Of a DNA stretch of 64,000 nt, positions 1 through 64,000 are shown in pieces. The notes under the pieces are model-generated. The model had not been told where the DNA came from. It saw only the letters and a list, made by a program, of their open reading frames with translations, and made no database searches. This DNA is from Oligoflexus sp. (GTDB lineage: Bacteria > Bdellovibrionota_B > Oligoflexia > Oligoflexales > Oligoflexaceae): the NCBI RefSeq assembly GCF_035712445.1, contig NZ_DASTAT010000115.1:25583-89582 (forward strand). The letters run 5' to 3'. A program made the position numbers and the translations under genes. Numbering within the stretch: the first letter of the stretch is position 1; every line of letters starts with the position of its first letter.

Positions 1-19
1 AAAAGTCGCGGATGGCCCT

Positions 20-1561
20 GTGCGCGCAGTCTTTTCCTGGAAAGGCGCTGCTCTCGGCGGCATGGTCCTGGTTTTTTGGGGCCTTAAGCTGGCTCACCAG
101 CCAATTCCATTTTCTTCACCCTGGCTGTGGATCGTCGGGCTCCTTTTGGCGAGTTGGGCGGGCATGCGCGGTGTGGTGACCGCAATCTATGGCGCTTACA
201 TCATGAACTTCGTGGAATTCCGCGATGCCCAGGACCTTTACAACCGGGTCTGGCAACTCATGGGCCTTGCGGCTCTGACGACAGGCTTCGCGCAGCTCTC
301 GCTGCGGGAAAAGATAAGGATCAAAAACGAGAACACCCAGCTCGAAAATCAGCGCAAGAATCTGCAGGAAAAACTTTTCGCCGAAGAGCGGCAGCATCAG
401 ATGCTGAAAGCGCGCGTGGATTCGAGTCAAAGATTGGTGCTGCGTTCGATTCAGGAGCTGCACGCGCACCTTACGCCGGTCGTGCTTTCATCCAAGCTCC
501 TCAGCCAGCAGGAGAACGCCGAGACGGAAGGCATCGTGCGCATTCTGCAAAGCTCGGCGGACAAGCAGATGCAGGTGCTGCAAAGCCTTCAGGATGCGAT
601 TCAGATGCCGGGTCAGGGCATGCAGGGGCCGGCCGAAAGAGTCGTTCTGGAAAATCTTTTCAATCAGCTGCTACCGAATATTTCCGAGGTGGCTGCAGCC
701 CGTTCTGTAACGGTGACACTCGGCAATATCGCGTCCCAGGTCGCGGTGCAGAGCTGGCCTTTCGCGCTGCAGGAATCCATGGAGCATCTTCTGCGGCATC
801 TGATTCTTTTTGGTGACCCTGAATCCCAGATCCTGATTCGGGTTTACGCACAGCCGCAAAAAGTTCATCTGCAGTTCCGTCATTCCAATTACACCAACCG
901 CCAGGGGGTCCTTGCTGGATTGGTGGATGGGAATTTGATGTCGAAGGAAGCTCTGGCTTTGGCGGTGAACTTTGATGTCGGTCTTTATACGGCCTGCCGC
1001 CTTCTCGAGAGCATGGGCGGTCAGCTGTCCATTTTTGAAAAAGCCGCCCAGCATCATCTGACCTTTGCCATTCAGCTGCCGGCCGCACAGGAAGAGGACG
1101 TGATGGTCGAGGCCGCGGCTCCTGCCCCAGCGCCGGTGCCGGACGAGGTGGAAGTCGAAGAGGAACTGCCCAAGCCGCAGCTGGTGGCGATCGACGGACG
1201 TCTGCCGCCGCGTCGCCTGCTTTTGGTTGAAGATGATAAGATGACCCAGGAACTCCTGCAGTCGATATTGAAAAATACCGGCATCGAGGTCAGGTCGCAC
1301 GGCAATGCGCAGGAAGCCTATGAATCCTTCTGCAGCTTCCGGCCCGATGTCGTGATCGCCGATCTTGGGCTGCCGGATTCCAACGGTTTTGAGCTGATGA
1401 AGCGCCTGCGCAGCGTGGCGAAGTATGATTTCTATGCCATCGCCTTTTCCGCGAACAACCACCGCAACGTGCTCAAAACCGCTCTATCTGCAGGCTTTGA
1501 TTCCTTCCTGCCGAAGCCTTTGGCCATCCATGACCTTTGCCGGGCTCTCAGGATCGCGTGA
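20..1561 (+). CDS. Membrane-bound hybrid sensor: degenerate histidine-kinase core plus C-terminal receiver domain
   Basis: N-terminal hydrophobic helices; HisKA/HATPase-like region with eroded H, N and G boxes; intact receiver (LLVEDD, DVVIADLGLPDSNG, FLPKP). GTG start. Confidence 0.8.
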   Translation: MRAVFSWKGAALGGMVLVFWGLKLAHQPIPFSSPWLWIVGLLLASWAGMRGVVTAIYGAYIMNFVEFRDAQDLYNRVWQLMGLAALTTGFAQLSLREKIRIKNENTQLENQRKNLQEKLFAEERQHQMLKARVDSSQRLVLRSIQELHAHLTPVVLSSKLLSQQENAETEGIVRILQSSADKQMQVLQSLQDAIQMPGQGMQGPAERVVLENLFNQLLPNISEVAAARSVTVTLGNIASQVAVQSWPFALQESMEHLLRHLILFGDPESQILIRVYAQPQKVHLQFRHSNYTNRQGVLAGLVDGNLMSKEALALAVNFDVGLYTACRLLESMGGQLSIFEKAAQHHLTFAIQLPAAQEEDVMVEAAAPAPAPVPDEVEVEEELPKPQLVAIDGRLPPRRLLLVEDDKMTQELLQSILKNTGIEVRSHGNAQEAYESFCSFRPDVVIADLGLPDSNGFELMKRLRSVAKYDFYAIAFSANNHRNVLKTALSAGFDSFLPKPLAIHDLCRALRIA

Positions 1562-1567
1562 GCCTGT

Positions 1568-2170
1568 TCACATGCCGTTCGGAAAAGTTTTGTGATCAAT
1601 GACTCCGCTCGATCGAATCTCCTTCATGCACTTGCCGTAAGCCTGAAGGAGATTCAGGCAATAATCGAGGCGCAGGCGCAGATATTTATCATCCTCGCTC
1701 GCGGGCGTTTCGCCATTGAACATCTTCTCGACATCACGAATGATGAAATGCTCCGGCAGATAAAGCAGGCGCGTGTTTTTATAGGATGAAATGCGGAGTT
1801 CATTCACGGGATAGGCGCCGCCGCGCGAGCTGCTGACCGCGACGATCAGGGCCGGTTTGTGACCGAGCTCCTGATGCGAGCAGAGCAAAAAGAAGTTTTT
1901 CACGGCCGGGGGAACCATGCCGCTCCATTCGGGAACGACGAAGACAAAGGCATCGCTGCTCTGCAGTTCGGCTTTGATGGGATTCCAGATTTTCCAAGTG
2001 GGGGCATCCTCCCAGATGCTTTCATCCCACAGCGGCAAGGGATTATTTTCCAGGCTCAGATAATAGGTCGACACTCCCGCCTTGGCTCGCAGGTTCGCAT
2101 CAATAAAACGCGCGATCTTTCCACTTTGGGATTGCTTGCGGGAACTGCCGTTGAGGATGGTAATTTTCAA
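1568..2170 (-). CDS. NADPH-dependent FMN reductase (flavodoxin-like fold)
   Basis: ILNGSSRKQSQS N-terminus, SDAFVFVVPEWSGMVPPAVKNF, KPALIVAVSSSRGG. Confidence 0.88.
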   Translation of the reverse strand: MKITILNGSSRKQSQSGKIARFIDANLRAKAGVSTYYLSLENNPLPLWDESIWEDAPTWKIWNPIKAELQSSDAFVFVVPEWSGMVPPAVKNFFLLCSHQELGHKPALIVAVSSSRGGAYPVNELRISSYKNTRLLYLPEHFIIRDVEKMFNGETPASEDDKYLRLRLDYCLNLLQAYGKCMKEIRSSGVIDHKTFPNGM

Positions 2171-2233
2171 GGGTTGGTCCTCCTGGGGGGTAAAGTCGGT
2201 TTTGCGCCGACTATAAACCCTCTTCCGGGGGGA

Positions 2234-3598
2234 TTACCAACTCTTTATGATCAAATGGGGGCGGGCGCTTTTCCAGCTGATTTGACCCGAAGAGACGGGA
2301 GCCACTTCCTCGGGGGAAACGAGTTCCTCGGGGAAAGGACCGTTATACTGGATCACGCTGTATTGGTAGTCACCAGTTGGCAGACGGAGTTTCTTGGACT
2401 GGCCATTGGAGATTTGAAATTCCATCTCGCTGGCCACGCTGGAGCGCACGTAAATGTTTGCATCCCGGTAGGCATTCACAAGTCCGGGAGACGCGGCGCA
2501 GGTTGAGCTGCCCTTGCTCTGCACCATTTCCAGTTCCATCGCGATCAGCTGGCTTTCCGTCTGTTCCGAGAAGAGCGGATGCCAGACGCAAGGCAAGGAC
2601 GAGTTGGGCTGGTCGGCAGAGGAGATGTAAGGAGTTTCGATCGGCTGCAGCGTGACGAGGTAACCCTTGGCCATGCTTTGATCGCGAGGAATGCTGAGGG
2701 TGAAGAGACCCACGAGGCTCGCATCTTCGATACGGTGCGAGAGAGCCTGGATTTCCTGAGCGGCTTCCTGAATGGCGACCAGAGCCGCATCGCGATCCCG
2801 ATTCTTGCCCTGGCAGACTTTGTCCTGCCAGAGTTTGGAACGGAAGCTGAGAGGCAGTTCATTGGGCAGGGAGAAACGCATGATCCGGCAAACCTTGTCG
2901 AGTTCCGTGCGTTTTTCCGGGCGTTCGAAAGCCTCGAGCAGCTGCGTGGTCAAAGTCAGACGACGGATCAGAAGATAAGGCTGATGATTCCACTTCGTCG
3001 TCATGTTGCGTTTGATTGTTTCGAGCGAAGCGAAAATTTCCGCATCCGAAGGCCGTGGGAGTTGGCAAACGAGGCCTTTTTCCTCGGTCCATTCGAAGTT
3101 GCAGTCCGGGGCCAGAAGCTTCAGAGGCTGCAGGATTTCGCGCGCGCCCGGGGATTCCCGACCGAAGGTGATCGAGGATTCCTCGTGATGCTCACAGAGG
3201 AGCGCCGAAGCGAGTTCATTCGGCAGATGATCGTATTTCAGGGTATAGCGCTGCGGATGAACCTTGATATCAAGCTCATTGCCCTTCTTGTTCACAAGCT
3301 TCGTGTAGTCGATATCAAAGCGGTGCTGACCGAGGACCGACGTCATGAAAATGGACCACTGCTGCGGGAAACCATTCTCGCAACTTTCACGGTCGTATTC
3401 ACCGATATAGACGTTGGCATTCGTCGAGGATTTCAAATAGATCTTCACGCTTGAGCTGAAGTTGGTCTTCTGCTCAGGCGAAGCATTTCCATTGGCATTG
3501 GGTTGCGGATCCAAAAGGTACTGGCAGCCCCAGAGAAGGGCGAAGAGGCCACCGAGTCCAGCGGTAAAGCGCATCCGTGATCGAGAGCGACGGCTCAT
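2234..3598 (-). CDS. Hypothetical Cys-rich probable lipoprotein
   Basis: 454-aa ORF; basic N-terminus, hydrophobic stretch and LLWGC lipobox-like motif; no family recognised. Confidence 0.65.
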   Translation of the reverse strand: MSRRSRSRMRFTAGLGGLFALLWGCQYLLDPQPNANGNASPEQKTNFSSSVKIYLKSSTNANVYIGEYDRESCENGFPQQWSIFMTSVLGQHRFDIDYTKLVNKKGNELDIKVHPQRYTLKYDHLPNELASALLCEHHEESSITFGRESPGAREILQPLKLLAPDCNFEWTEEKGLVCQLPRPSDAEIFASLETIKRNMTTKWNHQPYLLIRRLTLTTQLLEAFERPEKRTELDKVCRIMRFSLPNELPLSFRSKLWQDKVCQGKNRDRDAALVAIQEAAQEIQALSHRIEDASLVGLFTLSIPRDQSMAKGYLVTLQPIETPYISSADQPNSSLPCVWHPLFSEQTESQLIAMELEMVQSKGSSTCAASPGLVNAYRDANIYVRSSVASEMEFQISNGQSKKLRLPTGDYQYSVIQYNGPFPEELVSPEEVAPVSSGQISWKSARPHLIIKSW

Positions 3599-3628
3599 AC
3601 GACTCCATATCTGATTTCAAGGTCGCAA

Positions 3629-4102
3629 TTAGAATGTGGAAACTTTCTGTACAGCCAGATCCACAGCTTCATTGAACCCGCCGAGAGAAGGATTCGAGGA
3701 TTCCACAGACCATGACAGAGGCTGACACAGCTGCAAAACCTTGCGGGATACCACGTAACCTTCTTCATTCTCGGTGATCAGGTGAATATCCTTTGGACCA
3801 AATTTTCGACTGGTCTGATTTTTCGCCCAAAGGTAGAGCGAGGGGCTGGTGACGAATTCCCGGCTCAGACGAACAGTTTCAAAGCTGGCTTTGGCGGCCA
3901 AAGGAAAGCCGTCCTGCGCAAACTTATCAATACCTTCAATATTATCAAAGGGGCCGTAATCCACCCCGTCGATTTCAACATAAGTCGTGAGCACGGGCGG
4001 CTTGAGGGCTGCCTTGATGGAATTCACTCCCAGCAAGACAAAAAGACTCAACGCGCTCATACCTACGGCTGCTCGTTTCAGCAGTGTTGCCCTGCGGTCC
4101 AT
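3629..4102 (-). CDS. Phage tail-tube (T4 gp19/Afp1-like) fold protein with N-terminal signal/TM segment
   Basis: YVEIDG..GPFDNIEGI, VRLSREFVTSPSLYLW, KDIHLITENEEG.VVSR.VL...QPLSWS and EAVDLAVQKV match the gp19-family pattern by eye; residues 1-32 are hydrophobic. Confidence 0.65.
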   Translation of the reverse strand: MDRRATLLKRAAVGMSALSLFVLLGVNSIKAALKPPVLTTYVEIDGVDYGPFDNIEGIDKFAQDGFPLAAKASFETVRLSREFVTSPSLYLWAKNQTSRKFGPKDIHLITENEEGYVVSRKVLQLCQPLSWSVESSNPSLGGFNEAVDLAVQKVSTF

Positions 4103-4264
4103 TGGACTCCCAGTACCATAAGATCTGAATTGATGGATTCACTAACAGCATAGCATAGCAACCTGGGTTTTACCTCCCATGTGACGCATTTTTTTGGAAA
4201 TAAAATCCAAAACTGCGCTTAAGGTAAAACCAAAGCCCGCGAACAGGATTTTCCAAGGCAATCG

Positions 4265-4651
4265 CTATATCTGACAGGCAATCGCATCAATCTCGACACC
4301 GACTCCGCGGGGGAGTTTGGCGACCTGGACTGTTGCTCGTGCCGGATAGGGCTTGCTTAGGTAACTTGCGTATACCTCGTTTACTTTGGCGAAATTTTCC
4401 AAATTCTGCAAATAAATTGTCGTGCGGATAACTCCCGACCAACCACTTCCCGCCGCCTGCAGAACCGCCTGGAGATTTTTCATCACCTGGTGGGTTTGCT
4501 CTTCGATGGATCCGTCCAGGATTTCACCCGTGCTTGGATTGAGCGGAATCTGTCCCGAGCAGTACACAAGCCCGCCGTGTATGACGGCCTGTGAATATGG
4601 TCCTATCGCCGCTGGGGCGTCCTTGGTTTCAACATTCTTGAGAGTCATCAC
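4265..4651 (-). CDS. ridA: RidA family reactive-intermediate (enamine/imine) deaminase
   Basis: APAAIGPYSQAV, YCSGQIPLNP, YPARATVQVAKLPRGVGVEIDAIA. Confidence 0.9.
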   Translation of the reverse strand: MMTLKNVETKDAPAAIGPYSQAVIHGGLVYCSGQIPLNPSTGEILDGSIEEQTHQVMKNLQAVLQAAGSGWSGVIRTTIYLQNLENFAKVNEVYASYLSKPYPARATVQVAKLPRGVGVEIDAIACQI

Positions 4652-4663
4652 GCCATCCCCTTG

Positions 4664-5617
4664 TCAGTGGTGCGCTTGCATGTGTTCGTCGTAAACGCTC
4701 TGCAGGTCCTGCAGAACATTCGCCGGTATGTCGGGCGATCGAGACGCCTTGCTGATCAGCGTTGCCGCCTCAGCTTCCTTGTTCATGGCCAGAAACGCCT
4801 GGGCCGCATGCGCATAGAGCTTCCAGTGAACTTTCTTCTTCTCGATGTGCTCAATGCGGTAGACCAGTTGCGGGATCTTTTCGAATTGCTGTGCTAACCC
4901 AAGCGCTGCGGTGTACTCAATTAAGAAATCGTCATCGCGAGCGCCGGCGTTGAAAGCCTCTTCCAAAAGCTCCGCCTTGAGCAGACGATCCGTGGGATCG
5001 ATGATCTCGGCCGCCAAAGACAGACCAGCAAAGGAGTTCGTCTCCATCGCTTTCGAGCGAAGCCGCTCACCAGCGCTTGCTCTATCCTCATGAAGATAGA
5101 TCGATGCGGCCAATTCCCAAAGCCGGAAATTGTTGGGATCAATACCCAGGCCGCTATCGATCAATTCGAGAGCTTCACTGTCGCGTTCTTGCGAAAAGGC
5201 GATGCTCGCCAGGTTCACGTAGGGAGCCAGTTCCTGAGGCACAAGGGCCTTGGCCTGGTTCATCACGACCGCGCCTTCATCGAGTTCACCGATCATCATG
5301 AGCGAAGAACCCAGGGCGAGGCACGCGCGGAAATCGGTGTCGATCGCGAACCCGGGCGCGTGTTCGGTCAAGGCAACAACGACCTGGGGCAAACCCATGG
5401 AGGTCAGCTCTTCCATAAGATCGACAAAGAGGTCCTGATTGGCGACAGGTTTCTCGCGCACGACCTGCATGAGAAAATCCTGAAAAGCCGCCATGGTTCT
5501 TTCATCTGGCCGTGGTGAGCGATCGCCCGTGTATTCCTCATCACTGACGCCCAGGTAGGAGCGCAGTTGAGGGCCCATAGGATAATGATTCCAAAGTTCA
5601 AGACGAGCGTCGCTCAT
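4664..5617 (-). CDS. Tetratricopeptide-repeat-like helical protein
   Basis: Repeated helical pattern (APYVNLASIAF, GLGIDPNNFRLWELAA); lies between aspS and ridA on the same strand. Confidence 0.6.
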   Translation of the reverse strand: MSDARLELWNHYPMGPQLRSYLGVSDEEYTGDRSPRPDERTMAAFQDFLMQVVREKPVANQDLFVDLMEELTSMGLPQVVVALTEHAPGFAIDTDFRACLALGSSLMMIGELDEGAVVMNQAKALVPQELAPYVNLASIAFSQERDSEALELIDSGLGIDPNNFRLWELAASIYLHEDRASAGERLRSKAMETNSFAGLSLAAEIIDPTDRLLKAELLEEAFNAGARDDDFLIEYTAALGLAQQFEKIPQLVYRIEHIEKKKVHWKLYAHAAQAFLAMNKEAEAATLISKASRSPDIPANVLQDLQSVYDEHMQAHH

Positions 5618-5621
5618 CGCT

Positions 5622-7427
5622 TTACTCCAAAGTTAGCTTTTGCACGCGAATGTGCAGATTGCGCAATTCATCGGCTGTGACTTCGCTTGGTGCTTCGGTC
5701 ATCAGGTCCGTGGCTTTGTTGGTTTTTGGGAACGGAATGACGTCGCGAATGGAATCCGAGCCGGTCAAGAGCATGACCAGTCGATCCAGGCCGAAAGCCA
5801 TACCACCATGGGGTGGAGCGCCGTACCGCAGAGCTTCCAGGAGGAAGCCGAATTTGGCCTGAGCTTCTTCCGGCGTCAAGCCCAGCAGAGCGAAAATCTT
5901 CGCCTGCAGCTCTTGATTGTGAATCCGGATGGAGCCACCTGCGACTTCGTTGCCGTTCAGCACAAGGTCATAGGCTTTGGCCTTCACCTTCTCGGGCGCG
6001 GTTTCCAGAAGATGGAGGTCTTCGTCGCGCGGCGAGGTAAAGGGATGGTGACAGGCGATCAGTCGACCGCTCTCAGGATCGCGTTCGAAGGATGGGAAGT
6101 CGAGCACCCACAGGAAGTTGAACTGCTTCGGGTTATACAGTTTCAAACGCTTGCCCAGCTCAAGGCGCAAAGCCGAGAGCGCGGCCTTGGTCGTCCGGTA
6201 GTCACCGGCTGCGATCAGAATCAAGTCCTGTGCGGTTGCGCCGAGCTGCTTATTGATGCTGTCGACGACATCATCACCCAGGAATTTGGCGATCGGCGAC
6301 TGCCAGCTTTCCTGACCCTTGCCGTCCTTCACCTTGGCCCAGGCCAATCCACCCGAGCCGTATTGTTTGACGAGTTCCTGGAGTTCATCGAGGTCTTTAC
6401 GGCTGAATGTTTCCGCCTGGCCTTTGAGATGCAAGGCGTTGACGATGCCGCCCGTGCTGACCGCATTGATGAAGACTTTGAATTCCGTTTTCTGAACCAG
6501 AGGGGTCAGGTTTTGGAGTTTCAATTCAAAACGCGTGTCGGGTTTGTCGTTACCATAGAATTCCATGGCGTCGTCATAGGCCATGCGCGGCAGGGGAGTC
6601 GGCACTTTCACGCCGGACGCTTTTTCCCAGGCGCGGCTGATGACGCGTTCCATCGTATTCAGGACCTGCTCACGATCGACGAAGGACATCTCAAGGTCGA
6701 CCTGGGAGAACTCAGGCTGACGGTCCGCACGCAAGTCTTCATCGCGGAAGCATTTGACGACCTGGTAGTAGCGGTCGAAGCCCGAGATCATCAGCACCTG
6801 CTTGAAGAGCTGAGGACTTTGCGGCAAGGCATAAAATTTTCCGGCATGAACGCGCGACGGTACAAGGAACTCGCGTGCGCCCTCCGGCGTGGATTTGTAG
6901 AGGTATGGGGTTTCGATATCGAGGAAGTTTTCATCCTCGAGCGCGCGGCGCATTTCACGCACGAATTGAATGCGGGTCAGGATGTTGTGCTTCAGAGTCG
7001 GACGGCGCAAATCCAGATAGCGGTGCTTGAGGCGCAGCGTTTCACTGGCTTCCGTCAGGTCCTGGATCTGGAAGGGCAGAGGTTCGCTCGGGTTCAGAAG
7101 CTTGGCTTCGTCGACCAGAACTTCGATCGCACCGGTGGCGACTTTTTGATTGATCATGCCTTCGGGGCGCTTGTTCACCACGCCTTTGACGGCGAGCACG
7201 AATTCATTGCGCAGCTTTTCGCCGACGTCCAATATTTTGCTGGTACGGGCGGGATCAAGCACAACCTGGGTGATGCCGAAGCGATCGCGCAAATCGATGA
7301 AGATAAGATTACCGTGATCGCGGCGGGTCTGCACCCAGCCCATCAGGGTCACTGTTTGTCCATGGTGCTGCGCTGTTAATTCACCGAGATTATGGCTGCG
7401 ATGCCAACCGTCCAATTGTGTGCTCAT
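5622..7427 (-). CDS. aspS: Aspartate--tRNA ligase (probably non-discriminating Asp/Asn type)
   Basis: RRDHG OB-fold start, [24 protein letters not shown] motif 2, GAPPHGG..FGLDR motif 3. Confidence 0.97.
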
Positions 7428-7654
7428 GGTCCACTCTCAATGCTTTAGGGGGAGTCAATTCGGCTTGCGGTGGGTGAGGCGCCCGAAGACCTTCACAGCC
7501 CATGGCGGCGAAGACTTCCAAAGCCAAATAAAGTGCTAATGTAGCATCGGCTGCCGCGGTCCACCATAAGATAAAGAAAAGTTGAAGGGGTCCGTGTCCT
7601 CAGAGTTTGAGTCTGGGTATGGGAAAGAAAACAAGTTGGTTGGGTCGGCAACTG

Positions 7655-7673
7655 GCCGGGAACGGGTCCCGGC
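7655..7673 (-). terminator. Stem-loop downstream of pstB
   Basis: GCCGGGA/TCCCGGC 7-bp stem 7 nt past the pstB stop; the T-rich stretch is about 20 nt further on. Confidence 0.45.
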
Positions 7674-7679
7674 GCTTTA

Positions 7680-8438
7680 TCAGCCAAAACGGCCGACGAT
7701 GTAATCGCGAGTCAGCTTTTCTTCGGGGTTCGAGAAGATCTTCGAGGTCCCGTCAAATTCGATGAGGTCACCGTTGTACATGAAGGCCGTGTATTCGGAG
7801 ACGCGGGCGGCCTGCTGCATGTTATGGGTTACGATGACGATGGTGTAATTCTTTTTGAGTTCGTGGATCAGGTCCTCGATCGCGAGCGTGGACGCGGGGT
7901 CGAGGGCGGAGCAGGGTTCGTCCATCAGGATGACTTCGGGATCCATGGCGATGGCGCGGGCGATGCAAAGGCGCTGCTGCTGGCCGCCGGAAAGGGCGAG
8001 GCCACTGTCATTCAGCTTGTCTTTGACTTCATCCCAAAGCGCCGCCTTGCGCAGACAGGATTCGACGAGTTCATCCAGATTCCCCTGGTAGCCGTTGATT
8101 TGCGGACCCCAGGTGATGTTTTTGGCGATCGAGCTGGTGAAGGGGTTGGGCTTTTGAAAGACCATGCCCACACGACGACGGAATTCGGTGACTTCCATCT
8201 GGGATTTATAGATGTCCGTGCCCTCGAAAAGGACTTCGCCTTCATGACGGAAGATATCAATAAAGTCATTCATGCGGTTGAACGTCCGGAGCAGCGTGCT
8301 CTTGCCGCAACCCGACGGACCGATCAAGGCCGTGACTGTTCTTTTTGGAACTTTGACGCTGACGTTGCGAACGACCTTTTTCTGGCCGTAATAAACGTTC
8401 AAATTCCTGGTTTCCAGAATCGGACTGCCGAAGCTCAT
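7680..8438 (-). CDS. pstB: Phosphate ABC transporter ATPase
   Basis: GPSGCGKST Walker [15 protein letters not shown] signature, DEPCSALDP; start moved to ATG 8438, which overlaps the pstA stop (ATGA). Confidence 0.96.
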
Positions 8439-9382
8439 TTCTTGGCTCCCCACTTGGAACGAATGAAGATGGCTGCTGAGTTGCAAATCAGCAGGAAGAT
8501 CAAAAGAACGATGATGCCAGCAGCGGCCAGTTCATGGAACGCCTGCTGCGGACGCGAGGTCCAGTTGTAGATCTGAATGGGCAGCGCAGTGAAACCATCA
8601 AACAGTCCTGAGGGAACGAAAGCCACATATGTCAAAGCTCCCAGAAGAATCAAAGGAGCGGCTTCACCCATGGCCCGCGCCATCGCCAGAATCACGCCGG
8701 TCGCGATTCCCGGAACGGCCGCAGGAAGAACATGATCACGAACGGTTTGCCAGCGGGTCGCACCCAGGGCAAAGGCCGCCATGCGAATGGAATCCGGCAC
8801 GCTTTTCAAAGCCTCGCGCGAAGCGATGATAATGACCGGCATCACCAAAAGGCTCATGGTCAAGGCGCCGGCCAATACCGAGCGACCGAGGGCCATGAAG
8901 CGAACAAAGACGCCCAGACCCAGCATGCCGTAGATAATCGACGGAACGCCGGCCAGTGTTGCAATGGAAAGTTCAATGACCTGGCTCATGCGATTCTTGT
9001 TGGCCAGCTCCTGCAGATAAACCGCAGCACCGACTCCAAAGAGAACCGAGAAGAAGAGGGTGAGAGCGCCAAGCCACATGCTGCCGGCGATCGCGGATTT
9101 TATCCCGGCTTTGGACGCAAAACGCGAAGGAAAGCTGGTAAGAAAATCCCAGCTCAAACTCCCGGCTCCATCTCTCGTCACACTGGCAATCAGATAAACC
9201 AGGACGAGCAAAGCCATGATGGTGGCCACAAGGATCGTTGTTGTGAAAATACGTTCCTTCAGGCGTCGTCGTTCGGTATTAACCTTAAAGACGCTGCGAT
9301 TCTCCCGATCGGGCATGAGGCCTTCCTGTCCAGGAATAACTTTATTTTTGACGCCGCCCATAGCGCTTGGCATCTCGGTCAT
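8435..9382 (-). CDS. pstA: Phosphate ABC transporter permease
   Basis: [46 protein letters not shown]. Confidence 0.95.
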
Positions 9383-10290
9383 TCATACTTCCTTGCGTAG
9401 CGTTTGACAATGAATTGCGACAAAAGATTCATGGCCAGTGTCATCAAAAAGAGGACAAGACCGACAGCAAAGATGGACTGATATTCAAGGGAACCATGGG
9501 CCACATCGCCAAGACTCACCTGCGCGATATAGGCCGTCATGGCCTGCACGCCTTCAAAGGGGTTCAAGGTCATATTAGGTGTACCGCCGGCAGCCAGCGT
9601 TACGGCCATGGTTTCGCCAATGGCGCGGGAGAAGGCCAGAATAAAGGAGGCAAGGATACCGCTCAAGGCTGAGGGAACAACGATGCTGATGATCACTTCG
9701 GATTTACGTGCGCCCAGAGCGTAGGCTCCGTCTTTAACCGTCTTTGGGACAGCGCGAAGGGAGTCATCACAAATCGAGGCAATGGTCGGAAGGACCATGA
9801 TGGCAATCACGATCGAGGCGCTGGCCGCGTTGAAGACTTCGACGTCGTCGAAAAGGGCCTGCAGCAGCGGAGTGATCTGAGTGATCGCGAAATAACCGTA
9901 GACCACAGAGGGGATGCCGGCGAGGATTTCCAGCACCGGCTTCAGAATCTTCTGCCACCAACCCTGAGCATACTGCGAGGTGTAGATCGCAATGCCAAGG
10001 CCGATGGGCAGCGCAAAAATCAAGGCCCCGAAAGCGATCAGCATGGTGCCGCTGATCAGGGGCAAAACCCCGAAACTCCGCGGCTCGAAGAGTGGGGCCC
10101 ACTCGGTCGAGCCGAAGAATTCAAACAGGGAAATGTGACTGAAGAACTGGACCGACTCTTCCATCAGAATGAAAATGATGCCAAGAGTCGTCAGAATCGA
10201 TATCGATGCGCAGACGAGCAGCGCTTTGACGACGAGTTTTTCACGAAATTTCTGAAAGTTACTAACCTTGGCCCATGGGCGACTCGTCAC
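9379..10290 (-). CDS. pstC: Phosphate ABC transporter permease
   Basis: LEILAGIPSVVYGYF, GAYALGARKSE, SRAIGETMAV; overlaps pstA by 4 nt. Confidence 0.95.
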   Translation of the reverse strand: MTSRPWAKVSNFQKFREKLVVKALLVCASISILTTLGIIFILMEESVQFFSHISLFEFFGSTEWAPLFEPRSFGVLPLISGTMLIAFGALIFALPIGLGIAIYTSQYAQGWWQKILKPVLEILAGIPSVVYGYFAITQITPLLQALFDDVEVFNAASASIVIAIMVLPTIASICDDSLRAVPKTVKDGAYALGARKSEVIISIVVPSALSGILASFILAFSRAIGETMAVTLAAGGTPNMTLNPFEGVQAMTAYIAQVSLGDVAHGSLEYQSIFAVGLVLFLMTLAMNLLSQFIVKRYARKYE

Positions 10291-10311
10291 GCTGCTCTCC
10301 TCGCGATGGAA

Positions 10312-11259
10312 TTAGTGGGTCTGCTTTGCGGGACCGCCAGTCGCGGCTTCGAACTTCTTCAAAGTGTCGGTATAGACAGCTTCTTTCAAAGGCACATAAC
10401 CCACTTCCTTGGAAAGGGTCGCCGCGTTTTTCAGAAGGAAGCTGACGAAGGCCTTCACTTCAGGGCGCTGCTGAGCGGCCTTGTTATTCACATAGACCAC
10501 AAGAGGACGGGACAGGGGATAGCTGCCGTCTTCGATGGTCTTGGGGCTGGGCACGACAGCGGTTTTGTCTTTGGCCAGAGCCAGGACATTCATCGCCTTC
10601 TGGTTTTCTTCGTAGTAAGCAAAGCCGAAATAGGCCATGGCATACTTGTCTTTGGTTACGCCGGTGACGAGAACGTTGTCGTCTTCGCTCGCCACATAAT
10701 CATTGCGCGAGAGACGTGCGGTACCCATGACGTGCTCAGTGAAGAAATCGAAGGTCCCCGAATCGGCGCCAGGGCCGTAGAGCTTGATCTTCTCGGCTGG
10801 CCAGGCGGGATTGATATCCTTCCAGGTTTGCACCTTGCTGCCGGGCTGCCAGATTTCTTTCAATTGAGCCAGAGTCAGCTGGGTGGCCCATTTGTTGGCT
10901 GGGTTCACAACCACGGAAATACCGTCCGATGCGAGCGGCAGTTCCATGTACTCGACCTTGTTGTCCTGAGCTTTCTTGGCTTCTTCAGGCTTCATTTTGC
11001 GGGAGGCATTGGCGATATCAATTTCGCCCGTGCTGAATTTTTTAAAGCCGCCGCCTGTTCCGGAAAGACCCACAGTCACGCGAACGTTGGGATAGAGTTT
11101 TTGGAATTCTTCTGCAGCAGCCTCCGCAATGGGAAACACCGTGCTCGAACCGTCCAGCTTGACTTCGCCTTTCAGGTTCTTGTCGCCTTTATCCGCGGCA
11201 AATCCGTGACAACCCATGGCGAAAACAGCCAAACTTAACATGAGGTTGCGTGCTTTCAT
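10312..11259 (-). CDS. pstS: Phosphate ABC transporter substrate-binding protein
   Basis: Signal peptide; [37 protein letters not shown]. Confidence 0.95.
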
Positions 11260-11313
11260 GCTTTACTCCCAGATTGGTGAAAATCTTTAACGTGCAGCGA
11301 CTACATACAAGAG

Positions 11314-11333
11314 ATTTGTAAAATTAAGATAAA
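11314..11333 (-). promoter_or_regulatory. Putative Pho box upstream of pstS
   Basis: Minus strand reads TTTATCTTAAT-TTTACAAAT: TTTA half-sites 11 bp apart; the same motif recurs upstream of phoB. Confidence 0.55.
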
Positions 11334-11562
11334 GGCACAGAAAAACTGTCTTGATTGTCATCTCAGGCAATCCGGTCAGTTTAATTCCCCCCTTATCTGT
11401 AGCTGTGGCAGCATGACAGATGATGTTTAGCGGTTGGCGGTTTTATACCTACAAAGAGTGAAATCATAAAGAGAAAAATGGTGAAAGCACTGACAGCCAG
11501 ACGCTGGGGGAGGAAAGCCTACAGCTGTGAGCAGGCTTCCGTGGAATTCACGTGGAAACCCG

Positions 11563-12987
11563 CTAAATTGCTGGCAAACGGACAGTGAACGTGGAGCCGC
11601 GTCCAATGTCACTATCGACAGTTATCATGCCTTGGATCTGAATCACGAGATGTTTGACGATAGCGAGGCCCAAGCCTGTTCCGCCTTCATTCCGTGATCG
11701 CGCCGTATCGACACGATAAAACCGTTCAAAGATCCGAGGCTGGTCCTGTCGGGCTATGCCGACCCCGTTATCCCTTACAGATAGATCTATGAAGCCTTTC
11801 TCGCGACGGAGAACGATCTGAATATGCCCTTTCGAAGGCGTGTAGTTGATGGCGTTTTGCAGAAGGTTCTCAAGGATATGCGACATCGGCTTGCGACTGC
11901 CTTTGACGATCAGGTCCTGGTCGTCAATCAGCGTTTCCAGAACGATTTCCTTGCTGTTGACCTTGATCTGCTGCCGGGCGATCGCTTCCTGGACGATAGG
12001 GCGCCAGTCGACGTTTTCGAGTTCCACCGCGCCTTCATTGGCCTCGATGGTCGCAAGGCTCAATAGATCGCTCACAAGGCTGATCATGCGTTCGGCATTG
12101 TTATTGATGATGCGAAGAAAGCGCATGTTGTTGGCTTTGTCCTCCAGCGCGCCTTCCAAAAGCGTATCGACATAACCCTTGATCGAGGTCAGAGGTGTTT
12201 TGAGTTCGTGGGAAATATTGGACGAAAATTCGCGGCGGATCTGCTCCATTTTTTCCCGCCGGCTGATGTTGGCCTGGACCGCGGCGGCCAGGCGATTGAT
12301 CGCTTCGCCCAGGGTGCCGAGTTCATTATTGGGCAGGCGCCGAATCCGGGCCGCATAGTTGCCAAGACTGATGGCGCCCGCGACCTTGGTCATTTCGGAA
12401 ACGGGATCCGTGATCCGACGCACGATCACAAGAGCCACGAGGAGTGAGAGCACCATGCCCATGGAGGCGCCGATGCCGATGGCTGAAAAGATATCAGCGA
12501 CGCGATCTTCGAGGTTCCTGATGGGAACTCCCAGGCGAATGAAAAGCGTGCCCTTGGGGGTATGAACTTTTTTCGCTGTGTAAAGAGTCTGCGAAGCTTT
12601 CGTTACGCTGTAGCGCTTCGCAAGGCCCACTTCGTTCCGCGCGGCTTCCTTCACTTCCGGACGATTCCGATGAATCTCGTTGGCCTTCACTTCGCTGACT
12701 TCCGATTCCAGCAGGATTTCGCCCGCTTCATCCAAAACAGTGAGCCGGGTCTTGGTTTCCTGGGCCATGTTCACCAGAAGTTTTATGCTCTCCGGTTCAC
12801 GCCAGGTGGTGCCATCGGCAAAATAGGATTCGAAGAGCACCAGTTTCTCCTGGAGCCCTTCGATCGCGTTCTCTTCGATGAAAGACTGGGTTTTAAGAAC
12901 GAGGAGATAGCTCACCACGAACGTGGTGAAGCCGATGATCAGACAGAAGGACAAAAAGTTCTTCCAAAAAAACTTGGAGCGGATCAT
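11563..12987 (-). CDS. phoR: Phosphate regulon sensor histidine kinase
   Basis: Two TM segments, HAMP, H-box SNISHELKTPL, NLLQNAINY, DNGVGI, GGTGLGLAIVKH; adjacent to phoB and pst genes. Confidence 0.9.
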   Translation of the reverse strand: MIRSKFFWKNFLSFCLIIGFTTFVVSYLLVLKTQSFIEENAIEGLQEKLVLFESYFADGTTWREPESIKLLVNMAQETKTRLTVLDEAGEILLESEVSEVKANEIHRNRPEVKEAARNEVGLAKRYSVTKASQTLYTAKKVHTPKGTLFIRLGVPIRNLEDRVADIFSAIGIGASMGMVLSLLVALVIVRRITDPVSEMTKVAGAISLGNYAARIRRLPNNELGTLGEAINRLAAAVQANISRREKMEQIRREFSSNISHELKTPLTSIKGYVDTLLEGALEDKANNMRFLRIINNNAERMISLVSDLLSLATIEANEGAVELENVDWRPIVQEAIARQQIKVNSKEIVLETLIDDQDLIVKGSRKPMSHILENLLQNAINYTPSKGHIQIVLRREKGFIDLSVRDNGVGIARQDQPRIFERFYRVDTARSRNEGGTGLGLAIVKHLVIQIQGMITVDSDIGRGSTFTVRLPAI

Positions 12988-13676
12988 TGCAATTCCCGGA
13001 ATTTATATCCAAGGCCACGCACGGTCTGAATCAGGTCACGGGATTCGCCGAGCTTTTTCCGGATCGCGCGTACGTGCACATCGATGTTGCGATCGATGAG
13101 AACGCCTTCGCCACCTGTCACGGCATCCAGCAGACGATCGCGCGACAGGACGATTCCCGGACGGGCGACGAGCGCTTCGAAAAGACGGAATTCCGCGAGG
13201 GTCATGGGCACATGATGACCTGCGACCTTGACCTGAAAGCGGGCCTTGTCCACCTCGACTTCGCCCTGACGCACGACTTCGCCGGGACTGCGCTCGGCGT
13301 CCGGAGATTTCTGGGTCCGAAGCCGGGTATAGATGCGGGCGATCAGTTCCTTCACGCCGAAGGGCTTGATCATGTAATCATCGGCACCGACGCCAAGGCC
13401 GAAGACGATATCCGTTTCCTCGCCTTTGGCCGTCAGCATGATGATGGGCACGCTGCGCTTTTCAGGGATTTCACGAATTTTTTTGCAAACCTCGATGCCG
13501 TTCAGATGAGGCAGCATGAGATCAAGAACGATAATGTCGGTTTTCTTGCTAAGAGCCTTTTCGAGTCCATCCTGACCATCGGAGCAGGTGGTGACATCAA
13601 AGCCTTCGCGGGACAGATTGTAATTCAGAAGTTCTCGAATATCCGGATCGTCCTCGATGACAAGAATGTTCTTCAT
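12984..13676 (-). CDS. phoB: OmpR/PhoB family response regulator
   Basis: Receiver (IEDD, LDLMLP, MLTAKG, KPF) plus winged helix (DRNIDVHVRAIRKKL, IQTVRGLGY). Confidence 0.9.
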   Translation of the reverse strand: MKNILVIEDDPDIRELLNYNLSREGFDVTTCSDGQDGLEKALSKKTDIIVLDLMLPHLNGIEVCKKIREIPEKRSVPIIMLTAKGEETDIVFGLGVGADDYMIKPFGVKELIARIYTRLRTQKSPDAERSPGEVVRQGEVEVDKARFQVKVAGHHVPMTLAEFRLFEALVARPGIVLSRDRLLDAVTGGEGVLIDRNIDVHVRAIRKKLGESRDLIQTVRGLGYKFRELQ

Positions 13677-13791
13677 GGATCTTCCTTATGGCTTCTTCTC
13701 TCAATGATCTGCGACCCCTGTATAAGGCAAATTCTGCAGAAAAGCAAAGAGTTGCTGCAATGAGTTTAATTTGCGGAAATCATTTATGAAA

Positions 13792-13811
13792 ATTTGTAAA
13801 GAAACGGTAAA
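13792..13811 (-). promoter_or_regulatory. Putative Pho box upstream of phoB
   Basis: Minus strand reads TTTACCGTTTC-TTTACAAAT: TTTAC direct repeat with 11-bp period. Confidence 0.55.
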
Positions 13812-14804
13812 TTAAGGAAGAAAGTCCGATAAAGAGAAGGACTCCGGAAATGCGAGGTCGAGTGGCAGGACATACACGGGGATTTTGAGCGTGTTCAAAA
13901 GCTCGGACTGACGCCAAAAATCCTTCTCTGTTGTCAGGATGGCTCCGGCTTTTTTGATGAGGCTTTCCAGCTTTTCCTGCGGGAATCGTTCATGATCACC
14001 CACAGTCAGCTGCTCGATAATCGGATAGCGCTGCTGGCGGCAGTGTTCCATAACGCGATCAGGATGGGCGATGCCGAGTGCAAGGATTACCGCGCTGTGC
14101 GATGTCCAGGGGCTTTCAGGACCAAGCATTTGCCGAGGTGTCCCGTTGCCAAAGGCGATCGGAATAACAGGTGCTGTCATGTTGTGAAGAATGAAAGGCG
14201 CTTTCTGCGCCCGGGCGCGGGTCAGAAATATCAGCTGGGCAAACTTCAAAGTCCGCGGGAATTCACGCAGGCGTCCGGCCGGCAGACAGCGGCCGTTGTG
14301 CAAGGGCTTTTCCGCATCGAGGAGCACGATATCGAGCTGACGCTTGAGCTTGAGATGCTGAAAGCCATCATCCAAAATCCAATGCGTGGGCGCAGGGTGT
14401 TTGGCCAAATAACGCTGGGCCGCAGCCCAACGCCGGGCTCCGATAATCACCGGGACCTGGCCGAGTCGTCTGGCCTGCATGGTGGCTTCATCGGCGTGAA
14501 AGGCTTTTCCGGATGCGGGCGGCATAAGAATGTCCGCACCCTGAAGCACAGCCGATTCTTCGGCATCAAGACCGCTGCGGTAACCACGGGTAAGAATCGC
14601 CGGTCGCGCTCCTGTCTTGAGAAGATGTGTGGCCACGGCCATGACCACCGGACTTTTCCCCGTGCCACCGGCCTCAAGATTCCCCACGGAAATCACAAAG
14701 CCGGGCAGCTGATGCGAGCGCAGCACGTTCTTTTGATAAAGAAAGCGCCGCAGCCGCATGACGCCACCATAAAGACAGCCGAGAGGAGCAAGGAGTACAC
14801 TCAC
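13812..14804 (-). CDS. lpxK: Tetraacyldisaccharide 4'-kinase
   Basis: VISVGNLEAGGTGKSP P-loop, ILTRGY, LDDGFQH, LPAGRLRE, TTEKD. Confidence 0.93.
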   Translation of the reverse strand: MSVLLAPLGCLYGGVMRLRRFLYQKNVLRSHQLPGFVISVGNLEAGGTGKSPVVMAVATHLLKTGARPAILTRGYRSGLDAEESAVLQGADILMPPASGKAFHADEATMQARRLGQVPVIIGARRWAAAQRYLAKHPAPTHWILDDGFQHLKLKRQLDIVLLDAEKPLHNGRCLPAGRLREFPRTLKFAQLIFLTRARAQKAPFILHNMTAPVIPIAFGNGTPRQMLGPESPWTSHSAVILALGIAHPDRVMEHCRQQRYPIIEQLTVGDHERFPQEKLESLIKKAGAILTTEKDFWRQSELLNTLKIPVYVLPLDLAFPESFSLSDFLP

Positions 14805-15970
14805 GCGAGCAGCTCCTGGTCCTCGGATTGGCTCCAGGCGGCAATGCTCATTTCACTGACGAAGCGCCGCTCCCGATCAAAACGTTTTTTATCGCGGCGG
14901 AACGGTAATTTCAGGGTTTTCTGACGGTTGACCTGTTCCGAGCGCCAGATGATGGTCCAGGTTCCATCGTCCTGAACGGGCAGGATTTCAAGGATCAACT
15001 CACCCGGTCCTGGACGCAGCGGCGCGTTTTCCGGTTCAGGCTGAGCACAGGGAAATTGTTCGTGGCTTTCCAGACGAATGCTGCTGTTCCCGATTTTCCT
15101 CCAGGCCTGGCCCAGACGATCGGCGAAGGCTCCCGAGGAACCGGAGTCCTTCACAATGATGTGCGAGAACGCATGAAAGCGCGCCAGGAGACGATCTATG
15201 CTGTCTTCATCATCACGGCCGATGAGCCAGGGGCTCAGGGCTGCATTCAGTTTATCGAGCCAGGGCTGATTCTTAACGAGTTCGCTTTCCCGGCACCAGA
15301 TTTTCACTTCGATATAAGGCGCGTGCGGCCTGTACCCTGATACCATCGTCGATCCTGCGATGGCGGCCTCGACGATTTCGCCCACGGCCGATTCGCTTTT
15401 GCCGATCAGATGCCAGCGGAACAGACGGAAAGCATCGCTGTCGCGACCGAGCTCCAGGAGCTGTCTTTCAATGCTGCTCTTCCAGATGGCTTTGATTTCC
15501 TCGGGCGGACCGGGAAGGATCCAGACCTGGAGGTCCTTTCTTTGCAGATAAAAAGCGTCGGCTGTGCCCGCGGGATTATCAAGGACACGCGACTGGCTGG
15601 GAAAATAGCACTGCTGCTTATTGGATTCGGGCGGTGTAATGCCGAGCATCTGAAAGCGCTGGATAATTTTTTCCCAGCTGCCGGATTGGAATTCCAGAGT
15701 ATCCCCCCACCAGCGGCTGACCACCTGCCGGGTGATATCATCGGTCGTCGGACCCAGTCCGCCGGTGATAAAAAGCAGCCGCGTGCGGGCGGCTGCCAAA
15801 TTCAAGGCGTCGGTCATTTCCCGTTCATCATCGGGGACTGCCAAATGCCAGACGGGGTTCATCTTCAGATTGACGAGCTGATCGGCGATCCAGGCGGCAT
15901 TGCTGTTCACGATCTGCCCGGTGCTGACTTCGGTGCCGATGGTGAGAATACTGGCGCGTAATGGTTCCAT
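14801..15970 (-). CDS. cinA: CinA-like competence/damage-inducible protein (MoCF domain plus degenerate C-terminal domain)
   Basis: ILTIGTEVSTGQIVNSNAAW, TGGLGPTTDDIT, NPAGTA, LPGPPEE; start reassigned to ATG 15970. Confidence 0.85.
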   Translation of the reverse strand: MEPLRASILTIGTEVSTGQIVNSNAAWIADQLVNLKMNPVWHLAVPDDEREMTDALNLAAARTRLLFITGGLGPTTDDITRQVVSRWWGDTLEFQSGSWEKIIQRFQMLGITPPESNKQQCYFPSQSRVLDNPAGTADAFYLQRKDLQVWILPGPPEEIKAIWKSSIERQLLELGRDSDAFRLFRWHLIGKSESAVGEIVEAAIAGSTMVSGYRPHAPYIEVKIWCRESELVKNQPWLDKLNAALSPWLIGRDDEDSIDRLLARFHAFSHIIVKDSGSSGAFADRLGQAWRKIGNSSIRLESHEQFPCAQPEPENAPLRPGPGELILEILPVQDDGTWTIIWRSEQVNRQKTLKLPFRRDKKRFDRERRFVSEMSIAAWSQSEDQELLA

Positions 15971-16045
15971 ATTATTCTCCGTCCCCAGGGGAATGACAAA
16001 AGCTCCGGCGTTGCGGCCCAGGGTCTGGCGGCAAAGCTGTAGGTG

Positions 16046-16074
16046 AGCATAAAAGAGCAGAGGTCCTGTGTCAA
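16046..16074 (-). promoter_or_regulatory. Sigma70-type promoter for the cinA-lpxK unit
   Basis: Minus strand TTGACA-N17-TATGCT. Confidence 0.6.
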
Positions 16075-16152
16075 AGCCTTGACAGACTCTGCCTTTTGAC
16101 GCCTTTGTGGCATACAATAGAACTGTCAAGGTTTACATGGCAGGAGTTCCCG

Positions 16153-17154
16153 GTGGCAACCAATAAGTACAGTGGCGCGCAAAAAGCAGCGATTCTTCTT
16201 CTCTCTTTCGGTGAAGAGATTTCCGCCGAAATCTTCAAGAGCATGACCGAGTTTGAGATCAAACGCATCGGTAGCGCCATGAGTCGCCTCGGGCGCCTGG
16301 AGCAGGAAATCATCGACGAAGTGATGATGGAATTCTACGGAATCCTGCAGCAGAACAAAAAGTTCTTCTATGGCGGCAACGACTTCACGATGAAGGTCAT
16401 CGGCAGCGCCTTCAAAGGCGGCGAGGCGGATGAACTCATTGAGCAGTTGGCGCTCGGTTCATCGGCGAACCTGGATGCCCTGGAGCTGATTGATCCGAGG
16501 ACCCTGACCAACTTCATTCGGAACGAGCATCCGCAGACGATCGCTCTGATCCTGGCCCACCTTGATCCGCAGAAGTGCGGCGAGGTCCTGAAGCTTTTGC
16601 CGGAAGCCTTGCACACGGAAATCATCCTGCGCATCTCGAACCTGGATGCCGTGGCTCCCGAGATCATCGACGAGATTGATGATGTTCTGCGCAACGAAAT
16701 TCAGGCCATGGGTTCGATTTCGAGCCAGAAGATCGGTGGCGTGGAGCCCATCGCCGAGATGCTCAACCTTATTGATAAGGCCACGGAAGAGCAGATCCTC
16801 GACAACCTGGAAGAACGTGATCCGGATCTTGCCGAGCAGATTCGTCAGCTCATGTTCGTCTTTGATGACCTTGCCAAGATTGATGATCGCGGCATCCAGG
16901 AAATCATCAAGAATGTGAAGCCCGAGCAGTGGATGACGGCCCTGAAAACAGCGTCCGAAGCCGTGTCCGAGCTGGTATTCCGCAATATGTCCGAGCGTGC
17001 CGCGAAGATGCTGAAAGAGGATATGGAGGCGATGGCCGCTGTGAAGCTTTCCGACGTGGAATCGGTGCAGTATGAAATCGTTCAGGTGGCGCGGAAGCTG
17101 GAAGAGGAAGGCAAGATTATCATTGCTCAGGGTGGTGAAGCGGCTTACGTTTAA
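16153..17154 (+). CDS. fliG: Flagellar motor switch protein FliG
   Basis: GAQKAAILLLS, EHPQTIALILAHL, MFVF motif, FRNMSERAAKMLKEDM; GTG start 6 nt after AGGAG. Confidence 0.95.
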   Translation: MATNKYSGAQKAAILLLSFGEEISAEIFKSMTEFEIKRIGSAMSRLGRLEQEIIDEVMMEFYGILQQNKKFFYGGNDFTMKVIGSAFKGGEADELIEQLALGSSANLDALELIDPRTLTNFIRNEHPQTIALILAHLDPQKCGEVLKLLPEALHTEIILRISNLDAVAPEIIDEIDDVLRNEIQAMGSISSQKIGGVEPIAEMLNLIDKATEEQILDNLEERDPDLAEQIRQLMFVFDDLAKIDDRGIQEIIKNVKPEQWMTALKTASEAVSELVFRNMSERAAKMLKEDMEAMAAVKLSDVESVQYEIVQVARKLEEEGKIIIAQGGEAAYV

Positions 17155-17277
17155 GCCGGGATTGATGCTCTTTAACCCTCTGGAATCCTTGGGACAAATT
17201 CGAAATATCTTAAGGAATTCCAAGCCTTGGCCGAAGCTGAATCGTAGCGCAAAAGCGCCCCAAGTACGAGGAAAGCC

Positions 17278-18615
17278 ATGGCCAATCAGAACCGTCAGCT
17301 GCTGAAGAAACGCGCGCAAAGGCGGGAACTTTATCTGGGTGAGAATGTTCGTGCGTTTTTGATCCTGGGCGGTTCGCGAACGGTGGGTGGCGAGGTGATC
17401 AGCCTTTCGGAATCAGGCCTCGCTTTTGTGTGCGAACCTCAGGTCGATGCCGAGCTGCCGATCGGCCGCGTCGTGCAGCTGAAACTCTATTATGATGCCC
17501 GCCGTTATTTTACGACCTCCGTGGAAATTCGGAATAAGAGCGTTTTCAGCTCACAGGGCTCGCAGTATCTGCGGGTCGGTGTGTCGGCTGCGGCCGGTGA
17601 ATCGGTGAGCGATGCCGAGGATCTTGTGAAGAAGGTGGAAGCATCCATCAACCTTGGCATGGATACCTGCGGTTTCCTTGAAATTGAAAATCCCATGTTC
17701 TTTGATGAGCATGATTACTTCAGCATCCGTGCGGTGCATCCTGAATTCATCCTCGTCGCCCCTTTGGAAAATCGACACTTTCTTTTGCCTGGTCAACCCG
17801 TGGAAGCGCGATTCAACATCCCCGGTTCCACCTCGTTCGTGGAGGACCTGATCGTCGATCGCTCCGTGCCCGATCGCGACTGGTGGGCGTCGGATGTTCT
17901 GATGCTGAACTTCGCGCAGAAGTCGGAAAAGACTCTGGCAAAGATCGCGAAGATGGCCATGATTCAAAAACCGCAGCTGCATGTGCAGGAGATCATGAAG
18001 GCCGGGTTTCCGATTCCCTATCTGGATTTTTTGCTGCGGGTCCAGTTTGCTGCGCGTGACAAGGATGATCCCCAGGTTGCGATGCTGAAGAGCAGCTTCT
18101 TCGCGCCGGGGCCCTACCTTGCGGAGCAGGATCTGAAGAGCGCGCGGGTGCTGTCGTTTTATCGGCAGAATACCTTGATTGCGACGATGAAGCTCAATTT
18201 CGTCCCCGATGTGCGGCAGAGCTCGGCCTTTTATGGGTCAGGCGTCTATAATCATCAGTTCTATCGCAAGTCGGTGGTCGAGATCCTTGATTTCAAACAT
18301 CATCCCGAATATCCGCTGCCGTCCATTCTGGTGCCGATCATTCAGCAATGCCTGCGAGCCTCGATTCAGGCGGATTTCAGTTTCCTTGTGTTCGAATGTA
18401 CACAGCAGACCGAGAATATTTTTCATCGCATGGGATTTACCACGCTTAAAACGCCCAGTCCTGGGCCTGCTGACCGTTGCTTTGTCAGCCTGGGCATCAA
18501 GCAGGGCCTGTCCGGCCTGACCAGCGGAGTGCATCATGACACCTGGGAGCGGGTTTATAAAAGACTGCACGCCTATCTGAATCGCAAGCACCCGCTCGCG
18601 AGGAACATCGCTTGA
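17278..18615 (+). CDS. PilZ-domain protein with C-terminal GNAT/FeeM-like domain
   Basis: RAQRR (RxxxR) plus SLSESG (D/NxSxxG-like) c-di-GMP motif; C-terminal half has an acyltransferase-like pattern ending in IFHRMGF. Confidence 0.6.
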   Translation: MANQNRQLLKKRAQRRELYLGENVRAFLILGGSRTVGGEVISLSESGLAFVCEPQVDAELPIGRVVQLKLYYDARRYFTTSVEIRNKSVFSSQGSQYLRVGVSAAAGESVSDAEDLVKKVEASINLGMDTCGFLEIENPMFFDEHDYFSIRAVHPEFILVAPLENRHFLLPGQPVEARFNIPGSTSFVEDLIVDRSVPDRDWWASDVLMLNFAQKSEKTLAKIAKMAMIQKPQLHVQEIMKAGFPIPYLDFLLRVQFAARDKDDPQVAMLKSSFFAPGPYLAEQDLKSARVLSFYRQNTLIATMKLNFVPDVRQSSAFYGSGVYNHQFYRKSVVEILDFKHHPEYPLPSILVPIIQQCLRASIQADFSFLVFECTQQTENIFHRMGFTTLKTPSPGPADRCFVSLGIKQGLSGLTSGVHHDTWERVYKRLHAYLNRKHPLARNIA

Positions 18616-18719
18616 GTCCACCCGTATAAAGTCTCTTTACGCCGCTCAAACTCCTGAGTAACTTCTCATTCACGGATGGTCATGGATCGGCCACCGTTTG
18701 GAAGAGGAGTTTCTTTTTT

Positions 18720-21700
18720 ATGCGCCATGCGCTGCCTTTTTTCGTCCTTGGGTGGATCGTTTCCGGAATGGCAACAGCCGCAAGCCTTGTGAGCTTCACG
18801 CCACAGGGCTCGATCAAAAAAGCGTCCCAGGTTCAAGCCCGTTTTGACACTGATATGGTGGACTTTGGCAACGGTCGGGCACCCTCCCCTTTCAAGGTCG
18901 ACTGCCCGGCTCGCGGTGAAGGACGTTGGCTGGACGCGCGGACTTTTGTGCATGACTTCGTCAGTGAGCTGCCGGGTGGCATTCGCTGCACGTTTACCCT
19001 CACCCAGCTTAAAAATCTAAAAGGCGAGGCGCTCAGCGGTCAAACCAGCTTTGCTTTTGATACCGGCGGGCCAGCTTTGATCCGCAGTATTCCATCGGCC
19101 GAGAGCAGCTATGTCAATGAAGAAGACCCGATGCTGCTCGTTTTTGATTCGCCGATCCAAGCGCAGAGTTTGAACGGAAAGATTTACTATCAGGTGCCGC
19201 AAAGAGCGGATGCCATTGGTTTTGAAATGGTTCCCGAGGCGGAAAAATATATCGCTGAGCAGTGGCCTTACCTGGGCGAGGAACTGAAACTTGATCCCAA
19301 GTTTTATATCCTTATCAAACCCAAGGAACGTTTGCCGGGTGATACCGATATAACCCTGGTCCTGGACAAGGGCATCGCGAGCCCGAGCGGGGTTGCGACA
19401 CAGTATGCGCATACGCTGCGTTTCAAGACAAGGCCGCCTTTCCGTGCCAGCTTCTACTGCGAAAAGGAAAAGTCCGGTGGTCCCTGCGCACCCTATGGTG
19501 ATTTTTCCATTTCCTTCAATGATCGGGTTGCGGAAAAGGATCAGGCGCGCATTCGTGTGCTGGATGCGAAAAATCAGGAAGTCGATATCAAGCGGGAAGG
19601 ATCCTATTACACCATTCCCGGGCCCCACTCTGCGAATAGCAGCTATCGCATAGAAATTCCAGCCGATCTGAAAGACGAGCGTGGGCGGCCATTGGCCAAC
19701 GGCAAGGAATTTCCTTTGACCGTGAAGGTCGGAGACTATGGACCGCTGCTGAAGTTTCCAGGTGATTTCGGTGTGCTTGAGGCTGCGTATCCGATCTGGC
19801 CTTTGAATATGCGTAAAGTCGAAGGGCAGCTGAACGGACGTCTTTATAAAGCGGCCTCACGACCGGACACGGCCTTGCGTTGGTATAAGACCATACAAAG
19901 CGCCGATCGCCGTGATCAGCGCGATGTTTCGATCTTCGCTGGCATGCCGGCCTCTGATTTCAAAAACGTTCCTTTGAAAAAGCCGAATGGCCCGGATGCT
20001 TTCGAAGTGATCGGCGTGCCGTTAAGCGGCCCTGGTTTTTATGTGATGGAAGTCGGAAGCGAGCGTTTAGGGGCGGCGCTTTTGGATAAGAAAAAACCCA
20101 TGTTCGCGCGGGCTGCGGTGCTCGTGACCAATCTCGCTGTTCATGTGAAAAAAGGCCGGCAGGGGGCCTTGGTGTGGGTCACAAACTTTGACAAGGGCGA
20201 GCCGGTCCCAGGAGCGGATGTCGCCATTGCGGATTGTCAAGGCAAGGTCCTCGTCAGCGGAAAAACGGATGCATCCGGACTTTACCTGCATCCATCCGCT
20301 TTGCCCCCCAGCCGCGGCAGCTGCTATGGCTCCTATGATTATGAAGGCGAATCAAGTGATTACTTTGTCAGCGCAAGCAAGGACAATGATTTCAGCTTTA
20401 CCCTGACGCATTGGAACAATGGAATTGAGAGCTGGCGATTTCAGTTGCCCTGGGACAGCGCGTCCTCGGATCTGCAGCTTCATTCCATTTTGGATCGCAC
20501 GCTGTTACGCACCGGGGAAACAGTTTCCATGCTGCATGTCGCGCGGCGTCGCGTGAAAGACGGGCTGGCCTTTCCACGCGCGGGTGATCTGAAAAATACC
20601 GTGCGCCTTCAGCATATCGGCAGTGACCGGAATTACATCGTGCCCCTTGTTTGGAATGATGGGCAGGGCCGGGCCGAGAACTCCTGGAAAATTCCTGCGG
20701 ATGCGCCTTTGGGCTGGTATTCCATCATGATCGGGGATCAGGAGAGCGGACGTTTCCGGGTCGATGAATTCCGCCTTGCCACCATGCGCGGACGACTGCA
20801 GGCCAAGGATAGCAGCCTGATCGCACCCAAGGAAATTATCTATGACTTTGATGTGAGTTATTTGAGTGGGGGACCGGCCTCGAATCTGCCGGTGCGTCTG
20901 CGTCGTTCCTTTCAGGGAGCCTATCAGCCGCATTTTTCCGGCTATGATGAATTTGATTTTCAGGCCGGACCTGTGGATCTGACTCCCGATAAACCGGATG
21001 CGCAGCCTGATAGCAAGGTGGAAACCAAGGATGTGGCGCTGGATAAGGCTGGAACAGGAACGCTCGCTTGGAAAGCTCCTGCGATTGATCGGCCAACGCG
21101 CGTGCTGACGGAAATGGAATTTCCCGATGCGAACGGCGAGGCGCGCACCGTGGCCACGGAACATAGGATTTGGCCGTCCGCTGTCGTGATCGGTATGAAA
21201 GGTCCCTGGTGGCTGCAGAAAGGGGAGACTCTGAAACTCGCGGGGGTGACGCTCGATCCCAAAGGGCAGGTGGTCCCACAGCAGGAACTCACGGTTCGCG
21301 CTTTCAAGGAGGAGATTCTGAGTCACAGACGGCGCGGAGTCGGTGGGACTTATGTTTATGAACATAAGACCGAGATCAAAGAGATCGGCGTTTTCTGTGA
21401 AACGAAAAGTGATGACAAGGGGCTTTGGACTTGTGAAAAGCCCCTGACAAGCAGCGGCAACATCCTCCTTCAGGCCGAGGCCAAGGATCGCGAGGGCCGC
21501 GTCGCGTATGCCAACCGTTCGATCTGGGTCGCGGGTGAACGCCTTTGGTATATGAGCGAGGATCATGATCGCATGGACCTCATTCCCGAGAAAAGGCATT
21601 ACGAAGCCGGGGAAAAAGCCCGGATTCAGGTGAAAATGCCTTTCGCGCAGGCGACTGTCCTCGTCGCCACCGAACGGGACGGGGCGATTTTGGAGAGCAG

Positions 21701-24162
21701 GGTGATTAAGCTCGATTCCAAGCAACCTTTCCTCGATATTCCCATCCCGCGTTCCTATGCACCGAACGTTTTCGTATCAGCCTGGGCTGTGCGTGGGCGG
21801 GTGAAGGGGACGGAACCATTTTTGAAGATAGATCTGGGCAAGCCCGCGCATAAGCTCGGTATTACCGAACTTAAAGTCGGCTGGCGTCAGCATACTTTGG
21901 ATGTGAAAGTGGCGACCGATAAACCTGTCTATAAAATTCGGGAAAAAGCCCAGGCCCGCATTGAAGTCAAAGCACCGAACGGTCAGCCTTTGCCGGCAGG
22001 CTCCATCGTTACGGTGGCCGTTGTCGATGAAGCCCTGCTTGAGCTGATGGGAAATCAAAGCTGGGATCTTCTTTCCGCAATGATGTTGGAACGCGCCTAT
22101 GGAATCGAGCATGCGACGTGTGCGATGCAGGTCATCGGGAAAAGGCACTTTGGGCTCAAGGCTCTGCCGCACGGCGGTGGCGGGGGCAGCAATCCCACCC
22201 GCGAAGTGCTGGATGCTTTGATACTGTGGAAGGGAGAGTTAGCGTTGCAGGATGGAGTCGCGACGCTCGACATTCCGCTCAAAGACAATCTTTCCAGCTT
22301 CCGTATTGTGGCCGTGGCTCAGGCCGGCACGGATATGTTTGGAACAGGCAGCACTGCAATCCAAACGCAGCAGGATATCAGTTTGATTGCGGGTCTTCCG
22401 CCTTTTGTGCGGGAAGGTGATAAATGGCAGGCGCTGGTGACCGTTAGGAATCGCAGTCAGACTCCGCAGCAGGTGACTTTGAAAGCCCGTATGGGCGAGA
22501 CGGCATTGCCGGACAAAACGGTCAATCTAAAAGCGGATGAATCGCAGCTTGCCGTATGGGATATGGAAGTGCCGCGGGGCGTGAGTGAATTGAAATATAC
22601 CTTCGATGCCGTGGCAGCGCAGGGTGGAGCGGACAGCCTCCGCTTTACACAGCAGGTGAAGCCCGCGATTCCACTGCGGGTGCTTCAGGCTTCGCTTATG
22701 GTTTTGAATGAACCCCAGACCCTGCCTGTGGCTTTGCCGGAAAAAGCCGATCCTTCTCGTGGGGGATTGGATCTGAGTTTTTCAGCCGGACCCGGCCTTG
22801 ATATGCTGCAGGGCACTCGTATTTTCTTTCAGGAGTATCCTTACAGCTGTCTGGAACAGCGTGTGTCCAGTGTCGTCGGCCTCGATAATCGCAAGGGCTG
22901 GGAGCAGATCGTGAAAACTCTGGATTCCTATATGGATCAGGATGGACTTTTGAAATATTTCCCCCTGATGCGGCATGGATCCATGACCCTGACGGCCTAT
23001 GTTTTGAGCCTGAGCCATGAAGCTGGATTTGCCCTGCCTAAGGCCAAGGAAGAGGCCTTGCGCTATGCCCTGAAGCGGGCCGTGGATGGCGAGATCACCG
23101 ATCATGAATACCGCATGCCGGGCGATCAGCTGGCCTATCGGAAGATCATGGCGCTCGAAGCTTTGAGCCGCTATGATGCCGAGCCCGTAAGCCTTGTGAA
23201 GAACCTCGATGTCAAACCGGAACTCCTGCCGCATGCGACCCTGATTGATCTGGTGCAGGCTCTTTCGCGGGCGAGCGGTGATGCCGTGATGAACGAACTG
23301 AAAGATAAATCCATACAGCAGCTCCAGGCTCGCCTCCGTTTGAGTGGAACCCAGTATGGATTGGCAGGCGAGGAATACAATCAGATCAGCAGCCTTCTGA
23401 GCAGTCCCGATTCCAACGCGGCCCGACTGCTGCTGCTCGGACTCGATCAGAAGGTTTGGAGCAGCGAACATGCGCGTATGCTGGAAGGTCTTTTGAGACG
23501 GCAAAAGCAGGGCGCCTGGTCCACCACGACAGCCAATGCCTGGGGTACTTTGGCTATGCGGAACTATCTGAAGCAGCATCCTCCGGCTGGTTCGGATACC
23601 AAGGCAACCGTGAATTGGCAGGATAAAACGCAAACGGTCGGCTTGAAAGAAAAAGCCCCCTTGCATCTTGCATGGCCTCAAAAGCGTGAGACTTTGACTT
23701 TGAGCCGCGAAGGCCAAGGCGAAGTGTGGACGACCGTAATTTCCCGCGCCGCAGTTCCTTTGAGCCAGCCCTTCCAGGCCGGTTATCAACTGGAAAAGAC
23801 CATGCAGCCCGTGGAACAAAAGGTCAAAGGCAAGTGGTCGCGCGGGGATATGATCAAGGTTTCCTTTACGATGGAAGCCGGCAGTGATCAAACCTGGGTG
23901 GTGCTGGCTGATCCGATTCCAGCGGGTGCGCGTATTCTGAACGCCAGCCTTAGGGATGATTCCGGACAGAAGGCTGGGAATTTCCTGGCGCCGAGTTATG
24001 TGGAGCGTCGTCACGAAGGGTATTTTGCGTATTTTGAATTCATGCCCGTCGGTCGACATACCCTGTCCTATGTGATGCAGGTGAATAACCCTGGACTGTT
24101 TCAGTTGACCACGACGCGCTTGGAAGCCATGTATGCCCCGGATCAGTATGCGGAGTTGCCGA

Positions 24163-24185
<23 letters not shown>
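18720..24185 (+). CDS. Bacterial alpha-2-macroglobulin family protein
   Basis: 1821 aa; signal peptide; MG domains (LDRTLLRTGETV, FRVDEFR), YPYSCLEQ thioester motif, C-terminal LADPIPAG...LEAMYAP; followed by pbpC. Confidence 0.93.
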
Positions 24186-27368
<3,183 letters not shown>

Positions 27369-27485
27369 CTATCCCCGCAAAAATGGCTTATAAAATCCTA
27401 AGCGTAGGCAGACTTGCATATCAGGGGTCGGGCGGGGACGGCAACAGGAAATATTATTTAATGATTACAAATGATTACAGAGCCA

Positions 27486-28400
27486 TCAGCGCGAGCCTTG
27501 CAGAAACTCCAGAGCCTGGCCCAGAAGATTCTTGCCCGAGTAATCGGGGACATGCGAGGCCCCGTTCACACGCCACAGTCCAACTCTGGTCCCGGCTGCG
27601 CATGAGCTCCAAAGAATTTCATCGGTCTCACGCTGACCTTCATCATTGATAATGAAGGGTCCTGATGGGGCCGTGTAGGCACCATTGGCCAGAACAATCC
27701 CGGGAATGAAGGGCTGCAGCATGAGGTCGCGGGCCAGCAGTTTTTCTTCGGGAGTCTGACAGCCGTTTCTTTGCGCCCAGGTTTGCGCCGATTCAAAAGC
27801 CCCGAGATTGCCAGAGGTCTGGCTGACGAAAGGCACGATCTCGTCTTTTGTACCATGAATCTGCAGGACCGAGATCGGTGTTTTGGTCTGGCACAGGGAG
27901 GTGTTTGCAAACATGCTGCCGGCTATCGAAACGATACCTGCGAAGACTCCATCCGTATCACACGCGAGGCGATAGGCCATGAATCCGCCGTTGGAGATTC
28001 CGACGACGTAGACGCGCTTGCTATCGATGTTCCAGCGACCTTTGACTTCGGAAACCAGACCCTGCAAATAAGCGGAATCATCAACGCTTCCCTTTTGCTG
28101 CGGCAGGACCGTATTCCAATGCTGCCGCCCTTCGGCATCCCGCGTGCCTTCAGGAACGATGGAGATAAAGGATGATGCCGCCTGCTGCAGATCCGCTTCC
28201 AGATACATGACGGTTTCATCGCCGCTGCTGCCATAGCCATGAAGGAAGAGGACCAGGGGATAGCTGCGATTGGCAACATAGTTGGCCGGAAATTTCACGG
28301 ATGCGGGACGATCCTTCCCGATGTAAAGGACAGCGGAGGATGCGCTCGTGCTGAGAACGACGAGGAGGAGAGAACAGATGTGTTTCAAAGTCTTCTTCAT
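27486..28400 (-). CDS. Secreted alpha/beta-hydrolase (PHB depolymerase/LpqC-like esterase)
   Basis: Signal peptide, PLVLFLHGYG, GISNGGFMA (GxSxG), QIHGTKD, GASH. Confidence 0.8.
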   Translation of the reverse strand: MKKTLKHICSLLLVVLSTSASSAVLYIGKDRPASVKFPANYVANRSYPLVLFLHGYGSSGDETVMYLEADLQQAASSFISIVPEGTRDAEGRQHWNTVLPQQKGSVDDSAYLQGLVSEVKGRWNIDSKRVYVVGISNGGFMAYRLACDTDGVFAGIVSIAGSMFANTSLCQTKTPISVLQIHGTKDEIVPFVSQTSGNLGAFESAQTWAQRNGCQTPEEKLLARDLMLQPFIPGIVLANGAYTAPSGPFIINDEGQRETDEILWSSCAAGTRVGLWRVNGASHVPDYSGKNLLGQALEFLQGSR

Positions 28401-28507
28401 AAGAACCCTTCCTGCAAAGAATAAAAATATCTTCGCAGGCGATCATAGGTTCTTTCTGCTCCTCCTCCAATCCGTCAGGCCATGGAGGGCAGATTACGTA
28501 GAGGGTT

Positions 28508-29431
28508 TCAAACGATGGATTTACCAAGGGCGGAGAGGAGAAGATCCACCGTGACATTCGCCGATTGCGCGCCGACATCCATGAAAGGATTCAGCTCCAC
28601 GAATTCCAGCGACACGATTTTTTGCGTTTCCGAAAGCATTTCCATCGCGAGATGCGCTTCACGAAGAGTCAAACCACCGCTTACCGGTGTACTGACGCCA
28701 GGTGTATACCGGGGATCAATGCCATCGATATCAAAGGACACATGAATGCCCGCGGTTCCATCGGATGCGTATTTGATGGCTTCGCGCATCACGGCGAACA
28801 TCCCTTTTTCATCAATGTCGCGCATGGTGAAATAGCGAATGCCGCTTTCCCGAAGGATTCTTTTTTCCTCGTCATCAATGTTCCTGATACCAATCAGGAC
28901 GCAATTCTGGGGGCGTATCTTGCTGGAGCTGATGGATGTCAATTCCGGGTGACCCTTGCCGATCAGAACGGCGAGTGGCATGCCGTGAATATTACCCGAA
29001 GGGGAGGTGGAAGGCGTGTTGACATCAGCGTGGGCATCGATCCAAACCATGCCGACATGCTGATCTTTCTTGCCGAAGTGCCGCAGAATTCCGCTTACGG
29101 TGCCTATGGCGACCGAATGATCCCCACCAATCACAAGTGGGATGTGCTGGCGATCGAGAATGGCTTCGGTCATCGTTGCCAGATTCTCACAGATTTCCTT
29201 GATCGGCGTCAGAAACTTCTCTTGCTGGATTTTAAGGGGCAAAGACTCACGAATCGGCACATGAAGGTCACCCAGATCCACAACCCCGTAACCCTGTTGC
29301 TCAACCTTGACCTTAAGGTTGGCGATGCGAAGAGAAGCTGGTCCCATGTTGGCTCCTCGGATATTGGCTCCGAGGTCAGAAGGGACGCCTATGATTTCAA
29401 TCGTTCTTGGACGATGCATGTGTGGCCTCAA
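28508..29431 (-). CDS. rocF: Arginase
   Basis: GGDHS, DAHADVNTP, SGNIHGMP, SFDIDGIDP, ELNP; alternative start at ATG 29419. Confidence 0.92.
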   Translation of the reverse strand: MRPHMHRPRTIEIIGVPSDLGANIRGANMGPASLRIANLKVKVEQQGYGVVDLGDLHVPIRESLPLKIQQEKFLTPIKEICENLATMTEAILDRQHIPLVIGGDHSVAIGTVSGILRHFGKKDQHVGMVWIDAHADVNTPSTSPSGNIHGMPLAVLIGKGHPELTSISSSKIRPQNCVLIGIRNIDDEEKRILRESGIRYFTMRDIDEKGMFAVMREAIKYASDGTAGIHVSFDIDGIDPRYTPGVSTPVSGGLTLREAHLAMEMLSETQKIVSLEFVELNPFMDVGAQSANVTVDLLLSALGKSIV

Positions 29432-29502
29432 ACAGTAAAAAAACTATCATGGCGCACAGCCTGCATTTGGTCAATCCTACCAACTTGTCTGGTCCACGTC
29501 GG

Positions 29503-29527
29503 GCGGGAGGAAAAACCTCCCGCTTTT
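29503..29527 (+). terminator. GC-rich hairpin downstream of flagellin
   Basis: GCGGGAGG-AAAAA-CCTCCCGC followed by TTTT on the + strand. Confidence 0.55.
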
Positions 29528-29588
29528 ATGACGGAGCCAGAACCGGGACTCTTAATCTTTCAATTTCCCTAAGCTATCGCTTCATGGC

Positions 29589-30518
29589 TTAGAGAGACTG
29601 CATCAGACTGAGAGCAACTTGAGGCTGCTGGTTAGCTTGAGCAAGAATCGAGGCACCACCCTGCTGAAGAATCTTGTTCGACGTGTAGGTCGCAGTCTCA
29701 GCAGCAAAGTCTGTATCCTGAATCCGGCTGTTCGCGGCGGACAAGTTCTCAACCGACACGGCAAGGTTGTCGATCGTGCTGCCCAGGCGGTTCTGGATTG
29801 AGCCGAGATAGGAGCGATAGTCACTCACTTTCACGATGGCGTCGTCCAGTTTCGAGATACTCATCTGAGCATCCTGCTTGGTCAGCGTGTTGGTACCCTG
29901 ATCAGCGCGACCGATATCCAGTGAACCATCGCCTTCTGTGAAAGCGTTGATGTTCTGAAGGTCGATCTTGATGATGTTGACCTGGTTGCGGTTATCAATA
30001 CCGTCGACTTCGCTGGAAGCGTGGTAGTCTTTACCAACCTGGATTTCCAGGGGGAAAGTACCTTCGGCGTTGGCGATCTCACCGGGGATATCGGCCTGAC
30101 CGGTGATCAAACGTGTGCCGTTGAATTCCGTAGCGTTGGCGATACGGTCGATTTCATCTTTCAGAGCCACGAATTCTTTGTTGATGAATGCGCGCTCGGT
30201 TTGACCAACCGTGTCACTCGCCGCTTGAACAGCAAGTTCGCGCAGACGGGTGAGCATGTTCGTGGTTTCTTCCAAGCTGCCTTCTGCGGTCTGAACGAGA
30301 GAGACACCGTCCAGTGCGTTGCGGCGAGCCTGATTCATCGAACGGATGTCGGCTGTCAAGTTGGAGGAGATGGCCAGGCCCGCTGCATCATCAGCTGCCT
30401 TGTTGATCCTTTTCCCCGAAGCCAGCTTCGAAGCGGAATCCGTCAACTTGTTGGTTGAGGTTTCCAGACGACGCTGGGCGTTGATCGAAGCGATATTGGT
30501 CCTAATCCGTAAACCCAT
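29589..30518 (-). CDS. fliC: Flagellin
   Basis: MGLRIRTNIASINAQR, LASGKRINKAADDAAGLAIS, RSYLGSIQNRL, SRIQDTDFA; ATG 30518 downstream of GGAGG. Confidence 0.97.
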   Translation of the reverse strand: MGLRIRTNIASINAQRRLETSTNKLTDSASKLASGKRINKAADDAAGLAISSNLTADIRSMNQARRNALDGVSLVQTAEGSLEETTNMLTRLRELAVQAASDTVGQTERAFINKEFVALKDEIDRIANATEFNGTRLITGQADIPGEIANAEGTFPLEIQVGKDYHASSEVDGIDNRNQVNIIKIDLQNINAFTEGDGSLDIGRADQGTNTLTKQDAQMSISKLDDAIVKVSDYRSYLGSIQNRLGSTIDNLAVSVENLSAANSRIQDTDFAAETATYTSNKILQQGGASILAQANQQPQVALSLMQSL

Positions 30519-30574
30519 ATTCTGACCTCCTGTCATGGATAAGGAATCACATCGTGTGAATTCCTGTACCCATC

Positions 30575-30601
30575 CTTTCGACAGGCAACCTGAACAGTTT
30601 A
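30575..30601 (-). promoter_or_regulatory. Putative sigma28 (FliA) promoter of flagellin
   Basis: Minus strand TAAA-N15-GTCGAAAG versus consensus TAAA-N15-GCCGATAA. Confidence 0.55.
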
Positions 30602-30715
30602 GTAAAAAATGCCCTGTTCCGAATTAAGGCCATGAAATGATTGGAAAAGAATTTTACGGTCAAGGAGTTTTTTGCCCGGTTCTTGACGGGAAGGAAACAT
30701 TGGGTGGGGATTGAC

Positions 30716-30739
30716 CCCCTGCAAAGGCAGGGGTTTTTT
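30716..30739 (+). terminator. Hairpin with T-run between the GATase gene and the flagellin promoter
   Basis: CCCCTGC-AAAG-GCAGGGG followed by TTTTTT on the + strand. Confidence 0.5.
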
Positions 30740-30742
30740 CTT

Positions 30743-31429
30743 TCATTGAATGCGATGCTGCTGCAGATGCTGAATGAACTTCCGGATAAATTCCTGGCCG
30801 AACGCATAAGGGCGTTCTTCCTGGGAAACATCTATATTTTGATTTTGTACAAAGTCGGGACCGGCTTCGGGATGGGCCTGAATACCCCAGATCGGCAGAT
30901 GCTTGTGCGCGAAAGCTTCCACCTTGCACACATCACTGCTGGCGACTATTTCGGTATCCTGAGGCAGTGCGGTGACGGCTTCTGCATGCGAAACAATGAA
31001 GCGTCCCGCGGTTCCGGCTTCACCCCAAAATCCACGCTTGCTGAACTGCACCGTGCGCAGGCCTTTGAACTTGTAGTGATCGGGCTGGATGAACTCGACG
31101 GTTCCCCCCAGAAGATGCGCCAAAAGTTGATGGCCATAGCAAATTCCTAAAATCGGCAGACCCTCGCGAATGCGCTCCAGAAGCCAGGCATTGAGGGAAT
31201 CCTGCCAGGGCAGACCTTCGTACACGGAAGCACCGCTGCCAAAAATGACTATCGCGTCCGGCTTTTGCGGAACCAGAGAGAGCGAAGTCATGCCAAAGAG
31301 TGCCGGCAAATGAAAGCTGAGGCTGAGTTCCGGGGCCGCAAGGACCATGCGGTTGAAGTTATCCAGCTCGGGAACGCGCACAGCTGGATCTATGACAGCC
31401 AAATGGAGGGGACGGAGTAATGCACTCAA
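30743..31429 (-). CDS. Class I glutamine amidotransferase-like protein
   Basis: ILGICYGHQLLA nucleophile Cys; GIQAHPE His-Glu. Confidence 0.88.
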   Translation of the reverse strand: MSALLRPLHLAVIDPAVRVPELDNFNRMVLAAPELSLSFHLPALFGMTSLSLVPQKPDAIVIFGSGASVYEGLPWQDSLNAWLLERIREGLPILGICYGHQLLAHLLGGTVEFIQPDHYKFKGLRTVQFSKRGFWGEAGTAGRFIVSHAEAVTALPQDTEIVASSDVCKVEAFAHKHLPIWGIQAHPEAGPDFVQNQNIDVSQEERPYAFGQEFIRKFIQHLQQHRIQ

Positions 31430-31590
31430 TGTTTTGTCCTCACAACTCAGGGAAGCGAACGACCTTGCCCCTCAGTATTTCATCCTTCGTCAGGGCATGC
31501 AATTTGCTTTGCTTCGTGGATCGCTCTTGTGGCAAACTCCGGGGTATTGGGCAACATGTCTAAGATGAATCTGTAAAGGAAGCATAGCCG

Positions 31591-32181
31591 ATGCTTGAAC
31601 ATATTCGTGCCAGCTTGGAAGAAGCCCGCACGGCACTTGAAGACCTTCTGAAAAATGAAGACGCTCAGCGTCGGATCGCCGATGCCGCCACGATTCTGAT
31701 CGCTGCCTTCAAAGCCCGGGGTCATGCGTATTCCTGTGGAAATGGCGGCTCGATGTGTGATGCCATGCATTTCGCCGAGGAACTGTCCGGACGTTTTCGT
31801 CAGGATCGCCCGGCCTTGGGTGCGATGGCTATGGGTGATGGCGCGCATATCACCTGCGCCGGCAACGATTTTGGCTTCGATTATGTGTTTTCGCGTTTCA
31901 TCGAAGCGCAGGGCCGCCCCGGTGATGTTCTTTTGGGCATCAGCACCAGCGGAAAAAGTCCCAACGTCATTAAAGCAGCCGAAGCCGCCAAGGCCCTGGG
32001 CATGAAGGTTATCACCCTGACCGGAAAACCCGGCAGCGCCCTTGGCAAGCTGGCTGATGTGGATATCTGCACACCCGGTGGCCGCTATGCGGATCGGGTC
32101 CAGGAACTGCATATTAAAGTGATCCACACACTGATCGAACTCGTCGAACGTGGGATGTTTTCCAGCAATTATGGGAGTTGA
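31591..32181 (+). CDS. gmhA: Phosphoheptose (sedoheptulose-7-phosphate) isomerase
   Basis: [38 protein letters not shown]. Confidence 0.95.
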
Positions 32182-32189
32182 TGAGACCC

Positions 32190-32534
32190 ATGAGCGAAAC
32201 CCTCTTTGATAAAATCCTGAGGCGGGACATTCCAGCCAAGGTCGCTTATGAAGATGAAGCGGTTTTGGCTTTCCACGATATAGCCCCGCAGGCTCCGATC
32301 CACATTCTGGTCATTCCGAAGAAAAAATGGGCTCGCTTCGCTGACTTTCGAGCTGCTGATCCGGAAGCGGTCGGGCAGTATATGATATCGGTCGCGAAAG
32401 CCGCTCAGCATGTTGGTTTGGAAGCCGGCGGCTATCGCGTAGTCTTTAACAATGGCAAAGATGCTCAACAGACCGTTGACTATATTCATGCCCATATTCT
32501 GGGTGGACGCGGTTTGAGCTGGCCCCCGGGGTGA
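32190..32534 (+). CDS. hinT: HIT family nucleotide hydrolase
   Basis: TLFDKIL, AFHDIAPQAPIHILVIPK, QTVDYIHAHILGGR. Confidence 0.88.
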   Translation: MSETLFDKILRRDIPAKVAYEDEAVLAFHDIAPQAPIHILVIPKKKWARFADFRAADPEAVGQYMISVAKAAQHVGLEAGGYRVVFNNGKDAQQTVDYIHAHILGGRGLSWPPG

Positions 32535-32537
32535 ATC

Positions 32538-33632
32538 ATGAATCTTTCGCAGCCGATGAAGCTGTCTCCCGATCTCTTTACTCCCCTGACCCGGACGCCC
32601 TGGGCAGGTCACCTGATCGGTCCTCTCTATAAGAAAGATATCCTTCCGGCTTCCGTGCATGAACCCATCGGCGAAGCCTGGGAAGTTTCCTGTGATCCTG
32701 ACTTTCCATCTCAAGTCCTGGGACATGATTTATCTTTGCTTGAGCTTATCCAGCAGAAACCGGAAGCCATGCTTTCGCCGGAATACGTGCAGGAGCATGG
32801 TGTCAACTGTGAGATCCTAATCAAATTACTCAATGCTGATGATCCACTTTCGGTACAGGTGCATCCGGAAGACGACGATCCGAATCTGAAGCCCGAGGAA
32901 TGTGGCAAACCAGAATCGTGGCTCGTCCTTCACGCGGAACCTGGAGCGGGACTTTATCTCGGTTTTTCCAGGCCCATTTCCACCCAGGACCTGGGCCGCA
33001 TGCTGGAAAATGATGACGATCTGCGGCCTGTTTTGCAATTCGTAGCCGTGAAACCGGGTGACTACTTCGAAATCGAGCCCGGTGTTCCCCATGCGATCGG
33101 ACCTGGACTCGTGCTTTTGGAGCCGCAGCGTATCCTGTTCGGGAAAAGCGGCAAGACCTATCGTTTTTGGGATTGGGGTCGCCGTTACGATGGGCATGGA
33201 CGGGTGGATCTGAAGCATGGCAAGGGTCGACCCTTGCATATAGCGGAAGCCCTGCGGATCATCAAACCGATGGAACAGGTCGGTGAAGCCTTCGTCTCTA
33301 CGCTAAGGCGGCAGGCGATCACCGAGAAACCTCTGGACGGGCTTCAGGTCCTGACTTACCCCGCGAACGATTATTACCAGGTGATCCGCCTGGAGATGAA
33401 GCCTCAGGTTTCTTTCCTCGTCGAAATCCAAAAAGGTTTCGGCACTCTTGTAAGTTTGGCGGGTCGCTTCATCTGCCAGGGCCTGCACGGACAGCCTCAA
33501 AGATTCGTGGGCGGCGAGCCGGGTTTTATCCCTCATCAGGCTATGCCCATGATCGTGCGCGCCGAGGATGCGAGCAGCTGCGTCCTGGTCATACCAAAGG
33601 GTGCTGAGCTTCGCTTGAAACCTTTGCAGTAA
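32538..33632 (+). CDS. manA: Class I mannose-6-phosphate isomerase
   Basis: IKLLNADDPLSVQVHP, KPESW, GVPHAIG metal ligands. Confidence 0.8.
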   Translation: MNLSQPMKLSPDLFTPLTRTPWAGHLIGPLYKKDILPASVHEPIGEAWEVSCDPDFPSQVLGHDLSLLELIQQKPEAMLSPEYVQEHGVNCEILIKLLNADDPLSVQVHPEDDDPNLKPEECGKPESWLVLHAEPGAGLYLGFSRPISTQDLGRMLENDDDLRPVLQFVAVKPGDYFEIEPGVPHAIGPGLVLLEPQRILFGKSGKTYRFWDWGRRYDGHGRVDLKHGKGRPLHIAEALRIIKPMEQVGEAFVSTLRRQAITEKPLDGLQVLTYPANDYYQVIRLEMKPQVSFLVEIQKGFGTLVSLAGRFICQGLHGQPQRFVGGEPGFIPHQAMPMIVRAEDASSCVLVIPKGAELRLKPLQ

Positions 33633-33812
33633 GGTGAGGGAAAAACAGCGGTCTGCGTGAGTGGAATTGATCAGGTGCAAAACTGGCAAAAACACTCAGC
33701 CAGCCCCCTTGGGGTCCTGTGCTCTCTATTCACTTGAAAATGGGTTTTAAAGGGCGTGAAGGCGAGGGGAAAGGCTCCCGTTCAACAGGTGAACTGAGGA
33801 GCCATGGCGAGC

Positions 33813-34085
33813 TTATTTCACAGCTTCTTTCAGCTCTTTGCCCGGACGGAACACTGGAACTTTGCGAGCAGGAATTTGGATCTCTTCACCTGTCTGTGGG
33901 TTGCGACCCATACGAGCCTTGCGGTTCGAGACAGAGAAAGTGCCAAAGCCAACCAGCTTCACGCCATCTTTCTTTTTGATGTTCTTAGTGACGACTTCGA
34001 TGAAAGCGTCCAAAGACTTCTCAGTGTCGGATTTGGTCAGGCCTGTGACTTTGGTCATTGCTTCAACCAACTCGGCTTTGTTCAT
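33813..34085 (-). CDS. hup: Histone-like DNA-binding protein HU
   Basis: MNKAELV, VKLVGFGTF, RMGRNPQTGEEIQIPA; ATG 34085 after GGAGG. Confidence 0.96.
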   Translation of the reverse strand: MNKAELVEAMTKVTGLTKSDTEKSLDAFIEVVTKNIKKKDGVKLVGFGTFSVSNRKARMGRNPQTGEEIQIPARKVPVFRPGKELKEAVK

Positions 34086-34327
34086 GGAAACCTCCAATGG
34101 CTTGAATCGAAATGGAACTTGGGTACGCAGCTAAAGGTTTACAGGCTATGCGTTTGTTGTCAAGATTTAGTATCTTGGCAGACATTTTTTTTAGCTTTTG
34201 TGCAGGGTGCTCGTCAAGAATTTGGTAATTTGCATATTCAGGTTTTACAATTTCTCCAGACTCCAGGGCTTCACATAGTCTCTCAAAGCCCGCCAGGAGC
34301 CTAGTCTGGGACCATGAGGTAAGCAAC

Positions 34328-34927
34328 ATGATGCGCAGTCTTCTCTGCTTCCTGGTCATCTGTGTGTATAGTATGAGCACCCTGGCAAAGCCCAGGACCC
34401 TTGATCGGCTTATACTCGAGATCAATGGCAAGTCTTACAGTCAGAGGCAGATGGAAGTCTACCAGGCTCTTCGCACTATAGCTGCAGGCGAGCCATCTGA
34501 CAAGGGTTTGCCGGGGCCGGACACTTGGTCTTCAGCGATCGATAGTTTCCGAGTTGAGATGATGATCTACATAAATATCGAAAATGATGCAGAGAAGATG
34601 GAAAAGCTCCCGGTCGATAGCAAAGCCATAAGGCAGGTGCAGGAAAAGCTGGAGGCCTTGGTGGCCACCGATGACAAATGGCGTGACTTCCACCGTCGCT
34701 ACTCGATCAGTGATAGGGAAGTGACGGAACACCTCATTCGAATGTTTAAGGTGCAGGCTTATCTCGAAAGCCGTGGACGGCCTGCTACACCTGGGCAGGG
34801 CGTCTCAACGGGTTACCGAAAAATTGATGTCACCGAATCCTGGTTTGTGACACTCTTCCATGCCACCCCGCATCGCCTCTATGATCGGGCACGGAGCTAT
34901 CAGGTCATTGAACCCTTGGGGGGATGA
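34328..34927 (+). CDS. Exported hypothetical protein, weakly SurA N-terminal-like
   Basis: Signal peptide; LDRLILEINGKSYS resembles the start of the SurA_N domain; no PPIase domain. Confidence 0.5.
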   Translation: MMRSLLCFLVICVYSMSTLAKPRTLDRLILEINGKSYSQRQMEVYQALRTIAAGEPSDKGLPGPDTWSSAIDSFRVEMMIYINIENDAEKMEKLPVDSKAIRQVQEKLEALVATDDKWRDFHRRYSISDREVTEHLIRMFKVQAYLESRGRPATPGQGVSTGYRKIDVTESWFVTLFHATPHRLYDRARSYQVIEPLGG

Positions 34928-34930
34928 AGG

Positions 34931-35401
34931 TTGGACAGGACAGTCGAAGTGAAATTTTATCAAGGGACAGTGGAAGAAAAAGAAGGGCTCGCTCGCGTTT
35001 GTCAGGAATGGGCCGCGGAAGAATTCTGGCCCTATGAGGAATTTCTGGTGTCACTCAAGATTCCAGGCACCTTTCTCCTGTTTCAGTCGGAGAACAATCA
35101 ATGGCTTTCCCTTGCCCTTGGCCGGGCGATGGGTGGGGAAACCGAGCTTTTTTATATCTATGTGAGCACAAAAGCGAGGCGCCGTGGACTTGCGGATGCG
35201 CTGCTCGCCGTTTTCTGCGATCATGCCCAGCGCGACTGGTCCTGTGAAAGGGTCATGCTGGAAGTTCGGACGAGCAATCTTCCTGCGCAAAGACTCTATG
35301 AAAAGCATGGGTTCGAGAAAGTGGCTGTTCGGAAGCGTTACTATCAGAACGGCGAAGACGCACTGATCTATGAAAAGGCCTTCAAAGCCGTTGACGGATA
35401 A
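34931..35401 (+). CDS. RimI-like GNAT N-acetyltransferase
   Basis: YVSTKARRRGLA acetyl-CoA motif; LEVRTSNLPAQRLYEKHGF; RKRYYQNGEDA. Confidence 0.85.
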   Translation: MDRTVEVKFYQGTVEEKEGLARVCQEWAAEEFWPYEEFLVSLKIPGTFLLFQSENNQWLSLALGRAMGGETELFYIYVSTKARRRGLADALLAVFCDHAQRDWSCERVMLEVRTSNLPAQRLYEKHGFEKVAVRKRYYQNGEDALIYEKAFKAVDG

Positions 35402-35565
35402 TTCAGGTCCTTGTTTCCAAATCATGGGCGAGTGTATTCAGAAAGGTCAACGCAGGTGGGGGACCAGGCAGCGAGATCGAGGAATGGTGACGTTTGGAAA
35501 CAAAGACCTCATCAACCATACAAAAGCATGGTCTTCCTTGCAACTTGAAAAAGGACAATTAAAAC

Positions 35566-37200
35566 ATGTCAGCTTCGATGCAGACATCAGCCGCGCATCT
35601 GCTGGTTTTGGTGCCTGTCTATAATCACGCGGCCACGCTGGGCAAGGTTTTGCGTGAACTCAGCACGGTGAATCTGCCGATCCTTGTTGTCGACGACGGC
35701 AGCACGGATGGAATCGAGGCTGTGCTCATCGACTTCCCGCAGCACACCATTTTGAAACATCAGACGAACCGCGGCAAAGGCGAGGCCCTGCGTACCGGTA
35801 TGCAATGGGCCATGAGCCAGGGCTTTACGGCTGTGCTGACCTTCGATGCGGACGGCCAGCACAGGGTCGCTGATATTCCCAAACTCCTGTCTGCGTGGCG
35901 CGAGGACCCTGAGGCGATCACGATCGGAGTCAGGGATTTCAAGGCCGCAGCCAGTGGATCTGTGCCCTTCGGATCAAAAATTGGGCGTTTCCTCTCGAAT
36001 CTCTTTGTATGGGTCGAGACTGGTCAGGCCATGCAGGATACGCAGTCGGGGCTTCGCATCTATGGGCTGCATCGGCGGCTGCTGCGGAGTCTGAAGGCTC
36101 AGCGCTATCATTTCGAAGTCGAAATCCTGGTGCGTGCGGTGTGGATGGGGCTCAACGTTCACACTGTTCCGGTCGGTGTGATCTATCCGCGTCCTGAAGA
36201 GCGCATTTCACATTTTCGCGTGTGGGTCGACACCCTGCGCATGGCGGGCCTGCATTGCCAATTTTTAGGGCTGCGGCTTTTCATGCTGCTGGGACTTTAC
36301 CAGCAAAGGCCCTTGAAAAGTCCCGAAGAGATCGGTGGGGTCGGGGTCATAGCCTGGCTCGTCCAGAGGCTCGGGATTCGCTTCTGTTATACACTTATGA
36401 TCCTGCCGGTGATGTTCATCTTCCTCAAGGAAAGCTCGCGGCGAGCGGCGATTATGGAATTTCATGCTCAGCTTAGGCCCGCTGCGAGTCGATGGAATCG
36501 GCTGAAAGCGAGTCTCAGCAACTTCTGGTATTTCGGGATGAGTCTTTTGGATCGTTTGAATCCTGCGGGCAATTCGAGCATCCTGGCCCCGGCGAGCCTG
36601 AGCGAGGAAACCTGGAAGCATTTGCTCGGACAGGGCAGCATCTTTGTGGGCGCACACTATGGCGATTGGTTTTTGGTCGCTTTGCATAAACGCGACGTCT
36701 TCGATCGGCCCATGGGGCTTGTCATGGATCCGCGCGGAACGCCGGAGTTCATGGACAAGGTCATGGAGCTTTATGGCGATCGGATTCGCATCATAGATCC
36801 TTTCCAGGAGCCCTTGGCCTTTGCCCTGGAGGTGAAACAAATTCTGGACGAGCGCGGGAACGTCTGTTTTTTGGGTGACAGGCTTCAGGGTAAAGCTCGG
36901 GAATACACGGTGAGTCTGCCTTTCCTGGGCAAGGAAGCCGCGTTTCTGCAAGCGCCTTTTGATTTGGCTCTGCGCCTTCGGGTTCCCGTTCTTTATTTTG
37001 GCTGCACCAAACAGGGCATCACGCCTGCAGCCCCTTATCAGATTTTTCTTCATTCCATCTACGACGGACGGGAGCGTTTGCCGGCCAGGGCCCTGGTCGA
37101 ACGCTACGTCAGGCATCTGGAATCACAGGTGCAGACGGCCCCCCAGCATTGGTTTAACTTCATTCCCTTCTGGCGTCAGTTGGAGACGGAGAGAGCATGA
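35566..37200 (+). CDS. GT2 glycosyltransferase fused to an LpxL-like acyltransferase (aryl-polyene-cluster type)
   Basis: VPVYNH, VVDDGSTD, TFDADGQH, DTQSGLRIY, HFEVEIL; C-terminal half GAHYGDW, LGDR, PQHWFNFIPFW. Confidence 0.85.
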   Translation: MSASMQTSAAHLLVLVPVYNHAATLGKVLRELSTVNLPILVVDDGSTDGIEAVLIDFPQHTILKHQTNRGKGEALRTGMQWAMSQGFTAVLTFDADGQHRVADIPKLLSAWREDPEAITIGVRDFKAAASGSVPFGSKIGRFLSNLFVWVETGQAMQDTQSGLRIYGLHRRLLRSLKAQRYHFEVEILVRAVWMGLNVHTVPVGVIYPRPEERISHFRVWVDTLRMAGLHCQFLGLRLFMLLGLYQQRPLKSPEEIGGVGVIAWLVQRLGIRFCYTLMILPVMFIFLKESSRRAAIMEFHAQLRPAASRWNRLKASLSNFWYFGMSLLDRLNPAGNSSILAPASLSEETWKHLLGQGSIFVGAHYGDWFLVALHKRDVFDRPMGLVMDPRGTPEFMDKVMELYGDRIRIIDPFQEPLAFALEVKQILDERGNVCFLGDRLQGKAREYTVSLPFLGKEAAFLQAPFDLALRLRVPVLYFGCTKQGITPAAPYQIFLHSIYDGRERLPARALVERYVRHLESQVQTAPQHWFNFIPFWRQLETERA

Positions 37201-38417
37201 GCTTGAATTGGTCGCAGCTCTTCGCACGCGCGGAACGAATGCGTGACGAGGTCCTGCACGAAGCATGGGCCAAGGAACTGCCCCTTCTTTTGCAGCCGTC
37301 CACCCGCCCCGGAAGCCTGCTGCTGCTTGCCCTTGGTTTTATGTGGCCCTTTGGGGTGATCCTGGATGAGAAAAATCTTCTGAGAGGCGGCACAGCGTTT
37401 CGTTTGGACGAAAGGCTGATTCCTGCTGATCTGATGCCGCCTTCCGAGCGGATTGAAGCGGATCCGGTGGCGCCCGCGTTCTGGTCCCGTCTTGAAGAAT
37501 GGCAGCTGACCCTTTGCACGTCGGGCTCCACGGGCGAACCCAAACGCATTCAAAAGACTGGTGCCGGACTTCTGGCCGAGGTGCGGGATCTTGCGGGGAT
37601 TTATGGGTGGCGTGAAGGGGATGCCATACTCTCTTTGGTGAGTCCGCTGCATATTTACGGGCTCCTTCATAGTTTTCTTCTGCCCTGGTTTTGCCGGGCG
37701 TCTGTTGAGTTCGTGAATTTTCAAAAAGGCCCGATTGATATTCCGGACCTTGCATCGACCCGCTACGCCGCTGTCATTGCAGTTCCAGCGACCTGGAGCT
37801 TTGTGAAGGATCTTCTGAACAGTCGGTCGCTCGGAACTCTGGTGATGTCGGGCGCGCCTTTTGGAGCAAAGCGCCGCGGCGAGCTGCAGGAGTTTTCACG
37901 CAAGCCTGAACGGGCCGTGGAAATCCTTGGCAGCACGGAAACCGGCGGGATTGGAATGAGATCCCTGCTTGAGCCCGAGGATTGTTTTCGCTGTCTCCCG
38001 TCGGTGCGCATCATGGAAGAATCGGGCGAACAATGGGTGCTATCCCCTTATGTGCAGCCTGCGACGCGCTGGGTGCTGGCGGATCGATTGGAAGTGAAGT
38101 CTGATGGGCGCTTTCTGCATCAGGGTCGCAGTGATCGCATTTTCAAGTATGCAGGACAGCGCTACGCACTTGCCGAAGTCGAGACGGCATTGAGCCGAAT
38201 CCATGCGCATGCGGAGACGCTGGCCTTCTTTCATCGTGATGATGCCGTTGCACAGGGCGGCTGGCTGGAGGCCTGGATTGAATCCGACCCCTTGCCGGTG
38301 GATGCCGAGGTCCGGCGACGCTATCAGGCGGAAACGCCCGCTCCTTTCCCGCACCGCGTGCATTTCATGCCTTCCTTTCCAAGGGATGGGCAGGGGAAGG
38401 TCCAAATCCTGACTTAA
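37197..38417 (+). CDS. AMP-binding acyl-CoA/ACP ligase (ApeH-like)
   Basis: CTSGSTGEPK P-loop, VSPLHIYGLL, ILGSTETGGIG, GRSDRIFK; overlaps the previous gene (ATGA). Confidence 0.82.
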   Translation: MSLNWSQLFARAERMRDEVLHEAWAKELPLLLQPSTRPGSLLLLALGFMWPFGVILDEKNLLRGGTAFRLDERLIPADLMPPSERIEADPVAPAFWSRLEEWQLTLCTSGSTGEPKRIQKTGAGLLAEVRDLAGIYGWREGDAILSLVSPLHIYGLLHSFLLPWFCRASVEFVNFQKGPIDIPDLASTRYAAVIAVPATWSFVKDLLNSRSLGTLVMSGAPFGAKRRGELQEFSRKPERAVEILGSTETGGIGMRSLLEPEDCFRCLPSVRIMEESGEQWVLSPYVQPATRWVLADRLEVKSDGRFLHQGRSDRIFKYAGQRYALAEVETALSRIHAHAETLAFFHRDDAVAQGGWLEAWIESDPLPVDAEVRRRYQAETPAPFPHRVHFMPSFPRDGQGKVQILT

Positions 38418-38472
38418 GCTTCCTTTTCCATGATAAAATGTTTCCATTCTTCAAAGATTGGAATGGAAGCTT

Positions 38473-41184
38473 ATGCGCCAGCTCTTTCGTTGGATCATCA
38501 TATGGGCAGCGTGGATGGGCCTCACGCCGACCCTTCAGGCTGCGTTTCCCGTGCAATGGTCGGATGCCGGTGTTTCCTACTGGGTTGAGGACCAGCCCGC
38601 GACGATCCATGACGTGATGCAAAGGCAGGCGACGGATTTCAAGCAGACCACCAGCTTGCAGCCCAATGTTGGCTTTTCCGCGCATTATCTCTGGTTTTCC
38701 ATCGCGCTGAAAAACACGGATACCAGGGCGCTGGACTTTATCTTTGAAGTCGCCTATCCACGTCTTGAGGACCTTGACCTTTATGCGGTCAACGGTCAGG
38801 GGCAGATCCGCTATCATTTTGTCTCCGGTTCGGAGACCCCGGCTGCGGAAAGGCCGATCCACCATGTGAACTATGCCTTTCCCATCCGCGCCGAAGCAGG
38901 CGAGGACCTGCGCTTTTACATCCGAACGCGAACGGACAATCCTCTCCGCTTTCCGGTGAAAGTCTGGCCGCTGGAGCAGTTCCGAGCCTATCAGCAGCAG
39001 CACCAGCTGACCCAGGGACTTTACTATGGTGGCATTGTCATCATGGTGATCTATAACCTTTTCGTTTTCTTTGGGACGCGCAATCGTTCGTACCTCTTTT
39101 ACTGTCTCTTCGTTTTTTCCACAGCAGCTTACCTGGCGAGCGATAGCGGGCTTCTGACTCACTATGTTTTTACGGATTCGAGTTTTTGGAACAATAAGAT
39201 TACGCTGGTCGCGATCTTAGGCGCGAACGTCTTCGGCCTTTATTTCGCGGCCTATTTTATGAACCTGCGCGAGCATGATCCGTTGGTCAACCGCCAGATA
39301 TCGCGGTTGATTCCGGTGCTGTCGTCGATGCTGCTTGCTGTGCCCTTCTTTCATTATCATGTGATCGGTATCATTCTGACGATCGTGAGTACGCTGAATT
39401 CCCTGGTGCTGATGCTTTTGACCGTTCGTGGACTGATGCGGAAGCAGCGTGAGGCCTATTTCTATGCGGCGGCGTGGTCGAGCCTTCTGCTTGGAACGTT
39501 CACCTATGGGCTTTTGTCTTTGGGATTCATCCAGCCGAATTTTTTTACGGAAAAGGGGCTGCAGCTGGGATCCTTCTTTGAAGTGACGATCCTGTCCTTT
39601 GCTCTGGCCGATCGACTGAATCAGTTGCAACTGGGATTGAAAGAGGCCAACAGTCGCCTGGCTCATTACCTGCAGCATGTGGAAGAACAGGTGCTGATCA
39701 AAACGCGGGATATCCGTTCCATCATGGAGCATATTCCGATGGGGGTGTTTTCGATTATTCCCGGGCTCAAGGTGCATAAGGATCACTCGCTCTTCATGGA
39801 AAAACTCTTCTACAGAAAAGAGATTGAAGGGATGGATGCGATCCAGCTGCTGTTTGAATATGCTCTGATCGATGCCGATCAGAAGGCCCAGATGGCATCG
39901 GCGCTGCAGCTTTCGATCGGTGAGGATCAGTTGGCGTTTGAATTGAACAGGCCTGGCCTATTGGAGCAGGTGGAAACTCAATTCAAAGGCGAGCGGCGGA
40001 TTCTGCATCTTCTTTGGAATCCGGTTTGCAATGATGCGGGCGTGCTCGAAAAGGTCCTGGTAACGGCGCATGATATCACGCGGCTTTTGATGCTGGAGGA
40101 TGAATCGCGCAGCCAACGGCAGGAGCTTGGCATGATTCGAAGGATTCTGGAAGTCCCGGTTGCCTCGTTCCATTCCTTTGTTCGAAAGGCGGAGCAGCTG
40201 CTGCAGGAGTGTGAAGCCATGGCGGAGGACGGTCGCGAGACCTATAAGAAGGTTCTGCTGTTTCACATTCACACGCTGAAGGGCACGGCGCGCTCGCTTT
40301 ATTTCAATGAGATCGCAGAGCTTTGCCATCATATTGAAGAAAAGTGCGCCGCGGCCACGGCTGCAGAGCTGAAGGTGATGCTGGGTGAAGTGAAGGGGAT
40401 GGTGCATAGGTATCGGGATACGGCTGTGAATAAGCTGGGACGGCGTCTGGACACCCATGAGGATCTGCGCCTGCCGACCGGATTTTTACGGGATATTCTG
40501 CAGGATTTGGCCGCTGCCGGTGCGAGCGGACGAGGGGCTCAGACGAGAATGCAAACGCTGGAAGCTGCGCTTTTCCGGCCTTTGAACGAAGTCTTGAAGG
40601 AATCGCTCAAGGCCACGGTGCCCTTGGCTTTGGAGCTGGGCAAAGCGGAGCCGCGGATCGAGATCGCTGCTGAGGGTTGGGGCGTGACGCAGGCCGGGGC
40701 GGATATGCTGATGGGCGTGCTCACGCATCTAGTGCGGAACAGCATGGATCATGGTTTGGAGCCTGCTGGGGAACGGCAGAAGGCTGGGAAGAATCCTCAA
40801 GGCTTGATTACGGTGACCGCGGATGTGGATGCGGGGCAGCTCAAGCTTGCATTTGCGGATGATGGTCGTGGTTTGAATCTGAAGGAGCTTAGGAAGATCG
40901 GGATGCAGAAAGGGTTGATTCAAGGGAATGCTTCGCTTTCTGATGTCGTGGAGCTGGTGTTTCAGCCCGAGCTTTCCACCCAGAATCATGTGTCGCTGGT
41001 ATCTGGACGCGGGATAGGGATGGCGGCTGTTCGGGATTATCTGCGGCGCGAGGGTGGGGATGCTGTGATCAGCCTGGGGGCTGTGGATGAAGGGCTGGGG
41101 TTTGTGGAGTTTAGTGTGAATATTTTGCTGCCGCCTGCCGTGTGGAGCAGGCTGCAGCCGGTGGGGTTGTCGAAGTCGGCTTAA
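38473..41184 (+). CDS. 7TM-DISM membrane sensor fused to HPt and CheA-type HATPase domains
   Basis: 7TMR-DISMED2-like ectodomain, seven TM helices, PAS-like segment, HTLKG HPt, HLVRNSMDHG, DDGRG, SGRGIGM. Confidence 0.82.
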   Translation: MRQLFRWIIIWAAWMGLTPTLQAAFPVQWSDAGVSYWVEDQPATIHDVMQRQATDFKQTTSLQPNVGFSAHYLWFSIALKNTDTRALDFIFEVAYPRLEDLDLYAVNGQGQIRYHFVSGSETPAAERPIHHVNYAFPIRAEAGEDLRFYIRTRTDNPLRFPVKVWPLEQFRAYQQQHQLTQGLYYGGIVIMVIYNLFVFFGTRNRSYLFYCLFVFSTAAYLASDSGLLTHYVFTDSSFWNNKITLVAILGANVFGLYFAAYFMNLREHDPLVNRQISRLIPVLSSMLLAVPFFHYHVIGIILTIVSTLNSLVLMLLTVRGLMRKQREAYFYAAAWSSLLLGTFTYGLLSLGFIQPNFFTEKGLQLGSFFEVTILSFALADRLNQLQLGLKEANSRLAHYLQHVEEQVLIKTRDIRSIMEHIPMGVFSIIPGLKVHKDHSLFMEKLFYRKEIEGMDAIQLLFEYALIDADQKAQMASALQLSIGEDQLAFELNRPGLLEQVETQFKGERRILHLLWNPVCNDAGVLEKVLVTAHDITRLLMLEDESRSQRQELGMIRRILEVPVASFHSFVRKAEQLLQECEAMAEDGRETYKKVLLFHIHTLKGTARSLYFNEIAELCHHIEEKCAAATAAELKVMLGEVKGMVHRYRDTAVNKLGRRLDTHEDLRLPTGFLRDILQDLAAAGASGRGAQTRMQTLEAALFRPLNEVLKESLKATVPLALELGKAEPRIEIAAEGWGVTQAGADMLMGVLTHLVRNSMDHGLEPAGERQKAGKNPQGLITVTADVDAGQLKLAFADDGRGLNLKELRKIGMQKGLIQGNASLSDVVELVFQPELSTQNHVSLVSGRGIGMAAVRDYLRREGGDAVISLGAVDEGLGFVEFSVNILLPPAVWSRLQPVGLSKSA

Positions 41185-41194
41185 GGTTTTTTGT

Positions 41195-43261
41195 TTAGAG
41201 CGGTGCTGGGGTCAGGTGGATCCGAGGACCGTCCGGAGTTGTTGCTACGAAGACCAACTGTTGACCGAAGGCAGCGAGACTGAATGCATCGCTGGAGCCA
41301 TTGACGTTAATGTCTTTGACTATAATTGTTCCTGACTCTGTACCATCTGACTTCCAAGGTTCGAGATTGTGAATTCCATCGTGAGCTCTGAAGTACAATA
41401 AGTTGCCCACAGCTGTGAGCGAGGTCATCGAGCTGCCGATTGTTCCTGTTCGAATGTCTTTCACAAGGACAGTCCCGGACTCAGTGCCATCAGATTTCCA
41501 GAGTTCGGTGCCGCTCGTGCCATTATCAGCTGTAAAGAATAATGTTCCATTGACAGTCGTGAGGTTTCCCGGAGTACTTCCGTTTAGGCCGGTGCGGACA
41601 TCTTTTACCATCATTGTTCCTGCTTCCGTACCGTCCGTTTTCCAGAGTTCACGGCCTGAAGTCCCGTTGTCTGCCCGGAAATACAGGTATCCTCCGAGAA
41701 TTGCAAAGGGCGCCGCGCCAGCTGCTGAAAGACCATCCGAGTTTCCAACGCGTATGTCTTTAACCATGACGGTGCCTGCGTCTGTACCATCAGACTTCCA
41801 GAGCTCCCGTCCGTAATCGCTCAGTTCTGCGCTGAAGAACAGTGTGCTTCCCATGGCCATGAAATCTGAGGGTACAGTGTCGGTCATGTTATCCAAGTCT
41901 TTGACCTTGACTGTTCCGCTTTCTGTGCCGTCTGATTTCCAAAGATCGAAATCACCGTTGCCATCGTCAGCTGCAAAGTAAAGGATTCCGTTGACGTTTG
42001 TTAGCGATGCTGGCGAACTGGATGATGAACCTGAATTTATATCCTTGACCAAAGTCGTTCCAATTTCTGTCCCATCCGATTTCCACAATTCAGCCCCGGT
42101 CGTGCTTTCAATTCCTGTAAAGTAGAGAGTTCCATTGACGTTGATCAAAAGGCTGGGGACAACCGATGCGCTCGGTTTAACTTTGACAGTGCCTGCTGTC
42201 GTACCATCCGTTTTCCAAAGGCGAACTCCCGATCCATCATCTGCAGTAAAATAGAGGACCCCTCCCACGCTCTCAAAATTCGAGGGAGAGCTATTCGACG
42301 CCCCTGTGTAAATGTCTTTGACTAGCGTCGTACCCGCGAGCGTTCCATCCGTTGCCCAAAGTTCGGCTCCATGGGTGCTTGAATTTCCTTGGAAGTAAAC
42401 CTTGCCAGCAAACTCGGCAAAACCACTTTGGATGTTGAGTCCTGCTGACGAGATGACATTCGGCACCAGCCGATATTCCTTATAAGCATTCACATTGCCA
42501 TAACCACTCGAAGGAACACAGGCCGATTCACTCAAACGACTGTAGCGATCCGATGTGGTGGCATCGGAGGCATAGGAATAATAAGTCGCAACCGTATGAT
42601 AAGAAGCATTGCTATCATCACAATCCGTAGTCCCGAGACTCGCGGCTAGATACCCAGCCGGCAGCGAAGCTCCGGTGCAGAGCGACCCGGAACTGGCAAT
42701 CGAATGCCCATCATTGTCCGCATCCCGATGCGAGTAGGCGAGCGTCTGCCATTTCGTGGCGTCGGTGCTATCACAATCGCTATAGACAACCTGAGCCAAC
42801 GTTAAAGTATAAGCAGTATTGGAAGGACAAACCTGAGAGGACTGCGAACCATCCGCATAGCCATCTCCATCCGCATCCGTGAGTTTATAGCGAGTCACCC
42901 GAAGCGCATCGTTTTCACCAGGACAAAGATCCTGATCATCGGTGACGCCGTCCATATCTGTATCAGCAGTAGCACTGGTGTTTCCCGAACCTGATCCTGT
43001 GCTCCCACTGCCTCCCGTATTCGTATTGCCTGAGCTATCGTTTGTGGTCGAATCAGTTGATGGCGAAGGGCTGGTTTCGCTGGCGACATCCTTATCATTC
43101 TTGCCCGCAGGGCTGCCGGGAAGGGGACCCGAAGACTTGTCCGTGCCTCCTGTTTCCTCACCCGTGGCCGGGGCCTCGTCGCCTTGAGCGCTGCCCTTTC
43201 CGCCTGGTTTGGTGCAGGCGGTGAAGGTGATGAATAGAGACATGGCTATGAGCGCTTTCAT
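41195..43261 (-). CDS. ELWxxDGT-repeat lipoprotein
   Basis: Lipobox ITFTAC from ATG 43261; Ser/Thr/Gly linker; DxDxDG and DCDD metal-binding-like motifs; eight [EDR][LP]W[KA][ST]DGT repeats. Confidence 0.88.
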   Translation of the reverse strand: MKALIAMSLFITFTACTKPGGKGSAQGDEAPATGEETGGTDKSSGPLPGSPAGKNDKDVASETSPSPSTDSTTNDSSGNTNTGGSGSTGSGSGNTSATADTDMDGVTDDQDLCPGENDALRVTRYKLTDADGDGYADGSQSSQVCPSNTAYTLTLAQVVYSDCDSTDATKWQTLAYSHRDADNDGHSIASSGSLCTGASLPAGYLAASLGTTDCDDSNASYHTVATYYSYASDATTSDRYSRLSESACVPSSGYGNVNAYKEYRLVPNVISSAGLNIQSGFAEFAGKVYFQGNSSTHGAELWATDGTLAGTTLVKDIYTGASNSSPSNFESVGGVLYFTADDGSGVRLWKTDGTTAGTVKVKPSASVVPSLLINVNGTLYFTGIESTTGAELWKSDGTEIGTTLVKDINSGSSSSSPASLTNVNGILYFAADDGNGDFDLWKSDGTESGTVKVKDLDNMTDTVPSDFMAMGSTLFFSAELSDYGRELWKSDGTDAGTVMVKDIRVGNSDGLSAAGAAPFAILGGYLYFRADNGTSGRELWKTDGTEAGTMMVKDVRTGLNGSTPGNLTTVNGTLFFTADNGTSGTELWKSDGTESGTVLVKDIRTGTIGSSMTSLTAVGNLLYFRAHDGIHNLEPWKSDGTESGTIIVKDINVNGSSDAFSLAAFGQQLVFVATTPDGPRIHLTPAPL

Positions 43262-43556
43262 GGGCGACTCCAAAATTATTTGGAAATCCACTTTCAACGC
43301 TATTCGGTGAGGCCCGGTTAAATTATTAAGCAGGTTGAGTTTTAATTTTTATTTCCCAATGCAGTGTTCAATGCTGAAAACGGAAGGCGGGTTGTTTGAA
43401 TCCAAGTTGATGGATTCATAAGGCAATTTAGGGGTCCAAAAAAACCAAACATGGCCTCGTCACACAGCGTCAGGAACTTGAACTTTTGGCTTCTGCCCGG
43501 CGAGTTAAACGCGCCGGACGGGAGCTTGATGATCAGTTTGAGCTAAAAATGGGACT

Positions 43557-44267
43557 TCACTGCAGGCTGATGAAGTGGGGCCGTGACAGGAAACTTTCTT
43601 CCAAACGAATCCGCGAATTATCCTGACGGGGATGGCTTTCCCTTTTGATTTCAAGGGTTAACTCCTTACCGCGGGGGAAGCGGGCCAGCTGCTCGCGACT
43701 GAAGACCAAACGTAAGGATTCTTTCGTATAAAGGCACTCTTTCACAGAGGGATCAGCCGTGGATATCACAGTGGGCTCGTAGTTCAGGCAGAGGGTGATT
43801 TCATCTTCACCGAAGAGTGGTTCACCTTCCATGAGCACGGTCAGCTCGCGATCACCGCGGAGCGCAGTTCCTTCAGACGGAACTTTGATGGAAGTCGGTG
43901 CGGGAACCTTGGCCTCTGTGACAAAGACTTCGCCATCGTTATTCACATAGCGGAATTCCAGAGGCATGTTCGGCGTGCGGGTCATGGGCATTTCAAGATT
44001 ATAGCTCGCCGAGTTGAGTACGTTGCTATACTTCATAGGCGTGCTGTTGAAAGTGATCGTGCTGCCATCGGTAAGCTTAAGACTGGTACCGAGATTGTCT
44101 TCATAATGAAACGAAGCCGAGGCTTTGAGTTGGCTGCTGCCTTCATCGTAGGTCACTTCGTAGGATTGCTCGATGGTGCTCTGCTTCACATCCGCAGAAC
44201 GGCCGGTGCCGCAAGCTGTCAGGGCAAGCAGGGGTAAAAGAAGCCAAGAGCGAGTTTGTTGCTGCAT
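43557..44267 (-). CDS. Hypothetical lipoprotein
   Basis: MQQQTRSWLLLPLLALTACG lipobox; beta-rich; no family recognised. Confidence 0.7.
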   Translation of the reverse strand: MQQQTRSWLLLPLLALTACGTGRSADVKQSTIEQSYEVTYDEGSSQLKASASFHYEDNLGTSLKLTDGSTITFNSTPMKYSNVLNSASYNLEMPMTRTPNMPLEFRYVNNDGEVFVTEAKVPAPTSIKVPSEGTALRGDRELTVLMEGEPLFGEDEITLCLNYEPTVISTADPSVKECLYTKESLRLVFSREQLARFPRGKELTLEIKRESHPRQDNSRIRLEESFLSRPHFISLQ

Positions 44268-44432
44268 GTGTGTGTCTCCGCAAGCCAAGGGTTGGTGTCT
44301 GGCTCTTATCCTTTCGCAAATCCTATGCCGCCACTTTTCAGGTCATTTTGGCCGAAAAGGCGCAACTTTCAGTCCTCAGCAGGACGTATCACGGCAGGAA
44401 TTTGTTGCAGCTGTGAACGAGAGTTTACACGC

Positions 44433-46364
44433 TCAGGCAGGCGTTGAGGGAATTTCCACATAGTAGAGGGCCTTGGCATCCCGGTCATCACGGACCTGTA
44501 TGCCGGCTCCCTCCAGATCGAAGCTCTTGAAGCGCTCGCGCATTTCCGCGTCCAGGCTCATCCAGACCTTCCTTTGAATGATGATGACGCTGCTGGGGGC
44601 GCCATCGGGGAAGATGGTGCGGCGCATGCCTTCATATCGCGTTGCCAGAATCACGGAGCGGCCATAGACGTCGTATTCACGGGTACCTGTCGAAGGGAAA
44701 TAGCCTTCGATCGTATCGTAGGCGATCCCGATGCTGCAGTGAATAGGTTCGGCATAGGCGAAGAGACGAGCCTCTTCATGAAAAATCTGCACAAAACGCA
44801 GAGCCAGCTGCACCGAGGAATTGGCAAGGTTTCCCATGCCCGGCGTTCGGAAGGGAAAACCCACCGAGCATAGAAAGCCATCACCCATCTCTTTGATGCG
44901 GTAGCCTGTGGCCGTCAGCTGCTCGGGATCGTAGCCTTCGTCAATAATGGAAAGACAGCGTTTGATGGAGTTTTCCAAAAACGACTTCACATGAATATGC
45001 TCGATCCGCGAGGAACCGATGATATCAAAGGCCAGAACGCAGGCCGTGCTCTTGCCGGTCGGCATCGTTTCTTCCAGGGGTTTGCCCTGCTGCATCATAT
45101 GCAGCTGATGCGGATAGAACACCTTGGCGAGCTGATTATAGCTGTGGCGCCGCATTTTTTCCTCGACCCTGAGGTTTTGAAAGAAGCGGTCATAGATCTG
45201 CGCGATGGCAAAGGACTGGCAGATGGTGAAGATCAGAAAGCCGATATGGAAGAAAAAGGCCTGCAGTTCATTGAACACAAAGATATTGATGAGGTCGATC
45301 ACCGAAGCCAGAAGAATGGCCAGGGCCCCGATGGCAATGGTCAGGGCCGCCGTTCTTTTCAGGTAAACAGCCCGGAAGATGACGAGGATGAACCAGATGG
45401 AAAAACCCGACCCCAGAATGAAGAACCAGTTGATCAAATGCGTGAAGGTCAAAGAGGGCAGGAGGAGCGTGCAACTCAGAACCACGAAACTGCCAATGGC
45501 CACCAGCACCCAGCGCATCTTTAATTCATCAGGGAAAAGACGCTGGACATAAAACCAGATCAGCGGCGGGCAGAGATAAAGGCTCAGGTATTCCATGCGG
45601 AACATCGTCACCCAGCTAAGGTCATCGATGAAAAACTCAAAGATGCGCGTGCCGACCGTCGAAAGGCGCGTGCCCACCGCGAGGCAGCAGAAGGAAAAGG
45701 CAATCGTCACGATTTCACGGCGCAAAAAGAAGAGAGCCAGATGATAGATGCCAATGGCCCAGATGCCACCGATGAAGGCGATTTCGATGAGTTGATTCAT
45801 CCGCGCCGTATGCGTCAGACTTTCGAAACTTCCTATGCGCATCGCTCGCCAGGTGCCGCCGCGCGCATGATGGAAATTGGAGATCTGCACGACGATGTCA
45901 TAGCTTCCCGCATCCGGCAGGCGAAGAATGCCTGAATTCCTGGAGGGAATGGATGTTTCCTCGGTCGTGCCGACGTTTCCGGCCTTGAAGAACTCAACGC
46001 CATTCACAAAAATCTTCACGGCTGTCGACATGTGCGGAATCTCAAGTGCCATGTCCTTGGCATCACCGACATCGACCCGCAGATGATAGGTCGCATATCC
46101 ACAGCAGACTTTCAGCTGCTTATGCCAGGTCGCGGGCATGGGGAAATATTGGATAGGTATCCGTTTTTTCACCTCGTCCGGAGATAAAAGCTCCATCCAG
46201 AAAAATTCCCAATGACCCTGAAGAAAGGTGGCATCCCCACGCGCGAAATTCCATTTGCGCAGATCAAGGTAACCAGGCTGCGTGGGAATAGCCGCCTCAC
46301 TCGCCGATGCAGTGAAGATGCCGGCAAGAAGCAGGGTCCATAACAATCGAAGCAGTTTTCCCAT
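44433..46364 (-). CDS. 7TM-DISM sensor with class III adenylate/guanylate cyclase domain
   Basis: Signal peptide, 7TM region, AFDIIGSS, KEMGDG, YDVYGRSVILATRYE. Confidence 0.85.
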   Translation of the reverse strand: MGKLLRLLWTLLLAGIFTASASEAAIPTQPGYLDLRKWNFARGDATFLQGHWEFFWMELLSPDEVKKRIPIQYFPMPATWHKQLKVCCGYATYHLRVDVGDAKDMALEIPHMSTAVKIFVNGVEFFKAGNVGTTEETSIPSRNSGILRLPDAGSYDIVVQISNFHHARGGTWRAMRIGSFESLTHTARMNQLIEIAFIGGIWAIGIYHLALFFLRREIVTIAFSFCCLAVGTRLSTVGTRIFEFFIDDLSWVTMFRMEYLSLYLCPPLIWFYVQRLFPDELKMRWVLVAIGSFVVLSCTLLLPSLTFTHLINWFFILGSGFSIWFILVIFRAVYLKRTAALTIAIGALAILLASVIDLINIFVFNELQAFFFHIGFLIFTICQSFAIAQIYDRFFQNLRVEEKMRRHSYNQLAKVFYPHQLHMMQQGKPLEETMPTGKSTACVLAFDIIGSSRIEHIHVKSFLENSIKRCLSIIDEGYDPEQLTATGYRIKEMGDGFLCSVGFPFRTPGMGNLANSSVQLALRFVQIFHEEARLFAYAEPIHCSIGIAYDTIEGYFPSTGTREYDVYGRSVILATRYEGMRRTIFPDGAPSSVIIIQRKVWMSLDAEMRERFKSFDLEGAGIQVRDDRDAKALYYVEIPSTPA

Positions 46365-46414
46365 GCCCTCGTAGTCGGCATTTTCGGCTGAAAGATAAGG
46401 ATCTTGCGAAGATT

Positions 46415-46723
46415 TTAAAGCAGGCTTTTGATGAACTGAACCATGCCCTGCGAGTAAATTTTATCGTCTGCAAAAATTTTCCAGAAAGCCGTGTGATCCT
46501 GGACTTTTAAGGAAAGGTGAACACGAGTTCCGGGAAGGATAGGGGCCGGGAATTTGGCTTTCCTGACCTCGCTCAGCGTCAGACTCTGATCCAGGATCCT
46601 TTGCAAATGATCGAGCACCAGATCGAGCTGCGCCACAGCAGGGAAAATCGGATGTCCGGGAAAATGCCCATCGAAACAGGGATGGTCCGCGGGAATCAGG
46701 ATGTTTTCAACAGTAAAGTCCAC
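46415..46723 (-). CDS. Hotdog-fold dehydratase (ApeI-like)
   Basis: HPCFDGHFPGHPIFPAVAQL, KFPAPILPG. Confidence 0.82.
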   Translation of the reverse strand: MDFTVENILIPADHPCFDGHFPGHPIFPAVAQLDLVLDHLQRILDQSLTLSEVRKAKFPAPILPGTRVHLSLKVQDHTAFWKIFADDKIYSQGMVQFIKSLL

Positions 46724-47429
46724 CGTTCACCTGAATCGTTGTGCCATTGATATAGGAGCTTGCGTTGGAGGCGAGAAAACCAACCACCTGCGCGACTTCA
46801 TCCGGTTCACCCATGCGTCCTATGGGAATGGCTTTGATCTGCTCAGGACCCACGACAGCGTCGGTCATGTCGGTCGCGATCCAGCCGGGACTCACGCAAT
46901 TGACGAGGATCCCTTTGCGAGCCACTTCCCGCGCGAGTGATTTGCTGGCCGCGACCAAAGCGCCTTTGGCCGCCGCATAATTGGTCTGTCCAGCCTGTCC
47001 CGTTTCACCGGCGAGACTGGCCAAAAGAATGATGCGACCCCAACGCTGTTGAATCATATGGGGAAGAAAGGCCTTGTTCAGGTGATAGAAGGAATTCAAA
47101 GCCAGCTGAATCGGCTCAAAAAAAGCCTTTTCCTCAAGGAAATAAAAAAGACCATCCGCCTTGCTCGCGGCATTGTGAATCACGATATCAAAACCCGGCT
47201 GCCAATCCAGGGCCGTTTTCACACAGGTTTCAATGGATCCGGGATCATTCAAATCCATCGAAAATGCGCGGATATGATCCTCGCCGTTCAGATCCTTGAT
47301 CAAGGCGCTGGCCGTGTCCGCACCCTTGCAGTATGTGAAGGCTACCGAATGATGCGGGAGCGAAGCAAAATGCCGAACGAGGGCGGCGCCAATGCCGCGA
47401 TTGCCGCCGGTGATGAAAACGCGCTTCAT
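46707..47429 (-). CDS. 3-oxoacyl-ACP reductase (FabG/ApeQ-like)
   Basis: TGGNRGIG, GQTNYAAAK (YxxxK), VNCVSPGWIATDM, NGGL. Confidence 0.9.
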   Translation of the reverse strand: MKRVFITGGNRGIGAALVRHFASLPHHSVAFTYCKGADTASALIKDLNGEDHIRAFSMDLNDPGSIETCVKTALDWQPGFDIVIHNAASKADGLFYFLEEKAFFEPIQLALNSFYHLNKAFLPHMIQQRWGRIILLASLAGETGQAGQTNYAAAKGALVAASKSLAREVARKGILVNCVSPGWIATDMTDAVVGPEQIKAIPIGRMGEPDEVAQVVGFLASNASSYINGTTIQVNGGLYC

Positions 47430-47860
47430 GATACCGATCCTCGGGTTTCCTGGTAAAAACTCATCATGGATCGGGCCACGGTTTCACCCTGGTATTCCAG
47501 GGTAATGCTCGCCTGGCTTAAGGCATCCATCTCGGTTTCTATGGTGACTTCAGCCAGCATCGCATCCCCGGGAACCAAGGGTGGTCTTTGCAGCAGCGCC
47601 CATTCCCTGATGGATAATAAAAATCCAGGGGCCGGGGCCCCATGATCCGAACCGCGCAGCGCGCCGCAAACCGTCGCTGCGGCCTGAGCCATTATCTCAA
47701 GCAGCCAGTGATAGCGAAAACTTTCGCTTTCGTTCCAGTAGGGCTTGCCCTTCGCGAGGATACTGCTCACACGACCCTTCTTTTGACCGGGATCCAGATC
47801 AATCAGATCATTGACGAGGAGCATGGGGCCCTTATGCGGAATCAAGGTATCGGGAGCCAT
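47426..47860 (-). CDS. Hotdog-fold dehydratase (ApeP-like)
   Basis: LIPHKGPMLLV, LEIMAQAAA, PGFLLSIR. Confidence 0.8.
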   Translation of the reverse strand: MAPDTLIPHKGPMLLVNDLIDLDPGQKKGRVSSILAKGKPYWNESESFRYHWLLEIMAQAAATVCGALRGSDHGAPAPGFLLSIREWALLQRPPLVPGDAMLAEVTIETEMDALSQASITLEYQGETVARSMMSFYQETRGSVS

Positions 47861-48555
47861 CGGGTGACCAGACTTTCTCCTGAAAGGGAGCGGACCAAGC
47901 GGGCCGCAAGAGGACGTCCCTGGTTCAGGAGCCAGGGTGGAATCCTTGAATCGTGTTCCGTAAAAATTTCAGGACTGCTGCTGTTAAAATCGTCGAGCGT
48001 TCCCTCGCGGCAGAAATCGAGGACCTGCAGTGCATTGTCAGCCTGATTGCCGAGCAAAAGGATTTCCGCCTGGGCCCGATCGGCTCCATTCGATCCCAGA
48101 TACTCATGAGCATGAATGACAAAGCTCATGGAATCGAGGCCATGCACCATGCGCAATTGCGCAAGCTGCAGGCAGTTATCCGCAGACAGAAAACCACCCG
48201 AGAGAGCATAGCAGGCATGCCGAATGCCGTGAGTCATGGATAAATAGGCGAGCGCCGCATTCTGCACGGAATGCTGAAATTCCTTGGGTGAAACAGGCAG
48301 ATCATGATCGGCGATGGCCCGCGTGACCTGAAGCATGGCACTCAGCTCGCCAAAGCCACTGGAATAAAAGATTGGCGCTTCCTGCTCACGGGCTTTCCGC
48401 ATGGCATCGGGAGCGAGAGCATCCAAAGCGGCAAAGGCTTGCACGACCGATTTTTGAAGAGCGGTCATGCGCCGGAAAAAAGGTGAAGCCAGGCGCAGCT
48501 GACTTTCCGCTGTCCACTCTTCCGACACTGCTGCGTGAAGATAAACCTTGTTCAT
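47842..48555 (-). CDS. Ketosynthase chain-length factor (aryl-polyene type)
   Basis: RRMT, SGFGEL and SPKEFQHSVQNA match the SPxxFxxSVHNA CLF pattern; no catalytic Cys. Confidence 0.78.
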   Translation of the reverse strand: MNKVYLHAAVSEEWTAESQLRLASPFFRRMTALQKSVVQAFAALDALAPDAMRKAREQEAPIFYSSGFGELSAMLQVTRAIADHDLPVSPKEFQHSVQNAALAYLSMTHGIRHACYALSGGFLSADNCLQLAQLRMVHGLDSMSFVIHAHEYLGSNGADRAQAEILLLGNQADNALQVLDFCREGTLDDFNSSSPEIFTEHDSRIPPWLLNQGRPLAARLVRSLSGESLVTRWLPIP

Positions 48556-49655
48556 GGCTGCTCCGCCGCAAAAAGCAGGGAAATATTGCTGCCGCCGAAG
48601 CCAAAGGAATTGCTGAGGGCCTTCTTATGCCCGCGCAGCCGCAGCATCGCAACGGTGATGGCCGCTTCCAAAGCACCGGCCGCACCCAGATAATGGCCGC
48701 TGAGGCCCTTGGTTGCATGCAGACGATCCAGCTGCCCAAACACAGCCGTCACAGCGTCGGCTTCAGCGGCATCGTTGCCTTCCGTGCCGGTGCCGTGCGC
48801 GTTGATATAATCCACAGCATCCGGGGTCCAGCCTGCATTCGCTAAAGCCAATTCCATGGTTTTTTTCATCCAGACGCCCTGAGGTGCAGGCTGCACCATA
48901 TGATGCGCCTCGGAAAGAGCGGCATAGGCGCGAATCGTGGCGAGTCCCGGGCTTTTCGGTTCTTTTTCCAAAAGCAGAAGAGCCCCGCCTTCACCCAGAT
49001 TGATGCCTTTGCGATTCGGTGAAAAAGGCTGGCAGACATCATGATCGAGGATCTGAAGACTGTCGAAGCCATGCAGGGTCACGCGGTTTAAGATATCAAT
49101 GCCCCCCGCAATCGCAACCTTGCACATGCCGGAGCGCACCGCATCAAAAGCCTGGCCGATGGCCTGGGCCGCAGCCGCGCAGCTTGATGAAAACGTGAAG
49201 TGAGGGCCGCGGAGCGGAAAGATTTTCCGCATTTCCTGCGTGATCCATACCTGCTGCATATCAGGGGAAAGGAAATTCATAAGCGGCAGACCCGAGGCGC
49301 GATGCTGGGAAAGAGCAGAAAAAAATCCATCAATGCCACAGGTCGTCGTGCCCACGAAAAAACCGATATCCTGCGGCGCGAAACGATCAAAGACCCCGGT
49401 CTCGCTGTGCAGCCGCTCGATCATGCCCTGCATCACGCGGCGCATGACCTGATCGGATTTCATGCGGTCCTCGGGTGGAACGCCGTAAGCCTCCAAAGGC
49501 AATTCGCCGAGCGGAGCCGGGATCCATTCCGCAAAACGGTGATCGCGTCTTATACCCGCTTTTTTGTCGATAACGGCCGCACCCAGGTCCTGCCAGCACG
49601 AGCCAAGAGCCGACGCGACGCTGATGCCTGTGATGCTGATGGGGGCGCTTTGCAT
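48552..49655 (-). CDS. Beta-ketoacyl-ACP synthase (aryl-polyene-type KS)
   Basis: SSSCAA catalytic Cys, AHGTGT and GHYLGAAG histidines, SNSFGFGGSN. Confidence 0.9.
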   Translation of the reverse strand: MQSAPISITGISVASALGSCWQDLGAAVIDKKAGIRRDHRFAEWIPAPLGELPLEAYGVPPEDRMKSDQVMRRVMQGMIERLHSETGVFDRFAPQDIGFFVGTTTCGIDGFFSALSQHRASGLPLMNFLSPDMQQVWITQEMRKIFPLRGPHFTFSSSCAAAAQAIGQAFDAVRSGMCKVAIAGGIDILNRVTLHGFDSLQILDHDVCQPFSPNRKGINLGEGGALLLLEKEPKSPGLATIRAYAALSEAHHMVQPAPQGVWMKKTMELALANAGWTPDAVDYINAHGTGTEGNDAAEADAVTAVFGQLDRLHATKGLSGHYLGAAGALEAAITVAMLRLRGHKKALSNSFGFGGSNISLLFAAEQP

Positions 49656-49658
49656 GAT

Positions 49659-49943
49659 TTAGTTCGCTGCCTGCATTTGGCTTTGGTGGATGGCTTGAGC
49701 GATGCTGCTGACGTTCCGCAGAACACTGCGGCCGTTCTCATCATTTTTGACTTTGATCGCATAGCGTTTATCGAGTGCGACCACGAGTTCCAGGACATCT
49801 ATGGAATCGAGTCCAAGACCATCCTGAAAAAGCGAGAGCTGATCGTCAATGCGGTCCGGCGTCATGCCGGGCAGATTGGAAACCTCAAGCAGGAGCTGCT
49901 TGATTTCGCTTTTGATTTCGTCGACTGACTTTTGCTCCGGCAT
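49659..49943 (-). CDS. Acyl carrier protein (ApeE-like)
   Basis: LFQDGLGLDSIDVLEL phosphopantetheine Ser motif. Confidence 0.92.
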   Translation of the reverse strand: MPEQKSVDEIKSEIKQLLLEVSNLPGMTPDRIDDQLSLFQDGLGLDSIDVLELVVALDKRYAIKVKNDENGRSVLRNVSSIAQAIHQSQMQAAN

Positions 49944-49973
49944 AGTAATATCAACCTCCCAAGGTACTCATTC

Positions 49974-51071
49974 TCAAGAATCCTGCTGCGGCCTCAGCAC
50001 CATCAAACTGTGGCTGATCCCGAGGTTGTCGATGATGTTCTCCAGACGGAAACCGGCCTCATGGGTCAGGCGCACTATCGTTCGGGTGTCATACATTTTA
50101 CTTTGCCCATTGGCAATGGCCGTGAAATACGGCGAGGTTTGCAAGAGGCAATACGCAGGCACCTTCGGCTGCCGATCCCAGAATGTGTCCAGGATGAAAA
50201 GACGCCCATCGGGTGTAAGCGAGGATCGTGCCAGCTGCAGGATTTTCAAAACGTCTTCTTCGTTAAAGCACACCAGAAACTGGCTCATCCATGCCGCCTG
50301 GAATCCGGAAGGCAAAGTGGCGTGAGGAGACAGCAGGTCAACGGCATGGTAATGCAGGCGTTGGCGCCAGGGTTCATTCTGACTTTCCGCCTGGGAAAGT
50401 TCAATCTGCGAAGGAAGATCGGCGATCGTGACATTCAGCTGGGGCTTCGCAGTCAGACAGGTGCGGGCAAAGCGTCCCGTATTGCCGCCGATATCGAGGA
50501 GGCTCCGCACATCCTCCGCGAATATCATCGGCAGAGCTGCGCCAAATGCTGAATCAGAATAGTAATGATCAAAAGCGAGCCAGGACTTGCGTATGTGGTC
50601 CGGCAGCTCATTCAGCCCCTCATACACGGTGGGCCAGGGGCCGAGCTCCTTCAATCCGGCAGGTTTGCCGGTACGCAGCGCCTCTTCCAGGTGAAAAAGA
50701 CCCTTGAAACACACGTCATAGATGAAATCAAAGTTGATGGCCGTCATCGTATCCAGGGCCAGCACATGCCCGAGTTTGGTCAGATGGAAACGATCGTCCT
50801 GTTGCCGCAGTGCGCCCATGGCCAGACCGGATTCGAAAAGAATGCGGACAGCATAAACGCTCAGATCAAGACGTTCCGCCGCACCGTCCACGCTCAAACC
50901 TTCACCGACGGCGTCTTCAAGTGCAGTCAGGACTCCCATGCGCTTCATCGCCATGCAGACCATGAAGCTGACAGGAGCAAAGGCAAGTTTCTGAGCTTCC
51001 AGCATGGCTTCTTCGAGATTTTGCCGCCCGGGCGAAAAGCGGGGAGTGGTTTGGAATAGGGAATCGAGCAC
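49974..51071 (-). CDS. SAM-dependent O-methyltransferase (ApeB-like)
   Basis: EAQKLAFAP N-terminus, LLDIGGNTG, WMSQFLVCF, SPYFTAIANGQSKMY; GTG 51071 six nt after AAGGAG. Confidence 0.85.
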   Translation of the reverse strand: MLDSLFQTTPRFSPGRQNLEEAMLEAQKLAFAPVSFMVCMAMKRMGVLTALEDAVGEGLSVDGAAERLDLSVYAVRILFESGLAMGALRQQDDRFHLTKLGHVLALDTMTAINFDFIYDVCFKGLFHLEEALRTGKPAGLKELGPWPTVYEGLNELPDHIRKSWLAFDHYYSDSAFGAALPMIFAEDVRSLLDIGGNTGRFARTCLTAKPQLNVTIADLPSQIELSQAESQNEPWRQRLHYHAVDLLSPHATLPSGFQAAWMSQFLVCFNEEDVLKILQLARSSLTPDGRLFILDTFWDRQPKVPAYCLLQTSPYFTAIANGQSKMYDTRTIVRLTHEAGFRLENIIDNLGISHSLMVLRPQQDS

Positions 51072-51139
51072 GGAAAACTCCTTGCGGCTGCGCTCCACTT
51101 CAAGCCTGAATCCATTGAAGCATCAAGGATTGAAGGGCG

Positions 51140-51169
51140 TTGACAGATAAAGGCAAAAGATCTTAGGTT
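51140..51169 (+). promoter_or_regulatory. Possible sigma70 promoter for the heptosyltransferase gene
   Basis: TTGACA-N18-TAGGTT. Confidence 0.35.
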
Positions 51170-51305
51170 CAAGTGGGATAGCAGGACAGCTCGTCCCGGA
51201 CAGGGAAAATTTCACGCCGTCAGCAATGAAGCCTTGGGATCTTGAAGAAGATTAGCGTTTGCACAAGGGGCTGGCAAGCACAACGAATTGACAGGTAATC
51301 GCAGG

Positions 51306-52361
51306 ATGAAGCCAAATCTTGAAACTGTGCAGAATATCATCTGGATCCAGACGAGTTTTCTGGGTGACATCATCCTGCAGACCGCTGCTTTGAATTATGT
51401 GAAAGCGCAGCATCCTTCCCTACGGCAGTATCTGATCACCACGCCTTTGGGCGCCAAGGCTTTGGGTGGGCATCCGGCGCTGGATAAAATCGTGGTCTTT
51501 GACAAGCGCGGCCGGTCGATGCGCAAGGCTGTTCAGTCGGTGAAAAGCGACTTAAAGGACTGTGGACGGGAAGGGACAGTCCTGCTTCAGGCGCACCGGA
51601 GCGTAAGATCCAGTCTTTTGGCTGCGGCGCTTGGCTTCTACACGATCACTTACGATGAAACGAAATTTGGTTTCCTCGCCGATCGGCGCGTGCCGCGTGT
51701 GGCTGTTCTGCATGAGACCCAGCGCATCAGTCTATTGCTGGAACCGCTCGGTGCATCGCGGGCAGAGCTTTTTACCGCGCGGCCCTCGCTGGCTTCCGCG
51801 TCCACGCCTTTGGCTGTTGACCTGCAAAAACGTACGCAGGGTCAAGGGCTCGTCGCGATTGCTCCGGGCAGTGTCTGGGGCACCAAGCGTTGGCCGGTTT
51901 CGCATTTTATTCCGATGGCGCGCATCCTTTTGAAAGAAACGCCGCATACTCTTTTGATTTTAGGCAGCCAGGACGAGCAGGCAGCCGCCGCGGCCATGGA
52001 AGAGGGACTGCAGGATTATGCGGCCCGGGTGATTAATCTAGCCGGGAAAACGAGTCTGGATGATCTGAGGGGGCTATATCCACTGCTGGATCTTTTGGTG
52101 AGCAACGATTCCTCGCCTTTGCATTATGCATCGGCATTTTCCGTGCCCACTCTGGCTATTTTTGGCGCCACGGTCCCCGGTTTGGGATTTGGACCCCTGG
52201 CCCCGCGAAGGCTGGTGGCGGAAGTGGAGCTTTCATGCCGGCCGTGCAGCGATCATGGACCGCAGGAGTGTCCACTCGGTCATTTCAATTGCATGAAGAC
52301 TCTGCTGCCGGAACGGGTGGCGTCGATGGCGCTTGGACTTTTGACGCCTGCATCCGCTTAG
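51306..52361 (+). CDS. waaF: GT9 lipopolysaccharide heptosyltransferase II-like protein
   Basis: QTSFLGDIIL, IAPGSVWGTKRWP, SNDSSPLHYA, FGAT, CRPCS..G...CPLGHFNCM. Confidence 0.85.
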   Translation: MKPNLETVQNIIWIQTSFLGDIILQTAALNYVKAQHPSLRQYLITTPLGAKALGGHPALDKIVVFDKRGRSMRKAVQSVKSDLKDCGREGTVLLQAHRSVRSSLLAAALGFYTITYDETKFGFLADRRVPRVAVLHETQRISLLLEPLGASRAELFTARPSLASASTPLAVDLQKRTQGQGLVAIAPGSVWGTKRWPVSHFIPMARILLKETPHTLLILGSQDEQAAAAAMEEGLQDYAARVINLAGKTSLDDLRGLYPLLDLLVSNDSSPLHYASAFSVPTLAIFGATVPGLGFGPLAPRRLVAEVELSCRPCSDHGPQECPLGHFNCMKTLLPERVASMALGLLTPASA

Positions 52362-52777
52362 AAAGAAATTTTCACCGAATCGCCCGAACGCCTGGCTGGA
52401 CCATGGTAGACGGCTTCGATGTTGTTGCCATCAGGATCCAGAACAAACGCCCCGTAATAGCCTTTGTGATAGGGCCTGAGTCCGGGCGGGCCGTTATCGC
52501 GACCTCCGGCTTTGATCGCGGCTTCGTGAAACTTTTGCACGGTCTGTTCATCGTGCGCTTGAAAGGCAAGATGCACACGACCGGTGAGTTCACCGTGCGC
52601 GGCCCGGCTTTCTTTGGATGAAATGAAAAGTTCATCCGCCCAGACATGATCCTCGGATTCACCGCCGAGCGGAATATCAAGAGCCGCGAAGATCGCCCGA
52701 TAAAATTTCTTGCTGGCTCCTATGTCCTTGACCACGATGTGGACATGATCAATGAGCCGTCCTCGATAAACATCCAT
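52358..52777 (-). CDS. VOC/glyoxalase family protein
   Basis: IDHVHIVV, HLAFQA, GGRDNGPPGLRP.YH.GYYGAFVLDPDGNNIEAV. Confidence 0.9.
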   Translation of the reverse strand: MDVYRGRLIDHVHIVVKDIGASKKFYRAIFAALDIPLGGESEDHVWADELFISSKESRAAHGELTGRVHLAFQAHDEQTVQKFHEAAIKAGGRDNGPPGLRPYHKGYYGAFVLDPDGNNIEAVYHGPARRSGDSVKISF

Positions 52778-52920
52778 GAATTGGTTCCCCCTTTTCCGTT
52801 ACATTATAAAGAATGAATGCTGAAATCCACTGCCAATCCTGAAAAATGCAATTCAGGGACTTACCCACTTTGCGGCGGCGTCTTGCATCATGCATACTGA
52901 GGAAAAACCGGAGGCTCGCC

Positions 52921-53412
52921 ATGACATTCGACCAGATGATCACCTTCATTGTGGATCGCATCGAGAAGGGTTATGCCAACCATCCTGATGATAACGGCGG
53001 GGAAACGAACTGGGGCATCAGCGCGCGTGCGCATCCCGAACTCAAGGGGCGGATCAAGACGCTGACGCAAGACGAAGCGAAGAAGATTTATCGCAATGCC
53101 TATTTCACGCCCGCGCAGATTGCGAAGTATCCTGCCAAGGTTCGTCTGGCTGTGTTCGATGGGGCCATCCATCACGGTGTTGTGAGCAACAATAAAATCG
53201 TGCAGCGAGCCTTGAATCGCATGGGCTATAAGCTTCCGGTCGATGGCGTGGTGGGGCCGATGACCCTGGCCGCTTTGAAGAAGGCGGATCCTTTGACCTT
53301 CCTTGCCACCTACAGTCAGCAGCGGCTGGAGCTCTTCAAAAAGCACGAAGACTACGACTGGGCCGGGGCGGGCTGGGAATACCGACTGTTTCTGATCTGT
53401 GCCGCGTCCTAG
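52921..53412 (+). CDS. Glycoside hydrolase family 108 lysozyme with peptidoglycan-binding region
   Basis: EKGYANHPDDNGGETNWGIS, FDGAIHHG, DGVVGPMTL, GWEYR; start reassigned to ATG 52921. Confidence 0.88.
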   Translation: MTFDQMITFIVDRIEKGYANHPDDNGGETNWGISARAHPELKGRIKTLTQDEAKKIYRNAYFTPAQIAKYPAKVRLAVFDGAIHHGVVSNNKIVQRALNRMGYKLPVDGVVGPMTLAALKKADPLTFLATYSQQRLELFKKHEDYDWAGAGWEYRLFLICAAS

Positions 53413-53558
53413 TGACACTATTTTATTACCCTTATGGCGGACTCGCGGCCCAATCCCTCGCGAAAAGCCTTTCCCCACCTTGGCCCTTGTATTAGGTTAG
53501 GCAGGCAAAATCCCCATCCTGGGGAACGATCTTTTTTTGAACGGGAAAGGATATCACC

Positions 53559-53876
53559 ATGGGTGAACAGGACGCACTTGCGACCATTAAGAGCGACGTG
53601 GAAAGCAATAAGGTGTTTCTCTACATGAAAGGCACTCCTGATGCGCCTCAGTGCGGTTTCTCCGCGCAGGTCGTTCAGGTTCTGAAAAATTACGGCATCA
53701 ATTACGGTTCGCGGAATGTCCTCGAAGACTGGGACATCCGTGAAGGCATCAAGAAATTCGCCAACTGGCCGACGATTCCCCAGCTCTATGTGAAAGGCAA
53801 ATTCGTCGGCGGCTGCGATATCGTTTCGGAAATGCATCGCAAAGGCCAGCTGGCCGAAGTGCTGAAAGACCTCTAA
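53559..53876 (+). CDS. grxD: Monothiol glutaredoxin Grx4
   Basis: MKGTPDAPQCGFS, WPTIPQLY, GGCDI. Confidence 0.95.
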   Translation: MGEQDALATIKSDVESNKVFLYMKGTPDAPQCGFSAQVVQVLKNYGINYGSRNVLEDWDIREGIKKFANWPTIPQLYVKGKFVGGCDIVSEMHRKGQLAEVLKDL

Positions 53877-53901
53877 GATCTTCCATGAAGGATATGTGAG
53901 T

Positions 53902-55053
53902 ATGAGCATTCGCCCCTCTGATTTCACCAAAGTCGTACATGCCGGTGTCGAACCTGATCCGCGCACGGGCGCGATCATGACGCCGATTTTCCAAACCTCG
54001 ACCTATGTGCAGGAAGCACCGAACCAGCATAAAGGCTGGGATTATTCGAGAGCCGGCAACCCGACCCGTGATGCTCTGGAGGAGGCGTTTGCCGCTCTGG
54101 AAAACGCCAGGTACGGTTTGGCTTTCTCGTCCGGACTGGCGGCCGAGCAGGCCATTATCCAGATTCTGAATCCAGGCGACCACGTGCTCGTCTGTGATGA
54201 TGTTTACGGCGGAACGGGCCGACTCTTCCGTCGGCTCTTCGCCAAGTACAACCTGACTTTCGATTTCATCGACATGACCACGGTGAAGAATGTCGAGGCT
54301 GCGGTCAAGCCGAACACGCGTCTGGTTTGGATTGAAACGCCGACCAACCCGCTCCTGAAGGTCATTGATATCGAAGCCGTGACCAAGGTCGCGCACAAGG
54401 CGCAGGCGGTCGTGGTGGTGGATAACACCTTCGCCTCGCCGATCTTCCAATCGCCTTTGGAAATGGGAGCCGACATCGTCGTTCACAGCACGACCAAGTA
54501 TATCGGTGGTCACTCCGATATCATCGGCGGTGCGGTGATGTTGAATGATGATAAACTCTATGAGCAGATTAAATTCGTGCAGTTCGCCGGTGGCGCTGTC
54601 CCGGGTCCTCTGGAATGCTTCCTGCTTCTGCGCAGCGTGAAGACGCTGGCTGTGCGCATGGAAAAGCATGATGTGAATGCCCTCGCTGTCGCGCGTTTTC
54701 TTTCCGAGCATAGCCGCGTGAAGGACGTTTTCTTCCCCGGTTTGCCTTCGCATCCGCAGCACGCCTTGGCGAAAAAACAGATGCGTGGTTTCGCGGGCAT
54801 GGTGTCCTTCAACCTGAAGGGCAGCTATGATGAAGTCGTTAGCTTTCTGCAGAAGCTGAAGGTGTTCTCGCTCGCCGAGAGTCTGGGTGGAGTGGAATCC
54901 CTCGTGAACCATCCTGAGAAGATGACTCATGCTTCGGTGCCGGAAGAGATGCGGAAGCAGCTCGGCATCGGTCCGAATTTGATTCGTCTGTCCTGCGGGA
55001 TTGAAAGCGCCGATGATCTGATCAAGGATCTGGATCAGGCTCTGAAAAACTGA
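53902..55053 (+). CDS. PLP-dependent cystathionine gamma-synthase/lyase family enzyme
   Basis: YSRAGNPTR, DDVYGGT, ETPTNP, VDNTF, HSTTKYIGGHSD (PLP Lys), SLGGVESL. Confidence 0.92.
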   Translation: MSIRPSDFTKVVHAGVEPDPRTGAIMTPIFQTSTYVQEAPNQHKGWDYSRAGNPTRDALEEAFAALENARYGLAFSSGLAAEQAIIQILNPGDHVLVCDDVYGGTGRLFRRLFAKYNLTFDFIDMTTVKNVEAAVKPNTRLVWIETPTNPLLKVIDIEAVTKVAHKAQAVVVVDNTFASPIFQSPLEMGADIVVHSTTKYIGGHSDIIGGAVMLNDDKLYEQIKFVQFAGGAVPGPLECFLLLRSVKTLAVRMEKHDVNALAVARFLSEHSRVKDVFFPGLPSHPQHALAKKQMRGFAGMVSFNLKGSYDEVVSFLQKLKVFSLAESLGGVESLVNHPEKMTHASVPEEMRKQLGIGPNLIRLSCGIESADDLIKDLDQALKN

Positions 55054-55067
55054 AAAACTTCGGATAT

Positions 55068-55091
55068 CGGAAGGCTTGCTTAGGCCTTCCG
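55068..55091 (+). terminator. Hairpin downstream of the cystathionine lyase gene
   Basis: CGGAAGGC/GCCTTCCG stem followed by CTTT. Confidence 0.55.
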
Positions 55092-55258
55092 CTTTCAGCC
55101 CCAGCCCTTCCTTTTCGTACGTTTTCCCCTGGAAAAAATGCCCAAAAGATTCCGAACTGCAGCTTTTAAAGGCTCTGCGTTCTTATTCAATTGTTTGGTC
55201 TTTTCCGCTCCTTTAGCTTACAGGCAGCATCATAAAGCAGCTATCAAGGAGAACGTGC

Positions 55259-55642
55259 ATGAATGTTCAACGAGTGAGTACAGGCGGAGTCTGGGAAAAG
55301 AAAGTCGGCTACTGCCGGGCCCTGCGCACCGGAAATTTCGTCTTCGTCAGCGGCACCGCGCCAGTCAAAGACGGTCAGGTCGTGGCGCCCGGAAATGCCT
55401 ATCTGCAGGCCCGCCGCTGCTTTGAAATCGTGAAGGAATCCTTGGAAAAATTGGACTGTCCGCTTTCCGCCGTGGTGCGGACGCGCATGTTTGTGACCGA
55501 TGTCTCCCGCTGGGAGGAATACGGCCGCGCTCATCAGGAATTCTTCGGAGATTTCCCGCCCACGACAGCCATGCTGGGAATCGGCAGCCTCGTCGATCCT
55601 GAGATGATGATCGAAGTGGAAGTGGATGCGATCGTGGGTTGA
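55259..55642 (+). CDS. Second Rid/YjgF family protein
   Basis: WEKKVGYCRA, FVSGT, VVRTRMFVTD, VEVDA. Confidence 0.88.
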   Translation: MNVQRVSTGGVWEKKVGYCRALRTGNFVFVSGTAPVKDGQVVAPGNAYLQARRCFEIVKESLEKLDCPLSAVVRTRMFVTDVSRWEEYGRAHQEFFGDFPPTTAMLGIGSLVDPEMMIEVEVDAIVG

Positions 55643-55662
55643 AGGCTTGGGGTGGAAAAGGA

Positions 55663-55691
55663 AAAATCCAAAGGGCGGGCCTTTGGATTTT
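55663..55691. terminator. Bidirectional intrinsic terminator between convergent genes
   Basis: AAAATCCAAAGG-GCGGG-CCTTTGGATTTT perfect 12-bp inverted repeat. Confidence 0.75.
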
Positions 55692-55701
55692 CCTGGTTTG
55701 A

Positions 55702-57486
55702 TTATTTCACTACTGTATTCAGGTAAGCGAGCAGGTTGTCATAGACTTCAATCAGTTCCGGGGTCAGATCGGTGCGGTTCAACTTCCAGTTGCCAACGTC
55801 AGTGAGAACCTGATTGGCAATTTCTGTGTGCTTGGGTTGACCAGGCTCGTAAGTCTGGGCTCCCCCACCGGCAGACCATGATTCCGTGATGCGACCTTTG
55901 GCATCGAAGACCAGATTTCTGGCTGAAATCCTGTTCTGATAACTATATGTCACGGCCGACTGACTGGCGTCATAAGAAAGGGTCGTCATGCTCTGGAAGC
56001 CGGTGTAAAGGTTTACGGATTGCGAACCTACCGTTGCCGCGAGCTTCTGAAAGCTTTGCTCACTCTTGGGAGCGGGTGCAGCTTTCTCATCGTTAAGATA
56101 CTTGACGAGCATGCCAATGAGTTCTTTTACAGCTGGATTCTGACTGGCTAGATCCTCGGCCGTATAAGACTGCAAGCTCTCTTTGATTTTAGTAACTATC
56201 TCCGTATGCGTCTGGGAACCTTTGCTGTGAGTTACAGAGCCACCACGGGTGCTTGCGACAATGCTCCCGTCGTCCTGAAAAATATAGCTCGTTACATACC
56301 CGAAGCTCGACGAGTTGTAATAGACTTCAGGGAAATTCATGGATTTTCCGACGTAAACCGATGAAGTGCTGCCGCTGTGAATTTGCACTGATCCGGCTTC
56401 CACCTTATCACGTAGGTCACGAAGCGAGACGGCCGGTTTCGGAGCAGCTACCAGCTTTTTCTCGATCTGGGCCCAGAGTTCGCGGTTGGTTTTTACGTCC
56501 TCGGGAGACGTCTCCACAGCATTATCGTCTGTCTCTTGGCCCCCAAAGGCCAGAGCAGGATACTTCTTATGGAGTTCCAGGATGGAGGACAGTTGAAATT
56601 CAGACAGCTCGCTGGTTTTCTCCAAAGCGAGTGCTTTCAGATATTTGATTGTGCCCTGAATGTCTTGATCGTTCAGGTCGATGTTGTTTTCCCGGACCCG
56701 CAGCCAATTCAAGGCATACTGAGCCTGTTTGCTGGGTGTATCGTAGGAAACTCCGTGAGGACAGACGATGTTGAAACGTTCAGCGCCTGGGATGGATTTG
56801 CCGTCGATGGATTCATAGGAAAGATCTTTGACCTGATCCAGTGTCACGAACGGATCGCTTTTTCCGATGGAAGAACGGGAAGGGCAAAGCAGGTCTTTCT
56901 TGATGGGCAAAGTGTATTTTAGTTTTTTATAGACGCCGTAGATTTCCACGCGGATATAATTAGCCTCGCAAGTAGTGCCGTTAACAGAGACTTTCCACAT
57001 GCGACATTCACCGTCTCCCGTTTTCTTTCCGTATACAGGCATTATAGCCTCTGGGGGATATAGGAGAGGGGTCCGGACCTTGTCATAAAATCGTGATTCA
57101 GCAGTTAGGAATTGGGGGTTTGTTATTTCAGGATAGGTTGTCCTGCTTCGGTGAAAGTTCTGCTCAATTGTCGCTTGTACGGCGCTTTCAATGGTCAAGG
57201 CCTTCTCTGTACTCGCAATGACAAATTCTTCTGTTTCCTGCGATATGGTGAGCTGGAGTTCACCGTCTTCGTTTAGAACCGTTTGCTCCACCGTTTCGCA
57301 CATGTTGGGTTCATTGACGATTTTTGCAGGTAAATACTCCTGCCAGGTCCACGCCGCTGCGCAGGTCTTGCTTTCGGTTAGCATGTCGACATAAGAAGTG
57401 AGTGCAAACGCACGGCTGGTCGAGGCCAAACAGGCGGCTGAGCCAGCGGTGAGGATAAGTAGCTTTTTAAGAGCGTCCTGAAGCAT
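55702..57486 (-). CDS. Secreted hypothetical protein with a tandemly duplicated ~126-aa C-terminal domain
   Basis: Signal peptide ending in RAFA; Cys-containing N-terminal half; duplicated HTEI and YLN motifs 378 and 375 nt apart. Confidence 0.7.
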   Translation of the reverse strand: MLQDALKKLLILTAGSAACLASTSRAFALTSYVDMLTESKTCAAAWTWQEYLPAKIVNEPNMCETVEQTVLNEDGELQLTISQETEEFVIASTEKALTIESAVQATIEQNFHRSRTTYPEITNPQFLTAESRFYDKVRTPLLYPPEAIMPVYGKKTGDGECRMWKVSVNGTTCEANYIRVEIYGVYKKLKYTLPIKKDLLCPSRSSIGKSDPFVTLDQVKDLSYESIDGKSIPGAERFNIVCPHGVSYDTPSKQAQYALNWLRVRENNIDLNDQDIQGTIKYLKALALEKTSELSEFQLSSILELHKKYPALAFGGQETDDNAVETSPEDVKTNRELWAQIEKKLVAAPKPAVSLRDLRDKVEAGSVQIHSGSTSSVYVGKSMNFPEVYYNSSSFGYVTSYIFQDDGSIVASTRGGSVTHSKGSQTHTEIVTKIKESLQSYTAEDLASQNPAVKELIGMLVKYLNDEKAAPAPKSEQSFQKLAATVGSQSVNLYTGFQSMTTLSYDASQSAVTYSYQNRISARNLVFDAKGRITESWSAGGGAQTYEPGQPKHTEIANQVLTDVGNWKLNRTDLTPELIEVYDNLLAYLNTVVK

Positions 57487-57528
57487 GAATATCGTTCTCC
57501 TTGGTGTGATGCAGGGTATTCAGTTTTG

Positions 57529-58503
57529 TTACTTTCTAACGCACATAACAGAATTTGCAGTGACGTAGGTTTTGGGAAAGGTCGCGCCGTTTCCACTGGA
57601 TAGATTGACTATATACAGCTTTCCGTCGGTCGTTTCCGTGCTGGTCCAGGTACTGGGGGCATTATTCAAAAGAGTGACTTTCACTTCACTCCACATTTCA
57701 TCCTGGGCAGCTTTAAGAGCTTCATCTTTCGTCGGCAGTCGCCAGTCACTGAATCCGCTGTAATCGAGCTTATCGCAGTAGGCAGCAGCGGCTGACCAAT
57801 TCCGCAGGCCTTGATCCATTCGCTTAGCCCAAAGGAGAGAGGTGCTAATTTGCCTATAAACGCAGTCTTCGAGCCCATCGCATAACCCATTTCCATTCAC
57901 ATCGGCTGAGTCGTTCAGCTCCCAGTTTGCCTTTTCCGTCGAGCCGGAGTAGCAGTTGAGGTCGTCACTGTCTTCAGCGGAAAATACCTTGGTGTCGGTC
58001 AGGAGGTAGCTGGGGATCAGGTAAGACTGGTTCAGTGCAAAGCCCATGGCTTCGATAAGTCCAGTGCAGCCAATGTTGAAAAGTCGAGTTGCTGATAGTT
58101 TGGGTTCGGCCAGGAAATATTTCTCTTCACCTTGAAGGTCCATTCTATAGAGGAACTTGCCTTCCGGCTGACAGGTCAGGCGCGGCTGTTCGTCCACATT
58201 CCAATCATCGTATTCCTGGCTATCGATGTTGAAAGTCCGACTGGTGGAGAGTAAAGCGAGCGAAATTCCAAGGCTTTCGATCAGCCGCCTCGTGCCCCCT
58301 TCATCGGCCCCGCAGTCGATCCTGTAACCTTTGCCTTTGGAAACATAGACATAGAATTCAGCGGGTCCGTCTTTGACTTTATGAACCTTCACGGTCGGGT
58401 CATTCGGACTGGCTTTTTGCTGGAGGGTACTGGGCTTCTGCTCTACACCGCAGGCCGTGATGAGGGTCAGAAAAAGGAGGCTTAGCCTGGCAAGGAGATT
58501 CAT
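57529..58503 (-). CDS. Lipoprotein with C-terminal DUF1566 (Lcl-C-like) domain
   Basis: LITACG lipobox from ATG 58503; SLLWAK..NWSAAAAYCDKL.YSGFSDWRLPT.DE..VMCVR. Confidence 0.8.
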   Translation of the reverse strand: MNLLARLSLLFLTLITACGVEQKPSTLQQKASPNDPTVKVHKVKDGPAEFYVYVSKGKGYRIDCGADEGGTRRLIESLGISLALLSTSRTFNIDSQEYDDWNVDEQPRLTCQPEGKFLYRMDLQGEEKYFLAEPKLSATRLFNIGCTGLIEAMGFALNQSYLIPSYLLTDTKVFSAEDSDDLNCYSGSTEKANWELNDSADVNGNGLCDGLEDCVYRQISTSLLWAKRMDQGLRNWSAAAAYCDKLDYSGFSDWRLPTKDEALKAAQDEMWSEVKVTLLNNAPSTWTSTETTDGKLYIVNLSSGNGATFPKTYVTANSVMCVRK

Positions 58504-58831
58504 GACTTCACTCTTCAAATGATTATGGAAATTAAGAGACCTATGTCATTTAGGCTCTAAAATAGGGAGCATCATGGCTCGCGCTGATAGGATGAAGCGG
58601 AACTTTGCGGAATATTGCATCCCTTGGCCATGGCCGCTTGCAATATGCCTCGCAGCCCTGTGTCGGACACCATTATCTGATTGAATGAACCTTTGCAAGG
58701 ATCAGTCACATTGGTGTCACTCAAAAATTCCGTCACCCCCTGCATGAATATGAGAACCGCCACGTCTTGCCCTTGCAATTGGTGTAATTGTTTGCGAGTA
58801 CCTTGTGCACCTTGTACCTCAGAGGATACCC

Positions 58832-61800
58832 ATGTATCGCTTCTCCTTGATCCTTATTTCTCTTTTGTTTTCGGCTTTAACCGCTGTTGCTCAGGACAAG
58901 TCGGGCTCCCGCTCCGGACTCGTGAAGTTGCCGGAAGCCGGTGGGACGGTTGGAGCTGAGGGCGGGTCTTTTACTGTCAGCAGTAATAAAGGAGCAAGCC
59001 AATATAAGCTGCCGTTGCCCGAACTCCCCGTCCGATCCGGCTTTGGACCCTCGGTTGAGTTGACTTATAGCCAGTTTACTGGAGACAAAGGTCATGGTCT
59101 GGGGATTGGCTGGTCTTTATCCGTACCCTCGATCGACGTTTCATTGGAACTCGGGATTCCTCTTGCCGGTGAATTGGAAAGCGGTGAGTTTCGGAATTAT
59201 CTCACGATGCAAGGACAGAAGCTGATCTTCATTCGCCGCGACGTCGGCGGTCTGGTCTATCGTCTGGAAGCGTCAGAAGAAGAAGTGCAGGTCACCTTCC
59301 ATAAAAACGCCTATGCGGTATCGCATGCCTCAAGTGAAGCATCCATTCCTTCAGGTTTTGAAGTCCTCTATCCGGATGGCCGCCGGCAACTTTTCAGCGG
59401 TGATCCCTCTGTTGCCGAAAGCAGCGACAAGGTCGTGACCCGTTATCCTTTGGTCGCGGAAGTGGCTCCCTGGGGTGAAACGGTCCATTATACCTACGTG
59501 CAGGACAGTGGCCGCAGCTACCTTCAGGAAATTGTCTTTGCCGGTGGCGCTTCGCGCTATCGCTTCGAACTTTTTGAAGGTTCGGGACACTTGACTTCAT
59601 TTATGATGGGGTATCCCCAGCAGAGCCGTAAACTCTATAGCAAGCTCGTGGCCAGCTATGGCGATGCGATCCAGGCCCAATGGTGTTTTGCCTACGTTGG
59701 ACGCAACAGTACCGACCGTGTGGATTTTGCGGTCAAAGCTCATCAGGACTGCGCGGCTCAGGCGGCCAAGGACCTTTTCCCCAAGATCAACAACGACTCT
59801 CTTTCCGTATTGGATGAACTGCGTGCCATCTATCGTTTTGGCAATGATGCCCGCCTCAAGAACGAAACCGACCGTTTGCCTTCGATGTATTTCCAATATT
59901 CCTCGTGGACCGAGGATAGCCTCGCGAATCGCGATCTTGTTTATCCCATTCCCCAGCTCGTCAGTGAGTCAGGTTTTTCCGTTGAAAATTATGAGCTCGC
60001 CGACGCCAATCATGATGGCCTGGTAGATGCTCTTCGGCGTAACAGCAACGGCACCAGCGATGTCTTCTTTGCAACAGGTGACCTGAAACAACCGTTTTCG
60101 AATTCGACCTTCTGGACCTTGAAACGCGGTGCCACCCAGGTTTCCCCCGATCTTTCTTCGCCCGCCTTTCATTTCGCTGACCTGAACGGTGATTCTTTTG
60201 TGGATCTCCTTCAGCTGAATGTAAACGGTGATCAAAGCGCCATTTATCTTGGCAATGCCGATGGTAATTTCCAATGGACGGGTCTGCTCCAGAAGCTGAC
60301 GCAGGATAATTCGTTGGGTCCGAATTCTTTTGAACGCGGGCGCGCTCAGTTTCAGGATATTAATGCCGATGGCCTGACCGATATACTTACGACCGCTTTT
60401 GATGCCACGGGTGCCACGGTTTGGAAAGTTTATCTGAACACGTCGATCAAAAACGGCGATCGTTGGAATTTCCGCTTCCTGCCGAAGACCTTCCGCTTCC
60501 CATTCGGCCGCAGTACCATGAACCTCACGGATCCAAATTTCCGTCTGATCGATGCCAACGGCGATCAGTTGCCCGACGTGGTCTATCTGAACGCTTCCCC
60601 GGAAGCGGACAAGAGTGGTCTTTGTCTTTACATCAATAACGGCCGACTTTATGACAACGGTCCCAATGATCTGCTCTTCGGCTCGGATGCCGAGGCGGAT
60701 CCCCGTTGCGGTGCAGGTGGACGTTTCCTGAGTCTGAAGGGGCTGCGTGGGCAGCCGAACCTCTTTGGGCTCTGGCTGATCGATGTGAATGGTGATGGCA
60801 TCATGGATGTCACCACTCTTGGTGAAGAGAACAGTGATCTTTTTGTCTGGCTGGGCTTTGGTGATCAGTCCCTGTCTGATTCTCCATTGAAATTGCGTCT
60901 CAATCTTCCCTTGACCGTTTCAGGCGGTGTGGATGCATCCCGCAGCCGTGTCGCTGATATCGATGGCGACGGACAGATGGAAATCCTGCTCTTTGATGCC
61001 GGCGCTGATGCCAAATCCAAAGCTGTGATGATTGACTTCAACCGTCAGACTGATCGTCAGTTGATCAAGTCCAACCTTCTGACGACTGTGGCGTTCGAGT
61101 CCGGTCTTCGTTATGACATTCGCTATGCAACATCCACCACGGAAAGGCTTCGTGATCAGCGTCTCGGCCGCCCGGTTTCGCCTTTGCATTTCCCTGTGGT
61201 ATTGGCCAAGCAGGTTGTCATCTCGCAGGGTGTGCCTTCGTTGGCTCGCGAGTCGGTCGAGGTTCAGGAATATTTCTATCATCGCCCCTTCTATGATGCT
61301 GATGACAAGGACTTTCTAGGCTTCAGTGAGGTCGAGGTTCTTCGTTACGGGGATAACTATGCTGCAGAATCCTCGCTGACCCGTGAAGCTTATTATACTT
61401 TTGCCGTGGATCGTGCGGCCCGTAAACTTGCCGGCAAGCTCAAGTCGAAGGAAGTTCTGCGCGTTGCGGACGACGCCAAATACCGTGAAAAGGCCGCGCT
61501 GAGCAACAAGTTCGATCCGAATGATCCTGTGACTCATTCCTTTCTGGAGGAATCCCAGCGTCAGAGCCTTCCGGCTGTGAAACAGCTTGTCAGTCGTGAA
61601 AGTTTTGTTTGGGAAGTCGTTCCCAAGAGCGGTGACTGGATGTTCCTGCGACTGACTGAGGAAACATTTCAGAGAAACGGTGATGAAGAAGGCGAGGCAA
61701 CCGCCTCACCTTATCTTAAAAAGAAGGTCTACGAGGATTTCGATGCCTATAACATGCCACATATGGCAAGGGAAACAGTCAGTGCACTGAACGGCCCCTT

Positions 61801-64000: not shown

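Follow-up and report, generated by a model that had tools for sequence, protein, structure and literature searches.

A predicted exported protein of the phage tail-tube fold, encoded beside a cysteine-rich lipoprotein in Oligoflexales

To our knowledge, phage tails, eCIS and T6SS all have tube proteins that are synthesised and put together in the cytoplasm, and export of this fold by Sec has not been described; our literature searches returned ordinary eCIS and T6SS tubes only, and no account of a Sec-exported tube protein. In published tube structures, the tube hairpin makes the contacts from ring to ring and towards the lumen. Hcp, the tube protein of the T6SS, forms stand-alone hexameric rings and also serves as a cargo chaperone. 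Here, we describe a protein of this fold from Oligoflexus sp. that appears to be exported. In the window, by which we mean the whole stretch of 64,000 nucleotides that was analyzed, the list of open reading frames and the sequence place its gene at positions 3629..4102 of the minus strand (157 aa plus stop). The first-pass annotation had suggested that the product may be a tube fold that was domesticated and is now sent to the envelope, an interpretation supported here by profile and fold homology, a conserved predicted signal peptide, strong purifying selection on a single-copy gene throughout the order, an accompanying lipoprotein, and a genome without eCIS or T6SS. The reading that we favor, to which we give a probability of roughly 0.6, is that the protein is an exported component of the envelope that belongs to no contractile injection system, probably a non-polymerising oligomer tethered by the lipoprotein.

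We found that residues ~37-157 are a divergent gp19/Afp1-type tube domain, the kinship first noticed as a pattern of motifs over the same residues. The match to curated families is weak: Pfam PF06841 (Phage_T4_gp19) aligns with residues 67-134 of the window protein with an E-value of 0.0058 and 16.9 bits, below the cut-off of 28.2, TIGR02241 scores 13.4 bits with a threshold of 62.4, and a search of PHROGs gave no match. Close relatives number ~108 homologues, nearly all of 146-159 aa, and 26 of the 36 family members that were aligned match PF06841 at E <= 0.01, the best of them at 9.6e-08. When the family profile was searched against 1.84 billion representative proteins, it gave 203 hits at E <= 0.001, and its distant matches are canonical PF06841 proteins scoring 62-149 bits. 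A profile HMM of the mature domain, from which the N-terminal segment had been removed, scores canonical gp19 proteins at 38-60 bits.

Structure prediction of the monomer, proposed at first pass together with the Pfam search, confirmed the tube fold, a beta-sandwich flanked by a single helix. The AF2 model of the window protein, computed from the family alignment, has a pLDDT of 92, with strands at residues 39-56, 75-81 and 104-156 and a helix at 89-99. The best Foldseek match in the PDB is the AlgoCIS chain 7aeb_Y (E 1.8e-6, 20% identity, probability 1.0). Also found with probability 1.0 were the tube chains of Afp and PVC (6rao, and 6j0b_a, which is Pvc1), the CIS tubes of Streptomyces and Anabaena, tail proteins of phage 812 and many Hcp proteins. 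All 27 chains matched at E <= 0.001 come from tubes or are of the Hcp type, and their target-normalised TM scores are 0.5-0.66. A search of PDB sequences with the family profile matched no solved tube protein, so the kinship with tubes emerges only by way of intermediate sequences and from the fold. Its fold, together with remote homology in sequence, places the protein in the gp19/Afp1/Pvc1 superfamily.

One region that departs from known tubes is the one corresponding to the long tube hairpin, which lies between the N-terminal strands and the central strand. Alignment with canonical PF06841 proteins locates a remnant of this β-hairpin at residues 58-73 (IDKFAQDGFPLAAKAS; positions 3884..3931, minus strand). 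The interval between the conserved Gly57 and Phe74 comprises 16 residues in the window protein and 10-16 in the family, with some relatives having 10-12; in the seven canonical PF06841 proteins that we aligned, it comprises 26-28 residues in five, and 21 and 15 in the other two. The impression from the first reading that the hairpin is shortened was therefore correct: five canonical gp19 proteins out of the seven in the alignment have a hairpin that is 10-16 residues longer. Additionally, the alignment shows this region to be the most variable and indel-rich stretch of the family, and the AF2 model has no long hairpin at residues 58-73. Since the hairpin provides stacking contacts in known tubes, its shortening suggests that the ability to polymerise into long tubes has been lost.

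At the other end of the protein, a signal-like hydrophobic segment had been noted in residues 1-32, and our data extend this observation to the whole family. The ATG at 4102 is preceded, 4 nt upstream, by a Shine-Dalgarno sequence, GGGAG (4107..4111, minus strand), and residues 1-31 (4010..4102, minus strand) are predicted to form a Sec signal peptide with a signal-peptidase I site. They can be divided into an n-region MDRRATLLKR, an h-region AAVGMSALSLFVLLGV and a c-region NSIKA, with cleavage predicted at IKA|AL; this site was placed by the -3/-1 rule and is a rule-based assignment only. The same architecture is found in 105 of the 109 family sequences, and ~40 residues precede the tube domain. 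In these 105 homologues, the net charge of the n-region has a median of +3, while the h-region is uncharged, with a median length of 16 residues (15-19) and a mean Kyte-Doolittle value of 2.3, and gives way to a short polar segment. Ala occupies position 31 in 106/108 sequences, and position 29 (-3) is I, L or V in 96/108; past the predicted site, position 32 is A, G or S in 100/108 and position 33 is F, L or Y in 105/108.

Two other ways of reading the N-terminus were considered and rejected. A true start downstream of the hydrophobic segment, which the first-pass annotation had set against its own proposal, would have to use the sole in-frame candidate, a GTG (V37) that has no Shine-Dalgarno sequence and is not conserved. 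Export by the Tat pathway, which calls for a conserved twin-arginine motif (S/T-R-R-x-F-L-K), was discarded because the RR of the window protein (DRRATLLK) is not conserved, relatives having, for instance, YRN, TRS or KRP. As a separate observation, the [ILV]-x-A-[AG]-[FLY] motif at residues 29-33 is nearly invariant, above what is usual for signal-peptidase sites; judging from this sequence conservation, the motif, in its [ILV]-x-A-[AG]-[FL] form, may have a role beyond cleavage.

The two parts of the protein evolve differently. In a comparison with a genome of the same genus, the signal region has a dN of 0.119 and a dS of 0.092, and the mature tube-fold domain, which comprises residues 32-157 (3632..4009, minus strand) as delimited by AF2 secondary structure, Foldseek and the mature-domain HMM, has a dN of 0.015 and a dS of 0.60, corresponding to a dN/dS of ~0.025. 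A leader that drifts fast yet always stays hydrophobic, placed on a constrained domain, has the look of a cleaved signal. The main competing view of this segment is that it is not cleaved at all and acts as a signal anchor, in which case the protein would be bitopic in the inner membrane, with the tube-fold domain on the periplasmic face. An h-region of 15-19 uncharged residues lies at the long end for signal peptides and AF2 draws residues 3-32 as one continuous helix, two features that make an uncleaved anchor possible, and the strongly conserved A-[AG]-[FL] motif may serve a purpose other than cleavage. However, stable transmembrane anchors are usually longer than the median h-region of 16 residues, the polar c-region, in which -1 is near-invariantly small and -3 aliphatic, follows the classic signal-peptidase I pattern, and the segment evolves much faster than the mature domain, as cleaved signals do. 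We therefore consider a membrane anchor unlikely, albeit the strongest of the competing explanations, and retain a cleaved Sec signal as the preferred reading.

The gene is a stable feature of its order. Searching 131 genomes of the phylum, most of them MAGs, with the family profile, we found exactly one gene-sized copy in 89 of the 94 genomes that represent the order besides that of the window, and no copy in the 37 that belong to other orders; the five genomes of the order without a copy are 59-92% complete. Named relatives of the gene come from Oligoflexus, Pseudobacteriovorax and Oligoflexales MAGs. Taken together, the dN/dS of ~0.025 and the presence of a single copy throughout the order indicate a core, vertically inherited gene that is neither mobile nor decaying.

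We also looked for an injection machine that the protein could serve. On the contig of the window, there is no match to a sheath, gp25, baseplate-J, TssC, Hcp or Pvc16 protein, in line with the initial remark that no sheath, baseplate, spike or phage genes lie nearby, and in relatives the gene is found in contexts of housekeeping genes only. Extending the search for sheath and baseplate genes to the entire assembly (7.27 Mb, 97% complete), as had been recommended, we found no Baseplate_J, TssC (PF05943), Hcp (PF05638) or Pvc16_N, no PF06841 match over the cut-off, and one match only to the family profile. Sheath and gp25-like matches occur on contigs C11 and C92 only, in two loci that are P2-like prophage tail modules, each with its own FII tube (PF04985); an eCIS locus was not found. 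The tube gene can thus be rejected both as the missing tube of these sheath loci, given that both have their own, and as the tube of a T6SS or eCIS encoded elsewhere, given that the genome has no TssC, Hcp, Baseplate_J, Pvc16_N or second gp19.

These results bear on the possibility that the protein works in the cytoplasm as a normal tube subunit of a prophage or cryptic injection system encoded elsewhere, or is a decaying remnant of such a system, and that its hydrophobic N-terminus is an artefact of annotation. The two sheath-bearing loci of the genome could be taken to favor such an origin. Nevertheless, both are P2-like modules with FII tubes of their own, eCIS and T6SS markers are absent from the assembly, and a relic is hard to reconcile with a single-copy, syntenic, order-wide gene with a dN/dS of ~0.025. 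Nor does an annotation artefact fit an N-terminal extension that is open and signal-like in 105 homologues and a Shine-Dalgarno sequence placed at the first ATG. We regard this explanation as very improbable.

The prophage modules have features of their own that are worth recording. They extend over C92:12000-26482 (locus L113) and C11:9000-15439 and are of the P2-like myovirus type. The module on C92 encodes gpV, a gp25-like protein, the sheath, the FII tube, a gpE-like chaperone, the tape measure, gpU and gpD, and is followed by a gene that we take to encode a serine recombinase. Its sheath is split over two adjacent open reading frames, 14993-15883 and 15887-16645, the first of which ends in a Pro/Thr/Asn-rich stretch. 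Between the sheath and the FII tube lies a collagen-repeat gene (PF01391, E 1.7e-25) at 16642-17829, whose product bears a signal peptide; we know of nothing that normally separates the sheath and FII tube genes in P2-type tails.

Our analysis also uncovered a conserved partner for the tube gene. The first-pass annotation had called the gene solitary, with ridA and a lipoprotein gene as neighbors; the neighbors are as described, but the gene is not solitary, being one half of a conserved pair with the 454-aa lipoprotein gene that lies directly downstream. This second gene occupies positions 2234..3598 of the minus strand and encodes a protein with a lipobox (LLWG|C25) and a Cys-rich mature part; its Shine-Dalgarno sequence, GGAG (3603..3606, minus strand), lies within the 30-nt spacer that follows the stop codon of the tube gene. 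Upstream of the tube gene is ridA (PF01042, E 5.5e-44), preceded by genes for a TPR protein and aspS, and an FMN reductase gene comes after the lipoprotein gene.

Several features of the partner point to a location outside the cytoplasm. Its signal ends in the lipobox, in which Cys25 is nearly invariant and the -1 position is G or S across 19 relatives. Six further cysteines (C73, C135, C166, C178, C237 and C262) are invariant and two more are nearly conserved, and these eight conserved cysteines suggest a disulfide-bonded protein residing in an oxidising, extracytoplasmic compartment. Directly after the lipid-modified Cys, most sequences have Gln and none has Asp. Lipoproteins are sorted in E. 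coli by a rule that is of uncertain validity in the phylum of Oligoflexus; by analogy with it, an outer-membrane location is suggested for the partner. The sequence has no match in Pfam, NCBIfam, PHROG or the PDB. Its AF2 model (pLDDT 81) comprises a beta-sandwich, a helical bundle and a C-terminal beta domain and Foldseek searches of PDB and BFVD with it gave nothing significant; the top hit, a T6SS baseplate chain with an E-value of 0.099 and a TM score of 0.13, was dismissed as noise. The partner is 85% identical to a protein from Oligoflexus tunisiensis, which agrees with the origin of the window in an Oligoflexus.

Synteny with the 454-aa lipoprotein, which had been suggested as a check, is pronounced. 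A profile of the partner matches 82 genomes, and in 79 of them, related genomes of one order, its gene lies directly downstream of the tube gene on the same strand; the three exceptions lie at contig ends. Because the genomes are related, these counts are not independent of one another. In each of six homologue loci that we fetched, the gene next after the tube gene encodes a protein of ~440-480 aa. Common descent within a single order could account for much of this adjacency, the window-type flank of the pair being aspS-TPR-ridA; the pair is nonetheless retained at one locus whose flanks differ, around a homologue that is 40% identical, with nusA-infB-rbfA upstream and unrelated genes downstream.

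The association has limits that are informative about the relative importance of both genes. One genome without a match to the partner profile (G045) has a divergent 382-aa homologue at the same place. In two others, the lipoprotein was found neither beside the tube gene nor elsewhere: in G048 (L028:1293-1850) the tube gene is followed by murD, and in G013 (L031:2953-3438) only 300 nt separate it from ffh. Both are small genomes of 2.2 Mb, and in both the tube gene is intact, with its signal segment. Since at least two genomes keep the tube gene without the lipoprotein, the partner is not strictly required, and of the two it is the tube-fold protein that is less readily dispensed with.

The gene calls at the junction of the pair deserve a comment. 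In several relatives (L009:8428-8471, L010:8434-8477 and L012:8422-8465, as well as L013:8434-8477 and L015:6124-6167), the lipoprotein has been called from a start 44 nt inside the tube gene, so that its N-terminus seems to carry a conserved extension, MNQWxWPFKKF... By comparison, the corresponding frame is closed in the window (3599-3628), and the lipoprotein starts 30 nt past the stop codon of the tube gene. Overlap with the conserved C-terminus of the tube protein probably makes the extension an artefact, although real translational coupling of the two genes is possible in the genomes where the overlap is called.

We propose the following model. The protein would be made with a Sec-type signal peptide, cross the inner membrane and be cut, most likely after Ala31, leaving a mature domain of ~126 residues to fold in the periplasm. 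There, it may form a small oligomer, most likely a ring, which the analogy with Hcp and with the rings of tubes would make a hexamer. The combination of a conserved tube-fold core with a hairpin that has lost 10-16 residues points to such a small oligomer rather than to a long tube. In most lineages, the disulfide-rich lipoprotein, probably in the outer membrane, would tether or organise the tube-fold protein. The resulting assembly could be a bushing, a pore, a chaperone or a structural element, all of which are possible.

A different outcome would follow if the subunit were secreted further and polymerised outside the cell into a sheath-less tube or fiber, with the lipoprotein as its base or anchor. 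In this regard, the tube-fold core is kept, and full-hairpin gp19 proteins with classical signal peptides in other phyla make exported, polymerising tubes conceivable. Nonetheless, the hairpin of the Oligoflexales family is short by 10-16 residues and is the least conserved part of the protein, and we saw no outer-membrane secretion component linked to the pair in the six homologue loci. We consider an extracellular polymer distinctly unlikely, less so than the cytoplasmic or relic explanation and more so than the membrane anchor.

Our preferred reading, a small periplasmic assembly tethered by the lipoprotein, invites an evolutionary scenario that we put forward tentatively, as possible rather than probable. 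In an ancient exaptation, the ancestor of Oligoflexales would have captured a tube subunit of a phage or contractile injection system, which gained a Sec signal and lost its stacking hairpin, and the resulting core component of the envelope, a ring-shaped assembly in the periplasm or outer membrane (bushing, pore or chaperone), would have come to be organised by a lipoprotein of new fold, as one branch of a wider class of Sec-exported tube-fold proteins in several phyla. If true, it would offer a clear example of how a structural module of viral origin can be recruited to serve the cell envelope. The findings also define a two-gene module, made up of a tube-fold protein and a lipoprotein whose fold has no match, with Oligoflexus tunisiensis and Pseudobacteriovorax antillogorgiicola as cultured carriers, and they point to a broader set of exported tube-fold proteins outside Oligoflexales.

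Among described systems, the inner tubes of eCIS (Afp1, Pvc1 and AlgoCIS; PF06841, TIGR02241) share their fold with the Oligoflexus protein (Foldseek E-values of 1.8e-6 to 1e-4, 15-20% identity), have a domain of similar size, and have in common with it the motifs E-I-D-G, L-x-R, L-x-x-W-x-K, C-x-P-x-x-W and E-x-hydrophobic-x-L-A-V. Unlike them, the Oligoflexus protein has a signal peptide, a hairpin 10-16 residues shorter than in most canonical members and a Pfam score below threshold; no sheath, baseplate, spike or cap is encoded alongside, and its gene, which is paired with that of a lipoprotein, belongs to the single-copy core and is inherited vertically. The tail tube of T4, gp19, is the founder of PF06841 and has the same fold. 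In contrast to this virion protein, which assembles in the cytoplasm on the baseplate, the Oligoflexus protein has no phage context, and it carries an export signal and a short hairpin. The fold is likewise common to Hcp of the T6SS (Foldseek matches 6bdc, 8gra, 3eaa and 5xhh), and the ring and chaperone roles of Hcp offer a possible functional analogy. However, Hcp has no signal peptide and exits through the T6SS rather than by Sec, while the Oligoflexus genome has neither a PF05638 match nor TssC. In curated score, long hairpin, CIS context and absence of a signal, the Oligoflexus protein departs from functional tube subunits, and these departures collectively set it apart from their family.

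Further parallels come from canonical PF06841 proteins that carry both a full hairpin and a classical signal peptide (P0222, P0227, P0229, P0242 and P0253, at 110-121 bits). Further signal-bearing members include P0200, a tandem protein, P0246 and P0224, and some of these proteins are in tandem or fused to other domains. In a Symbiobacteriaceae MAG (L035:1481-1990) and a Dehalococcoidia MAG (L051:7950-8492), a gp19 gene of this signal-bearing type stands alone among metabolic genes. As in the Oligoflexus protein, the signal directly precedes the gp19 domain. Unlike the Oligoflexales family, these proteins have the full hairpin, and no lipoprotein partner was seen in the two loci inspected. A closer kinship of the Oligoflexales family with signal-bearing than with signal-less gp19 proteins was considered and rejected, because the scores of the mature domain do not separate the two groups; export may therefore have arisen more than once. 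The Oligoflexales family is probably one branch of a wider phenomenon, in which gp19-type proteins of several phyla carry export signals.

Follow-up and report, generated by a model that had tools for sequence, protein, structure and literature searches.

Several GNAT acyltransferases that are gated by a second messenger are known, including PixB, Nas343/354, the cAMP-activated NasP and the cAMP-gated Rv0998. To our knowledge, the substrate or gating mechanism is understood for none of those that are linked to a PilZ domain. PixB (MXAN_2604) of Myxococcus xanthus has a PilZ-PilZ-GNAT layout; although its second motif is non-canonical, it binds c-di-GMP in vitro, and control of reversals requires the acyltransferase domain, which is also sufficient for it (PMC8316039). 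Nas343 and Nas354 are metagenomic NAS-PilZ fusions that make an N-acyl-tyrosine surfactant and require a catalytic Glu, and they have been proposed to be gated by a second messenger (PMC4897644). NasP is activated by cAMP, according to the passage of PMC4897644 that cites it.

Here we analysed a 64,000-nt stretch of DNA from Oligoflexus sp. (the window), which belongs to a 7.27 Mb genome of 145 contigs that is 97% complete (G000). It contains, at 17278..18615 on the + strand, an ORF of 445 aa comprising a PilZ domain, a PilZ-like barrel and a FeeM-like acyltransferase, referred to below as the PilZ-FeeM gene. A sequence-only reading of this DNA had placed the ORF 123 nt past fliG on the same strand, and this was borne out, the fliG stop codon lying at 17152-17154. 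A Shine-Dalgarno sequence, GAGGA (17268..17272, + strand), stands 5 nt 5′ of the ATG and is kept in a close relative (G073) and in a genome whose ortholog is 80% identical (G065). We favour, with moderate confidence, the interpretation that the gene encodes a stand-alone, probably FliA-dependent, c-di-GMP-gated FeeM-type acyltransferase, which would have been relocated beside fliG by accident.

The three parts of the protein could be assigned by several methods. The N-terminal PilZ domain (residues 12-105; 17311..17592, + strand) is supported by Pfam, by its motifs, by a modelled barrel and by Foldseek, and the Pfam match to PilZ (PF07238) over residues 12-102 reached 24.0 bits, above the cut-off of 22.5. 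A second beta-barrel (residues 131-214; 17668..17919, + strand) was delimited from AlphaFold2 strands at 133-212 and the Foldseek alignment. The C-terminal part is a FeeM-type GNAT acyltransferase domain (residues 251-437; 18028..18588, + strand) according to Pfam, Foldseek and profile alignment, with the Pfam match to FeeM (PF21926) over residues 285-394 scoring 24.6 bits, below the cut-off of 27. NCBIfam gave no name for the 445-aa protein, and no match to PilZN (YcgR_N) was found by Pfam in the protein or across the genome. The AlphaFold2 model, built from 43 full-length relatives (pLDDT 85.9, pTM 0.80), arranged these parts in the order barrel (15-104), helix, barrel (133-212), helical linker and alpha/beta domain (253-437). 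In a Foldseek search of the PDB, the two barrels resembled two-barrel c-di-GMP receptors, namely PlzA (7mie, E 2.3e-8) followed by MotI, MrkH and YcgR, with alignments spanning 220-250 columns. The C-terminal domain matched FeeM 2g0b chains (E 5.9e-7 to 1.8e-5; TM 0.58-0.62 by target), which outranked other stand-alone GNAT domains; the cAMP-gated Rv0998 (4avb, E 1.4e-5) and the AHL synthase LasI were among the further matches. PDB sequence searches with the GNAT domain of a relative, with the profile of a subfamily to which the Oligoflexus protein belongs and with a whole-family profile reached generic GNATs and not FeeM, and the subfamily profile aligned the GNAT beta4-alpha3-beta5 core to 3fb3 (E 3.6e-5). 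The probable second degenerate barrel and the C-terminal GNAT/FeeM-like region that had been proposed from the letters alone were therefore both recovered.

The nearest homologs of the protein are Oligoflexus proteins, such as a "PilZ domain-containing protein" of O. tunisiensis with 82% identity, and a second clade of homologs stands at about 50% identity. An exhaustive HMMER search retrieved 55 representatives, most of them 440-500 aa long and aligning from end to end at 20-25% identity, and matches were present in 38 of the 131 genomes of the class. Among the 43 full-length relatives, PilZ was matched in 35 (best E 2.1e-12), FeeM in 18 (best E 2.7e-11, counted at E<0.01) and Acetyltransf_5 in 12, so that the domain calls are far above chance. 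A profile search of a 5.8-billion-protein set reached the Oligoflexus clade only. The three-part fusion family is commonest in Bdellovibrionota, Spirochaetota and Pseudomonadota, and fusions of cNMP-binding domains to FeeM are also listed; the three-part layout is thus an already existing family that has been annotated automatically and is yet unstudied.

The c-di-GMP signature announced by the sequence-only reading was present as described in the first barrel, where RAQRR occupies residues 12-16 (R12, R15, R16) and SLSESG residues 42-47 (S42-L-S44-E-S-G47). For the first motif, the family alignment showed R11 in 34 of 43 sequences (Lys11 in the Oligoflexus protein), R15 in 42 and R16 in 32, and the RxxxR spacing via R12 represents a shifted register relative to the family R11xxxR15. 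For the second motif, position 42 was D in 33 of 43 sequences and S in 8, S44 was found in 34 and G47 in 42; throughout the Oligoflexus clade, position 42 is Ser, not the Asp/Asn of (D/N)xSxxG. R12, R15, R16, S44 and G47 were invariant in 16 orthologs. The second barrel contained neither an RxxxR nor a DxSxxG motif and is PilZ-like by fold, with NPxFF and PG as its family-specific conserved features.

In the GNAT domain, R290, F308 and E335 were each conserved in 41 of 43 relatives and G386 in all 43. E335 lies on the strand 333-341, ahead of the long helix 347-364; strand and helix are equivalent to GNAT beta4-alpha3. From topology and profile position we infer that it occupies the place of the catalytic Glu, which we take to be that of Glu95 in FeeM and Glu103 in Nas354. 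No family member has the CoA pyrophosphate loop Q/RxxGxG/A; the Oligoflexus protein has Y-P-L-P-S-I there. Whole-gene dN/dS was about 0.09 against both G073 and G065; per domain, the values against G073 were 0.05, 0.04 and 0.06 for PilZ, second barrel and GNAT, with dS close to saturation. As judged from the sequence comparison, all three domains are evolving under purifying selection. The earlier suggestion that the C-terminal domain may be catalytically degenerate is disfavoured by its near-invariant Glu335, Arg290 and Phe308 and its dN/dS of about 0.06, and the idea of a decaying GNAT remnant was rejected for the same reasons.

What the domain acylates could be read in another way, which we regard as the main alternative, though a doubtful one: the protein may be a PixB-like protein N-acyl- or acetyltransferase, in which c-di-GMP gates lysine modification on a protein of the chemotaxis system or the motor. 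The three-part layout is shared by PixB, which affects Frz-dependent reversals via its acyltransferase domain (PMC8316039), the Foldseek matches include a cAMP-gated lysine acetyltransferase in Rv0998, and the sigma-28-type promoter described below would set the gene among motility genes. However, the acetyl-CoA pyrophosphate loop is missing family-wide, the top GNAT matches are FeeM and Acetyltransf_5 with no protein acetyltransferase, and the likeness to PixB is one of described layout.

The neighbouring fliG (16096..17154, + strand) encodes a protein with FliG_N, FliG_M and FliG_C that scored 334 bits on TIGR00207, its conserved part beginning near 16153. Two other FliG_C matches were found in the genome: a paralog on contig C46, which is 45% identical, scores 245 bits on TIGR00207 and adjoins a ClpX-like ATPase, and an 888-aa protein with FliG_M and FliG_C at its C-terminus. 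A full flagellar gene set, fliA included, is encoded in the genome, with fliF, fliM, flhA, fliA and eight flagellin genes dispersed over other contigs. The sequence-only reading had called fliG an orphan; this holds for its position, but such scattering over contigs makes an "orphan" the usual flagellar gene arrangement in this genome. An ortholog of the window FliG occurred in all 22 family genomes at 86-99% aa identity, and its dN/dS was 0.003 against G073. Because of this conservation, the window FliG is most likely the principal rotor protein and not a dedicated partner of the PilZ-FeeM gene.

The synteny survey, set in advance as a possible refutation of the claim that the PilZ protein is paired with its own FliG, revealed no conserved linkage to fliG, which leaves the pairing unsupported. 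The block phoR-RR-lpxK-cinA / fliG is kept in G073, G065, G072 and G056, and the PilZ-FeeM gene stands 3′ of fliG in just two genomes, G000 and G073. In G065, an alpha-2-macroglobulin gene comes 328 nt after fliG, and the PilZ-FeeM ortholog is located on a different contig, where its neighbours are phoX and genes for a ricin-type lectin and a 7TMR-DISM-HPt kinase. The two genes are likewise on separate contigs in G072, G061 and G066. No fliG was found in the flanks (5-6 kb each side, or to the contig end) of eight metagenomic homologs; five of these, distant family members (20-25% identity), lay in five unrelated contexts with no flagellar gene. No neighbour of the PilZ-FeeM gene is conserved among the contexts examined. 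In the window, the gene is followed by the unrelated alpha-2-macroglobulin gene (18720..24185, + strand), the same that directly follows fliG in G065, and then by pbpC (24133-26295). At the DNA level, the relocated copy in G065 resembles G000 from 17208 to 18622, over 70 nt upstream and the gene; the similarity starts three bases ahead of the -35 box of the candidate promoter and stops 7 nt past the stop codon. The place 123 nt 3′ of fliG is, on this sequence evidence, a recent relocation without functional meaning. This serves as a caution, because adjacency in one genome mimicked a functional pairing and it was the 80%-identical ortholog that revealed the move.

These data bear directly on the possibility of a YcgR-like flagellar brake, in which a c-di-GMP-loaded PilZ tandem would bind FliG or MotA and the GNAT domain would be an inactive scaffold. 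The adjacency in G000 and G073 is in its favour, as are the two-barrel module with a fold like that of YcgR, MotI and PlzA, the missing CoA-binding loop, the sub-threshold FeeM score and a genome that has no PilZN/YcgR-type protein by Pfam. The sigma-28-type promoter also fits, since E. coli ycgR is a class III flagellar gene. On the other side, fliG is not adjacent in G065, in any of the orthologs at about 50% identity or in any distant member examined; the barrel order is opposite to that of YcgR, with the motif-bearing barrel first; PilZN is unmatched in the protein; and E335, R290 and F308 are near-invariant, the GNAT domain being constrained as strongly as the PilZ domain. The genome codes for at least 22 further PilZ proteins, several of them of 244-282 aa, which could act as brakes. 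We give the brake a low probability: it is unlikely because of the reversed barrel order, the lack of PilZN, the constrained enzyme domain and the many other PilZ proteins.

The relocation leaves the accidental-neighbour reading, a stand-alone acyltransferase, with a link to motility that may lie in the promoter. The consensus of sigma-28/sigma-D promoters is TAAA-N15-GCCGATAA. A promoter-like element of the sigma-28 (FliA) type occupies 17211..17237 on the + strand, with TAAG at 17211-17214, a 15-nt spacer and GCCGAAGC at 17230-17237, so that TAAG-N15-GCCGAAGC stands 67 nt ahead of the ATG; its -10 box, GCCGAAGC, differs from the consensus GCCGATAA. TCTTAAG and GGCCGAAGCTG are common to G000, G073 and G065, and the 15-nt spacer between them is almost wholly divergent. 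Related boxes lie 45-105 nt 5′ of the start codon in the orthologs at about 50% identity, as TAAA-N15-GCCGAT in G072/L005 and L009, TAAA-N15-ACCGAT in G061 and TAAG-N15-ACCGAT in G066. The form TAA[A/G]-N15-[G/A]CCGAT thereby occurs in four lineages of these orthologs, and a fifth, L007, has a near-match only (CAAG-N14-TCCGAT). Taken together, boxes of the form TAA[A/G]-N15-[G/A/T]CCGA[T/A] stand upstream of orthologs from at least four different genomic contexts, and every ortholog lineage examined carries the boxes, L007 in its altered form. The motif was found in only one of 24 distant family members, and the promoter is therefore specific to the Oligoflexus orthologs. The conserved signal is thus a promoter that moves along with the PilZ-FeeM gene, rather than the adjacency to fliG.

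Genome searches provided a wider setting for this element. In the window, a relaxed promoter pattern, composed after both sites had been seen, gave two matches against 0.81 expected, which is not above chance; these precede the PilZ-FeeM gene and a solitary flagellin gene (29589..30536, - strand), the latter with TAAA-N15-GTCGAA at 30577-30601 on the minus strand. Genome-wide, the strict pattern TAAA-N14-16-GCCGAT was found 55 times against about 34 expected by our own composition estimate, an excess of about 1.6-fold. Four of ten annotated intergenic strict matches precede genes for CheX, an RR-GGDEF cyclase, an OmpA/MotB-like protein and a 7TMR-DISM kinase, an eleventh match precedes a GYF-PilZ gene, and many precede unannotated, apparently secreted proteins. 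The strict GCCGAT form was found at no flagellin promoter of the genome. The fliA gene itself adjoins flhA and fliM. Read-through from fliG into the PilZ-FeeM gene is possible in G000, because no terminator-like site was found between the two genes. FliA-dependent transcription of the PilZ-FeeM gene appears likely, and it is plausible that the surviving link to motility is regulatory, through the conserved sigma-28-type promoter, and not syntenic. The proposal of a c-di-GMP-gated motor effector or acylating enzyme with its own FliG can accordingly be kept in part: the PilZ-acyltransferase layout stands and a motility link is plausible, but the FliG pairing does not stand.

The promoter may also be viewed with more suspicion. 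The protein could be an enzyme of lipid or secondary metabolism that is controlled by c-di-GMP and has no tie to motility, the promoter likeness being fortuitous or belonging to another alternative sigma factor, which we consider quite improbable. The orthologs at about 50% identity lie beside genes for an M28 peptidase and a PapA_C acyltransferase, and a PapA_C-type gene is convergent downstream in three of three such contexts, one of which has an aryl-polyene-like cluster 2 kb away; the strict-consensus matches ahead of apparently secreted proteins point in the same direction. Yet no neighbour is conserved, and G000 has its homologues of PapA_C and M28 on contigs other than that of the PilZ-FeeM gene; the idea that these two are its conserved partners was rejected on this ground. 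Moreover, the boxes and their 15-nt spacing fit the sigma-28 consensus and have been kept across about 50% protein divergence.

Under the favoured reading of a FliA-dependent, c-di-GMP-gated acyltransferase, a sigma-28 (FliA)-type promoter of its own would drive transcription of the gene, alongside that of the late flagellar and chemotaxis genes. The N-terminal PilZ domain, from its motifs and fold, would bind c-di-GMP via R12/R15/R16 and S42-x-S44-x-x-G47, and in the structural model the motif-less barrel and the two helical linkers would pack this sensor against the C-terminal domain. The output would be a FeeM-type GNAT reaction in which Glu335 is used for fatty-acyl transfer to an amine. 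Since the protein lacks the CoA pyrophosphate loop, acyl-ACP is the probable acyl donor. An amino acid would be the most likely acceptor, with an N-acyl amino acid as the product; a lysine in a protein of motility or chemotaxis is less likely. In this way c-di-GMP would turn the acyltransferase on or off in flagellated cells. The more specific proposition that a c-di-GMP-gated lipoamino-acid synthase belongs to the late flagellar (FliA) regulon of Oligoflexus is put forward as a tentative possibility. If it is true, the c-di-GMP level would decide whether flagellated cells produce an N-acyl amino acid as a surfactant or signal, which would be a direct enzymatic link from the motile state to a secreted lipid; the FliA-driven c-di-GMP module would seemingly also comprise the RR-GGDEF cyclase and the GYF-PilZ protein.

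Comparison with the described systems helps to position the Oligoflexus protein. By description, it shares with PixB the order PilZ, PilZ, C-terminal GNAT; however, PixB is longer and has RxxxR in both PilZ domains (R121, R331), whereas the Oligoflexus motifs are confined to the first barrel, and in its host, which is non-flagellated, PixB affects the reversals of gliding and of type IV pili. Nas343/354 likewise join a FeeM-type NAS domain to a PilZ domain, but with the NAS domain N-terminal, a single PilZ domain C-terminal and no second barrel. With YcgR, MotI (DgrA) and PlzA, it has in common two PilZ-type barrels in succession, and late-flagellar regulation is plausible in Oligoflexus; in those proteins, in contrast, the motif-less barrel comes first, RxxxR sits in the inter-barrel linker and there is no enzyme domain. 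FeeM (2g0b) and the LuxI-type acyl-ACP-dependent GNATs resemble the C-terminal domain in lacking a CoA P-loop and, as far as topology shows, probably also in a conserved Glu of the central strand, although identity to FeeM is 12%, the Pfam score of the Oligoflexus domain is sub-threshold and FeeM is without sensor domains. Beside these systems, the Oligoflexus family offers a compact and confidently modelled protein, R12/R15/R16 and E335 as mutable candidates, and a physiological context that is likely to be the late flagellar regulon.

Three FliG-type genes were found in the Oligoflexus genome carrying the window (G000), none of which (0/3) adjoins fliF. The copy in the window (16096-17154) retains 86-99% identity throughout the family. 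A 45%-identical paralog, scoring 245 bits against TIGR00207, lies on contig C46 (5432-6433; locus L046), where the gene directly before it encodes a ClpX-like AAA+ ATPase. The third, on contig C108 (L047:4151-6817), encodes an 888-aa protein with FliG_M and FliG_C at its C-terminus. A second FliG, evolving faster, was present in all the family genomes searched.

The strict sigma-28 consensus (TAAA-N14-16-GCCGAT) was identified in intergenic DNA upstream of four G000 genes, encoding an RR-GGDEF diguanylate cyclase (C22:125630-126703), a GYF-PilZ protein (C121:18996-19577), a CheX phosphatase (C126:119278-119880) and an OmpA/MotB-like protein (C34:4545-5357). These sites suggest that a c-di-GMP module of its own belongs to the late flagellar regulon. 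Flagellin-type genes number eight in G000 and are spread over six contigs; the solitary one in the window (29589-30536, minus strand) carries TAAA-N15-GTCGAA in its upstream region and has housekeeping neighbours (arginase, tgt, an esterase and a GATase).

Large 7TMR-DISM-HPt-HATPase kinases, which are receptor-fused and CheA-like, were encountered repeatedly: one is located downstream of a strict sigma-28-like site (G000:C61:12242-15088), and, in the family genome G065, another (L039:10741-13629) and the relocated PilZ-acyltransferase gene form a convergent pair.

At L009, the locus of one ~50%-identical ortholog, the PilZ-acyltransferase and PapA_C genes are followed, after ~2 kb, by an aryl-polyene-like gene set (9341-13323; a halogenase-like flavoprotein, ACP, ketosynthases and an ApeP-like protein). 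The window also contains an aryl-polyene cluster (35566-51071), 17 kb downstream of its PilZ-acyltransferase gene, and this shared downstream occurrence may be a coincidence. Window positions 18720-26295 are occupied by two genes overlapping by 53 nt, encoding first an alpha-2-macroglobulin (1821 aa) of the classical bacterial type and then a pbpC-type class A penicillin-binding protein (720 aa).

What the first reader, a model, noticed from the sequence alone, without database searches (positions are those of the whole stretch)
35566..51071. Aryl-polyene-type PKS cluster split into two convergent arms
Seen: the + arm holds the GT2-acyltransferase and AMP ligase (35566-38417); the - arm holds the methyltransferase, ACP, KS, CLF, DH, KR and DH (46415-51071). 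Four unrelated genes separate them. Established: these families are the core of aryl polyene/flexirubin BGCs, which are usually one contiguous operon. Not seen in the window: a second KS, second ACP, thioesterase, LolA-like carrier, MMPL exporter, lysophospholipid acyltransferase or ammonia-lyase. Inference: a minimal, rearranged pathway that could make an unusual (shorter or differently anchored) glycosylated acyl-polyene lipid.
Basis: partly seen in the sequence, partly recalled or inferred. Interest (0 to 1): 0.75.

Follow-up and report, generated by a model that had tools for sequence, protein, structure and literature searches.

The report
Cut-down aryl-polyene pigment-lipid gene cluster
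An Oligoflexus genome carries a nine-gene remnant of the widespread bacterial aryl-polyene pigment-lipid cluster: two clean deletions removed the export, second-lipid and starter-supply genes, yet selection has kept the rest intact in five related species, giving a natural minimal version to test.

Summary
The + arm is a GT2-acyltransferase (ApeJ-like) plus a compact AMP-ligase (ApeH-like). The - arm is methyltransferase, ACP, KS, CLF, DH, KR and DH. Four unrelated genes lie between the arms.

- The KS falls in the ApeO clade, not with FabF or ApeR. The CLF profile matches only ApeC structures.
- Both arms co-occur with the same flanks in five Oligoflexus genomes, one of which matches O. tunisiensis Shr3T by exact genome length.
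- The convergent layout is not a rearrangement. A sister species (G013) has the full 18-gene cluster at the orthologous locus, already convergent.
- The window's version is that cluster minus two internal blocks: TAL-thioesterase-LolA-exporter-ApeN, and LPLAT-ApeG-ACP2-ApeR.
- It also has a species-variable insert (1.5-12.7 kb) at the convergent junction.
- Homologues of the lost genes were not found anywhere in the five genomes.
- All nine retained genes are intact, with dN/dS about 0.04-0.2.

The retained set matches the published chromophore module plus ApeJ. The likely product is an aryl-polyene acyl glycolipid made without the dedicated conjugated-fatty-acid branch or exporter. That product is inferred, not shown.

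This is a new variant of a known kind and of moderate interest. This scan has noted other stripped-down APE-type loci on other DNA.

The parts
35566..37200 (+). ApeJ-like bifunctional GT2 glycosyltransferase / LpxL-type acyltransferase (544 aa)
   Evidence: Pfam Glycos_transf_2 covers residues 14-137 and Lip_A_acyltrans covers 355-537. DDGS and DAD motifs are present. Identity to the orthologues is 87/84/70% in G005/G006/G007 and 44% in G013; dN/dS vs G005/G006 is 0.07-0.08.
37197..38417 (+). ApeH-like compact adenylating ligase (406 aa). It presumably loads the aromatic starter onto the ACP.
   Evidence: AMP-binding. Best NCBIfam hit is TIGR02372, 4-coumarate-CoA ligase, 109 bits, below its cut-off. 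Motifs TSGSTGEPK, STETG and GRSD are present. It aligns end to end with the ligases of the full clusters. The ATGA overlap with the upstream gene suggests translational coupling.
38458..46364 (.). Spacer of four genes unrelated to the pathway: 7TMR-DISM/HPt kinase, 700-aa repeat lipoprotein, 243-aa lipoprotein, 7TMR-DISM adenylate cyclase.
   Evidence: Pfam. The kinase and cyclase belong to families with dozens of paralogues in this genome. The gene content at this junction differs among G000, G005, G006 and G007; only the 243-aa lipoprotein and the cyclase are partly shared. The spacer is 8.0, 6.5, 12.7 and 1.5 kb respectively. The 243-aa lipoprotein is unlinked in G007 and present in G012, which has no APE KS. 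There are no flanking repeats and no tRNA.
46415..46723 (-). ApeI-like dehydratase subunit (102 aa)
   Evidence: Pfam ApeI-like, 36.6 bits, above its cut-off. The HFPGHPIFPA hot-dog motif is visible in the sequence. dN/dS 0.17-0.21.
46707..47429 (-). ApeQ/FlxB-like ketoreductase (240 aa)
   Evidence: adh_short_C2 E 1e-48. FlxB 207 bits and FabG 216 bits, both below cut-off. TGGNRGIG, NAA and YAAAK motifs are present.
47426..47860 (-). ApeP-like dehydratase subunit (144 aa)
   Evidence: Pfam ApeP-like, 26.3 bits, just under the 27-bit cut-off. It is the positional orthologue of the DH that follows the CLF in all full clusters.
47842..48555 (-). ApeC-like chain-length factor (237 aa)
   Evidence: Ketoacyl-synt_2 E 4e-9. 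A profile of 8 orthologues hits only the ApeC chains 6qsp_B (E 2e-8) and 7f28_A (E 3e-3) in the whole PDB.
48552..49655 (-). ApeO-like elongating ketosynthase (367 aa)
   Evidence: Cys159, the EAHH motif (residues 249-252, first His) and the NAHGT motif (residues 285-289, second His), and GFGG are present. Best PDB hits are X. doucetiae ApeO (6qsp_A) and A. baumannii ApeO (7f28_B). In the ML tree it sits in the ApeO clade (support 100/99), separate from ApeR and FabF.
49659..49943 (-). ApeE-like acyl carrier protein (94 aa)
   Evidence: PP-binding. Best NCBIfam hit is PRK09184, 61 bits against a 70-bit cut-off. The GLDSI serine motif is present. dN/dS 0.04-0.05.
49974..51098 (-). ApeB/FlxJ-family SAM methyltransferase (374 aa from the GTG; an ATG at 51071 is an alternative start)
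   Evidence: Methyltransf_2 and a dimerisation domain. FlxJ family 434 bits against a 560-bit cut-off. LLDIGG motif present.

Best explanation
This is a lineage-specific, cut-down descendant of a full flexirubin/aryl-polyene-type lipid cluster.

How it arose. The ancestor is still present at the orthologous locus in a sister Oligoflexus species. It was already two convergent operons:
- GT2AT-TAL-TE-LolA-exporter-ApeN-ligase, converging on
- DH(I)-LPLAT-ApeG-ACP2-KS2-KR-DH(P)-CLF-KS1-ACP1-MT.
Two clean internal deletions removed the five genes between the GT2AT and the ligase, and the four genes between KR and DH(I). Unrelated genes later accumulated at the convergent junction.

What was kept. 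The nine retained genes match the published chromophore module plus the final transferase.

Inferred mechanism.
1. The ligase loads an aromatic acid onto the single ACP.
2. KS:CLF with KR and the two-subunit DH builds a conjugated polyene.
3. The methyltransferase decorates the ring.
4. The GT2-acyltransferase makes a sugar-phospho-lipid acceptor and takes the polyene directly from the ACP.
The pathway has no dedicated conjugated-fatty-acid branch, thioesterase or outer-membrane export system.

Status of the claims. The anatomy, the deletions, the absence of the lost genes and the purifying selection are shown. The chemistry and the location of the product are inferred.
For: - Gene families.
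- KS in the ApeO clade, with the five reduced genomes monophyletic (support 99/99).
- CLF profile matches only ApeC structures.
- Full cluster with identical flanks (HU, 199-aa protein and GNAT on the left; GT9 on the right) in G013. The same convergent ligase/DH junction occurs in G009 and G004.
- Lost genes not found. Exporter: 0 of the 5 reduced genomes, including the single-scaffold G005, against 9 genomes with full clusters. LolA-like and ApeN-like. ApeR-like: only 37-40% FabF-type hits, against 51-86% in full-cluster genomes. LPLAT: only 26-29%. ACP2, ApeG and TE in G000.
- All nine genes have no stops in four genomes. dS is above 0.7 and mostly saturated. dN/dS is 0.04-0.21.
- Literature. 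E. coli delta-apeR still makes the APE lipid, and delta-apeF, delta-apeD and delta-apeJ keep partial pigment (PMC8253772). ApeO-ApeC alone gives the fully elongated polyene in vitro (PMC8358021). ApeF and ApeD are proposed to serve the conjugated fatty acid. ApeJ is proposed to add GalNAc and to use ApeE-bound APE as acyl donor (bioRxiv 10.1101/2020.12.19.423268).
Against: - No product or expression data.
- O. tunisiensis Shr3T has the same reduced cluster by my length-based identification of G005. It is formally described as non-pigmented, with colonies called 'faintly pale yellow' once (PMC4179278).
- The source of the aromatic starter is unclear. The cluster TAL is lost. The only ammonia-lyase homologue carries the Ser-His pair that, from memory, marks histidine ammonia-lyases. 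No UbiC-type chorismate lyase was found.
- Several family hits (ACP, KS, MT, KR, ApeP-like DH) fall below curated cut-offs.
- In E. coli the thioesterase and export genes are needed for the mature lipid (PMC8253772).
Confidence: 0.62

Rival explanations
1. The missing functions are supplied in trans by non-homologous or housekeeping genes: FabF/FabB and AcpP for priming and malonyl delivery, PlsC-type acyltransferases, general RND/Lol/Mla lipid traffic. The end product would then be an ordinary exported aryl-polyene outer-membrane lipid.
For: The genome has four FabF/FabB-like KS genes, weak PlsC-like hits and a YbgC-like thioesterase hit. E. coli delta-apeR and delta-apeF retain product (PMC8253772).
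Against: No homologue of the dedicated exporter, LolA-like or ApeN-like proteins was found in any of five genomes. In E. coli those genes are required for pigment (PMC8253772). Nothing ties any housekeeping gene to this locus.
Confidence: 0.15
2. The retained enzymes have been repurposed for a different product. With the TAL lost and no UbiC, the ligase would load another acid. The polyene or partly reduced acyl chain would then be attached by the GT2-acyltransferase to another acceptor, for example an LPS-core or polyprenyl-linked sugar, given the flanking heptose and GT9 genes.
For: The starter-supply genes are absent. The cluster is flanked by gmhA, a PMI-like gene and a divergently transcribed GT9 heptosyltransferase, and the GT9 neighbour is conserved in relatives. 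The type strain is described as non-pigmented (PMC4179278).
Against: The ligase aligns end to end with the ligases of the TAL-containing full clusters. The FlxJ-family ring methyltransferase is retained under strong constraint. The GT9 flank is also present next to the full cluster in G013, so it is not specific to the reduced form.
Confidence: 0.18
3. It is a decaying, non-functional relic of the full cluster.
For: Half of the ancestral genes are gone. Unrelated genes have invaded the middle. The type strain is described as non-pigmented (PMC4179278).
Against: All nine genes are intact in four species-level genomes whose synonymous sites are near saturation. dN/dS is 0.04-0.21, catalytic motifs are kept, and gene overlaps are preserved.
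Confidence: 0.05

Closest known systems
Aryl-polyene lipid (APEL) cluster apeA-R of E. coli CFT073, Xenorhabdus doucetiae and Acinetobacter baumannii
   Same: It has homologues of ApeH (ligase), ApeE (ACP), the ApeO:ApeC KS-CLF pair, ApeQ (KR), the ApeI and ApeP DH pair, ApeB (MT) and ApeJ (GT2-acyltransferase). The KS and CLF match the solved ApeO and ApeC structures best.
   Different: It lacks ApeR, ApeF, ApeD, ApeK and ApeG/L/M/N, both in the cluster and in the genome. It is two convergent operons with unrelated genes between them. The KS is about 35 residues shorter near the C-terminus than the solved ApeO proteins.
   Same: It sits at the orthologous locus with the same flanks, the same gene order and the same convergent ligase/DH junction. 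Proteins are 40-60% identical.
   Different: The full version has nine more genes: TAL, 4HBT thioesterase, LolA2-like, a 710-aa exporter, an ApeN-like lipoprotein, LPLAT, an ApeG-like membrane protein, ACP2 and an ApeR-like KS. G009 and G004 carry a flavin halogenase where the window has the methyltransferase.
Flexirubin clusters of Bacteroidota (Flx genes, e.g. Chitinophaga pinensis)
   Same: The best-scoring NCBIfam model for the MT is FlxJ family. For the KR, FlxB scores second, just behind the generic FabG model. The full Oligoflexus relatives also have a FlxA-like TAL and a LolA2_flexi-like protein.
   Different: All scores are below the curated equivalog cut-offs. There is no TAL in the window's version. 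Dialkylresorcinol (DarA/DarB) genes were not looked for.

Membership tests
Aryl-polyene (APE) biosynthetic gene cluster | ApeO-type KS with a Cys-His-His triad, phylogenetically distinct from FabF/FabB | tested here: met
   Motifs. Best PDB hits 6qsp_A and 7f28_B. ApeO clade with support 100/99.
Aryl-polyene (APE) biosynthetic gene cluster | ApeC-type chain-length factor encoded next to the KS | tested here: met
   Ketoacyl-synt_2. The profile hits only ApeC chains in the PDB. It overlaps the KS gene by 4 nt.
Aryl-polyene (APE) biosynthetic gene cluster | ApeI plus ApeP dehydratase pair and ApeQ ketoreductase | tested here: met
   ApeI-like is above its cut-off. ApeP-like scores 26.3 against a 27-bit cut-off. 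The KR has full SDR motifs.
Aryl-polyene (APE) biosynthetic gene cluster | ApeH-type adenylating ligase and ApeE-type ACP for aryl starter loading | tested here: inconclusive
   Both genes are present with their motifs. Substrate specificity was not tested. The ACP scores 61 bits against the 70-bit cut-off for PRK09184.
Aryl-polyene (APE) biosynthetic gene cluster | ApeJ-type GT2-acyltransferase fusion | tested here: met
   Two-domain architecture. It is the orthologue of the fusion found in the full clusters.
Aryl-polyene (APE) biosynthetic gene cluster | Second KS (ApeR) and second ACP (ApeF). These are part of the core-gene definition used in bioRxiv 10.1101/2020.12.19.423268. | tested here: not met
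   No ApeR-like gene, only 37-40% FabF-type hits. No ACP2 hit.
Aryl-polyene (APE) biosynthetic gene cluster | Dedicated transporter ApeM with the ApeL, ApeN and ApeG partners | tested here: not met
   Not found in G000, G003, G005, G006 or G007. The same queries match in 13 other genomes of the phylum sample.
Aryl-polyene (APE) biosynthetic gene cluster | ApeD lysophospholipid acyltransferase and ApeK thioesterase | tested here: not met
   Only weak housekeeping-type hits elsewhere in the genome.
Aryl-polyene (APE) biosynthetic gene cluster | Product is a membrane-bound aryl-polyene pigment | not testable with these tools
   The type strain with the same cluster is described as non-pigmented to faintly pale yellow (PMC4179278).
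Flexirubin (Flx) cluster | FlxA tyrosine ammonia-lyase, FlxJ methyltransferase and FlxB reductase at equivalog level | tested here: not met
   No TAL in the cluster or the genome. FlxJ scores 434 against 560 and FlxB 207 against 340, both below cut-off.
Flexirubin (Flx) cluster | Dialkylresorcinol genes DarA and DarB | not tested
   No search was made.
Primary type II fatty-acid synthase | KS groups with FabF/FabB | tested here: not met
   The tree separates the window KS from the genome's four FabF/FabB-like genes and from T. thermophilus FabF with support 100/99.

The most novel reading that the evidence does not exclude
The nine-gene set is a self-sufficient natural minimal pathway. It would make a new class of aryl-polyene glycolipid that stays in the cytoplasmic membrane (no exporter) and is anchored on an ordinary lipid or on an LPS/heptose-related acceptor. 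That would show that ApeO:ApeC, one ACP and ApeJ are enough in vivo, and that the conjugated-fatty-acid and export modules are separable add-ons.
Probability: 0.3. Interest if true: 0.55.

Novelty: new variant of a known kind. Interest (0 to 1): 0.42.

Why it matters
APE clusters are regarded as one of the most widespread bacterial biosynthetic gene-cluster families. The division of labour among their roughly 18 genes rests on a few model systems.

Here evolution has done a clean deletion experiment. One Oligoflexus subclade kept the genes assigned to the chromophore plus ApeJ. It dropped the genes assigned to the second lipid, release, export and starter supply, and then held the remainder under purifying selection through saturating divergence.

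This supports the modular model. It agrees with in vitro and knockout data that ApeR and ApeF are dispensable. It predicts that ApeJ can take its acyl donor straight from the ACP.

One carrier genome appears to be the cultured type strain O. tunisiensis Shr3T, so the prediction can be tested by ordinary pigment extraction and heterologous expression.

For annotation, strict APE rules that require ApeR, ApeF or ApeM would miss or mis-split this locus.

Tried and rejected
1. Is the 243-aa lipoprotein next to the - arm a replacement for ApeN/LolB? Rejected. It has no similarity to the cluster lipoproteins. It is unlinked in G007 and present in G012, which has no APE KS.

2. Were ORFs h166 and h199 upstream of the + arm missed cluster genes? 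The anomalously low dS of h166 is explained by an HU gene on the opposite strand; the ORF is spurious. h199 is a signal-peptide protein that also flanks the full cluster.

3. Did the deletion create a chimeric ligase N-terminus? No. The ligases align end to end.

4. Does the spacer carry a mobile-element signature? No flanking repeats and no tRNA were found. The promoter and terminator scans were not clearly above the shuffled controls.

5. Rfam scan of the window: no hits.

6. Survey of 80 ApeJ-like loci from other phyla. tblastn with Oligoflexus queries was too insensitive for the CLF and exporter to classify them. None of the 11 loci with a detectable ApeH-like ligase lacked all of the KS2, TE and LPLAT hits, so the reduced set was not reproduced there.

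7. G104, a Silvanigrellaceae MAG with no exporter hit, is a different, co-linear variant that still has KS2, ACP2 and LPLAT. G008 is a fragmented full cluster.


Full report
**Observation**

The + arm has two genes:
- A 544-aa fusion of a GT2 glycosyltransferase and an LpxL-type acyltransferase (35566-37200).
- A compact 406-aa adenylating ligase (37197-38417). The two are joined by an ATGA overlap.

The - arm, in transcription order, is:
- FlxJ-family methyltransferase.
- ACP. Its best model is PRK09184.
- KS. Its best model is PRK09185 at 268 bits, against 177 bits for FabF.
- Ketoacyl-synt_2 chain-length factor.
- ApeP-like dehydratase.
- SDR ketoreductase.
- ApeI-like dehydratase.

The last five - arm genes, KS through ApeI-like DH, overlap their neighbours. 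Catalytic motifs are intact: KS Cys/His/His, ACP serine, KR YxxxK, the ligase core motifs, the GT2 DxD and the MT SAM motif.

The four intervening genes are a 7TMR-DISM/HPt kinase, a 700-aa repeat lipoprotein, a 243-aa lipoprotein and a 7TMR-DISM adenylate cyclase.

**Whose genome**

The window lies in a 7.27-Mb, 145-contig assembly. A same-genus genome, G005, is a single record of 7,569,109 bp. That is exactly the published size of Oligoflexus tunisiensis Shr3T, with 54.3% G+C (PMC5154148). The window therefore comes from another Oligoflexus species. This is an inference from the length match and the genus label.

1. KS phylogeny. I built an ML tree from these sequences:
   - the window KS;
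   - the KS1 and KS2 genes of relatives;
   - the genome's four FabF/FabB-like genes;
   - the aligned parts of solved ApeO (6QSP, 7F28), ApeR (7F27, 4EWG) and FabF (1J3N).

   The tree puts the window KS in the ApeO clade. That clade is separated from ApeR plus FabF with 100/99 support. A profile of the CLF orthologues hits only the two ApeC chains in the entire PDB.

2. Co-occurrence. G005, G006 and G007 carry both arms. All nine genes are intact at 45-93% amino-acid identity. The outer flanks are the same: flagellin, GATase, gmhA, a PMI-like gene, HU, a 199-aa secreted protein and a GNAT on one side, and a divergent GT9 heptosyltransferase on the other.

**What is really unusual**

More distant Oligoflexus genomes have a much fuller cluster. 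In G013 it sits at the orthologous locus, with the same HU/199-aa/GNAT flank on the left and the same GT9 flank on the right. It reads:

GT2AT-TAL-4HBT thioesterase-LolA2-like-710-aa exporter-ApeN-like-ligase, converging on ApeI-DH-LPLAT-ApeG-like-ACP2-ApeR-like KS-KR-ApeP-DH-CLF-KS-ACP-MT.

G009 and G004 have the same order, with a halogenase in place of the MT. The second KS of these clusters matches solved ApeR structures best: 4EWG at 305 bits and 7F27 at 285 bits.

Three conclusions follow:
- The convergent two-arm layout is ancestral, not a rearrangement.
- The window's version equals the full one minus two internal blocks. One is about 5.2 kb and five genes. The other is about 2.9 kb and four genes.
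- No remnants are left at either deletion site. The genes on each side of a deletion now overlap.

The insert at the convergent junction varies by species. It measures 1.5 kb in G007 (one AAA/DUF4143 gene), 6.5 kb in G005 (cytochrome c and hypotheticals), 8.0 kb here, and 12.7 kb in G006 (TPR, SulP, band-7 and cyclase genes). The spacer genes are therefore not part of the pathway.

**Are the lost genes elsewhere?**

Using the G009 proteins as queries:
- The exporter matches in nine relatives with full clusters. It matches in none of G000, G003, G005 (a single scaffold), G006 or G007.
- The LolA-like and ApeN-like proteins also give nothing in those five genomes.
- ACP2 and the ApeG-like protein give nothing in G000.
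- ApeR-like queries find only FabF-type genes at 37-40% identity. True orthologues in full-cluster genomes score 51-86%.
- The LPLAT query finds only 26-29% PlsC-like hits.
- The TAL query finds a 35-37% homologue. It carries the Ser-His pair that, from memory, marks histidine ammonia-lyases.
- No UbiC-type chorismate lyase is present.

In a 131-genome sample of the phylum, 21 genomes have an ApeO-type KS. Those outside the five-genome clade that I checked have the exporter, an ApeR-like KS, or both. The five reduced genomes form one clade in the KS tree with 99/99 support. Since other genera and families carry the full set, deletion is the parsimonious direction.

**Functional or relic?**

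Pairwise Nei-Gojobori estimates against G005, G006 and G007 give dS of 0.7 up to saturation. dN/dS is 0.04-0.21 for all nine genes, and none has an internal stop. This argues strongly against decay.

**Mechanism (inferred from characterised homologues)**

Published work supplies the following:
- ApeH adenylates the aryl acid and loads it on the ACP without a CoA intermediate.
- ApeO:ApeC elongates the chain, ApeQ reduces it and ApeI:ApeP dehydrates it.
- E. coli delta-apeR still makes the mature lipid. Delta-apeF, delta-apeD and delta-apeJ keep partial pigment (PMC8253772).
- A. baumannii ApeO-ApeC alone produces the fully elongated polyene in vitro, with ApeR acting as a booster (PMC8358021).
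- In X. doucetiae, the conjugated C26:5 fatty acid is proposed to use ApeF and to be installed by ApeD. ApeJ is proposed to add GalNAc and then to acylate it with ApeE-bound APE. ApeG, ApeL, ApeM and ApeN are proposed to export the lipid (bioRxiv 10.1101/2020.12.19.423268).

The genes retained here are this chromophore module plus ApeJ. The lost genes are the conjugated-fatty-acid branch, release, export and starter supply.

I therefore expect an aryl-polyene ester on a sugar-phospho-lipid built on an ordinary lipid. It would probably not be actively exported.

**Weak points**

- The starter source is unknown.
- Several family scores are below curated cut-offs.
- O. tunisiensis is formally described as 'non-pigmented', with one mention of 'faintly pale yellow' colonies (PMC4179278). 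Note that the X. doucetiae cluster is also silent in the laboratory.

**Comparison and novelty**

By descent and by enzyme content this is an APE/flexirubin-type system. By the strict core-gene definition (apeO/R, apeE/F, apeC, apeI/P, apeQ and apeM) it fails on apeR, apeF and apeM. No paper in the searched library links APE clusters to Oligoflexia.

Earlier notes of this scan describe other stripped-down APE-type loci in unrelated phyla. I did not check those notes. Reduction as such is therefore not unique. What is new here is the clean comparison with an intact orthologous locus, and the close match between what was lost and the published functional modules.

Verdict: a new variant of a known kind, of moderate interest.

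Noticed in passing
window 33804-34304 (+) versus 33813-34097 (-): The 166-aa + strand ORF is spurious. The real gene is an HU/IHF-type DNA-binding protein on the - strand (MNKAELVEAM...). The stretch 33860-34220, which includes DNA upstream of HU, is 97-100% identical to G005, while neighbouring genes are about 85% identical. This produced an apparent dN/dS near 1 for the false ORF.
   Followed up: yes
whole genome (tblastn with window 38458-41184 and 44433-46364): The genome holds dozens of paralogues of 7TMR-DISM histidine kinases with HPt and HATPase domains, and of 7TMR-DISM or TPR adenylate cyclases. This is a very large expansion of sensory genes, two members of which sit in the spacer.
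   Followed up: partly
window 41195-43297 (-): The 700-aa lipoprotein has eight tandem copies of a 132-156-nt (about 48-aa) 'ELWKSDGT'-type repeat and no Pfam hit. One paralogue lies on contig C145.
   Followed up: no
L019 14162-15568 (G009) and L104 3858-5141 (G004): In two full-cluster Oligoflexus genomes a flavin-dependent halogenase occupies the position that the FlxJ-family methyltransferase holds in the window and in G013. The ring tailoring has been swapped within the genus.
   Followed up: partly
L023 / L105 (Silvanigrellaceae MAG, contig JBIIVH010000047.1): A co-linear variant in another family of the class: ACP-KS-CLF-DH-KR-KS2-ACP2-LPLAT-DH-GT2-TAL-ligase. The GT2 hit lacks the acyltransferase half, and no exporter hit was found in the genome.
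   Followed up: partly
window 51288-52361 (+) and 31591-33632 (+): LPS-core-type genes flank the cluster: a GT9 heptosyltransferase transcribed divergently from the methyltransferase, plus gmhA and a PMI-like gene. The GT9 neighbour is conserved next to both the reduced and the full clusters.
   Followed up: partly
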